Of a DNA stretch of 48,955 nt, positions 1 through 48,955 are shown in pieces (the first letter of the stretch is position 1; each line of letters starts with the position of its first letter). Made by a program: the position numbers and the translations under genes. Under the pieces are notes generated by a model that made no database searches, had not been told where the DNA came from, and saw nothing but the letters and a program-made list of their open reading frames with translations. This DNA comes from an uncultured Spirochaetota bacterium. Its GTDB lineage: Bacteria > Spirochaetota > Brevinematia > Brevinematales > JAOACQ01. Location: NCBI GenBank assembly GCA_963783575.1, contig CAWAOD010000007.1, positions 1 to 48,955 of the forward strand. The letters are read 5' to 3'.

Positions 1-137
1 CCCGCCACAGTAGGCTATCGATGAGCCTTGGCGGTAATATATGAAGTTTATCGCATTCTTTCTTGAACTAGCTCCATATTATCGTGAACTTAATTGTAGT
101 GCGAGTGTAACTCCTGTTCACCTCTCAGGTTCCGGGG

Positions 138-242
138 TTAGGCTAACTCTCCTGTTGGAACTGGCGGTGGAGGCTGTTTCTCAGCCAACACTTTCTCAAT
201 GACGGATCTTATATAATCTTCATCCATTTTATGTTTGCTCAT
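138..242 (-). CDS. 34-aa small ORF of unknown function inside an AT-rich segment
   Basis: Hand translation MSKHKMDEDYIRSVIEKVLAEKQPPPPVPTGELA*; TTGACA upstream at 271-276 on the minus strand. Confidence 0.3.
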   Translation of the reverse strand: MSKHKMDEDYIRSVIEKVLAEKQPPPPVPTGELA

Positions 243-294
243 GCTGTAGCCTGTAAAATCCTGTGAATTTTGTCAAGGCCGGAGAAAAAGTGCG

Positions 295-1089
295 GACAAA
301 AACACCGGCGCGCGGATACTCGGCGGCCAGAGCGGCATCGTCGGCGTCGGTCTTGATCGCAATCCTGCCGGAAAGTCTGAATTTGTCAACAAGCATTCTG
401 AGCCGTCGCTCCTCCGGACCCGCGCCGACAATGAGCGCCTGCCATTCAAGCGCGGCAGGGAGCGCGGCCACGCCTCAATGAAGAACACGGCGTGGCCTTT
501 ATCGGAAGAAGTCTGCCGACAGACAAAAGCCCGCCGTACCGTCGCATGAGCTTTGCCGGAACGGTTCCGGGGAAAGTTTAATGCGCGGCGGGTCAATAAC
601 GATGCTTCCCGGTAAAACCGGCGGTCCGAAGCAGCTCCGCCACACAGGCCGGAGTCGCAAAAGATTTTTCCGGCGCCGCGGAGAACACGTCTGAGGACTA
701 ATCCGCGCAGCGACGGTTTGCGCATGCCCAGCAGTTCGGTCCCATGGGCATAGACGCAATAATGCACGGGTCTGACGAGGGAAAGCAGCCAGGGGGCGAT
801 CGCGGCAGATACATTGCCGCATTCGATGTCGACCGAAGACATGCCTTTTTTCTTCATCGACAGCAGATGGAAAAACAGATTGACTATGGACCATTTTGTT
901 TTAGTGGGCGATAAAATGTTCGCATGCCAGGTAACGGCGCAGCGCAGTTCGGCGTAGCGCCTCTTATCCGCCGACGCGCGCCACAGGCGATCGATCGTCT
1001 TTCCCGGGAACCTGCGCCGCTTTTTCGAAGAGGATCTCTTCGATTCCTCCCTGTTCCGGGGGGAAATCAAGTGTCAACAGCAGTTTCAT
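295..1089 (-). pseudogene. Glycosyltransferase family 4 (GT-B), frameshifted and truncated at its 3' end
   Basis: Fragments MKLLLTLDFPPEQGGIE, VYAHGTEL, KGH, LIVGAGPEERRL and EYPRAGVFV; similarity stops near 295, before the expected PS/E-x7-E region. Confidence 0.75.
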
Positions 1090-2565
1090 GCGTCTCCCCG
1101 GTCTGGCGGCCCCACAGGCCCGTGAGCACGCCGTTCCAGAACCAGAAATAGAGCGGTTGTTTCCCGGGAAGGCGTGAATATGCGACCCGGTAATGCTGAT
1201 AATGGCAAAAACGATGTCCATTGTCACGACGGCCTTGGCAATGGTCACGGCGTAATCGGAACGGGAGCGGTCGATCACGGTGAACCCGTTTCTGATAAAA
1301 AAACAGGAGCACGATGATCATGATCATGCCGGGTAACCGAATACCGAAAGATACGTTATATAGAGCGAATCGGCGTTCAGCGCGCCTGTTCCGCGCCCGA
1401 ACACGGCAAGCTGCGGATCAATTGACATTTGAAATATAATTTTCCACAGGGCGATCCCGGGAAAGGAGTGAATACTCCTGGAACGGATTGCTCGATCGCG
1501 TTCGCCCTTTCGGTCACAAGCATGGTGAGCGTCTGGTTGGCGTGCTCGTTACCGCTGACGTTTGCGACAAAGGAGCCGACCCGATGCCCGGTCCGCACAA
1601 CCATTTCCAGGGCATCAAACAGCACGAAAGAACCTGCCATGAGCCCGAGGAAAACAAGGCGCTGCCGCGTTCCCTTTCACCCCTACAACCACGAACAGCC
1701 ATAGAAAAGTGAGAGCGCCATGCCAGATCCAGTTGGAACGGACCGACGTGATGAGCGCGCCGATCCAGAAGATCGGAAGCAGCAGCACGGCTGTTTTCCC
1801 TGAATATTTTTTCCATTCTGTAAATACTATGATGCCGATGACGCCCACCTGCATATAATCGGCAAACGAAGCGGGTGAGGTGAAAAAAGAAAACGGCCGC
1901 GCAATGCCTTTAATGAAAAGCGAGGAGAAATCAATCGAGGAGAACCATATTTTCTCCGCTTCGCTATACCCGAAAAGCGACTGCTTGAGGCCGTAGGTCA
2001 TGGCGATCACGCCGATCGCGATCGTTATTCCCCACAGGCGCTTCATATGTTTTTCTTCAAACGCATAGAGTATGCCGACGAAAAAAAGCAGGACCTGCGG
2101 TCCGTAATACCGGAAATGCAAAAGCGCTATTTTAAGAGGCTGTTCATTGTAGACGAACGTACGGAGGACCATATACAAAAAATAGAGCAGAACAAGGAAC
2201 GTTATTTTCTTTCTGAACGTTCCCTGCTGGATATGGTCACGGAAAACGAAAAAAAGGCCGAGCATCATGATTGCAAGGGTCAGGTCGCCGATCACGATCA
2301 GCGGGTCTGCCGTGGGCCGTGTGTAGGCGAGGTAATAGAGCCGTCGGATAAAGGGAATAAACGGCAGGAGGATGAACATACAGTAAACGCCTATGAGCGG
2401 ATAGCGCAGCACCGGATAAAACATGAGCAGGCCGAGAAGGACGACAAGTAGGAACTGGCTGGGCAGGTGCACGATCCTGAAGGCGACAATATTACCCACG
2501 ATCAGGATACCGGCAAATAAAACCAGCGAAAATATTTTTTGGCTCTGAACAGCCGAAGAAGGCAT
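1067..2565 (-). CDS. O-antigen ligase/Wzy_C-like membrane protein (frameshifted)
   Basis: Many TM segments, RPFSFFTSPASFA and ITSVRS motifs, hydrophobic C-terminal fragment, next to a glycosyltransferase. Confidence 0.7.
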
Positions 2566-2729
2566 CAGAGGATTTGCCGGTTGAAGAAAAAAAATGATTT
2601 ATTGGAACATAGCCATCACTATAATTATTATACAGGAATAATCATGCTAACGTCAATATCGGCAAGGAGATAGAAATAAATTGACTTCGCCGTTTAATTT
2701 TACCGATAAATGCTATATTATTACAACAT

Positions 2730-3014
2730 ATGATAAAAAATTCAGAAGCGGTTGCCGACCTGTTGAGCGATATTGTGCGTCAAGCACGTACCGGGGATTA
2801 CGGGGCCGTATCATCGCTGCTCAACCTGAGCATCCAGCGTATTCAGGTCGAGCTCGCCAGGGGGGACACGTCGCCGGCGGTCGTGGGGCAGGCTGCGGAT
2901 TTTCTCGAACATATGTTCGCTGCGCAGAAACGGGGCGACTGGGTGGATTTTGCCGATATTATTCGAGTTTTCTTTCCGTGAGTTCTGGATCAATAACTTT
3001 ACCGCGCCCTGCTG
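2730..3014 (+). CDS. Small helical hypothetical protein (probable frameshift near the 3' end)
   Basis: ORF 2730..2981 ending QKRGDWVDFADII; an alternate frame continues to TGA at 3014. Confidence 0.5.
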
Positions 3015-3054
3015 ATCCGCTTGTCGTTCTCCACAGAGAATGTGATATTCTTTT

Positions 3055-4155
3055 TTACAAAAAAGGTCGGACAGGGCGGGCCGTGTCTCCACCGCCGATC
3101 ATCGCGGCCGTCAACTGTCCGCAGGCGCCGGCGATGTCCTGGCCGCGGCTGGTGCGTACGGTCGCTGAAAGGCCGAGACCGTGCAGCAGGCTCGGCAAAC
3201 GTGCGAGGCGGCGTTGCGACAACGGGGCAACAGGGGCGACCGAGGAGATCGGGTTCAGCGGGATCAGGTTGATTTTGCAGGTGAGCGCCGCCGAGCAGTT
3301 TTTTCAGGGCCGCGGCTGGCTTCGGGCGTATCATTTTCCCCTTCGACAGACAACGTATTCAAACGTGACGCGGCGTCCGGTTTTTTCAAAGTACCGCTCC
3401 GCAATCTCTACCAGCGATTCGATCGGATATTTTTTATTGATCGGCATGATCGCGTAACGCTGTTCATTTGAGTAGCGTTGAGCGAAATGGCCAGCCCGAT
3501 GTTTAAACCCTCGGCCATGAGCCGTTCGATGGCGGGAATAACGCCGGCGGTCGAGACCGTGATCCGGCGGCCGCCGATGGCGAAGCAGTCGTTGTCCATG
3601 ATGATGGCAACGCTCGACCGGAAATTCTCGAAGATTGGAGAGCGCTTCGCCCATCCCCATAAAAACGATATTGGTGACGAGTTTGTCACTCTGGCCGCGC
3701 AATAATCGTTGATGCCGATGAGCTGGCCGATGATCTCTTCCTGGGACAGGTTGCGGATAAACCCCAGGCGGCCGGTTGCGCAGAAGGTGCAGCCCAGACC
3801 GCAGCCGAGCTGGCTCGAAAGGCAGGCGGTACGCCGGTCGCCGTCGATAAGCAGGACGCTTTCGATGATGTAGGGGGTGTCGATCAGGCCGAAACCGAAT
3901 TTGACCGCGTCGTTATTGCGCGACGTGACGACGGCGTCGGGCACGAGCTTTTCAAGGGAGAATATCCCGGCAAGTTTCTCTTGTGATGCACTCGCGACAT
4001 TGCGCATGGCATCAAACGAGTCGACCCGTTTCTGGTAGACCCATTTGATGACCTGGGGAGCGGAATGCCGGTTCACCGGAAGCAGCAATGGCTTTCCGCG
4101 CCTGTTCAAGCGGCAGGTTCTTGAGCCGGAGAAGATGAGGATGTCGTTCGTTCAT
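3055..4155 (-). CDS. rlmN: 23S rRNA (adenine2503-C2)/tRNA methyltransferase RlmN, radical SAM (frameshifted)
   Basis: CLSSQLGCGLGCTFCATG (CxxxCxxC), NIVFMGMGE, RRITVSTAG, LAISLNA, VTFEYV and C-terminal GACGQL. Confidence 0.93.
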
Positions 4156-4214
4156 AGGGAAAAGTTGAAATCACGCGGCTGCTCCAGAAGTCGCGGTGCT
4201 TCCGATTTTTTTTA

Positions 4215-4287
4215 CGCCCCCGTCCGTTCCTTCCCCGCAGGGGGAAGGGCATTTTGAAGTCTCCCTGACGAGGGAGATTCTGGGGCG
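4215..4287. repeat. GC-rich nested palindrome (REP-like)
   Basis: CGCCCC...GGGGCG encloses the hairpins CCTTCCCC-GCAG-GGGGAAGG and TCTCCCT-GACG-AGGGAGA. Confidence 0.6.
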
Positions 4288-4342
4288 CGAACAGGCTTTG
4301 CTTCGGGGTATTCATTAAAAACCTACATTCCGGAAAGTGTAA

Positions 4343-4770
4343 TTGTCAAAACATACCGGGAATTGGAACAGTCTCAGCACTGGTTTGTCGGGAATAGCTG
4401 TTAAATCACTTGCGATAGCCGACACTGCGCTCTTTGCCGGCACGGACGGTGCTTCTGTCTGGCGTCTTTCCCTTTATTCCGGAACCACGGCCATTAAACC
4501 TCATGTAGAAAAATTGAACCAGACATGCTCGTTTGATGTCCGGAACGGTTTTATGCGCTACACGCTCCAGGAAAAAACTTCTGTCAGTATAAAGCTGCTA
4601 AGTATTGACTGAAGGTATATCACTGCCCTCGTCAAGCGCGAACAGTCGCCCGGCAGCTATTAGTTGCCGATATAATCAGCATTCTTGGCAAAAGGCTGTT
4701 ACGTTTTGTCATTCGAGGCCGGGAGCTTAAAAATAAGACGAATGGTCGCGGTGGTGGATAAAAAACGAAC
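4343..4770 (+). pseudogene. Orphan decayed copy of the 3' end (last repeat plus C-terminal sorting domain) of the gene at 38952-41058
   Basis: Colinear nucleotide similarity to about 40614-40960; in-frame stops TGA, TAG and TAA where the paralogue has GGA, TCG and AAA. Confidence 0.85.
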
Positions 4771-5013
4771 CTTTAATTATTTACAAAGAGATATTTCGGG
4801 CGTTTCCCCTGTCTGCCATCGGCGGGCGGGGCCGGTTCTTGTTAAAACCTTCCCTCTATTCGGTCTCTCTTAATAAACTTATCATTTTATCATGTTGTCA
4901 AAACCGGGAATGTCTATCCTGATTTGATAAACCCGTATTGTGGAAGAAAGAGTCTGCTTTCTGCGCCGGATTTGCTTATATTAATTGCATAATGGCATAA
5001 GAAAGGGGACGGT

Positions 5014-6501
5014 ATGTTCCATAAAAAGATAGTGTTCGTTCTTCTTGCCTGCAGCCTCTCTTCATTTGCTTCCCTTGTTTCAGTCAGCGGCACGATTCCT
5101 CCGGCACGACGTGGAATGTTGACACTGTCGTTGTTACGGGCGATGTCACGGTGAACACCGGGGTGGTTTTGAACGTTGCCGCAGGCCACGCTCGTGCAAG
5201 CGGCCCGTCAATACCAGATCGCGGTCAACGGCCGGATCGTGGCGTCCGGCGCGGCGGGCAACTCCGTCGTGTTCACGGCGCAGGACACGGCCGCGGGCTG
5301 GCATGGGACTGCTTTCAGCAATTCAGGATCAACAAGCGATACCTCGAAATTCAACTGCTGCATAATCGAATATGCGAGAAAACAAGCGCGGGCGGCGCCA
5401 TTGCGGCAGGCTCCGCGAAAATCCGCATCACCCGCTCTGTCCTGCGCTGCGATTCCGGGTACCGACGGCGGCGCGCTCTATTGCCCGGGGCAGGGGTACT
5501 CATTGACAGTTGTTTTTTTTCCCGCAATACCGCTTCGGGCAAGGGCGGGGCGTACTACAAGTATCAGGCCAACATCCCCACGGTGACAAACAGCACGTTC
5601 AGCGACAACACGGCTTACGACGGCGGCGCGGTATACCTGGACGGGTGGTTCGGCAATTTCGACCGCTGCAACTTTATTCATAATTTCGCGTTGCATTACG
5701 GCGGCGGCGCGTACGTCTATAACGGCCCGTCCAACTTCTATAACTGCCGCTTCAGCCACGACAGCGCGGGTCAGCAAGGCGGCGGCCTGTATGACTGCGA
5801 CGAGTACTCGTCGTACCGTTACTATACGGGCTGTCTGTTCGACAACAACAGGGCAGGTGCGTCAGGAGGCGGAGCCTATATATACGATTTCGGGCTCGGC
5901 ATGACGTCGGAGTTTATCAACTGTACGATCACGGGCAATAAGGCGCCCACCGGCGGGGGAGTGCTGAGCTACGCGGTCACCGTGTATATCATCAACTCAA
6001 TCCTCTGGGGAAACAGTGCAACGGGAAGCGGCCCGCAGTTCAGCGCGGGCGGGACATATGGGTACGACAACACCAACCTTTACATAAAGTATTCCACGAT
6101 CCAGGGAGGCTGGAATACAATCGGCGGCAGCGCGTATAATGTGCGGAACGACACGGCCCTGTCGCTCCTTAATCCGCTTTTCAGCGACACACTGTCCGGT
6201 GATTACCGGCTGGTCGCACCGTCTCCCTGCATCGACTCGGGACGTGTTGATACTCTCGGATCGGGTGCCGCCGTTTGACCTCGCCGGCCTGCCGCGTTAT
6301 ATGAACGGCCGGATCGACCGGGGCGCATATGAGTATCAGCCGACTGTCTTCGCCTCGTCAAAACCCTTCAGACGCATGGCTGCGCCTGCGGCAAGGCCGC
6401 TCCGTTTCTTTGATTTCCGGGGACGTACGATCGACAGCCGCGGCTCCCGGGTCTGCGTCGCATCCGGCAAGGGCGTCATCGTCTCGCTGCCTGTGCAGTA
6501 G
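5014..6501 (+). CDS. Secreted right-handed beta-helix protein (Pmp-like GGA repeats, choice-of-anchor-Q-like end), frameshifted
   Basis: Signal peptide MFHKKIVFVLLACSL; repeated FxxN...GGAVY/GGGAY; DYRLxxxSPCIDSG and DLAGxPR..IDRGAYE. Confidence 0.8.
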
Positions 6502-6595
6502 CAGGAGCCCCTGATTGCAGATTAAACCATGTGCGGTTTATTTTCATTACATGCGCCCCTGGGTGCCCTGCGTGATTGCGCAGGTTACAAGAACA

Positions 6596-7723
6596 TCAAG
6601 GAACCGCGATCCTGAGCGCAACAGCCCTTTCCTTTCCGCTCACCATGACCACATACACGCCGCTGGGCTTGTTCTTAAACGCAAACTGGCGCTGCGCCGC
6701 GACGGCGGTGGCGACCACTCTGCCCCGGGTGTCAATCACCCGCACCCGGCTGTTTTCTCCGGCGCCTTGCAGGCGGACGATACCGGCGCAGTAGGTTGCT
6801 GAAAGATAATCGCGAGTGGCCTGATAGCCCGGAATCGATTGCCGTGAGATTCCCGTAGGGCCTGTCAGGGAGAACTGCTTGAAAAACGCCCACACTTCAT
6901 CGGCTTGGTTTAACCTGGTCGCCGCAGGCCATTGATGTCCCTCCCCCTGTATCGAATCCGCTATCACGTAGGTTCCTTGGGCGCATGGCCCGTAGGTGAT
7001 TCTGGTCACTCCGGAATTCGGACTGGTCGGAGGATACGGCCGCGTTATCTTTGGCGTGGAAGGACAGGTATCCAATTTCAACCAGATATTGAGATCATCG
7101 ATAAATGTGGATGGAACCGTTATATCTTGTGTTCCGAATGTCATAAATACGGAAATCGGACGTTTGAGAGGGCATGTCGTGTTGGAATGGCCGGACACCG
7201 GAGCTACCGCGGCAAAAACATTGGCGTAGCTGCATGAGGCAACGAAGCTAATCATCCCGCCCTGGGAAAATCCCGTCATGTAGACCCTGTTTCTATCGAT
7301 ATGGTACATTGCGTCAATCGTATCGATGACCGCCAGGAAAAAGGGAAAATTCGTCGTGCCCTGCATATCAGCCCATGTCCCGGCGGTCCCGTTGCTGGAA
7401 GCGCTGGGATAGACGGAAATGAATTTTTCCCTGTCCGCGGTAGCATCTCCTTTGGTTTCAGTCTCAAAAGCCGGGCCGCTTCCGTTGGCGCCATGGACAA
7501 AAAAGACAAGCGCGGGTTTGTTTATTCCGCTCGGAACATGCCAGACACAACTGTGCGTAGTTCCGTTAACGGTAAAAGTTTTGGTCACCGTCGTCTGCGC
7601 CAGTCCGGCTGCCGCGAGCGAAACAACAAGGACCGGGATTAAAAAAAATTGGCGGTTGATGGGGCCTCCTTTTTCCTGCAACATGGTTCTATTAAGAGTG
7701 GTCATGGGCCGAAGGGAACACAA
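6596..7723 (-). CDS. Secreted alpha/beta-hydrolase esterase (PHB depolymerase/LpqC/CE1-like) with C-terminal sorting domain; true start probably near 7660-7705
   Basis: VHGANG, IDRNRVYMTGFSQGG nucleophile elbow, GTQD, GEGHQWP; signal peptide; C-terminal IDTRGRVV...SGVYVV. Confidence 0.85.
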   Translation of the reverse strand: MCSLRPMTTLNRTMLQEKGGPINRQFFLIPVLVVSLAAAGLAQTTVTKTFTVNGTTHSCVWHVPSGINKPALVFFVHGANGSGPAFETETKGDATADREKFISVYPSASSNGTAGTWADMQGTTNFPFFLAVIDTIDAMYHIDRNRVYMTGFSQGGMISFVASCSYANVFAAVAPVSGHSNTTCPLKRPISVFMTFGTQDITVPSTFIDDLNIWLKLDTCPSTPKITRPYPPTSPNSGVTRITYGPCAQGTYVIADSIQGEGHQWPAATRLNQADEVWAFFKQFSLTGPTGISRQSIPGYQATRDYLSATYCAGIVRLQGAGENSRVRVIDTRGRVVATAVAAQRQFAFKNKPSGVYVVMVSGKERAVALRIAVP

Positions 7724-7852
7724 TTAAAAATATACACATAACGGGTATCTTTTGTCAAAAATAAAAATGGCTGATTATCAACCGGAACAGTTTTTCCCGT
7801 CGGCGTTCTTTTTAATGATGTTATTGAGGTCGTGGGTAGTGCGAAGTAAGCT

Positions 7853-7930
7853 AAAATAAAAAGGGAGTGGACCGATATGGCTACCGGTTACCACTCCCCG
7901 CAGAGAACATGCTGTGAGGCATGTAGGTGC
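7853..7930 (-). ncRNA. Candidate small RNA or leader with two hairpins and an intrinsic terminator
   Basis: Hairpin ACATGC-N6-GCATGT, then a GGGAGTGG/CCACTCCC stem followed by a U-run on the minus strand; TTGAAT-N18-TATATT upstream (7964-7935). Confidence 0.4.
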
Positions 7931-7983
7931 AATTAATATATAATGGTTGGAACGTAATATTCAACAATTTTTCAGGTAGTGTC

Positions 7984-8820
7984 TCAGTTTGACTTCTTAT
8001 TCAACAAACCCGCCAAATCCTGAATAGTCCAGAGCTTATTTGTAATTCCTGCCGCCATAGCCGGAGTAACGCGAAGCGTCTTATGAAGCCGAACAAAGTT
8101 ATAATACATGAAGTGCAGGGCTATTGCGTGTTTATGGTTTTCGATCTTCTTTGAAAAGGCATTCGTCAGTCTGGTGAATCTCCGCATCGACATTCTCATA
8201 GTAAGATTCTGACGCTCAACGTGGCTCGTGGAAATATGCTCTGCTTCCGGTTTGCCCATTACTATTTCCTTATTCGATCCGGTGCATACTGCCGGACTAT
8301 AGCGGTGTTCAGGATCAACGGAAGGGCCGTAGAGCTTCACTAAACGAGCGAAGTCTATATCGGCACCGAAACTATCTTCGACCGCTTCCAAGTAGGCTTT
8401 TAGGCCGTCTGTGGTAAGTTGGACTCGATTCTTAAGCCGTGCCGCAACGTCACGCATCAGTATCTTTGCGTATTCCGCATCCCTGTTTCCAACAAGCCAC
8501 GAAACGGCGAGCTTTGAATCAGAATCAAGAGCTACCCATGTCCAGATACTTCCAACACCGAATTGACCGCGCATATGTTCAGGAAGGTTCTTTTCTTTCG
8601 CATAGATGAATGACCATATCTCATCACACTGAATACGCTTCGTAGAGATATTGCGGACATTCTCATCATGGAATTTTTGACAGGCGGTTCCAAGATTAAC
8701 AAGGAGCTTCGTCACTGTGTTTATAGAAACATCCGCAAGGCGAGAGGTGGCGCGGAGACTGTTACCCTCTACGAGAAGGCCGATAATCTGAATCTGTTTT
8801 TCGAGAGATAGTCTATTCAT
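7984..8820 (-). CDS. IS1-family DDE transposase
   Basis: N-terminal HTH (EGNSLRATSRLADVSINTV), QCDEIW, LTTDG, STSHVERQNLTMR, RRFTRLTNAFSKK; stop codon lies inside the TIR. Confidence 0.95.
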   Translation of the reverse strand: MNRLSLEKQIQIIGLLVEGNSLRATSRLADVSINTVTKLLVNLGTACQKFHDENVRNISTKRIQCDEIWSFIYAKEKNLPEHMRGQFGVGSIWTWVALDSDSKLAVSWLVGNRDAEYAKILMRDVAARLKNRVQLTTDGLKAYLEAVEDSFGADIDFARLVKLYGPSVDPEHRYSPAVCTGSNKEIVMGKPEAEHISTSHVERQNLTMRMSMRRFTRLTNAFSKKIENHKHAIALHFMYYNFVRLHKTLRVTPAMAAGITNKLWTIQDLAGLLNKKSN

Positions 8821-8846
8821 ATTGACTCCTTTTTCTTCTTACTTAT

Positions 8847-8880
8847 AATATAACATATTATGCTTAAGGAGTCAAGCATA
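8847..8880 (-). promoter_or_regulatory. Transposase sigma70 promoter with overlapping palindromic operator
   Basis: TTGACT-N17-TATATT; TATGCTT-N8-AAGCATA at 8859-8880. Confidence 0.75.
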
Positions 8881-8904
8881 AAATTCAGTTTGAATAAATT
8901 AATT

Positions 8905-8931
8905 AAAAAGGGGAAGTTTTTAGCTTCCCCC
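8905..8931 (-). terminator. Intrinsic terminator after the 42-aa ORF
   Basis: GGGGAAG/CTTCCCC stem followed by U5 on the minus strand. Confidence 0.65.
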
Positions 8932-8937
8932 TTCTGC

Positions 8938-9066
8938 TTACTTCTTGAATGTTATCGGAAAGCACTTCTTCCCGTATGCCGCAGCAAAAATTAATTTTTT
9001 ACTGCGCCAATGACGGAAATGTGTTACCATCCGACGCGCTCGCGTCCGAGGCAATATCTTCTCCAT
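8938..9066 (-). CDS. 42-aa basic small protein (below the ORF-track cutoff)
   Basis: MEKILPRTRARRMVTHFRHWRSKKLIFAAAYGKKCFPITFKK*; AGAGAGGA RBS upstream; terminator directly downstream. Confidence 0.65.
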   Translation of the reverse strand: MEKILPRTRARRMVTHFRHWRSKKLIFAAAYGKKCFPITFKK

Positions 9067-9092
9067 CTGAGGCCAATCCTCTCTATCGACAC

Positions 9093-9121
9093 TTGCATAA
9101 AATGGCCCCAAATGGTATATT
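9093..9121 (+). promoter_or_regulatory. Sigma70 promoter with extended -10, driving a candidate sRNA
   Basis: TTGCAT-N17-TATATT with TGn directly before the -10. Confidence 0.65.
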
Positions 9122-9126
9122 TAAGG

Positions 9127-9218
9127 TGTCTAAGCATTTGAGGGCCACCCCTTTTCATTGGATAAAGGGGAACCAGTGTTGAGGCTTGTTCTGCACTAAC
9201 AGAACAAGCCTTTTTTAT
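9127..9218 (+). ncRNA. Candidate ~90-nt small RNA
   Basis: Lies between the promoter and a perfect 12-bp terminator stem; internal CCCCTTT/AAAGGGG hairpin; no credible ORF. Confidence 0.55.
9182..9218 (+). terminator. Intrinsic terminator
   Basis: AGGCTTGTTCTG-CACTAA-CAGAACAAGCCT followed by TTTTT. Confidence 0.8.
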
Positions 9219-9240
9219 TTCATAATCATTTCTCTCCTAA

Positions 9241-9708
9241 TTAATAAGGTAAATTTTCTTCACTATTTTCTGGCGGTTTTTGTGGTATAGGATATTCTTT
9301 CAAGCCAAATACATTAGGCCCGGACTTAACAAATATTTGATTTTGTAAAGAATAAGTATTCAACGACCATCCCAATGATACCCGATGAGATCGTGTATTA
9401 TCAACGCTTATGCCATTTAAAATTTCTGATATATGCGCTGGTTTCCCATGTTTTTGTAAAAACATTCTTGCTTTGTAGGGCAAGCTATCTATTCTTAACC
9501 CTCTTTCCTTTGATTCAACAGGAACATCTTCTTTTTCAGAAGAAATAATACCTATCGTACCAGCAGATTTTATTGCATCCTGCAAGCCTGAAATATAACC
9601 CTGTATTTTTTCTATTTCTAACAATCGGCCCTGTATTTCTGCCCTAATCTTTTCAATCTCATTTTTTTTCTTTTCTACCTTGCGTTCTAAATCTTGTCGA
9701 AGTCCCAT
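9241..9708 (-). CDS. Coiled-coil plus HARE-HTH-like winged-helix protein
   Basis: N-terminal coiled coil; C-terminal LQKHGKPAHISEIL...IFVKSGPNVFGLKEY; RBS before ATG 9708. Confidence 0.7.
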   Translation of the reverse strand: MGLRQDLERKVEKKKNEIEKIRAEIQGRLLEIEKIQGYISGLQDAIKSAGTIGIISSEKEDVPVESKERGLRIDSLPYKARMFLQKHGKPAHISEILNGISVDNTRSHRVSLGWSLNTYSLQNQIFVKSGPNVFGLKEYPIPQKPPENSEENLPY

Positions 9709-9747
9709 TGTACGCCCCTTTTGAGGTGATATTGATTGACGTGACAA

Positions 9748-9776
9748 AATATAGTTTGCAATCACATCAATGTCAA
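9748..9776 (-). promoter_or_regulatory. Sigma70 promoter of the HARE-HTH-like gene
   Basis: TTGACA-N17-TATATT. Confidence 0.7.
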
Positions 9777-9970
9777 ATTATATTTACTGTGTCTGAAAAA
9801 AGTTCGGTTTTTATGCTATGATAAAGCATAAAAAGTATATTTGTATTGTATGGTTATTTAGTATCTTTAAAGTAAGCATTGTTGAAGCAACTTAAGTAAA
9901 GATTGATTATATAAATCTTGATGTGTCCGTATAGTTTTAACCTTACAAACATTAGGAAGAAGGTGTTGTT

Positions 9971-10819
9971 ATGAATCATGAGTTAGTTGCCGAATTGTTT
10001 AGTAAATTTGAAATGGCAAAACAAATTATCGAAGAAACAGAATTTTGGAGTGCAAGAGATTTGCAAGAACACTTAGGATATGCTGAATGGCGAAATTTTT
10101 TTGAAGTAATTGAAAAGGCAAAAATTGCTTGTGCAAAATCAGGTGGTGTCATTAATGACCATTTTGTTGATACTAACAAAATGGTCATGGTGGGAAGCGA
10201 CGCAAAGCGTGAAATTGAAGACATAATTCTTTCACGATTTGCTTGTTATTTAATAGCTCAAAACGGTGATCCCAATAAGAGTGAAATAGCTTTCGCTCAG
10301 ACCTACTTTGCTGTTCAAACCAGGAAACAAGAATTAATAGAACAAAGACTTCGTGACATTGCAAGGGTTCAAGCACGAGAAAAATTGAGCGGATCAGAGA
10401 AAAAACTTTCTGGTATTATATATGAACGAGGAGTCAACGATAAGGGTTTTGCATTAATTCGATCTCAAGGTGACAATGCTCTTTTTGGAGGAAATTCAAC
10501 TCAAGACATGAAAAAGAAATTAGCTGTTCCAGAAGGTCGTCCTCTGGCTGATTTCTTGCCAACACTTACAATCAAAGCAAAAGATTTTGCGACAGAGCTT
10601 ACAAGTCATAATGTCGTTGAAAAAAATCTTCATGGGGAAGTATCTATTTCGAGAGAGCATATTGATAATAATAAAGCGGTTCGAAAAACACTTGGTGACC
10701 GTGGAATCAAACCGGAAAGTTTACCAGCAGCAGAGGATGTAAAAAAACTTTCAAGAAGACTGATAAGTGAAGAAAAAGAATTAATAAAAAACGGAATTAA
10801 AAAATCAAAAAAACAATAA
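9971..10819 (+). CDS. dinD: DNA damage-inducible protein D (Bro-N-like plus DinD domain)
   Basis: EFWSARDLQ..LGY..WRNF, LSRFACYLIAQNGDP.K..IAFAQTYFAVQTRKQE, PLADFLPT, GIKPESLPAAEDVKK. Confidence 0.92.
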   Translation: MNHELVAELFSKFEMAKQIIEETEFWSARDLQEHLGYAEWRNFFEVIEKAKIACAKSGGVINDHFVDTNKMVMVGSDAKREIEDIILSRFACYLIAQNGDPNKSEIAFAQTYFAVQTRKQELIEQRLRDIARVQAREKLSGSEKKLSGIIYERGVNDKGFALIRSQGDNALFGGNSTQDMKKKLAVPEGRPLADFLPTLTIKAKDFATELTSHNVVEKNLHGEVSISREHIDNNKAVRKTLGDRGIKPESLPAAEDVKKLSRRLISEEKELIKNGIKKSKKQ

Positions 10820-10832
10820 TTCGATTAAAACA

Positions 10833-11063
10833 TTAATTATTGTTCCAACGACTTTTTGCCGCTATTTTCGCTATTTCTTTTCGTTTCTTAGCTGTTAGAG
10901 CTTTAGCCCTTGCCTTACCCCCTTTAAGCCCCCCTAATCGCCCCAATTCAACGGCGTGAGGATTCTTTGTGGTTTCGTGTGCCTCTTCAGCTTGCCCGGT
11001 TGCAATGTCAACAATCATTTTTGCTAACTGGTTCTGATCGCGGGGGCGTTTTGGTGTTTTCAT
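10833..11063 (-). CDS. Small basic protein of the KRPRDxNQLAK type, associated with IS1-like elements
   Basis: MKTPKRPRDQNQLAKMIVDIATG...KNPHAVELGRLGGLKGGKARAKAL...RW. Confidence 0.85.
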   Translation of the reverse strand: MKTPKRPRDQNQLAKMIVDIATGQAEEAHETTKNPHAVELGRLGGLKGGKARAKALTAKKRKEIAKIAAKSRWNNN

Positions 11064-11070
11064 ACCCTGA

Positions 11071-11103
11071 AATATAACACAGTGTGCTTATCCGGTCAAG
11101 CAT
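11071..11103 (-). promoter_or_regulatory. Sigma70 promoter/operator of the small basic protein (probably leaderless)
   Basis: TTGACC-N17-TATATT with TGCTT-N8-AAGCA; only 7 nt between the -10 and the ATG. Confidence 0.75.
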
Positions 11104-11234
11104 TAACCGGAAACCCCGCTTTCAAACTGAGACACTACCATTTTTCAGAATAATTAATATTTTTAGGCGTTCCCCTCGGCCGTTTTCCGGCCAAGGGTCG
11201 GCGTGGTTCCAGGCTCTCGCGTTCGCGAGCTGGT

Positions 11235-11334
11235 TTTGATTTCAACTCCACAGAAACTTATGGGTGGGGGTACACTGAAGCTCAAAGTTATAATATCGGT
11301 GCCCACCCCACACCCAATCAGAGGCCTTTAGCTA
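11235..11334 (+). repeat. Dispersed ~100-bp intergenic repeat, copy 1
   Basis: Matches the reverse complement of 41006-41111 (TGGGTGGGGGTACAC.GAAG.TCA...CGGTGCCCACCCC). Confidence 0.75.
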
Positions 11335-11355
11335 AAAAAATTACTTTAAATAGAT

Positions 11356-11380
11356 ATTTCTTTATCATTTCTTTATACTT
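11356..11380 (+). promoter_or_regulatory. Putative KdpE-binding direct repeat
   Basis: ATTTCTTTAT twice at an 11-bp period upstream of the kdp operon, like T-rich OmpR-family boxes. Confidence 0.5.
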
Positions 11381-11480
11381 CCCCTCTCATTATTAACAAT
11401 TTCCGTATTTTTTGTGGATTAATTTTTGCTATAGATGATATGAAGGAAATGTCGACAGCTTTTAAGGGAGGTGAGCTATC

Positions 11481-12254
11481 ATGAGTTGGACAACTATGCA
11501 CCAGGCCGTACTCATCAGAGGAGGGAAGATACTCGCGTTTTGCGCAGTTATTCTGGTCACGACCAAGCTCACGCTGGAGTTCGGCGCGATCACCAACTCA
11601 TCAACAGCCGCATTTTTCTTCCTTATTATAGTTCTTATGTCCGCTTTTTTCGGTGATCTCCTTGTGGCCATCATCACCTCTTTGGTGGCCACGCTTTGCT
11701 TCGATTATTTCTATTTGCCGCCAGTCGGGACCATCAACATTTCTTCTTTTTCCGATTGGATTTCACTATTCGCATTTCTGCTTGCCTCCGTGATTATAAG
11801 CCGTCTTACCGCTTCGGCTGCTGAAAACAAAGTAAAAGCATATGTACTGAATAAAACAATGGTGCAGTTAAAGGCATTTGGCGAGAATCTTTTGTCCATA
11901 CCCAAAGACCAGCTAACGCTGTCTGGAATTGCCCAAGCGGCCCTGAACAGCTTCTCGCTGGAATACTGCTCGATTCATGTCTATGGCGAGGGAAAATGGC
12001 AGCATTATTCCGGAAAAGCATTCACTGGAATTTTCCGGATGGTTGAAAAAAAAGTGGACACTTTGCCGCACTATCCGACGGATTTAATGGAACTGGCGGA
12101 CGAGAATATGCTGGGCGTCCAGTACATGCAGATCAAAAAGGGAACGGCAACGCAGGCATTGCTCGTTGTCAAAAGTAAAACGCTGGCCGCCGAGACCCTG
12201 GGGGCCATCGCCAGCATGATCGGCGTACAGTTAAGCATCATCATGAAAGGGTGA
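11481..12254 (+). CDS. DUF4118 (KdpD transmembrane-like) domain protein
   Basis: Four TM helices with ATLCFDYFYLPPVGT..SDWISLFAFL; no kinase domain. Confidence 0.8.
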   Translation: MSWTTMHQAVLIRGGKILAFCAVILVTTKLTLEFGAITNSSTAAFFFLIIVLMSAFFGDLLVAIITSLVATLCFDYFYLPPVGTINISSFSDWISLFAFLLASVIISRLTASAAENKVKAYVLNKTMVQLKAFGENLLSIPKDQLTLSGIAQAALNSFSLEYCSIHVYGEGKWQHYSGKAFTGIFRMVEKKVDTLPHYPTDLMELADENMLGVQYMQIKKGTATQALLVVKSKTLAAETLGAIASMIGVQLSIIMKG

Positions 12255-12265
12255 CAGGGACCATT

Positions 12266-12355
12266 ATGGATTTCGAAACCATACTCTGCGTGGGCGCGGC
12301 AGTGCTGCTCTTTGTCTATTTGATTTACACCATCATCCGTCCTGAAAAATTTTAA
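12266..12355 (+). CDS. kdpF: K+-transporting ATPase subunit F
   Basis: MDFETILCVGAAVLLFVYLIYTIIRPEKF*, with the YL..(R)PEKF signature, directly before kdpA. Confidence 0.9.
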   Translation: MDFETILCVGAAVLLFVYLIYTIIRPEKF

Positions 12356-12367
12356 GGAGGGCGATCC

Positions 12368-14061
12368 GTGCATCAGATGGATTTTTTACAGGTCATTGTT
12401 TATATCGTCGCACTCACGTTTCTGACGCCCGTGCTCGGTGCGTATATGGCGGACGTATTATCGCAGAAGAGAAGTTTTCTTTCACCGCTGCTCACACCTG
12501 CCGAAAATGCGATCTATCGTTTAAGCAGGATAGATCCTGAAGAGGAGATGACCTGGAAACGGTATTGCGTCGCCCTTCTGATTTTCAGCGGGATGGGAAT
12601 GGCGGCCGTGTTTATCTTCCAGCTGGCGCAAAAGATGTTGCCGTTCAATCCGCAGCATCTGCCTGCGGTCCCATGGCACCTTGCCCTGAACACCGCGATA
12701 AGTTTTGTTACCAATACTAACTGGCAGGCCTATGCGGGTGAAACGACCCTTTCCTACCTCACTCAGTTTCTCGGGCTCACTGTCCAGAACTTTGTCAGCG
12801 CGGCAACCGGCATTGCAGTGTTCGCGGCGCTCTGCCGCGGCATCAGCCGCCGTTCGTCCCGGACAATCGGGAATTTCTGGGCCGATCTTGTCCGATCCAC
12901 CGTGTATATCCTGCTTCCGTTATGCCTTGTGTTAGCCGTCATTCTTGTGGGCCAGGGCGTGGTGCAGACTTTTTCTCCTTATGTAACCGCCACCACGATC
13001 GAAGGCCGGCAGCAGACGATCCCGCTCGGCCCGGCCGCTTCCCAGATAGCAATAAAACAGCTGGGCACGAACGGCGGCGGTTTTTTCAACGCGAACAGCG
13101 CGCACCCGTTCGAGAACCCAACGCCGCTGTCAAATTTCCTCGAGATGCTGGCCATCCTGCTCGTTGCTGCGGCCTTGACCTATACTTTCGGCAAAATGGT
13201 CGGTTCTAAAAGACAGGGCTGGATGCTTTTTATCTCGATGCTGACTACTGTTTATCGGCGGCCTTGCGGTTTCCCTTTACGCCGAGCATGCGGACAACCG
13301 TCTGCTCGGCGTTGCCGGTTCACTTGAAGGGAAAGAGACCAGGTTCGGCGATCACGAACAGCGTCATCTGGTCGACCGCGACCACTGCCGCGTCGAACGG
13401 GTCAGTCAATGCCATGCACGAGAGCCTTTCCCCGCTTGCCGCATTGGTCGCCATGTTCAACCTCATGGTCGGCGAAGTGATCTTCGGCGGCGTGGGGTCA
13501 GGCATGTACGGCATGATCGCCTATGTGATTCTGGCGGTCTTCATCGCGGGTCTCATGGTAGGCAGGACCCCGGAATATCTGGGGAAAAAAATCGAATCGT
13601 TCGAAATCAAGATGTCGGTCATCGCGGTGCTCGCCTCCTCGATTGTGGTGCTGTTTTTCGCCGCTCTTGCCTGCATCACACCTGCCGGACTGGCCGGTCT
13701 TTCCGCGAGCGGAACGCACGGCCTTGGCGAGGTGTTGTACGCCTTTGCCTCCACGGCGAACAACAACGGCAGCGCTTTTGCCGGGCTCAATGCCAATACG
13801 CCGTTCTATAATCTCATGACCGGTGCGGCAATGCTTATCGGCCGTTTTTCGGTGATCGTGCCCATGCTCGCCATTGCCGGCCATCTTGCGCAGAAGAAAT
13901 TTACGCCGCCGTCGGCCGGGACTTTCCCGACGGACGGCGCGCTTTTCGTACTTCTGCTCCTCGGTACGATCATCATCATCGGCGCGCTCAACTTTTTCCC
14001 GGTGCTTTCACTGGGGCCGATCATAGAACACCTGTTTTTTATTGCCGGGAAAGGGTTCTGA
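12368..14061 (+). CDS. kdpA: K+-transporting ATPase subunit A (frameshifted near 13250-13345)
   Basis: [53 protein letters not shown]. Confidence 0.95.
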
Positions 14062-14062
14062 T

Positions 14063-16159
14063 ATGCCTGAATCCAGACCTCATGCAAAACCATTCGATGC
14101 CGCCATACTACGGTCCGCGGTGGTTGATTCCTTCCGGAAATGCGACCCGCGTCAACTGATGAAAAACCCGGTCATTTTCGTGGTCGCGGTCGGCGCGCTC
14201 CTTTCGGTTGTTTCCACGGTGCGCGGCATCCATCACGGCGGCCTCTTTTCATTCAACCTGCAGATCTCTCTCTGGCTCGTCTTTACCGTCCTTTTTGCCA
14301 ACTTTGCCGAGGCAATGGCCGAAGGACGCGGCAAGGCGCAGGCGGCCGAGCTGCGGAGGAGCCGCACCAGGACCATGGCCCGCAGAATAATTGACGGACG
14401 CGAAACGACCGTGGCCGCCTCGGAACTGAAGGCCGGGGACACGGTTGTCTGCGAGGCAGGAGATATCATTCCGTCCGACGGCGAGGTGATCGAGGGGATC
14501 GCCAGCGTGGACGAGTCGGCAGTGACCGGTGAATCGGCGCCCGTGATCCGGGAGAGCGGCGGCGACCGCAACGCGGTGGTCGGCGGCACCAAGGTCCTGA
14601 GCGACCGGATCGTCATCAGGGTCACCTCGGAACCCGGGAGCTCGTTTTTAGACCGGATGATCGCGCTCGTTGAAGGCGCGGTGCGCCAGAAAACGCCCAA
14701 CGAGATCGCGCTTTCCATACTTTTGTCAAGCCTGACGCTCGTATTTCTCGTGGTCGTGATGACGCTGCCGGCATTCTCCCGTTATGTCATGCAGTCGACG
14801 AACCAGAGCGGGGCGATTGTCCTGTCGGTCCCCATCCTTGTCGCGCTCCTTGTCTGTCTTATTCCCACGACCATCGGCGGTCTGCTCAGCGCCATCGGCA
14901 TAAGCGGCATGAACCGGCTGCTGCATCACAACGTGCTCGTCGTCAGCGGCAGGGCGATCGAGGCGGCCGGCGACGTGGATGTGCTGCTGTTGGACAAGAC
15001 CGGCACGATCACGATCGGCAACCGCATGGCGACCGAGTTCCTGCCCGGCCCAAGCGTCACGAGCCAGCGGCTCGCCGACGCGGCCCAGCTGGCCTCGCTT
15101 TCCGATGAAACGCCGGAAGGACGTTCCATCGTGGTGCTTGCCAAGAACGAATACAACCTCCGTTCGCGCGACATCATCGACCTGAAGGCGCATTTCATCC
15201 CGTTTTCGGCAAAAACGCGGATGAGCGGCGTCGACATTCCGGACGCCGCGACCGGCAGAGTGCGGTCAATACGCAAAGGCTCTTCCGAAGCGATCCTTCG
15301 TTTCATCCTCGAACACGACGGCACCTATCCGATCGCGATATTCAATATTGTCAATACTGTCGCGCAGCAGGGCGGCACGCCGCTCGTGGTGGCCGAGAAC
15401 AATCTCGCCCTCGGCGTGATCAATTTAAAAGACGTGGTAAAAGGCGGCATCAAAGAGCGGTTCATACATCTGCGCGCAAGCGGCATAAAAACCGTGATGG
15501 TCACCGGCGACAATGCGGTCACGGCCGCGGCCATCGCGGCGGAGGCCGGCGTCGACGACTTTATCGCCGAGGCCACGCCCGAGATGAAGCTTGCCCGCAT
15601 CCGTGAAGAGCAGGCTAAAGGCCATCTGGTGGCGATGATCGGCGACGGCACCAACGACGCTCCGGCGCTTGCGCAGGCCGATGTCGGCGTGGCGATGAAC
15701 ACCGGCACGCAGGCTGCTCGCGAGGCGGGCAACATGGTGGACCTCGACAGCAATCCGACCAAGCTCATCGAGGTCGTTGAAATCGGCAAGCAGCTCCTCA
15801 TGACGCGCGGCGCGCTCACCACGTTCAGCATTGCCAATGACGTGTCAAAGTATTTCGCCATCATTCCGGCCATGTTTTCCGGGCTTTTCGCAAGCGGCGG
15901 GCATCCCGGCCCGCTTGCCGCGCTGAACATCATGCGGCTTTCGTCGCCGGCGAGCGCGATCCTGAGCGCGGTCATATTCAATGCGCTCATCATCGTTTTT
16001 CTTATTCCGCTGGCGCTCAAAGGGGTTTCGTACCGTTCGCTGCCTGCCGCGCAGGTCCTCCGCCGGAATCTGCTCATCTACGGGGTCGGCGGGCTGGTCG
16101 TGCCGTTTGTCGGCATCAAACTGATCGATATGCTGGTTTCAGTACTTCACATTGTGTAA
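14063..16159 (+). CDS. kdpB: K+-transporting P-type ATPase subunit B
   Basis: [34 protein letters not shown]; intact ORF. Confidence 0.97.
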
Positions 16160-16169
16160 ATGAATAAAA

Positions 16170-16218
16170 ATCCCCCCATTTCCCCCCTTAAAAAAGGGGG
16201 GGCAAAGGCGGGGGGAAT
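16170..16218. repeat. GC-rich nested-hairpin (REP-like) element between kdpB and kdpC
   Basis: ATCCCCCC-ATTT-CCCCCCTT-AAAA-AAGGGGGGG-CAAAGGC-GGGGGGAAT, same family as 18086-18134. Confidence 0.8.
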
Positions 16219-16229
16219 TGATTCTTGAC

Positions 16230-16808
16230 ATGAAGCAGTTCTGTTCTTTTCGGATATTTATCGTACTCACGCTCCTCACCGGCGTGCTGTATCCGCTTGC
16301 GGTCACCGCCGTGGCCCGGCTTATTTTTCCGTACCGGGCAGGGGGCAGTCTGGTCGTCGTGCATAATAAAATCGTCGGTTCGGAGCTCATCGGCCAGCAG
16401 TTTACCGATAACCGCTATTTCCAGCCCCGTCCGTCGGCCATTGCTTATAACCCTTTGCCTTCGGGCGGCAGCAACTTGAGCTGCACCTCACTTCATCTCC
16501 GGGATTCCGTGGAAACCCGCGGCCGCATGTTCCGATAAAGTCAACCGGCTTTCGCGGCAGACCCAGGTGCCGCCAGACATGCTTTTCGCTTCGGCCAGCG
16601 GCCTTGACCCGGACATCAGCCCGGAGTCGGCGCGGCTGCAAATGCCAGGGTCGCCCGGGAAAGGAAGTTCTCAAAGGCCGAAAGGGCAGCGCTCGCTTTG
16701 CTGGTCGAACATTCCGTAATCTTTCCGCAAATGGGGTTTCTCGGAGAGCCGCGCGTCAACGTGCTCCGGCTCAACGAAACTCTTGACCGATTAAATAAAG
16801 AAAAATAG
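16230..16808 (+). CDS. kdpC: K+-transporting ATPase subunit C (frameshifted)
   Basis: [20 protein letters not shown]...[35 protein letters not shown]. Confidence 0.92.
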
Positions 16809-16859
16809 TGGTACGTTCTTTTGCCGGGGATTATTATATACAGGGAGCGTTAATGCAAC

Positions 16860-17882
16860 TGATCATAGAGTACGATATGATCGAAACAGGCCTTTTGAAG
16901 TAAAAAGTTGGTTTGAATGGTTTATTTATAAGGGTGATGAATGGATTTACGAAAAAGAACATAGATTTCTAATCGGGTTATACAATGCCGACGAATTTTA
17001 TAAGGGTAAGATTGATCAATCCAATCGAATTTATGGTCGAAAACCTCCGAATATTCATTCGAAAGAATATTTTTGCATGTGTAAAATTCCTGAAAGCGCT
17101 CTTCTTTCGGTCTCATTTGGTGCAGAAATGAATAAGGATCAACAGGATAATATATAAATGAAAATTCAAATTCGAATCCTTTATTATCTCATCTTAAAGT
17201 TTTTAAAGTAAATATCCATCCGGATAGATATGAACTTGTTCTTTAATGAAATTCAATCATAACCATTATTTGATATATGGAAAATACTACTGTTGAAATA
17301 GGTATAGAAATTCAACCATCAGCTATTTCGAAATATTTAGAGGTAAATCTAACCGAAACAACGGATACTCCGCTACAAATAATTGATAATTATTTCCGAA
17401 AATGTCTTTATGAACAAGTAATTTGTCGGCTTGGAAGACGAGCTTGTAAGTGAACCTAAAATTAAAGTTCATGAGTTTTTACCACAAAAATAAATGCTTA
17501 AGCCTTAAAGGGTTAGAAAAAGAGGGATATGATAATTGGTATATGGAAATACACACTAAATTGTCAAAAGACTTCCCCCATTCATTTTTTAGATATTAAT
17601 CCTATTGGATTTAAGAAGATCTAAATTACCAAGGCGTTCATGCTGGTGTATATAATTATAGAAAAAAATCTTAAAGACTCAGAGAAATATCCGTACGGTA
17701 TTAAATCGCGTTTTCGTCCCAGCAAGTATTTTTAAGGATATTTCAGAAATCATCCTCTTTAAAAAATATTGGCTTGATGGCTGATCTGAATAAAATAACG
17801 CCAGATAGGCTAAAATTGCTGCCGATCTTTGTAGATAAAGTAACTGGCGATGAATTTTATTGTTCATGCGCAATAGGAGTTG
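16860..17882 (+). pseudogene. Decayed AT-rich foreign coding segment, first part DUF2971-like
   Basis: Strong AT shift; fragment EWFIYKGDEWIYEKEHRF resembles the DUF2971 K-x3-W-x-YE-x-E-x-R motif; many stops. Confidence 0.45.
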
Positions 17883-18135
17883 AAGGGGGGTGCCAAAGGC
17901 ATGAAAAGATGAATGGTACGGATAAACGGATGAAGTATATAGGGTTGTTGAGGAGGTATCCAGTGCAAAATGATCCCCCCGTTTCCCCCCTTGGTAAGGG
18001 GGGCGCCAAAGGCATGAAAAGATGAATGGTACGGATAAACCGATGAAGAACATAGGGTTGTTGAGGAGGTATCCAGTGCAAAGTGATCCCCCCGTTTCCC
18101 CCCTTGGTAAGGGGGGCGCCAAAGGCGGGGGGATT
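17883..18135. repeat. Tandem 113-bp repeat (about 2.2 units) containing REP-like palindromes
   Basis: AAGGGGGG(T/C)GCCAAAGGC at 17883, 17996 and 18109, with near-identical sequence between. Confidence 0.9.
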
Positions 18136-18153
18136 TCTTCACGAAAAACCGCT

Positions 18154-18597
18154 ATGGCGAAAACGCCGCACCGTGTTGTTTTTGACGCGGAAACCCTCAG
18201 GAAACGCGGCCTGATTTGGAACGGCAGGCATCTGCCGTATAATCCGACGCTTGTTGACAATGCAAAAAACATGAGGGCAAACATGACGCCGGCGGAGAAG
18301 AAGCTCTGGTTCGGCTTTCTCCGTACGTTCCCGTTCCGCGTTCTCCGTCAACGTCCCATAGACCACTTTGTCGCGGATTTCTATTGTCCGAAACTCTCAT
18401 TGGTTATAGAGATTGACGGCGGCGGCCATTTGTCGCCATCATCCATAGGGTATGATAAAAATCGCAGTTCTATTCTGGGGGTGTATGGCCTTCGTGTCGA
18501 ACGGTTCACCAACAAGGACATTTTTGATAATTTTGAGGCTGTTTGCAGGAAACTCAGCGCAAAGGGTTCATCTTTTAGGGGATCTATGCAATCATGA
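18154..18597 (+). CDS. DUF559 (Vsr-like PD-(D/E)xK) endonuclease-domain protein
   Basis: LPYNPTL...MRANMTPAEKKLW..LR...RQRPIDHFVADFYCPKLSLVIEIDGGGH...YD..R..L...GLRVERFTN. Confidence 0.9.
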   Translation: MAKTPHRVVFDAETLRKRGLIWNGRHLPYNPTLVDNAKNMRANMTPAEKKLWFGFLRTFPFRVLRQRPIDHFVADFYCPKLSLVIEIDGGGHLSPSSIGYDKNRSSILGVYGLRVERFTNKDIFDNFEAVCRKLSAKGSSFRGSMQS

Positions 18598-21285
18598 GTA
18601 AATCGAAGCACACTGATCCGGTTTCGAGAGAGGACGTTCCGCCCCGGCCGGACCCGGACGCGCTTTTGGCATCCATAAAGCGCAGCGAAGAGGCAACGGG
18701 CCGCGGCCGCCTTAAAATTTTCTTCGGCATGGCCGCCGGCGTGGGCAAGACCTACGCCATGCTGGAGGCGGCGCGTGCGCTGAAATCCAAGGGTATCGAT
18801 GTCGTCATCGGTCTTGTTGAAACGCACGGCCGACAGGAGACCGAAGCGCTGCTGGAAGGCCTGCCGCTTCTGCCGCGCACCTCGGTTCCGTACCGCGGCA
18901 TGAACATGCAGGAGCTTGACCTCGACGGGATACTGCGCCGCAGGCCCGCGTATGTGCTGGTCGACGAACTGGCGCACACCAATACCGAAGGCATGCGCCA
19001 CGCAAAACGGTATCAGGACGTCGTTGAAATTATTGACAACGGAATAAACGTTTTTACCACGCTCAACGTCCAGCATATCGAAAGCCTGGTCGATACGGTC
19101 CAGCAGATAACCGGCATCACGGTCCGCGAGACCGTGCCGGACAGCGTTGTCGATACTGCCTATGAGATAGAGCTGGTCGACATCGCCCCCGACGAACTCC
19201 TGCAACGCTTCGCCGAAGGAAAAGTCTATGCGCCCGACCGCTCTGCGGCGGCCATCGAGCACTTCTTTAAAAAAGGGAACCTGACCGCGCTGCGCGAAAT
19301 CGCGCTCCGCGCCACCGCGCAGCACGTGGATTCGCAGCTGAAAGAGTTACATGCAGGAACACCGGATCAGCGGCCCGTGGAAAACCGCGGAACGGCTCAT
19401 GGTCGCCATCGGTCCCAGCCCGCATTCGGAGAAGCTCATCCGCTCCACGCGGCGCATTGCGTCGACCATGGAAGCGCCATGGATCGCGGTGTACGTCCAG
19501 ACGACCCGGCCGTTGACCATCGAGGCTGAAAAAAGGCTTAAAAAGAACATCACGCTTGCCCAGGAGCTTGGAGCGGAACTGGTCACCACGACCGACGACG
19601 ACATCGTCAGCGCCCTGGTCCGCGTCGCGCAGCAGAACAATGTGACCCAGATCGTTGTCGGGAAGTCCATGACGGGACTTTTCGACAATCTTCTTCACGG
19701 CGGTTCGCTCGTGAACCGGCTCATCAGGGAGAGCGGACGGATCGATATTTATGTGGTGCAGGGTGATGCCGCTGCACGCCGCAGTCCGCCTGCCCACACT
19801 GCCCGGCGTCCGTTCGCCTTTGTATCATTATGCCGTGGCTGCCGCCGCGGTTTTTCTGACGGCGATAGCCTGTCAGCTTCGTCTCCGCCGCGGTCGATTA
19901 CCGCTCCATCGGCATGATCATGCTGTTCGGCATCGTCGTTCTCTCCCTTTTTGTCGGCAAGGGCCCGGTGTATCTCTCCGCGGTTCTGTCCGCGACGATA
20001 TGGGATTTTTTCTTTATCCCGCCCCGGTTTACTTTTTCAATTTCGCAGCCGTCGGACATCCTGCACTTTCTGCTGTTTTTTTCCATCGCCCTTGCAACGG
20101 GCGCGCTGACCTCCCGCGCGCGGACGCAGCGGATGGCCGTGAGTCAGCGGGAGCAACAGACCGCGGCGCTGAATGTGCTGATAAGCGGACCTTTCGTCGG
20201 CGGAGACCGTTGACGATATCGCGGCGACCGGCGTCAGGCGCATAGGCGCGGAATTCGGCGGAGAGGTTGCTTTCTATCCTGCGGAAAGCGGCGCCGACCT
20301 TGCCCGCGAACCGCACCGGTCAAGCTCTTTGAAACCGGCTCCGAAAAGGAGTGGACCGTGGCGGAATGGGTCTTCAAGAACAGAAAACCGGCCGGCCGCG
20401 ACACGGAAACTTTGCCTTTTTCCGGCGCGACCTATTATCCCCTGATTTCGCAGGGACATTGCCTTGGCGTCATCGGCATCGCTTTGCCGCCGGGCCGGAT
20501 CATGCCTTTTGACAAATCGGGACAATTGCAGGTATGGCTCCACCAGCTGGCGCTTGCGCTGGAGCGGCTCCACCTCCGTTCGGACCGTTTCGGCAAAACG
20601 CTCCTGCGCTCGGCCTCGCACGAACTGCGGACCCCGATTTCGGTCATCACCAGCGCATCGAGCGCGCTTTCTGACCCGCAGACGTTCGCGAACGGACCGG
20701 TGCGGAACACCCTTATCAGCGATATCCGCTTGGCCGCGGGCCGCCTGAACCGCCTTGTGGAGAATTTTCTCAACATGACGCGGATCGAATCCGGCGCGCT
20801 TACCATCCACCGGGAATGGTGCGACATCCGCGATCTTTTCAATGCCGTGTGCACCCGCCTGCGCAGCGAACTGTCGAAACACAAGATCGTCGTGCACGTG
20901 CAGGAAGACATGCCGCTGGCGCAATTGGACACCGCGGTCATCGAGCAGGCGATCGCAAACATTCTCATCAATGCGGCGCAGTACACGCCGGAGAACACCA
21001 CGATAACCCTGTCAGCCTCCTGCGAACAACAGGAAATCGTCCTGTCGATTGAAGACGAGGGGCCGGGTTTTCCCGAAGAATCGCTGAGCCATATTTTCGA
21101 AAAGTTTTACCGGATTCCGGGCACCAAGGCCGGGGGTACCGGACTTGGGCTCTCTATTGTAAAAGGCTTCGTCGAATTCCACGGAGGGACGGTTCGAGGC
21201 GGAAAACCGAGACGGCGGCGGCGCCCGGTTCGAGATCCGTTTACCGGCGTCCCGCACAGCCATTCTCTTCCGGAGAGGCCGGATA
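18594..21285 (+). CDS. kdpD: Sensor histidine kinase KdpD (several frameshifts)
   Basis: GRLKIFFGMAAGVGKTYAML, LVDELAHTN, Usp domain, DUF4118 TMs, SHELRTP, GGTGLGLSI. Confidence 0.93.
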
Positions 21286-21982
21286 ATGGCCGGATCGGCA
21301 AAAATACTGATTATCGACGACGAGATCCAGATCCGGCGCATCCTGCGTCTTACCCTGGAGACCAAAGGCTTTCACATTATCGAAGCGGCGAACGGAAAAG
21401 ACGGGCTTTACCAGGCGGCATCGATGCGGCCGGACGTCGTGGTCCTCGACCTGGGACTGCCCGACATGGACGGCATGGCCGTGCTGACGAAGCATCCGCG
21501 AATGGAGCAAGGTGCCGGTCATCATTCTTTCGGTCCGCGACGAGGAGAAGGAAAAGGTGGCCGCCCTGGAGGCGGGCGCGGACGATTATGTTACCAAGCC
21601 ATTCGGCGTCAACGAACTTATCGCCCGGCTGCATGTGGCCATGCGGCATGCGAAACAGCCGAAAGACGAGTTGCGGGAATTCCGGAACGGCCATCTGCAC
21701 GTTGACCTGGTGACCCGGACCGTTAAAAAAGGGGAGGAAATTGTACGGCTTACGGCGACCGAGTACGATCTCCTGCTCCAATTTGTTAAAAATGCCGGAA
21801 AGGTGCTGACCCACCGGCATTTGATGAAAGAACTGTGGGGCCCGTACCGGAGCGACGAAACCCAGACGCTGCGGGTCCACATGGCGCAATTGAGAAAAAA
21901 AATTGAAACCGATCCGTCTCTTCCCGAAGCTTTTATAACCGAGTCCGGGGTAGGATACCGGATGCCGTTGCTTGACGAATAA
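21286..21982 (+). CDS. kdpE: Response regulator KdpE (frameshifted)
   Basis: ILIIDDE, LDLGLPDMDG, GADDYVTKPF, LRVHMAQLRKKIE..P..P..ITESGVGYR. Confidence 0.93.
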
Positions 21983-22080
21983 GTTATAAGTTTTTGTTTT
22001 TAATGCGGCAGAGAGAAGGGGAATTTTATTAAGATGAGAGGACTTCTTGTGTTATTTGTAAAAATAAACCATATTTATTA

Positions 22081-22395
22081 ATGATAATGCCCATGCGAAC
22101 TTCATCGGCCTTCTTCAGTTTCCGCAAATGGATGAATATTTTTTCCGTTGCCTGCGCTGTTTTCTTCAGTTGCTATCTCGGTTTTATTTTACCTTTGCAC
22201 CACCATGCGGATGGCGCTAAGCATGAAGAGTGCGCTCTGTGCGCCGTGCAGGGTCAGCCTGCGGATGTTGCACTGCCGTTCACCCTTATTATTATTGCGG
22301 TAGCTCTTAGCGCTACCCTCCACACTCAGAAGGCCGCATTTTCCCGGATATGCGCCCCTGTTTACCTGACCCGCGCTCCGCCGGTCTCCGTCTAA
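22081..22395 (+). CDS. DUF2946-like leader protein (HHH, CxxC, C-terminal RAPP)
   Basis: Hydrophobic N-terminus, LPLHHHADGAKHEECALC, ends YLTRAPPVSV; upstream of a metal uptake operon. Confidence 0.75.
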   Translation: MIMPMRTSSAFFSFRKWMNIFSVACAVFFSCYLGFILPLHHHADGAKHEECALCAVQGQPADVALPFTLIIIAVALSATLHTQKAAFSRICAPVYLTRAPPVSV

Positions 22396-22493
22396 TACAC
22401 TTTTTTCATACAAAAAAAATCGGTCAGGAACGCTTTTAGCGTTGCTTAACTACGGTTATTTTCAGGTCATCATTTAAAAGACCGGAGATCATC

Positions 22494-23550
22494 ATGACTA
22501 AATACCGAGAATATTTGTTGCTTCTTTTCTGCTTTTCTGCTGTAGAAACATTCGCCGGCGTCACCAACCCCGACATCTCCGCTATCGGACAGCTGTTCGG
22601 GACCTATACCGACAATGGCCAGTCCCCGGCGGCCCGGAAGGCCGCCCTTTCCCTGGGGGAGACCGAACTGGTGCTGGACGCCGCACTCAACCCGTATTTC
22701 AACGGCATGTTCGTCCTGTCGATCAACGCGAGCGGCGTTCTGGACGTTGAAGAGGCGTATACGACCATGGTACGCGGACTGCCGCTTAACCTCGCCCTGA
22801 AGGCCGGGAAGTTCCGGCTTGACTTCGGCAAACTCAACCAGGCGCACCCGCATGCGTATCCGTTTATCCGGACGCCGCGGGTCCTTGATCCGGGCGCCGC
22901 AAAGCTCCTGCCCGGAGAAGAGAGTTTCGACGAACCGGCGGTCCAGGCCTCGAACGCTTTTCCCGGTCACCGACAACTGGAGCGTGACCCTGTCGGCCGA
23001 CGCGCTGCAGGGGAGTTCGTTCCATCCGGACGACCCGGGGACGGCGCTCGCCTTACTTTCTCATTTGTCCAATTCATTCATCATCGATCCCGCGTCCATC
23101 GATATCGGCCTGTCGGCAACCGACGGGACGAACGACGTCGCCCGGCGTACCCATACCGCGGTTTTCGGCGCCGACGCAAAGGCGAAAGTCGTCCTGTCGC
23201 CGCTCGCCGTTTTAACGATAGCCGGGGAGGGTATTTACAAAGCGGCCGACCTGCCCGATTCGTCGGGTGCGGTGAGTCATGACGACCGGTACGGGTTCTA
23301 CGGGTACGCCAACGCACAGTACCGCACGCGGTACAACGGCGGGATTCTGTACGAACGATACCAGGACCCGGCGGACAGGACAAAATCCGACTGGGCCATA
23401 AAGCCGTTCATCGGTTTTGCCGTTCTCGAAGAGAGCACGCTCCTGCGGCTCTCGTACGAACGGTTCACGCCCGCGGTGGGGAAAGCGGACAACACGGTCG
23501 AGATGCAGCTGCTGTTCAGCATGGGGCCGCACAAAGCGCACCAGTTTTGA
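22494..23550 (+). CDS. Putative outer-membrane beta-barrel for metal uptake (frameshifted)
   Basis: Signal peptide, NPDISAIG, EEAY, KAGKFRLDFGKLNQAHPHAYPF, C-terminal FSMGPHKAHQF. Confidence 0.75.
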
Positions 23551-23628
23551 CCATGATTCTCAGGATTAAAGCGATGACGTGATTATTGCAGAAAAACGAT
23601 AAACGCAGATAACAGAGGAGAAATAACC

Positions 23629-24529
23629 ATGTTTCAAAAAGTCAAATTCCTTTCAACCCTAATTTCGGCGTTGCTGCTCGTTTCCTTCGCTCCTGCCTTC
23701 GGGACGGTCCGCATCGTGGCGGCGCTGCCTGATCTCGGGTCCATTGCCTCGTACATCGGCGGCGACAAGGTGGAGGTTTCGTCAATCGCCAAAGCCAATG
23801 CCAATCCCCATTCCGTTGAGGTTTTCCCGTCGTATATGGCCAAGGTGTCTCGCGCCGCCGTGTACCTGAAGTGCGGCCTAGGCCTTGACCAGTGGTCCGA
23901 TGCCATCATCGACGGATCGCGGAACGGCAAAATAGTCGTTGTCGATTGTTCGAACAGCGTGCCTGTGCTTGAAAAACCCTCTCACGTGGACGCATCGATG
24001 GGTGACGTCCATCCGTTCGGCAACCCGCACTACTGGCTCGATCCGAGGAACGGCATCATCGCGGCGCAGAACATCGCCGAGGCCCTGAAAAAGGCCGACC
24101 CCGCGAACAGCGCTCTGTATCGAAAGCAATTTCGGCCGGTTCGCGACCGAATGCGAAAGCCGGTATAACGGCTGGAAGGGAAAAATGAGGCCCTTTGCAG
24201 GAGGGAAGTTCATCAGCTACCACTCGTCGTGGGTCTATTTTGCGGCGGCGTTCGACTGCGCCATCGTCGAGCACGTGGAACCGTTCCCCGGCATCCCGCC
24301 GACCGGGAACCACCTGGCGCGCCTGGTGGAGGTCATCAAAAAGGAACATGTGCCGCTGATTCTTCAGGAGCCCTATTTCGCGGATGACGCGCCCCGTTTT
24401 CTGAACCGGCAGACCGGCATCAGGGTGTTCAAGGTCGCCCCGTCGTGCGCTGATGTCAAGCCCGGCTCGTACCTGGACCATTTTGACGATATTGTCAATC
24501 AACTGATTACCGCACAAGGAGGCAAATAA
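23629..24529 (+). CDS. Zn/Mn ABC substrate-binding protein (ZnuA family), frameshifted
   Basis: NPHSVE, GDVHPFGNPHYWLDP, SYHSSWVYF, VEPFPGIPPT. Confidence 0.88.
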
Positions 24530-24531
24530 CC

Positions 24532-25384
24532 ATGATGCTCTTCCACTATCCTTTCATGCTGCCGGCGCTTGTCGGTCTGCCTGATCCTTGCCGGCATACA
24601 CACCTATTTCGGATACCATATCGTGCAGCGGGGGTGATTTTCGTCGATCTTGCGCTTTCGCAGATCGCGGCGCTCGGCGCGAGCGTGGCGCTCGTCGTCG
24701 GGTGGGGCGACGATGCTCCGCTCAAGGCGTTCTGCGTCAGCCTTGGATTTACTTTCGGCGGTGCGGTGCTTTTGCGTTTCTGCGGAAGGGCCAGGAGAAG
24801 GTGCCCATGGAAGCGCTTATCGGCATTGCCTATGCCGGGGCGATAGCGATTTCCCTGCTCGTGCTGGAGAAATCGGCAACCGGCACGGAACACATCAAAG
24901 AGATGCTGGTGGGCACCATTCTAACGGTTTCATGGCGCGAAGTCTTCAATTGGGGGCCATTGTTCTCCGTGGTGGCAATCATTCATTGGCTGGCACGAAA
25001 AAAGTTGTTTATTATTTCCGAACAGCCGAGAGAAGCGGAAAAAAAAGGAGTGCGCCTCTGGTGGTGGGACATCATTTTTTATGCGACCTTCGGCCTGGCG
25101 GTGACCTCCTCGGTCAAGGTCGCCGGCGTTCTTCTGGTTTTTTCACTATTAATCATACCTGCAGTTTCAGCGGTGATATGCGTGACCGGCACGACGCGGC
25201 GCGTTGTTTTCGGATGGCTGTTCGGCATCGCGGGCTGCGTTGCCGGGCTCGAGCGTCGCTGCGGTTCGACTGCGCGGCAGGTCCGTCGATCATTTCGACC
25301 CTTTTAATGTTATTGATTGCTTCGGCAACGGTCGTGGCCTTGATAAAAGGGCGGCGGCGCCCGCTTGAAAAATTGGAAAAATAA
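24532..25384 (+). CDS. Metal ABC permease (ABC-3/ZnuB family), frameshifted
   Basis: GVIFVDLALSQIAALG, EALIGIAYA, TSSVKVAGVLLVFSLLIIPA. Confidence 0.85.
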
Positions 25385-25392
25385 CACGGCAC

Positions 25393-26097
25393 TTAGCAGA
25401 CGGGCCTATTCTTCGCCATATCATCGAGAAGCCGGAAAAGAAGCTCCCTTATTTTTGGAAAGTACGTTCCGGTTCCTGATATGACCGGCAGACTGGATGC
25501 AGGGTTTGCCCTCAACAAGTTCTTCTTTACAATTTGTCAAAAGCCGCTCCACGCTCCCGGCGCTTGACTCTATATGGAACTGGAGCGCCACTGTCCTGCG
25601 GCCGAAAGCAAAAGCCTGGTTTGCGCAGGCTTCGCTTGATGCGATTTTTATTGCATTGGCAGGGATGTCAAAGGTGTCGCCGTGCCATTGAAATACCGGA
25701 AGCTCCTGCGGCCATCCGGAGAATAGAGGCGATTTTGTTCCTTCCGGGGTCACAGTTACAGGAAACCAGCCGATCTCTTTAAAGTTGTTTTTGTAAACCT
25801 TTGCGTCGAGCGCGCTCGCAATCAGCTGCGCGCCAGGCAGACGCCCAGGACCGCTTTGTCTCATCAATAGCCCGCCGAATAAATAGTTTTTCAGGAACCA
25901 GCCACGGGTATTTATCTTCTTCGTAAACCGACATGCCGCCGCCCATGATGACGAGCATGTCAAAGGACACAGGAGAGGGGAGGGCTTCGCCTTTGTATAT
26001 CATGGTGGCGGAAACCGAATGGCCCCGTTCATGCTGCCCATTCGAGGATGGTCCCCGGATCTTCGAAGGGTTCGTGCTGTAAATAATGCAGTCTCAT
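25393..26097 (-). CDS. Type 1 glutamine amidotransferase (GMP-synthase-like), frameshifted
   Basis: MRLHYLQHEPFEDPG, LVIMGGGMSVYEEDKYPWL, LGAQLIA, FQWHGDTF, ALQFHIE. Confidence 0.88.
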
Positions 26098-26261
26098 AAT
26101 ATTTTGAAAAATAATTCATGCAATTAATATCCAACCCGGTCGGAGATTGCCAAGATAGGTTTAAAGTACGTATATTGCCACTCGAGCTGATACTCAAAAT
26201 CGCTCGATGACAAGATCATGTCGGCGTGGGTCCACCGATCAAAAAACTTCCTGAGAATTCC

Positions 26262-28285
26262 ATGAAAAAGGTTTCTGCATTATCAGCCATAGTGTTGCTC
26301 TTGTTTATGGCGCTGTTTCCCGGGTGCAGAAGTAATAGCGGGGAAAAACCGCCTGAAGCGGTAAAGGGTGTTCTTGACCTGTCGGGCTGGAATGTTGACT
26401 CCAATGCAATACAGCTCTCCGGCGAATGGGAATTCTATCGCGGCAAACTGGTGCAAGCCCGGCCATACGCTGATTCATCAGGCACGAAAGTGTTTGCGAA
26501 TGTTCCGCATCGATGGGACAAGAAACCTCCCTACGACAGCGTGGCAACATACCTGCTTCATGTCAAGCTTGGACGCCCGTATCAAACGCTGGCATTGGAA
26601 ATAAGGCAGGCGGTTTCAGTGTACCGCATATATCGTCGACACACAACTTGTGTTGCAGGAAGGCAGATTCACTTCGGACAAACGATCTTTTCAGGCCGTA
26701 TGCAAACCAGGCGTGGCGTTTTTTCATATGCCGGCCGATGAATTCACGATCGCCATGCAGATGCAAAACTATTATCATCTGAAGAGTGAAAGTATGCGTC
26801 GGCCGGCTTTTGGCCATATGTGAAGCTTTGCTCTACGGCTGAAGGTCTCTACAGCGAGATGCTGGCTTTCAGCCTTGCCATATTCCTCTTCGGCTGCGTC
26901 GTAATACTTCACTATTTATCAACTCGTGTTCTTTCTTTATTTTCGCAGAGAAAGGGTCTACCTATATCTGTGCGTTCTCTGCGCTGCCGTTGGAGTATAC
27001 ATCGCCGGCGGGATGCCCGAATGCGTGCTTTCAGTATTGTAATTCCATCCATTTCTCCGGGTTTGTACATCCGCTTTATGGAGCATAGGACAATGTTCAG
27101 CGTATCGATGTTTGTACTTCTTTCCGTTGGCGCGATGTTCCCCAGGAGAAACAAACAAGAACCATCGTCGCGCTGCTTATCGTCCCATATGCGAGTGCTA
27201 AGTTGCATCGTCCTGGTCCATCGTCAAAGCTTTCTTTCGAATATGATGTTCTCGATGTTGGATGGCAAATTCATGTCAGACTTTGTCTCCTGTATGCCAG
27301 TTTGTTCTTTTCCTTGCGATCAGGAAAAAACGGGAAGGAGCAATTCCCATGATGATCGGCGTCGGCTCTGACTTCATATTCGGGGTCATTGACGGCCTGA
27401 CATCAGCCCGCGGCGCTTTTCCAATGAGTCATGTATTGCGTTTGTGCGTTCTTCGTCGGCCAGTCGTTTTTGCTGGCAAAAATGTTTTCCAAAGCCCAGC
27501 ACGAAGTGCTACGGCAGCAAGCAATGCTTCTGCAGGCCGAAAAACTCATTACGCTTCGGGACCGTTGTCGCGGAGGTGGCGCACGAGGTCAATAACCCCA
27601 GCCATTCGCTGTTTCTTGACGCGCAGACCAACGAAAAAGCCTGGGCAGTCGGTCGCACCGATACTGGGCGAACGCGCCGAGGAAAAGGGCGATTTCAAGG
27701 TCGGGGTTTTTCCGTACAGTAAATTCAAGCAGGAAATTGCCGCTTTGTCCGAGCGCATGAAACGTAACTGCGAGCGCATCAAGCGCATTGTGGAAGACCT
27801 GCGGTCGTTTGCCAAAAAGGACATCGATCTGAATGAAGACGTGAATGTAAATACGGTGATACGGTCATCGCTTTCGGTGATCGAGCATGTGACCGGAAAA
27901 TGCACCAGGAACCTGCGCCTGCACTTGAGCGAACCGATACCTTGTGTCAAGGGCAGCGTCCGTCACCTGGAACAAGTCGTGATAAACATCGTAAAAAATG
28001 CCTGCCAGTCCCTTGCAAGCGCCGACAAGGCCGTTTCCATTTCAACATCGTGCGTCGAAAACAACGTCATCATCACGGTCAGCGACGAAGGCAAAGGCAT
28101 GGATGAAGAGATGGTGAAAAACATTTTCACGCCGTTTTATACGACAAAGGGGAAAGAGGGCACCGGCCTTGGGCTTTGCGATATGCAACAATATCATCAA
28201 GAACCACGGCGGCCGGATCGAGGTGAAATCAAAGATCGGGAAAGGTACGGTCGTTACGGTGATACTTCCCGCTTTAAAAGCCTGA
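26262..28285 (+). CDS. Membrane sensor histidine kinase (7TM-DISM-like input), heavily frameshifted
   Basis: GVLDLSGW..LSGEWEFY, TM region, VAHEVNNP, LEQVVINIVKNA, FTPFYTTK..GTGLGL. Confidence 0.8.
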
Positions 28286-28317
28286 TACCGAATAAACGTA
28301 TCCAGAAGGAGTGACTC

Positions 28318-29719
28318 ATGGCAAATAATCCGTATCCGCAATCGCCCATTCTTATCATAGATGATGAGGAAGATGTCCTGCAATCATATCGAATGGCTTT
28401 GCTCCTGGCGCGGATCGATAACTTCGTCCTGTGCAATGACGGCCTGAAAGCGATGCCGCTCCTTGAAAAAGGGCCGCATTCCGCCATTATTCTCGATTTA
28501 TTCATGCCGCGCATTACCGGGCAGGAACTGCTCGATAAAATCAGGGAACGGTATCCCGAAATCCCCGTCATCGTCGTGACAGGCTCCAATAATGTAAACA
28601 TTGCCGTCGAGTGCATGAAACGCGGCGCTCATGAATATATGGTCAAACCCGTCGAAGAAAACCGGCTGATCGCCGGGCTGCGCAATGCGATTGAGATCGG
28701 GGAATTGCGTCAGGAAAACTTTGCGCTGCAGACACGGATGATGGTGGCGGGATTGAAAAACTCCCCAGGTGTTCTCAAACATCATCACCGTGAACGAAAA
28801 CATGAAGCTCATATTCCGCTATATTGAAGCCATCGCCGCAAGCCCGCGGCCGGTCCTTATCACCGGCGAAAGCGGTACCGGCAAGGAGCTTATTGCGCGC
28901 GCGATCCATGCCGCGAGCGGACGCACGGGCAAATTCATTGCCGTCAATGTTGGCCGGACTCGATGATACGATGTTCTCCGACACGCTGTTCGGCCATCGC
29001 AAGGGCGCGTATACAGGCGCGGAAAGCCGAACGGGCGGGGCTCATCGAGCAGGCGGCCAACGGGACGCTGTTCCTTGATGAAATCGGATTCTTGAAAAGA
29101 ATTCCCAGGTCAAGCTCCTTCGTTTGCTCCAGGAAGGAGAGTATTATTCCCTTGGCTCGGACATCATAAAAACGACTGATGCGGTCGTTATCGCCGCCAC
29201 AAACGCAAACCTGCAGACACAAGATGAAGGAAGGCGCTTTTCGCAACGATCTGTATTACCGTCTCAACACCCACCATATCCGTCTTCCTGCATTGCGCGA
29301 ACGTGCCGGATGATATTCCCGTGCTTGCCGCTCATTTTGTCTCGGAAGCGGCGAAATCCCTTGGAAAAAAATGTCCTGAGATTGCCGTTGATGCGCTTGT
29401 GCTGTTGCGCAGGCAGGCGTTCCCCGGCAATATCCGCGAACTGCAGTCTTTAATGTTCGATGCGGTAGCGCGATGCGAAGGGACGGTCCTTGGATCAACC
29501 TATTTCCAGGGGCATGGTACTGACCATGGCAAAGCGGACTCTTCCGCACGATCGCCCCTTATTTCGTATTCGGGAAGTTTGCCGCGGCTGGAAGATGTCG
29601 AGGATTTTTTCATTGCCGAAGCATTGCGACTGACAAACGGTAATCATACCGCCGCCGCGGCGCTACTTGGCGTTTCACAATCGACCATCAGCAGGCGGCT
29701 CAAGAACCGCGAAGATTGA
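28318..29719 (+). CDS. Sigma-54-dependent response regulator (NtrC family), frameshifted
   Basis: Receiver domain, [41 protein letters not shown], Fis-type HTH. Confidence 0.9.
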
Positions 29720-29816
29720 TTATCCGGCGCCATGCAAAACGCTTTGAAGAATGCGTTGTGCATCGGCCGACATGGCCGGACCTCATAATTCCGCTTAAAT
29801 TCCGCAGATATATTCC

Positions 29817-29832
29817 GGGCACGCTAATTGCA
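29817..29832 (+). promoter_or_regulatory. Sigma-54 (-24/-12) promoter
   Basis: GGGCACGCTAATTGCA, i.e. GG-N10-GC close to the TGGCACG-N4-TTGCA consensus. Confidence 0.7.
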
Positions 29833-29906
29833 TTCACAGGTAATCCCTCAATTCGCTTTCTGTTATTAATCAATAACGTCGTTAACTGGGAAAACAGGGC
29901 GCAATT

Positions 29907-30281
29907 ATGCCGCGAAAACACCGAAAATCGACAACTCGCTTAAGCAGCAGCATCAACCAGAATATCTCTCCGGCCCCACGGTGGACCCCGGCGCGTATCG
30001 ACCGGCCCGATCCGGCAATGGTTGCGGCGAACGATGCGCCGGTCCTGAACAATGCGGCGCATTACATCAACAATCCCGCCAGTTCCATTCTCCTCGATTC
30101 GCAAAGCCTGGTAAAAATCTGGGGCATGGTCACCCCGATTCTTGACGAAAAGGCGGGGAAAGACGGCGGCCTTGCCATTGCCGGCTATTCGTTTCAGGAA
30201 CTCAAGAAGGACATGAACGACCTTTTCATCCGTATAGAACGGAATGCCCGTCGCGTAAAGCAATTGACCGAGGGGTTATAG
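29907..30281 (+). CDS. Stand-alone DHp/HisKA-like protein paralogous to the upstream kinase
   Basis: AAHYINNP..ILLDSQ..W..V.PILDE...RIERNARRVKQLTEGL aligns with VAHEVNNP..LDAQ..PILGE...RMKRNCERIKRIVEDL; no ATPase domain. Confidence 0.6.
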   Translation: MPRKHRKSTTRLSSSINQNISPAPRWTPARIDRPDPAMVAANDAPVLNNAAHYINNPASSILLDSQSLVKIWGMVTPILDEKAGKDGGLAIAGYSFQELKKDMNDLFIRIERNARRVKQLTEGL

Positions 30282-30352
30282 TAACCGGACGTTTTTTTTC
30301 AAGAAGAACAATAATAATATAGACACACAGCTGTTTCCTTAAAGGAGGAAGT

Positions 30353-33326
30353 ATGAAAAGTTTACTGCGTAGGGGATGGACGAATCGGTTTGTCGGAACG
30401 GCAGTTGCGGTGTTGGGGATTGCGGGGGCGATACAGGCAGCGCCGCCTACGGACACGTGCAAACAGGAAACGTGGCTCACAAATGGTTTGGTAAACGCCA
30501 TCGTCCCCGCGGGGGACAAAATTTACATCGGCGGCAGATTTACCCGTGTCGGGCCTTACACCGGCTGCGGGGTGCCTGTTAATGCTTCAACCGGAGCGCC
30601 CGCGGCCACCTATCCTAAAGTCAATGGGACCGTGTACGCCGTTTGCGCCGACGGCAGCGGCGGCTGGTTTATCGGCGGAAGCTTTTCACTCGTTGGAGGA
30701 GTGGCGCGCAGAAATTTAGCGCATATCATCTCCGGCGGGAGCGTGGATGCCTGAACCGAGTCCCGACAGTATAGTGTATGCGCTCACGGTGAGCGGAGGA
30801 ACGGTATATGCAGGCGGGGATTTCTATGGAATCGGCGGGTCGTACCGTAACCATATCGCCGCCCTGGACATGACAACGGGGAGCGCCACGGCATGGAACC
30901 CGTCCATCAGCGGCACCGTTATTTCACTCGCGGTAAGCGGAACAACGGTATATGCGGGATGGGACGAATACCTTTCTATTATAGTCGTATATGGCTTCGC
31001 CGCCCTGGATGCGACTACAGGGCTTGCCTTGTCGGCCTGGGCGCCGAATACGAACGGCAATGTTTTAGCGATAGCCGTGAGCGGTACAACGGTCTATGCG
31101 GCGGGAGTTTTACCAGCATCGGCGATTCAAGCCGCAACTATATCGCCGCACTGAATGCTACAACCGGAAAAGCATTAGCCTGGAAACCGAATTCGAACGG
31201 CGGGGTCCAGTCGCTTGCGACAAGCGGGACAACGGTGTATGCGGGTGGGCAATTCACCAGTATCGGCGGGCAGACGCGCAACAACATCGCCGCGCTCGAT
31301 GCGACAACCGGGAACGCTTCGGCTTCATGGAACCCGAACGCGAACGGAGGGGTCATTTCACTCGCGGTGAGCGGGACAACGGTGTATGCGGGCGGGTACT
31401 TCACCGTCATCGGCGATTCAACCCGCAACTATATCGCCGCGCTTGATGCGACAACCGGGAAGGCGACGGCCTGGGACCCGAGTGCGAACGGCGGGGTCCA
31501 GTCGCTTGCGGTGAGCGGGACAACGGTGTATGCGGGCGGGTACTTCTCCTTTATTGGCGGCATAAGCCGCAACAATATCGCCGCGTTTGACGCAACCACG
31601 GGAACTGCAACGGCCTGGGACCCGAATGCGGACAATCAAATCAATGCACTCGCCGTGAGAGGTACTACGGTCTATGCAGGCGGGTCCTTCAGCCGCATTG
31701 GCGGACAAACCCGCAGCCGCATCGCCGCATTGGACACATCAACAGGGAATGCCACGGCATGGAACCCGCAAGCAAACAGCGATGTCTTAACAATAGCGGC
31801 AACAGGGACGACGGTATATACCGGCGGGTTTTTCACCACTATCGGCGATTCAAGCCGCAACCGTATTGCAGCGCTGAATGCGACAACCGGGAAAGCCCTT
31901 GCATGGAACCCGAATGCGAACACCACGGTGATAACAATTGTCCTGAGCGGGGCGACGGTATATGCGGGAGGAGAATTCACCTCTATCGGCGGGCAGTACC
32001 GCGGCAGCATTGCCGCATTGGATACGGCAACAGGGAATGCCTCGTCCTGGAACCCAAATGCCTACGGCGGCAGTGTCTGCGCCATTGCCGTGAACGGCGC
32101 AACGGTATATGCCGGTGGGTTTTTCACTAAGTATTGGCGGGTCAGGTCAAAATCAGATTGCCGCATTGGACACGACCACGGGGAATGCCTTGTATTCCTG
32201 GAACTCGAGTGCGAACGATGGTATATTTTCACTCGCCGTGAGCGGTACCACGGTCTATGCGGGAGGGCGGTTCACCACCATAGGTGGGCAAAATCGTAAC
32301 CATATCGCCGCGCTGGACGCGACGACAGGGGCGCCTGCCGCATGGAACCCGAATGCGCAAAACGAACTCGAGACAATTGCGGTGAGCGGGACAACGGTAT
32401 ATGCGGGCGGGTACTTCACCAGTATCGGTAAGGGTATAGGCCACTCCTATTTCGCCCAGTTCGGCGACTTTTATTCCGCTCCCGCGGTCGTGTCCGTTAC
32501 CCCGTCTTCGGGCATAAACACCGCAGCCGTGCAGATAACCAGCTTGAGCGGCTCGAATTTCCGGTCTGGCGCAACTGTAAAGTTGACAAAGACCGGGCAA
32601 CCCGACATCAACGCGACCGGCGTGTCTGTTGTTTCTTCGTCGCAGATCACCTGCACCGTTGATATTACCAACGCCGCGCCCGGCGCATGGGACGTGGTCG
32701 TTACCAATAACGATTTAAAAAGCGGCACACTCGCAGCGGGCTTTACTGTTGCGTTACCGGCGGCGCCGGGCGTTCCGACCCTTGAATCGCCAGCGGACAA
32801 TGCCGCCAACCAGCCGCTTACGTTGACGCTCACCTGGAACGCCGTTGCCGGCGCCGCAAGCTACCGGCTTCAGGTGATAGCGAATGACGGTTTTTCGACC
32901 ATGGTCGTGGACGACTCCACGATTACCTCCCCGTCGAAAAGCGTCGGTCCGCTTTCTACAAGCATGAACTACAGCTGGCGCGTTAATGCCAAAAACAACG
33001 GCGGTACGGGCGGCTGGTCGCAGGTAAGCAGATTTACGACCGGTTTGTCCACGGGTATAAAACAAACTGCTCTTCCCAAGAGCTTCAGCTTTACCGTCTC
33101 CGCCCGTGCGGGGTACATACGGTATGCGCTGCCCAGGGCCGAACATGTTTTCCTGCGGCTCTTCAGCATCAAGGGGCAGGTGCAATCGAAACCGGTGGAT
33201 CAGCAGCAGAGTGCAGGATATTATACACTGAGTCTGCAGCGGGACAATGTTGCCGCCGGGCCGTATCTGGTGGTATTCAACGCCGGCGATTATCATCAGG
33301 AGAAGATGGTTTTCATGGTGAAATGA
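30353..33326 (+). CDS. Large secreted beta-propeller-like repeat protein with IPT/TIG-like, FN3-like and C-terminal sorting domains (frameshifted)
   Basis: About 48-aa repeats WNPNAN..V.SLAVSGTTVYAGG.F..IGG..RN.IAALDATTG; GAWDVVVTN; WRVNAKN. Confidence 0.85.
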
Positions 33327-33371
33327 TTTTTTATTATACTTTGTCATCTTACACCTATACAGGAGGCATTT

Positions 33372-36300
33372 GTGTTCCCTAATACTTTTCGTTTTTCCGC
33401 TGTAATATGCACCATAGTTGTTTTGGCAACGTCAGCTGTATGTACCGCCAGGCCGATCCCCATGGACAACCTCGGCTCCGAAGCCGTGAAGCTGGCGGGC
33501 GGCAAGGGGTTTTCCGTGACCGAACAGTGGAACGGATACCGGCTCGAATGCCGGATGCAGGCGCTCTACGCCGAGGTGACCATGAACGGCACGACCATTT
33601 CCTCAACGTCGGCGAGCGAAGGGGGCGGTTCTTTCACGCTGCAAACGTCACGGGTTGGACGCGGAACATCGATGCAGGGCCTTCCGGCTGTCGCGGACAT
33701 GGATGACATTGACAAAAGGAGTCGTAACGGCCGGGCGCGGCGACATTAAGGAGGAATGCACAACCTCGGGCGACGGCATACGTCAGGATTTTGTCATCAG
33801 CAACAAACCCGAAAACACGGGAAAGCTTCTGCTGGACCTGGCTGTCGGCGGGGCCGGGGTGACCACAAAAAAATTACAGGACGGCATCGAAGTGCGCCTC
33901 TATTCGGGCAGGGCGCTTGTATATCATGCGTTAAAAGCGACCGACGCAGCGGGGCATGCGCTTGCGTCAAGTTTTTTAAAAGCAAACGATAACGTCATTA
34001 CCATTTCTGTTGACGACAACAATGCAACGTATCCGGTCCGCATCGACCCCACGATTTCGGACGCGGACTGGGTGAGCATCGGCGGACAGGTCACCGGCTT
34101 GAGCGGACTAGTCTGGCGCTTGCGTATGATAATTCGGGAATTCTTTACGCGGGCGGCTCCATCACCGTGGCGGGCGGCATAACCGTACACAACATCGCCA
34201 AATGGAACGGCAGCGCGTGGAGCGCCCTAAGCAGTGGGACCAACAGCACGGTTTTTTCCCTTGTTGTTGACTTTTCGGGAAACCTGTATGTGGGCGGAAC
34301 GTTCGACACGGCAGGCGGAATACAAACGTATGGCATCGCTAAATGGAATGGCACGGCGTGGAGCGCGCTGGGCACTTTGATGCCGAACGAGGTCTTTGCG
34401 CTTGCCGTTGACAATTCGGGTAATCTTTATGCCGGCGGGAATTTTTGCATGGTTGCCGGGAGCATTATATCGTGCGAAGTATGCCAAATGGAATGGCAGC
34501 GCATGGAGCGCCCTGGGCAGCGGAACGAATGATTTTGTATATGCCCTTGTTTATAATAATTCCGACAACACCCTTTATGCAGGCGGAGCGTTCGACACGG
34601 CAGGCGGAATAGCCGCAAAGCGCATCGCAAAATGGAACGGCAGCGTGTGGAGTACGCTGGGAAGTGGAATGAATAATATTGTGTATTCCCTTGCTTATAA
34701 TAATTCCAACAACACCCTTTATGCCGGCGGAGGGTTCGACACTGCGGGCGGAGCGTCCGCGAAGTACATCGCCAGATGGAACGGCAGCGCATGGAGCGCT
34801 CTTGGCAGCGGGATGAGTTTTAAAGTCTATGCCATGGCAGTTGACTATTCGGGGACCCTTTACGCAGGCGGACAGTTCGACTCGGCAGGCGGAATAGCCG
34901 TAAGCCGCATCGCCAGATGGAATGGAAGTGCCTGGAGTGCGCTGGGAACCGGAACGAACAATTCGGTTATGGCCATTACCTACGACAACACGGGGAACAC
35001 GTATGCTGGCGGATATTTTACCGCTACAGGCGGCACAACAGCCGCGCAGTACATTGCAAAATGGAACGGCAACGCATGGAACGCTCTGTTGGGGAGCGGG
35101 ACCATTAACACGGTCTCCGCCGTTGCCGTTGACACCTTGGGAAATCTTTACGCGGGCGGGGTTTTTACCATGATGGGCGGCGTTCCCGCGAACAATATCG
35201 CTAAATGGAACGGCAGCGTGTGGAGCGCGCTGGGAAGCGGAACGAGCGTCGGCACGGGCTATGCGCAGGTGTACGCTCTTGCCGTTGGCGATACGGGGAC
35301 CATTTATGCGGGGGGAAGGTTCACCGTGGCCGGAGGTACAACCGTGTACCGTATTGCCAAATGGAACGGCAGCGCATGGAGCGCGCTGGGCAGCGGCATG
35401 AATAATTACACCGTATATTCCCTTGCCTACAATAAATCATCAAAAACCCTCTATGCCGGCGGTGAGTTTACCACGGCGGGTGGTATTGCGGCAAATAATA
35501 TCGCCCGATGGCATAACGGCGCATGGGACACTCTTGGCAGCGGAACGAATGGCCGGGTCTATGCCCTTGCCCTTGACACAATCGGGACCCTTTACGCCGG
35601 AGGATCGTTCACTACGGCGGGCGGCGTAACGGCAAACCACATTGCCAAATGGAACAATGTCGCGTGGGACACGTTGCGGAGTGGAACTAACGCCGCGGTC
35701 AACGCCATTGCTGTTGATAAGGCCAATAACAACCTTTACGCAGGTGGATCATTTACTACCGCGGGCGGAACGGCCGCGTGGTACATAGCCAAATGGAACG
35801 GCAGTGCATGGAGCAATCTGGGCATCAGTTTGAATAATGTTGTTTCCGCCATTGCGCTCAACGGCAAAGGGACCCTTTACGCAGGCGGGGATTTCACCAT
35901 GGCGGGACAGTCGAACGGCATTCCTGCAAACTATATCGCCCAATGGAACGGCAACGCATGGTACGCCCTCGGAAGCGGGACGAACGGCGCGGTCAAGACA
36001 ATCACCGTTGACAGCGCGGGATATCTGCACCAAGGCGCGCTTTTCGCCGGAGGAACGTTCACCGTTGCGGGCGGAAAAGTGTCGGCATATACCGCTATGT
36101 GCTTGCCCCAAACAACGGGCGTCAATGCGCAACGCGGCAGTGATTTCTCATACCCCTTTGCAACATACGATGCCCATACCGGGCTGATGCATTTTCAATT
36201 AAAGGAGCGCACGGAAATAAGCTATTCCGTTTACGCGATGTCGGGCCGTCGGCTCTTGAGCGCATCCGGGGCCTTCGGGGCCGGGGACCATTCCATGAGA

Positions 36301-36393
36301 ATAAATGCCGGACGTGCGGCGCGAGGCGCGTATATCGTGCATTTCAGGGCGGGAAACGAATCGGTATGCTGCCGCATGGTTGTTGATAGATAG
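33372..36393 (+). CDS. Large secreted repeat protein (WNGSAWSALGSG repeats) with C-terminal sorting domain (frameshifted)
   Basis: N-terminal domain ending VDD..A.YPVRIDP; many IAKWNGSAWSALGSG.N..V.ALA.D..G.LYAGG.F repeats. Confidence 0.85.
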
Positions 36394-36476
36394 CATTTAC
36401 ACTCGTTTCCTGCGGCGCCGCTCATGGTGGCGTGTCCGCATAAACCTATTCATTCTTCAAGTGCCGGGGAGATGGT

Positions 36477-38883
36477 ATGAAACGTGCAATGTTTAGAGGA
36501 TGGACGAACCATTTTGCGGGAACGGGAATGTCTGTTGTTCTTGCCTTGCTGGCTATTATACCGGTACGGGCCGCGCTCCCTACGGACACGTGCAGGCAGG
36601 CGACGTGGGTAACCAACGGAACGGTACGGGCAATTGTTCCTGCCGGCGACAAGGTTTACCTTGTCGGCGATTTTACTAGTGGGACCGTATACGGGCGGCG
36701 GCCTGCCCCTTAATCCTTCTACGGGAGCGGCGGCAGCGACATTCCCTAAAATTAACGGGACCGTGTCTGCCGTTTGCGCGGACGGGAGCGGCGGCTGGTT
36801 CGTGGGCGGCGCTTTCACCCTTGTGGACGGCGTGGCGCGGAACAATATCGCGCATATCACGTCCGGCGGAAGCGTTGACCCCGCATGGGACCCCCATGCG
36901 ACCAATACGGTTTCTGCGCTTGCCCTGAGCGGGACATCGCTGTATGTCGGCGGGGCGTTTGACTCGATCGGCGGTCAATCCCGAAATTACATTGCCTGCG
37001 TCGGTGCCGTCACCGGCGCCGTGACAACGTGGAACCCCGCCGCAACAGGCAGCGTTTCATCGATTGCCGTAAAAGGGCCTTCTGTCTATGCCGGCGGGGC
37101 ATTCACCTATATTGGCGGTCAAACGCGGATGTACATTGCCTGCATCGATTCCGCCTCCGGCGCCGCCACATCGTGGAACCCGGCGGCAACCGGGAGCGTT
37201 TCGTCAATCGCTGTGAACGGAACACGGGTCTATGTTGCCGGCGCGTTTACCTATATCGGTGGTCAAACGCGGATGTACATTGCCTGCATCGATTCCGCAT
37301 CCGGCGCTGCTACAACATGGAACCCCAATGCAAGCAGTTCTGTTTTATCAATTGCTGTGAGCGGGGCCAAGCTCTATGCCGGCGGGAACTTCATCACTAT
37401 TGGCGGACAATCGCGCAATCGAATAGCATGTCTGGACACCGCCTCCGGCGCGGCGACAACCTGGGACCCCAATGCAAATAGCAGTGTTAGTGCTATTGCC
37501 GTGAGCGGAAACGCTGTATATGCCGGTGGCGCTTTCAGGTCTATCGGCGGCCAACTCCGAAACTGTTTAGCCGGCATAGATACCGGCACCGGCGCGGCGA
37601 CAACCTGGGACCCTTATCCGAATAATACGGTGTCTGCGCTTGCTGTGGGCGGATCTGCCGTTTATGCGGCCGGAACGTTTACATCCGCTAACGGTCAACC
37701 CCGAAAGTACACAGCATGTCTTGATGCCGCTACCGGCGTCGCAACAAGCTGGGCGCCCACTCCAAATAATTATGTTTATGCGCTTGCCGTGAGCGGGAAC
37801 TCGGTCTATTGCGGCGGACTTTTTACTTCTATCGCCAGTCAAACACGAAACTACATAGCATGTCTTGACGCCACGACCGGCGCTCCGACAAGCTGGACGC
37901 CCGATGCCAATGCTTCGGTTAATGCGCTTGCCGTACGCGGAACCGCTGTCTATGTCGGCGGCAATTTTGCCACCATCGGCGGTCAACCCCGTACCCGGAT
38001 AGCCTGCATAGATTCCGCTACCGGTGCCGCAACAACGTGGGCTCCCAATGCAAATTCCACGGTGTATTCCCTTGCCGTCAACGGAGCTGCAATCTATGTC
38101 GGCGGCTACTTTACCACCATTGGCGGTCAAACGCGAAATTCAATAGCCTGCATAGATTCCGCTACCGGCGCCGCAACGACATGGAACCCCAATGCCGGGA
38201 CCAGCTATGTGATGGCGCTCGCCGTAAACGGCACTGTGGTGTACGCCGGGGGAACGTTGCCACCATCGCGGCAAGGCACGAAACCGAATAGCCTGCCTCA
38301 ACACCACCGATACCAGCACCGCGACAACATGGGACCCCAATGCGGATGGCAGTGTGAATGCGCTTGCCGTGAACGGAACAGCGGTCTATGCCGGCGGCAA
38401 TTTTGCCAACATCGGAGGTCAACCCGCAACCGGATGCCTCATAAGCGGATCACCGGTAACTCAACAACATGGGCCCCGATGCAAATGCCGGGGTTTATAC
38501 ATTGCCGTGAGCGGGGCAACGGTCTATGCCGGAGGAATTTTCACCAACGTCGGACAGGGTATACGCCGCCCCTGTTTTGCCCAGTTTGATTACCATGATA
38601 TTACTCCTATGGTTCGACCCATCTCCCTGTCTTCCGGCGCAAACAATCTTAATTTCTCCCTCCGGAACGGTTTCGTCCGCTACACACTTGTGGGAAAAGC
38701 GTCGGTCAGTATCAGACTTTTAGACCTTAACGGAAGACATATCAGCACCATTGTCAATCAGGCGCAGGCGCCCGGCAGTTATGCGGTGCCTATAGCAACG
38801 GTTTCTCCGGCGCGGGGTTGTTATATCCTCTCATTCGAGGCCGGAGCGAAAAAACGGAACGGATGATCGCGGTTATGAAGTAA
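36477..38883 (+). CDS. Secreted repeat protein, Cys-bearing paralogue of the 30353 gene (frameshifted)
   Basis: Shared N-terminus PTDTC.Q.TW.TNG; 48-aa repeats with IAC(I/L)D; C-terminal domain FVRYTL...GCYILSFEAG. Confidence 0.85.
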
Positions 38884-38951
38884 GAAGGAAATGATTGCAG
38901 CTGACGTTTGATAGGCTTTGATTTCTTAAACTTTTATATAAGGGAGAACGT

Positions 38952-41058
38952 ATGAACAAGTGTCTGGTTTCTTTTGTGATGGGGTGCTGCATTTTATTAG
39001 GACAATCCGCACATGCACAATGGGCCCAAATGTCTGGGCCCGAAGGCGGCAGCATTTTATCGATGATTGTTTCCAACGGCATCGTTTTTGCCGGAACCGA
39101 CGGTGGCGGCGTTTTTCGCTCACTCAATAACGGCGACGCATGGACCGGGTGGGCAGCAACATGTTCGGCCAGAGTTTTAATTCGTTTGCTCCGCGTCACG
39201 ACAGCCTTTTTGCCGGCGCCTACGGCAATGGAGTGTACCTGTCGACCGACAGTGGAAAAACATGGAAGACAGTGAACAGCGGATTGTCCAATTCGTGGTA
39301 GGGCGCTCGCATCAACAACGACGGGGCTTTTCGCGGACGCCGATGACGGCCTGTACCGCTCTGTTAATGGCGGCGCGACATGGACGAACGTCAACGCGGC
39401 ATTGCAGCTGAGTGAATACGTTTCTTTCTTATAATGATACGCTGTATGCCGGCTCGTCCGACAGCGGCGTGAGCATTTCTGCTCACAATGGCGCAACCTG
39501 GACGAAAATCAATTCCGGCTTGACGAACCTGTGGGTCCGCGCTGGCTAAAAGCGGCAGCGATGTCTATGCCGGAACCTATGGCGGTCTGTATCATTCCGC
39601 AGACAACGGCGCGTCGTGGAATGTTGTTTCGGAATTAACGGTTTCATACATTACTTCCCTGACCCTGCATAACGGAGATGTTTTTGCGGGTACCGAACAG
39701 GGCGTTTATCGCCGGGTGCAGGGAAACCCGGCTTGGACGGTCGTCAATACGGGTTTGACAAACACAGTAGTATATACTCTGTTGACAAAAAACGACACAA
39801 TCTTTGCCGGGACCTACGGCGGCGGCGTTTTCCGCTCAGCCGATAACGGGGCGACCTGGGCCGCGGTCAATGCCGGATTATCGGCTGCCAGGGTCACCTC
39901 ATTTGTCAAAAGCGGCAACGCTCTTGTCGCGGGGACTTACGGCGCCGGGGCGTTTAATAAAGTTAACGGCGGTAACAATGGGCCCCGATCAACACCGGCC
40001 TGACAAGCCCCAATGTCCGCTGCCTTGCCATTCGGTGCGATACGCTTCTTTTCGCGGGGACGAATGCAGGTGTTTTCCGCACGTCGAATCTGTTGATGAC
40101 ATGGACGCAGGTCAATAGCGGGATGACGTATATCGATATCTATGCGCTTGCAGTCAATGGGGCCAATGGTCCGGATATTTTCGCCGGCATTACCTGGGGT
40201 ACACTTCAGGCGGCTATATCTATCATTCATCGAATGACGGCAACGGCTGGACCATGAACGCCGATCCAGCGACCATTTAAATGCTCTGGCCGCGAACAAC
40301 GGCCTGCTTTTTGCGGGAATCGATACCGGCGTTTTTGTCTCTAAAAACAACGGGACCTCGTGGGACGCCGCAAACGCAGGATTGACAAATAAGTGGGTCC
40401 TTTCGTTCGCTTTTAAGGGGACCGCGGTTTTTGCAGGGACCTACGGCGGCGTATTCAAGTCGGTCGATACCGGAAAAACATGGACTGCGGCTGCTGCCGG
40501 CCTGACGGCGACAGCCATTTATGCTTTGGCCGCAGGCGGCGATTCGATCTATGCCGGCACTAATGATGGCGTATTTTTTTCGGCAAACGATGGGACACAA
40601 TGGAACAGGCTGACACCGGCCTGTCGGGAATAGTTGTCAAGGCGCTTGCGGTTGCCGATACCGCTCTCTTTGCCGGCACTGACGGCGCTTCTGTATGGCG
40701 TCTTTCCCTTCATTCCGGCACCACGGCCATTAAACCTCATGTCAATAAGTTGAACCAACCATGCGCGTTTGATGTCCGGAACGGTTTCGTGCACTACACG
40801 CTTACGAATAAAACATCCGTGAATATCAAACTTTTAAGTATTGACGGAAGGTATATCGGCACCCTTGTCAAGAGCGAACAGGCAGCCGGCAGCTATTCGT
40901 TGCCGATAAAATCAGCATCCTTGGCAAAAGGCTGTTACATTTTGTCATTCGAGGCCGGGGGTAATACAAACAAAACAAATTTACTTAATGCAATAATTTA
41001 TTCATTGGCCAAAGACCGTATACGGGGTAGGGGGTGGGCACCGCATGTGCAGCGCTGA
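38952..41058 (+). CDS. Secreted BNR/Asp-box beta-propeller protein with C-terminal sorting domain (many frameshifts)
   Basis: AQWAQMSGPEGG; repeats FAGTxGGGVFRSxDNGxTWxxVNxGL. Confidence 0.8.
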
Positions 41059-41111
41059 ACTTCGGTGTACCCCCACCCACCAGTTTCAGTAGAGTTAAAA
41101 CTACAATCAAA
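41006..41111 (-). repeat. Dispersed ~100-bp intergenic repeat, copy 2 (inverted)
   Basis: Reverse complement matches 11235-11334. Confidence 0.75.
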
Positions 41112-41264
41112 TGCCTTTAGCAAAAAAACTAAAATAATCCAGTAGACAAAATGTGAAGCAGACAAATAAAAACAGTCTGAAAGGGCATATAATATTTTAA
41201 TTTCAACCGGGATATTGTAACTGCAACAACCATTTCTTTTTACACCATTTTCCAGGAGGACATC

Positions 41265-41997
41265 ATGCGCGGAAAATTTCGGGGACATTTGCAGTGCTTC
41301 TGCTTGGCGTTTCACTTACCGTAAACGCCGATATGACCATGACACAGGTAAGGACGACCGAAGCGATAAAAGACGGAAGCCCGATGGCAGTCCGAAAATC
41401 GATACCAGCACGTTGTGGATCGCAGCCGACAAGCTGCGCATGGACGGCGGGAACGAATCGGTGCTGCTCAACGCCTCGAAGGACTCGATCTATCTTATTG
41501 ACAACAAGAAGAAGACCTGTACCGGAGTCGATATGTCGATTATCGGCAACGGCCCGGCCAAGGGCGAAGCCATGCCTGCCGGAATGCCGGGAATGTTCGC
41601 GAACATGATGAAAATGGAGGTGACCATCGAGCCCACGACGGAAACAAAGACCATTAACAACTGGGCCTGCACCAAGTATCTGCAAACCATGAAAATGATG
41701 GGGACCATCTCCACGTCGGAATTATGGGCGACCAAGGACGTCAAGGTCGATCCCGCCATGATCAGAAAGTTCATGGCGTCCTTTTTTCTCCGGTCGCAAA
41801 GCACCAAAGACCTTGCCGCGCAAATGATGAAGGAGTATGAGAAAATCAAGGGGTTCGTCGTGTATTCCGTTTCGACAAGCACAATCATGGGCAAAGAGAC
41901 CCGTTCTACATCTGAAGTGCGCGAAGTGAAGGAATCCTCCGCGCCTGCTGGTACGTATGAAGTCCCGGCAAAATACTCGATGAAGAAGTGGAAATAA
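41265..41997 (+). CDS. DUF4412-like secreted protein (frameshifted 5' part)
   Basis: WIAADKLRMD, IDNKKKT, TKTINNWACTKY, ELWATKD, YEVPAKY; GGAGG RBS before 41265. Confidence 0.75.
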
Positions 41998-42061
41998 TAA
42001 CAGTAAAAGATGCAACAGCGGACGGGTTTTACTATCCGGAGTCGGCCGTTTGAGTTTTCTG

Positions 42062-42445
42062 CTAAGCAGTCTGCATTTGATAGAGAGATAAATTGCCGGC
42101 AGCCGCGTATTCTTTCTGGACTACGGTAAATATATCGTCGGGATTAGTGTTGCCGATAGAATTGACAAGGGATTGATCGGCGCTTTCGGTTATCGTCGAT
42201 TCCGCTACATGGACAAGCGCCGCGACATTTGCGCTTCCGCTGCCGCCTATCAGCTTGAGGGCGTCAAGCATCGAAAGGGAATTGTTACTTGAGGCGGCTC
42301 CTTCAATCGCCGAGATGATGGCTGGAACATCGGTGGCATTGTCATCCGCGTTTCCGGTTTCATCGGCGCCGTTTTCGTCTGAACTCTGTGAAGAAGAAAC
42401 GGTTGAATTATATGCCGGTGAGGAGGTAACGGAAGAAATATCCAT
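42062..42445 (-). CDS. Hypothetical Ser/Ala/Asp-rich protein
   Basis: 127-aa ORF with an upstream GGAAGG RBS. Confidence 0.55.
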   Translation of the reverse strand: MDISSVTSSPAYNSTVSSSQSSDENGADETGNADDNATDVPAIISAIEGAASSNNSLSMLDALKLIGGSGSANVAALVHVAESTITESADQSLVNSIGNTNPDDIFTVVQKEYAAAGNLSLYQMQTA

Positions 42446-42877
42446 ACATGGACCTTCCCTCTTCTGCAGTTAATGGTGATATTCCAATTGCTTTTCAGTT
42501 TATCGGTGTTTCTTCTGAATTTCTAAAGATGAATATTTTTTCATTTTGGCAGGGGTAGATAACACCCTGGAAAAATTAACGTTATGTTGTGCGGGAAGAA
42601 CATCGTCAATGAGAAATCCGTATCGTTAAATTTCTTAATGCGGGATTCGTTTATGAGATGAATCGAAAACACCTTCGGTCTTCAGGCGTCTACGCTGATT
42701 ATTAAATACCAGTGTAACGAATCGGACCGCCCGCAGGTCTAACATAAAGGAAGAAAAACGCGAATAAGGAGGGAAGGAATAGTCTTTCAACAACGTCAAC
42801 ATTTTAAACGATGAAGGATATTCGCCAGGCATATAAGCCTCGTGCGGTGGCGGATATTTTTTTTTTAAGGAAACGGC

Positions 42878-43204
42878 ATGGACCTTCAGAACAGGAACCA
42901 TTATAATGAAGAATTTAAACGAAAAGCAGTGCTTCATTATATTGAAAATCATGGCACGTTGGCGGGTTCCGCAACGCAATTCGGTATCACTGCGGGCATG
43001 CTTTCCAAATGGATCGATCGCTATGCGCCCAGCAATAGCGCTGACGAGGCCGTCGGTTCAATGAATTATGAGGTGGAAATCAGACGGTTGCAGAGTGAAT
43101 TGAAGGTCCTCAAGGAAATTGTCGGCAAGGCCCTTCTGCAGAAAGCCTCAGATGATAAGATCGTTCAAAAAATGGTGAATGAACCGGAAACATTTTTTCA
43201 ATAA
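42878..43204 (+). CDS. HTH_Tnp_1 (IS3 OrfA-like) helix-turn-helix protein, orphan
   Basis: YNEEFKRKAV...ATQFGITAGMLSKW...EIRRLQSELKVLKEIVG; no OrfB or TIR seen. Confidence 0.7.
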   Translation: MDLQNRNHYNEEFKRKAVLHYIENHGTLAGSATQFGITAGMLSKWIDRYAPSNSADEAVGSMNYEVEIRRLQSELKVLKEIVGKALLQKASDDKIVQKMVNEPETFFQ

Positions 43205-43699
43205 GGAAAAAATACTCGACGCAGAATTTATGCCGGTCTCTTTTTTCTTATGACTTTCCTTGTGATCGAGAAACCCGTTGAAGCATGCACTTTGAAATCA
43301 CCATAGGTACACGAGGTTTTTACTCTGCCCGGTTTGTTGAAGGGTATGTCCACGAGAAACACCAGCGCCTTGCCGTCGTGCCCGGTGACGAAACAGGAAC
43401 TCGCCGAAGTCTGCCGGCTGCTGTCGCTCCACGATCCGGTCTGCAGGCAGGTGGGGGTGCCGCACGTAGCGGTAATGTTTATCTTCTGGTCGGGGATCGG
43501 AATGCCGTTTTTGTCACTGAGCGTGGCCTCGACCGTTGCCTTCCCGGAACGGTCGCCGGAATCGGGCGTATAGGGCGTAATCTTGACAAAAAGCGAACAT
43601 GAAGATACATAGACGCGTTCATCTTCTTCCTGTGCCCATGGCCGTACAGCAGATAATCAGAATCGCTGTCAGCATGAATCGGCACATCCTTGTGCTCAT
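43197..43699 (-). CDS. Secreted hypothetical protein, possibly Ig-like (frameshifted)
   Basis: Signal-like MSTRMCRFMLTAILIICC; ATVEATLSDKNGIPIPDQKINITATCG. Confidence 0.5.
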
Positions 43700-45905
43700 A
43701 GCGTACCCCTTTTTTTAATTTCCTCGACCGTTTTTTTAAAGGCTTCAGTCTCTTTTTGCACCTGTTTGATAAAAGGGTCTTCATCCGCTGTGCCGACCGT
43801 TGCCTTCATCTCCGCAGCGTTTCTGTAGGTCGCCTGCCGGAACGGGTTGTCGTCGTCTTTTTTCCGCGACGCATACACCTGATCGCGGACGTGTCCCTGT
43901 ATTTTTACTGCTTTGTCAAGAGCATCCAGCCACTGCTTTTTTGTCGGCGTCGTTGTCCCCAGAAGGTGGCAGAGAACGGCAAAAGCGTGATGTTGTTTTG
44001 CACAAGGATACGCTTCCCACAGCATATCGTAGCGTTGGTGAACGTCATCCCATGAGTTTAATTTATCCGATCCGATATCGGAGCGAAGCCGGTTCGACTT
44101 CAGGCGTTGGCACAAGTTGTCCTCCCAGATTGGTCCATTCGCGTTCCTGCTTTCCCTGAAAGGCTTTGCAGTGCGTCGTGAAAACATTCCCGATATTTTT
44201 TTGCAGATACTCCAGACAATTTTTTACCGCATAATAGTAAAGCATATCGCCATAGGCGTCATATGCTGCGGTGGCATTCATGATTACTGTCTTTCGTTTC
44301 GATTTTTCCATACCTTCGGCCAGAATTTCCAATTTCTGGACCGTGATTTGTTCTTTATAAGAAGGTCCCGGCCTATGCGCGCAAGTTCTTCCTCTTTTTT
44401 CGGATCGATTTTTTTCCCGCGCTTCCGGAGATCGGCCCTGGCGGTCCAGATTTCCAGAAGCCGGCGCGCACCGAGAATCTCTTCCGCAGTGTCCGGAGCA
44501 AGCGGGTCGAATTCGATATGCTGGTTTTTGTTCTTTCTTTTGTCTCTGTCTTTGAATTTCGAGGAGTTTCTCGAAAGCGCATACATGTTGTGCAGCCACC
44601 AGTACGCCGGCATGATTTCGAGCTGATTTTTCGAAACGTTGTTATTAATCAACGAGAAGGGGAGTGGAATATCGAGTTCCCCGGGTAATCGGCCTTGGCA
44701 AGCAGGGTGAACGAGGCAAAGCGGCTGGAGTGTTTGACACTGGTGCATGAACCCGGCCAGAACCCGCGGCCCGCCTGGACTTCGTTGTCCTTGGTCCTGC
44801 TGTTGTGGTTCGATCCGATGACCGCACCTGCCGCCAGATTGCTCTGGCCCATGAGAATAGATGCAATAAGAAACGAATTGCTGTGGTGCTGTTCGTGAAG
44901 CGGGAACATGAGGTTGTTCCGGATTTCGCAGCAGGAGACGGTTGAGTTTTCGCCGAAAAACGAGTCCAGCAGTACCGCGTTATATTTAAGGGAGGCGCAG
45001 TCGCCGATGATGAACCGTTCGGCCCTTGCGCCGGAGAGCACAGAACTACCGCGGCCGATAATACCGTTTGTAAGCTCAACACCTTCGCCGATCCGGGTCG
45101 GTTCCTCGGCGGATGAGTTGATCGTGACGCTCCGCATTGCCCCGGCGCCGTCAATAGTACAGTGGTCGCCGATCATCACGTCTTTAAGCATACCGGCATT
45201 GATAATTGCGCACTGTTCTCCGACCGTTCCGTATAATCCGTGCCGGGGGTCGAATTTTTTCTGCGTGATTTCTTTCAGTTTATTCTGGAGCGCCGCATCG
45301 TCGCGGTATTTAGCCCAGAGAAAAGCGTCGGCAGGGATCATTCCATCAAACGGCAAAACTTTCCGGCCGCCGCCTTCGTTCATAATTTCCATCCATACAA
45401 GGGAACTCTCATCCTCGCCATCTTTTATAACACCATTCCCGAATTTCGCACAATCGGTTGTGTGCATTGCGCCGATTCCGGACAGAAGGCAGCGGTTTCC
45501 GACAATATAATGGGCCAGACAGCGAACACTGTGGATCGCCGCGTCGTCGCCGACGTCGCAGGAGATAATGCGGCTTTTCGTGATGCCGGCCGGCAGCCGC
45601 AGTCCGTTATATTCAAGGATGCTGTCGCGGAGCGCCCCGATCCGCACCAGACCGAAGAACTAGGAGTCTTTGACAAGGTCCGGATCAAACTCTTTTGAGA
45701 CAAGAACATTTTCCCAATTGTCGGCACTGTTACGGTTGTTCTTCAGCCGTTCGATCTCATCCGGCTGCAAAGCGCGCCATTGGTTTTGGCGAGATGCTGT
45801 CTGCTGGTTTCTGAGATAGTACGCGTCTTTACCGGCAGGAAGGTACTCGGGCGGTATAAAGTTATTTCCGATGCTTCCTCTCGGCACGAGGGTGATGTTG
45901 GGCAT
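43696..45905 (-). CDS. DUF4954 family protein (frameshifted)
   Basis: YYLRNQQ, EIERLKNNRNSADNW, NEGGGRKV, HEQHHSNSFLIA, IGSNHNSR, AGRGFWPG, IMPAYWWLHNMYAL. Confidence 0.85.
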
Positions 45906-45955
45906 GGAGAAGGTCCTTTTTGTCGGTAACGACGGAATCAGCTTGAACGCATGTT

Positions 45956-46228
45956 CTAATAAGAATCTTTTCGGTCTTTAATGGTGACAATAAAAACCAT
46001 GGATTTATCCGCATCAATAGTGTAGAAAAGCCGATAACTTCCAATACGATATCTGTAGAAATGGCTTAAATCGCCCTTCAGTTTTTTTATGTTTGTTCCG
46101 AAGAAAGGATTGTGACGTAATTGAGGGTAAATATAATCAACTATTTTTGAATAAAGAGACCGGAATTGAGATTTCTTGACAAGCTTCTGGAACGATTCCG
46201 TCTCCGCAATTATAAAATCAGGCGACAA
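45956..46228 (-). CDS. Type II toxin, RelE/ParE family
   Basis: NPFFGTNIKKLKG...YRYRIGSYRLFYTID....VFIVTIKDRKDSY. Confidence 0.9.
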   Translation of the reverse strand: MSPDFIIAETESFQKLVKKSQFRSLYSKIVDYIYPQLRHNPFFGTNIKKLKGDLSHFYRYRIGSYRLFYTIDADKSMVFIVTIKDRKDSY

Positions 46229-46460
46229 TTTTATATCTCCTCGATTTTATCTCTTTCTCGCCGTTTTTAAGGTCTTCCAGTAAAGCATGGTCTTTAAGGA
46301 CCTCTTTCATTTCGTCATCGGAAACATACGTATCGTTCGAAAGAAATGAAAGCGTGGCGTATTCTAAAAAGTTGGAGATGGTCCTTCGCGAACCATGGGC
46401 GGCTTTTTTAAACATCTGATATACGTCGTCATTGATTCGAAGCGTAATGGTCTTTTGCAT
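46218..46460 (-). CDS. Putative antitoxin, CopG/RHH-like
   Basis: MQKTITLRINDDVYQMFKKAA...RTISNFLEYA; overlaps the toxin start. Confidence 0.8.
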   Translation of the reverse strand: MQKTITLRINDDVYQMFKKAAHGSRRTISNFLEYATLSFLSNDTYVSDDEMKEVLKDHALLEDLKNGEKEIKSRRYKIVA

Positions 46461-46749
46461 GGAATGCTCCCCCGTATTCAAAAAATAGTATTAATTTTGC
46501 AAGTATTTGCTTGGAACCTTTCCGAATTTTTATTGTCGATGGAGAACGCCACGATAGGCCATCCTGATAGGTAAAATTAGATTTTGCTGACACAAAAATT
46601 CGAAGGTGTTTGATCTTGTTAATACCATTTGTAAAATAATTCTTCATAAAATCAGCTTCTCGAAAAAAAACAAACAGCTCTATTTTTAGGGTTGGAAGTT
46701 AAAACGGCCGAGAAAGATTTCGTTTAGTAATTGAAGATATTCTTCCTGA

Positions 46750-47714
46750 TCAACTTCTCCCGCATGAAACGCGAGGACATAAAATCCTTTTGACAGGCCA
46801 ATCCGGATTAGATATGGTAAGGACCGGATGACTGAAAAGAATCGCACAATGACTGCTGCATTTCCCCTGCAGATGTACAGCTGGATGGAGACTTTGCGGG
46901 TTGGCAAGGAATAAGATATAACCCGGTTGACGAACGGTATACAAAGGAAAAGCTGGGTTGCGGAAGAACCACTGAGGTAGTAGTGACCGTAAGCTTGAAA
47001 GATGTGCTGTAGACACCCCAACCGCTGCCGTTGTGCGCCTTGACACGCCACCAATACGTGTTCCGCTTGTAAGCCCTTTGAAAACGGATCCGTAGTATCG
47101 GTGAATCGACGAATCAGCGGAAATTATCGCTGTCATCAATGAATCGTTCGCGATTTCACGAGAGTATCTGTCGATAAGCGGTGATCCTTTATGCCAGACA
47201 AAAACTGCACTGTCTGTATTAATGGCCGTGGCGTTGGCTGGAGAAACAAGATGGGGTTTCTGCGGAAACGGCGGAGCGATCAAACTTGCGAGACGGAAAT
47301 ACATTGGTGATATACGTGGGGCCGCCGGATGCATAGGTCACCGCTGCGGGTATTTCTTGGAAAGCGATGAATCCCATACCCGGTAAATCAATGTGTCTCC
47401 TCCATGCATGCCGTCTTTAACCGGGGTCTGATCGTTATCACCCCATACGGTAATGGCGCAATTGACGCCTCTCCACACAACTGCCCCCGCGCAGAGGACT
47501 TTAGGGGTGTCCGCCGAATCTACTGAAAACACGCCGATTTCATCACCGTTAGACAAGGGCATTCCATTAACAAGGGATGAATGGAGTGTCGATAGCGACC
47601 GTCATATAGTTGCCGGTTTTTGACGTGAAGGTAAAGTGTGTCTGGCCGTTCGCGCTGAATAGCGACAAGCAAAACAAAAATGGCAGGATTGAGTCAGTTT
47701 TTGCAAAAAGACAC
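46750..47714 (-). CDS. Secreted protein with FN3-like and C-terminal sorting domain (frameshifted)
   Basis: GDEIGVF...CAGAVVW..ITVWGDNDQT..KDG; PHLVSPAN; tail LSKGFYVLAFHAG. Confidence 0.6.
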
Positions 47715-47727
47715 GATAGACCCCTTT

Positions 47728-48955
47728 TTATTTGATTCTGATGACTTTCAGTCGTTTATCAAAACTTTCGGCTTTCATCCGGACGATAAACATATTCGAA
47801 CCGCTCAGGTGCCTGTCACCGTTCCGGTAGCGGCGTTCCACGATATACTGTAATGGCCGGCTTTATATTGGCCTTTTGCAAGCCGGCACACAAGACTTCC
47901 TTTATATCATAAATATTGATTTCAACCGCATGTTCGGCAATGCCCTGTATCATCGGAACATCGAACGCTATTTTAATGCTTCCCGGAACGGATTGGGATA
48001 TACTTGGTAAGCGCAAATTTGGTGATACAGAACCCCTCCGGTACGGAGAACGCGCCGAGGAAAATTCCGTTTGCGACATACCGCGGTTCGGTTCCACTCT
48101 GGAAATCGAGAGGATATTCCTGCCCGTTGTTCCAGAGTTTGAATGTTATTTTTTCCGAAGGGGCACATCCGTTTTTCTCTTTTATCTGGGCGTCATCTAC
48201 CCCACACGGAAAGGCCGCAACGCCGTGCATGACGGTGCCCGCACCCACGAGTTTTCCTTTGCTGTCGAATGCACCAATCTCACTGCTGTCCGGAAAGCGT
48301 TCTGTCCCTGCATCGTGACAGAAGGCGCCAATACCGTCGCATTATTGCCGGTGTGCAGTTTGAACAGGTAATGTTTGACCGTCGGCAGGCTGATCAACAG
48401 ATGAGCCTTGGCACGTTCCTTGGGCGTTCCGGCTGGATAGGTCAGGGACATTCCGGTTTTCATATGAATCTGGTAGCCTTGACCGACCTTCATGTTCCCG
48501 ATCATGTTAATGAGCTCTTGGTCCGGCCAATAGATCAATCCGTCATTATCTTTGACAAGCGTTATCTGAGCGGTTACGCTGGAAAGAGCGGTCTCTATTG
48601 CCATGTCAGATTGCGGCAGGTAGCCAATCATGTTCCATCCGGCCGACAGTAAAAGGGGCGTTGTGGCGACATCAACTTCCGGGCCCATAATGCGTACCGT
48701 ATCGGTTGAATCCGCATAGAGCTGATATCCTTCTCCTGTGGAAAAATCGCGATCATCGTGATCCCCTGTGCAGGCCAGTACACGGCTCCATCATTATCCT
48801 TCGCGATAACAAATCCTTTGACCGGTCCAAGGATCGTCGCCGAGCGGAGTCCACAGGATGAATATTCAGCGATATCATGTTCCAGCCGACATCGATCGGG
48901 ACCAGAAGCTTTTTGACAGTAGAAAAACTCCTTACGGCGGACCAGGGGCTTGTCC
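47728..48955 (-). CDS. 3' part of a large secreted protein with FlgD/T9SS-like C-terminal domain (partial, frameshifted)
   Basis: LSAGWNMIGYLP, LVKDNDGLIYWP, GQGYQI, YPNPFR...INIYDI. Confidence 0.7.

Follow-up and report, generated by a model that had tools for sequence, protein, structure and literature searches.

The locus described here is best explained, at a probability slightly above one half (roughly 0.55), as a type I toxin-antitoxin-like, antisense-gated effector cassette that is tied to stress- or phage-sensing regulators and resides in mobile or defence islands. It was found in an uncultured Spirochaetota bacterium, on contig CAWAOD010000007.1 of assembly GCA_963783575.1; the whole stretch of 48,955 nt analysed is referred to as the window, and positions are those of the forward strand. 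The cassette comprises a minus-strand gene encoding a 42-aa basic miniprotein and an opposite-strand small-RNA gene that, by analogy with RNA-controlled toxin genes, probably keeps it silent. The minus-strand ORF, its ribosome-binding site and its own terminator all lie where the original prediction had placed them. The features of the locus are the following.

8938..9066, minus strand: small ORF, 42 aa plus stop (MEKILPRTRARRMVTHFRHWRSKKLIFAAAYGKKCFPITFKK), from the ORF list, family matches, selection and AlphaFold2
9111 to 8938, minus strand: longest frame of the small ORF, 57 aa; the 42-aa form begins at the ATG at 9066 and, without its stop, spans 9066-8941
9077..9083, minus strand: Shine-Dalgarno-like GAGAGGA, 10 nt before the ATG, by direct reading
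8905..8935, minus strand: intrinsic terminator serving the small ORF, a stem of 12 pairs and then a T-run
9093..9121, plus strand: predicted antisense-RNA promoter, TTGCAT (9093-9098)-N17-TATATT (9116-9121), by direct reading
9113-9114, plus strand: TG of the extended -10 (TGn) of this predicted promoter, by direct reading
9128..9218, plus strand: predicted small RNA, antisense in cis and about 91 nt long, with the 5' end inferred from the -10 and the 3' end set at the T-run
9181..9216, plus strand: intrinsic terminator of the antisense RNA, a 13-pair hairpin at 9181-9212 (6 G-C, loop of 6) followed by TTTTATTT
9148..9170, strand given as '.': hairpin CCCCTTT...AAAGGGG, shared by the antisense RNA and the mRNA leader
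9103..9147, minus strand as leader helix A: inverted repeat TGGCCCCAAATG (9103-9114) / CATTTGAGGGCCA (9135-9147), spanning the antisense -10
9062..9076, minus strand: translation-initiation segment UUGGCCUCAGAUGGA, able to form helix B with the 3' arm of helix A
9241..9765, minus strand: upstream gene of 174 aa, with a coiled coil and a weak HARE-HTH-like C-terminus, on the same strand as the small ORF

Five terminator-like sites are found in the region 7800-10000, compared with 2.0 +/- 1.5 in shuffled sequences. The plus-strand terminator had been predicted with a 12-bp stem, and the scan counts 13 pairs; the inverted repeat does span the -10 element and is better read as a hairpin of the mRNA leader than as a promoter operator.

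The miniprotein family

A phmmer search of 1.84 billion representatives with the 57-aa frame gave three matches of 41-59 aa, all spanning exactly the 42-aa part. A profile built from nine relatives and restricted to proteins of 20-104 aa then matched 325 of 368 candidate proteins at E <= 1, and the 120 matches listed of these 325 all have E <= 3e-7. The family core, FRHWRSGK-I-A-DYG-KAF-I, contains the peptide motif quoted in the original prediction; in an alignment of 114 sequences G32 is invariant, and F17, H19, W20, R21, S22, G23, A28, Y31 and F36 are conserved in at least 90%. At the codon level, comparison of the window with two metagenome relatives, L094 and L096, which come from peat or lake samples, gives pS of 0.80-0.88 and pN of 0.20-0.23, and dN/dS is 0.19 for the pair L097/L098 and 0.12 for L102/L103. 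These values indicate purifying selection on close pairs of miniprotein genes and, together with the homologues, identify the 42-aa ORF as a genuine, unannotated gene. The single 42-aa peptide retrieved nothing from the word index, the window's own copy is absent from the protein collection, and a DNA search across 60 relatives returned only matches of chance length (22-46 nt).

Judged by these matches, the family is widespread: hundreds of proteins, spread over at least five phyla and lacking a family assignment, belong to it, and the named carriers include Desulfovibrio desulfuricans ATCC 27774, Leptospira meyeri and Faecalibacterium prausnitzii. Pfam, NCBIfam, PHROG and PADLOC contain no family for the 325 short proteins; among nine members compared with PADLOC at E <= 10, eight had no match to the toxin models, the ninth had one weak match (PDC-S19, 16.9 bits), and none of the nine matched an RmrT family. 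Many members escape gene calling altogether, and the copy on a Leptospira plasmid coincides with no annotated feature. In the source genome the module is present in a single copy, with one family member only. Queries with the peptide motif retrieved no paper, and the openly readable literature on COG2856, type I toxin-antitoxin systems and antisense RNA that was found does not describe the family.

The peptide had been predicted to be cationic rather than hydrophobic, and this holds: it is rich in K, R and H and contains neither a hydrophobic stretch nor a hydrophobic helix. AlphaFold2 with the family alignment predicts a small beta-sheet (mean pLDDT 82.3, 25 of the 42 residues reaching at least 90). 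The predicted fold points to no named relative. The best Foldseek match in the PDB has E = 6.3, a wide structure search with VIA found no chain that reached Z >= 2, no match in the PDB profile search has an E-value under 0.049, and the ESM Atlas returned only unnamed clusters with scores of 0.84-0.85. Two candidate relatives were rejected: the wing of SlyA, a 13-bit alignment in the PDB profile search that is not significant, and the small SH3-like chromatin proteins of Sulfolobus, a likeness that Foldseek, VIA and the PDB profile search do not support.

Upstream regulators and mobile elements

The genomic context was compared across 20 loci with a member of the family, which represent 18 independent groups. 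An XRE regulator (HTH_3) and a Peptidase_M78 (ImmA/IrrE) domain are encoded directly upstream of the miniprotein gene, on the same strand, in 8 of the 18 groups. The pair adjoins the miniprotein gene in L099, L100, L102/L103, L104, L108 and L110; split XRE + M78 forms match capP of PADLOC, and full-length RmrA is found upstream of the miniprotein in L094 (E = 5e-61) and L106 (E = 2e-112). The partner types in this position comprise XRE + M78 in split or fused form, a HARE-HTH-like protein, an unnamed family of 240-387 aa, an AbiEi-like fragment, or none. Complex prediction for RmrA of L106 with its miniprotein gave scores of 0.00 and 0.00, which carry no weight either way. L094 also contains an ORF of 201 aa that overlaps the start of rmrA; this may be the true RmrT partner, in which case the miniprotein would be an extra gene.

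The window itself contains no RmrA or CapP gene, and its upstream gene has no PADLOC match and no Peptidase_M78 domain. The similarity of the encoded 174-aa protein to HARE-HTH (PF05066), noted in the original prediction, exists and is weak, with E = 0.032 and 15.1 bits, below the Pfam gathering score of 25.9; no relatives of the protein were found in the genome contigs, viral contigs or protein collection. No T-run follows the hairpin on this strand and no strict sense promoter separates the gene from the small ORF; the two are probably transcribed together, with the upstream gene filling the "regulator slot". The module sits in a low-G+C island, next to a Bro-N protein and a gene (9971-10819) identified as PADLOC candidate PDC-S13 (E = 1.8e-115).

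RmrA is reported to have variable toxins placed beside it and to pair with many unrelated toxins (PMC10440598; 10.1101/2022.05.11.491447), and CapH/CapP are described as turning on immune operons after DNA damage. A "third component" has long been predicted for Xre-COG2856 pairs (PMC2701414), and the miniprotein is a concrete candidate for it; it may likewise be an additional output of the RmrA and CapH/CapP regulators.

The same context admits a different reading, in which the miniprotein is not a toxin but a regulator within a mobile-element switch, such as an anti-repressor, an ImmA/IrrE co-factor or a small DNA-binding factor, held down by the antisense RNA. Phages offer precedents, since the sar RNA of P22 holds down an antirepressor gene and the c4 RNA of P1 controls ant, and the Bro-N domain, present next to the small ORF in the window, is common in antirepressors. 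The basic peptide without a membrane helix would suit such a role, as would the position of its gene directly after XRE + Peptidase_M78 and the excisionase-type HTH_17 gene that lies 3' of the miniprotein gene in L104. Two members, retrieved from IMG/VR with a later alignment (the first gave no matches), occur on viral contigs beside lysis and replication genes; however, 50,697 phage records searched with one member as the query gave no match. The partner genes also vary, whereas the core of the peptide is almost unchanged in members from several phyla, a pattern more in keeping with a conserved cellular target than with partner proteins that co-evolve. A regulatory role within a mobile element is regarded as unlikely, though as the likeliest of the alternatives to the toxin-like effector cassette.

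The predicted antisense gene and the mRNA leader

The original prediction called for a test of whether a promoter and hairpins are co-conserved with the peptide, and this was found to be the case. A hairpin followed by a T-run is present on the antisense strand 100-225 nt upstream of the miniprotein start codon in all 20 loci, and a strict sigma-70 promoter lies on the same strand between -10 and -100 in 11 of them. Promoter and terminator stand in the right order on the antisense strand in these 11 loci (9 of the 18 groups), as opposed to 2 of 20 on the sense strand; the background of 64 such pairs in 837.5 kb of strand gives an expectation of 0.46 in 6 kb. Near-consensus examples are TTGACG-N17-TATAAT in L097/L098, TTGACA-N18-TAGAAT in L099 and TTGACA-N17-TAAACT in L102/L103. 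From the hairpins in all 20 loci and the ordered pairs in 11, the putative antisense small-RNA gene is judged to be co-conserved across the miniprotein subfamilies; its sequence is not, and the same promoter-then-terminator layout recurs in subfamilies of unrelated sequence.

In the window, the extended -10 promoter TTGCAT-N17-TATATT is present by direct reading as predicted, and its -35 element is weak. The promoter scan does not list it because the -35 matches just 3 of the 6 consensus positions, so that on the window alone the promoter is weak evidence. The segment from -35 to -10 is nevertheless the best-conserved stretch of the window subfamily (83-90% identity between the window and L094 or L096), above the leader (73-76%) and the ORF (65-67%, all at the nucleotide level). 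The predicted 91-nt RNA has a fold energy of -34.9 kcal/mol (z = -4.05), and none of 200 shuffled sequences folds as well. Its terminator hairpin at 9181-9212 carries a T-run on the plus strand only and so is no conventional terminator of the upstream HARE-HTH-like gene, the role that the original prediction had named as the deflating alternative. The sequence of the terminator stem differs in L094 and L096 with pairing kept; both relatives also retain the Shine-Dalgarno sequence, as GAGAGGA or GAAAGG, and hairpins equivalent to the small-ORF terminator are present 3' of the ORF in relatives. Rfam adds no known RNA: the best match in the window has E = 1.2, with all matches below the gathering threshold, and 18 related loci yielded nothing besides two tRNAs.

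The predicted antisense RNA would overlap the leader of the small ORF. In the window, L100, L102, L103, L106, L108 and L110, the interval from the antisense gene to the ORF holds no strict sense promoter; in L097, L098 and L112, sense promoters are placed upstream of the antisense terminator. Because of these positions, and because helix A is kept through G.U pairs possible on the mRNA strand only, the leader is taken to be part of the small-ORF mRNA. On this strand the antisense terminator becomes a leader hairpin without a T-run, and the hairpin CCCCTTT...AAAGGGG at 9148-9170 is conserved in the window subfamily. The 5' arm of helix A (9147-9135) falls within the target of the antisense RNA, its 3' arm (9114-9103) falls outside, and its loop contains the complement of the antisense -10; the duplex energies are -19.9 kcal/mol in the window, -14.4 in L094 and -20.2 in L096. 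The alternative helix B, between UUGGCCUCAGAUGGA and the 3' arm of helix A, has duplex energies of -23.5, -20.3 and -21.1 kcal/mol in the three window-type sequences and belongs to the minimum-free-energy fold of the window leader, a model in which it can sequester the AUG of the small ORF. Both helices are conserved in all three window-type sequences, which form the basis for calling the 12-13 bp helix over the AUG conserved. Stems within the window subfamily were compared by eye, as a MAFFT alignment of the three sequences placed the terminator stems out of register.

For the family as a whole, occlusion of the start site was not found. The mean predicted accessibility of start sites is 0.38 in the family (n = 20) and 0.41 for 55 control ORF starts at the same loci, and family sites do not differ from these controls (one-sided Mann-Whitney p = 0.19), so a general claim of a translationally inert mRNA is unsupported. 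Masking of the antisense target lowers the predicted accessibility in 7 of 11 loci, leaves it about the same in L096 and L106, and raises it in L100 and L104.

The leader structures raise a quite improbable alternative, namely that no separate small RNA exists, the hairpins being cis-acting structures of the mRNA leader (a stabiliser, a processing site or a translational switch) or terminators or insulators of the upstream gene, and the hexamers an operator or merely AT-rich sequence. In the window subfamily, the wobble pairs of the first and third hairpins are without exception G.U when read as mRNA and C.A when read as antisense RNA, as this alternative would have it, and helices A and B could form a switch that needs no trans factor; moreover, the window -35 is poor, a strict antisense promoter is absent from 9 of the 20 loci, and some hairpins (L104, L107, L110, L111) are flanked by runs on both sides. 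Yet the antisense side carries a T-run in 20 of 20 loci and the sense side usually has none, the terminator wobbles of L098 and L099 favour the antisense strand, and the recurrence of near-consensus antisense promoters at a fixed distance, well above expectation, as well as the conservation of the -35 to -10 segment in the window subfamily, count against it.

Two further alternatives concern the assignment of the module to other genes. In IS10, RNA-OUT regulates transposition, and an IS1-family transposase gene (7984-8820) begins 85 nt beyond the small-ORF terminator, with transposase, small ORF and antisense region contiguous and 75% identical in L093/L094. It is nonetheless very improbable that the module belongs to this element and regulates its transposition in a similar way, and the element was rejected as the carrier: 13 other copies align only from about 7969-8024 to about 8890-8906, stopping at the small-ORF terminator, a profile search of six-frame translations found no miniprotein at any of 80 other transposase loci (the best, L048, has E = 0.29), and most family loci lack the transposase. 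Finally, a plus-strand ORF of 77 aa (8949-9182), whose stop lies 1 nt into the stem of the plus-strand terminator, is scarcely credible as the real gene with the minus-strand ORF as its shadow, given that the matching antisense frames are broken by several stops in L094 and L096 while the minus-strand frame is conserved over hundreds of proteins.

Proposed mechanism and relation to known systems

The antisense-gated effector cassette would consist of two overlapping genes of opposite orientation and be self-contained. The miniprotein would be read from a long leader, in the window most likely by read-through from the HARE-HTH-like gene, and the antisense RNA, some 90 nt long and complementary to the leader throughout, would run from its own promoter, 27-55 nt upstream of the start codon, to its own terminator. 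If transcribed constitutively, this RNA would pair with the leader and silence the small ORF post-transcriptionally, with the upstream regulator still expressed. In the window subfamily, pairing would take away the 5' arm of helix A, and the freed 3' arm would close the 12-13 bp helix over the AUG; cleavage of the duplex may add to the silencing. The miniprotein would be made only when a burst of transcription outruns the antisense RNA, in relatives presumably after the ImmA/IrrE peptidase destroys the XRE repressor, and would then act as a dosage-sensitive effector whose conserved cellular target would probably be a nucleic acid. An undescribed RNA-regulated module with a type I-like layout, as originally suggested, thus finds support in the homologues and in the co-conserved promoter and hairpins; the toxin or defence role suggested with it is carried over here as a proposal, and the mechanism is directly testable with small constructs.

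A more far-reaching version can be put forward only tentatively, with the odds against it. According to it, the FRHWRSGK...YG-KAF proteins would be the first family of type I toxins to be soluble, to act on nucleic acids or the ribosome and to be shared by at least five phyla, and would serve as the killing or arrest output of ImmA/IrrE-type damage or phage switches (RmrA, CapH/CapP), the threshold of their expression being set by the cis-antisense RNA. The result would be a three-layer abortive-infection or stress cassette of repressor, peptidase and antisense RNA, which annotation would have missed because the gene is only about 130 nt long. Type I systems are stated to be known only from Proteobacteria, Firmicutes and Tenericutes (PMC12390103). 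The miniprotein, with its putative co-conserved antisense gene, extends to a T9SS-bearing lineage, Desulfovibrio, Leptospira, Faecalibacterium and a Myxococcales MAG; it would broaden this range and, if a toxin, the protein would add a rare non-membrane member to the class.

The overall layout resembles that of the E. coli type I loci tisB/istR-1, dinQ/agrB and zorO/orzO, in which a small protein gene also has a long structured 5' leader and an opposite-strand RNA encoded upstream of the start has as its pairing partner the leader and not the Shine-Dalgarno sequence proper. Transcription of tisB and dinQ is under the damage-sensing repressor LexA, a place taken here, in the 8 groups named above, by the XRE + ImmA/IrrE pair. 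The toxins of these loci are hydrophobic membrane peptides, whereas a soluble beta-sheet is predicted for the basic miniprotein; their RNAs share a short complementary patch with the target, whereas the RNA predicted here from sequence alone overlaps in cis over its full length of about 90 nt; and the miniprotein family, unlike these loci, spans several phyla. Closer in the nature of the product are symE/symR and ralR/ralA, two type I systems whose toxins are not membrane proteins and act on nucleic acids, since a soluble basic toxin under a cis-antisense RNA is what is proposed here. SymE is induced by the SOS response, and SymR covers the ribosome-binding site, while the predicted RNA comes no closer to the AUG than 61 nt upstream. 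SymE is also much larger than the miniprotein, and no similarity in sequence or fold was found (PDB profile E >= 0.049, Foldseek E >= 6, no VIA chain at Z >= 2).

With RosmerTA (RmrT/RmrA) and the CapH/CapP operons the likeness lies in gene order, as relatives of the miniprotein stand directly downstream of full-length RmrA in L094 and L106 and of XRE + CapP-like peptidase pairs elsewhere. The window differs from both in lacking RmrA and CapP, and none of the RmrT models fits the miniprotein; as far as the available parts of their descriptions go, neither system includes an antisense RNA layer. The phage pairs P22 sar/ant and P1 c4/ant share with the module an intercistronic short antisense RNA that limits the downstream gene of a regulator operon. 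Their targets are large antirepressors and their RNAs cover the ribosome-binding site, and no homology of either to the module was found.

Metastable leader structures are a feature of hok/sok and aapA/IsoA. The module differs from these in having no 3'-end fold-back and no leader peptide, and family-wide start occlusion was not found. The likeness is confined to the window subfamily, where alternative leader helices would set the opening of the start region and where, in the three sequences, helix B over the AUG is predicted to be at least as stable as helix A.

The small open reading frame and its family

The small ORF, a minus-strand gene for a basic protein of 42 aa, and the predicted antisense gene, a plus-strand RNA gene upstream of its start, are accompanied by the following features.

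9111-8938, minus strand: frame of the small ORF, with the 42-aa form starting at ATG 9066 (ORF listing and sequence reading of 8400-9700)
10 nt before ATG 9066, minus strand: GAGAGGA (sequence reading)
8935-8905, minus strand: terminator of 12 pairs, then a T-run (consensus scan)
9093-9098 / 9116-9121, plus strand: predicted promoter TTGCAT-N17-TATATT, with TG at 9113-9114 (sequence reading)
9103-9114 / 9135-9147: inverted repeat (sequence)
9181-9212, plus strand: terminator of 13 pairs (6 G-C), then TTTTATTT (consensus scan)
9241-9765, minus strand: 174-aa orphan with a sub-threshold HARE-HTH match (15.1 bits vs 25.9)

The original prediction of a minus-strand 42-aa ORF with a ribosome-binding site and its own terminator is confirmed, as are the plus-strand terminator and the inverted repeat. 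The hexamers and the TG of the proposed plus-strand promoter are present in the sequence, but the promoter is absent from the list of the consensus scan because its -35 element has only three of six consensus positions; TTG-N20-TATATTTA of the window may also resemble the -33/-7 type of Bacteroidota promoters. Five terminator-like sites were found by the scan in 7800-10000, vs 2.0 +/- 1.5 in shuffles. Read on the minus strand, the 9181-9212 hairpin has TCAACACT after it and therefore provides no conventional terminator for the HARE-HTH-like gene. No Rfam match at or near threshold was found in the window.

The peptide by itself retrieved no relatives in a word-index search. Comparison of the 57-aa frame with 1.84 billion representatives by phmmer identified three proteins of 41, 49 and 59 aa (E = 4e-7 to 5e-4), whose matches coincide exactly with the 42-aa part of the frame, and a metagenome scan added eight family loci. 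A nine-sequence profile, applied to proteins of 20-104 aa, matched 325 of 368 candidates at E <= 1, the best 120 of the 325 all at E <= 3e-7. Among the matches listed, the names given by the sources are "hypothetical" throughout, with the single exception of an "uncharacterized membrane protein"; carriers, again by source, include Desulfovibrio desulfuricans, Leptospira meyeri, Faecalibacterium prausnitzii, a Bacillota MAG, a Myxococcales MAG and two Leptospira interrogans plasmids. The family is sparse: of 401 genomes searched in the window's phylum, at least 7 carry it (its own genome counted in), and of 401 in another phylum, at least 4; both are lower bounds with at most 17 candidates scored per genome.

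The family core, after which comes a K/R tail, reads [IV]xFVKxFRHWRSGKIIRAEDYGxKAFPI; in the alignment (n = 114), G32 does not vary and nine more positions reach at least 90% conservation. In codon-level tests of the window subfamily (the window and the related loci L094 and L096), pN relative to the window is 0.20-0.23 vs pS 0.80-0.88, with synonymous sites saturated. For two pairs of other family loci, dN/dS is 0.19 (L097/L098) and 0.12 (L102/L103). Pfam, NCBIfam, PHROGs and PADLOC contain no family for the miniprotein, the sole exception being a 16.9-bit match to PDC-S19. Given the family alignment, AlphaFold2 predicts a sheet of three to four strands and one short helix (pLDDT 82.3), and none of the solved structures compared with this fold is similar. 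Judged from these comparisons, the small ORF is a genuine gene of an undescribed family. A plus-strand ORF of 77 aa was rejected as the true gene, because in L094 and L096 stops interrupt its frame.

The predicted opposite-strand RNA gene and the mRNA leader

The antisense gene was sought at 20 loci forming 18 independent groups, none left out: the window, L094 (= L093), L096 (= L095), L097/L098, L099, L100, L102/L103 and L104-L114. The 300 nt 5' of each start codon were scanned on both strands with the promoter rule of the consensus scan and a relaxed terminator rule (a single hairpin <= -9 kcal/mol, then >= 5 T in 9 nt). An antisense terminator is present at -100 to -225 at all 20 loci and a strict antisense promoter at -10 to -100 at 11; the two occur in the correct order, 60-140 nt apart, at 11/20 loci (9/18 groups), and the equivalent pair on the sense strand at 2/20. 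The background, determined at 80 unrelated transposase loci, is 64 pairs per 837.5 kb of strand (0.076 per kb), so that 0.46 pairs would be expected in 6 kb; under the strict terminator rule, pairs occur at 7 of 14 loci vs a background of 0.032 per kb. Several subfamilies have near-consensus antisense promoters (TTGACG-N17-TATAAT, TTGACA-N18-TAGAAT, TTGACA-N17-TAAACT). Within the window subfamily, the -35 to -10 segment is best conserved (83-90% identity to the window, with 65-67% for the ORF and 41-62% for the antisense terminator, whose stem differs in sequence and keeps its pairing). Between subfamilies the predicted RNAs are unrelated in sequence, as is expected of cis-antisense RNAs. By these counts, the predicted opposite-strand RNA gene is co-conserved with the small ORF.

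In the window, L100, L102, L103, L106, L108 and L110, the interval from the antisense gene to the ORF contains no strict sense promoter, and the sense promoters of L097, L098 and L112 lie upstream of the antisense terminator; any transcript that reads into the small ORF must therefore pass through the antisense gene. For the window, the most likely source of this transcription is the upstream 174-aa gene, for which no search made found relatives. A near-consensus minus-strand promoter, TTGACA-N17-TATATT (11/12; 9748-9776), has its end at 9748, within the GTG-started ORF of that gene (9765-9241), and the gene therefore probably begins at ATG 9711 (MGLRQDLERK…).

The leaders of the window subfamily can form a helix A (5' arm UGGCCCUCAAAUG, 3' arm CAUUUGGGGCCA), with wobble pairs that read G.U in the mRNA and C.A in the opposite strand, or a helix B, in which the 3' arm of helix A pairs instead with UGGCCUC(A/G)(G/A)AUG, start codon included. 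Duplex energies for the window, L094 and L096 are -19.9, -14.4 and -20.2 kcal/mol for helix A and -23.5, -20.3 and -21.1 kcal/mol for helix B, and helix B is part of the window leader's fold of minimum free energy (z = -3.3). The predicted antisense RNA spans the 5' arm of helix A, not the 3' arm, so its binding to the leader would shift pairing toward helix B over the AUG, in a model drawn from three sequences. Two broader tests gave weak results: with the antisense target masked, the predicted accessibility of the start site fell at 7/11 loci, and start sites of family members showed no reduction in accessibility relative to 55 control ORF starts (0.38 vs 0.41, p = 0.19).

Neighbouring regulators and interpretation of the cassette

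In 8 of the 18 groups, HTH_3 and Peptidase_M78 domains are encoded directly upstream on the same strand, according to Pfam (L094, L099, L100, L102/L103, L104, L106, L110) or the annotation of the record (L108). L112 has the pair downstream, its M78 match slightly below threshold; the remaining groups have other putative regulators or none. The fused forms are full-length RmrA by PADLOC (L094, E = 5e-61; L106, E = 2e-112), and the split peptidases match capP. Two family members are on IMG/VR contigs. RmrA is described as an antitoxin that pairs with many unrelated toxins (PMC10440598; 10.1101/2022.05.11.491447), and for Xre-COG2856 pairs a "three-component" system has been predicted (PMC2701414); CapH/CapP are described as inducers of immune operons upon DNA damage. 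Across the loci compared, the miniprotein and the predicted antisense gene are the constant part of the cassette and the regulator is the variable part. The L094 rmrA start is overlapped by a 201-aa ORF of no family (1147-1752, plus strand), which may encode the RmrT toxin in a canonical RosmerTA pair upstream of the miniprotein. In L112, two tRNA genes (2273-2518, minus strand) adjoin the cassette of miniprotein, XRE and M78-like genes, which fits mobile-element integration at a tRNA locus; positions 1-20000 of the window contain no tRNA genes.

The cassette is best read, with a probability of about 0.55, as a miniprotein gated by a predicted antisense RNA in a type I toxin-antitoxin architecture, which would serve as the output of damage- or phage-sensing regulators in mobile or defence islands. 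The original prediction of an RNA-regulated module was to be checked by peptide homologues with codon-level conservation and by a co-conserved promoter and hairpins, and both were found. The module is placed in no named family, because the miniprotein lacks the hydrophobic character typical of type I toxins and RmrA and CapP are absent from the window. The main rival, in which the miniprotein is a regulator without toxicity and under antisense control in the manner of sar/ant, is a tentative alternative of clearly lower probability. Less probable still, given the excess of ordered antisense promoter-terminator pairs over background, is a leader that acts purely in cis, with no RNA gene of its own on the opposite strand.

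The insertion sequence and the surrounding island

The genes flanking the module are the following.

7984-8820, minus strand: IS1-family transposase, 278 aa (PF03400, E = 4e-7)
9971-10819, plus strand: Bro-N protein, 282 aa, full-length match to the PADLOC candidate PDC-S13 (E = 1.8e-115)
10833-11063, minus strand: 76-aa ORF with a basic C-terminus (…KKRKEIAKIAAKSRWNNN)

The one-gene IS1-family element (~0.94 kb, 7969-8906) has inserted exactly at the T-run of the small-ORF terminator, with the same junction in metagenome contigs L093/L094. It is single-copy in its genome, and of 301 genomes of the phylum two carry its transposase, the window's own being one of them. The miniprotein module was rejected as part of this element: the alignment of 13 other copies to the window is limited to about 7969-8024 through about 8890-8906, and none of 80 other transposase loci encodes the miniprotein. 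By this comparison the insertion sequence is a bystander.

G+C content is 57-63% in 5000-6900 and 12650-14000 and 29-49% in 7550-11450, so the module sits within a foreign-looking island; its region occurs once in its own genome, and a search of 60 related genomes gave no DNA relatives. Transposase, small ORF and antisense region form a contiguous block common to the window and L093/L094 (75% identity), and a second common block carries the 76/88-aa gene, which points to a single small island (~3.2 kb) that was passed on with the insertion already in it. The low-G+C segment 7969-11139 (~3.2 kb, 29-49% vs about 58-60%) resembles a mini-island that swaps cassettes. At its two ends the window and L094 have in common the 76-aa gene and the small ORF with the element, and the middle genes differ: Bro-N/PDC-S13 and the HARE-HTH-like orphan in the window, the 201-aa ORF and RmrA in L094. 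The 76-aa ORF, without a family in Pfam or PADLOC, has 71-72% nucleotide identity with an ORF of 88 aa located at the opposite end of the island in L094. The Bro-N protein also matches a type I restriction specificity model in part (E = 1.3e-49).

The gene at 6596-7723 (minus strand) codes for an alpha/beta hydrolase that resembles an esterase or PHB depolymerase; its C-terminus weakly matches the Por/T9SS sorting domain, which points to a host in the Bacteroidota-related (FCB) group. In one MAG, three IS1-family copies (L016, L017 and L019) are accompanied by a second repeat of 300-450 nt (~1050-1500 of each locus), 96-97% identical, which lies ~1 kb upstream of the transposase and outside the element as other copies define it.
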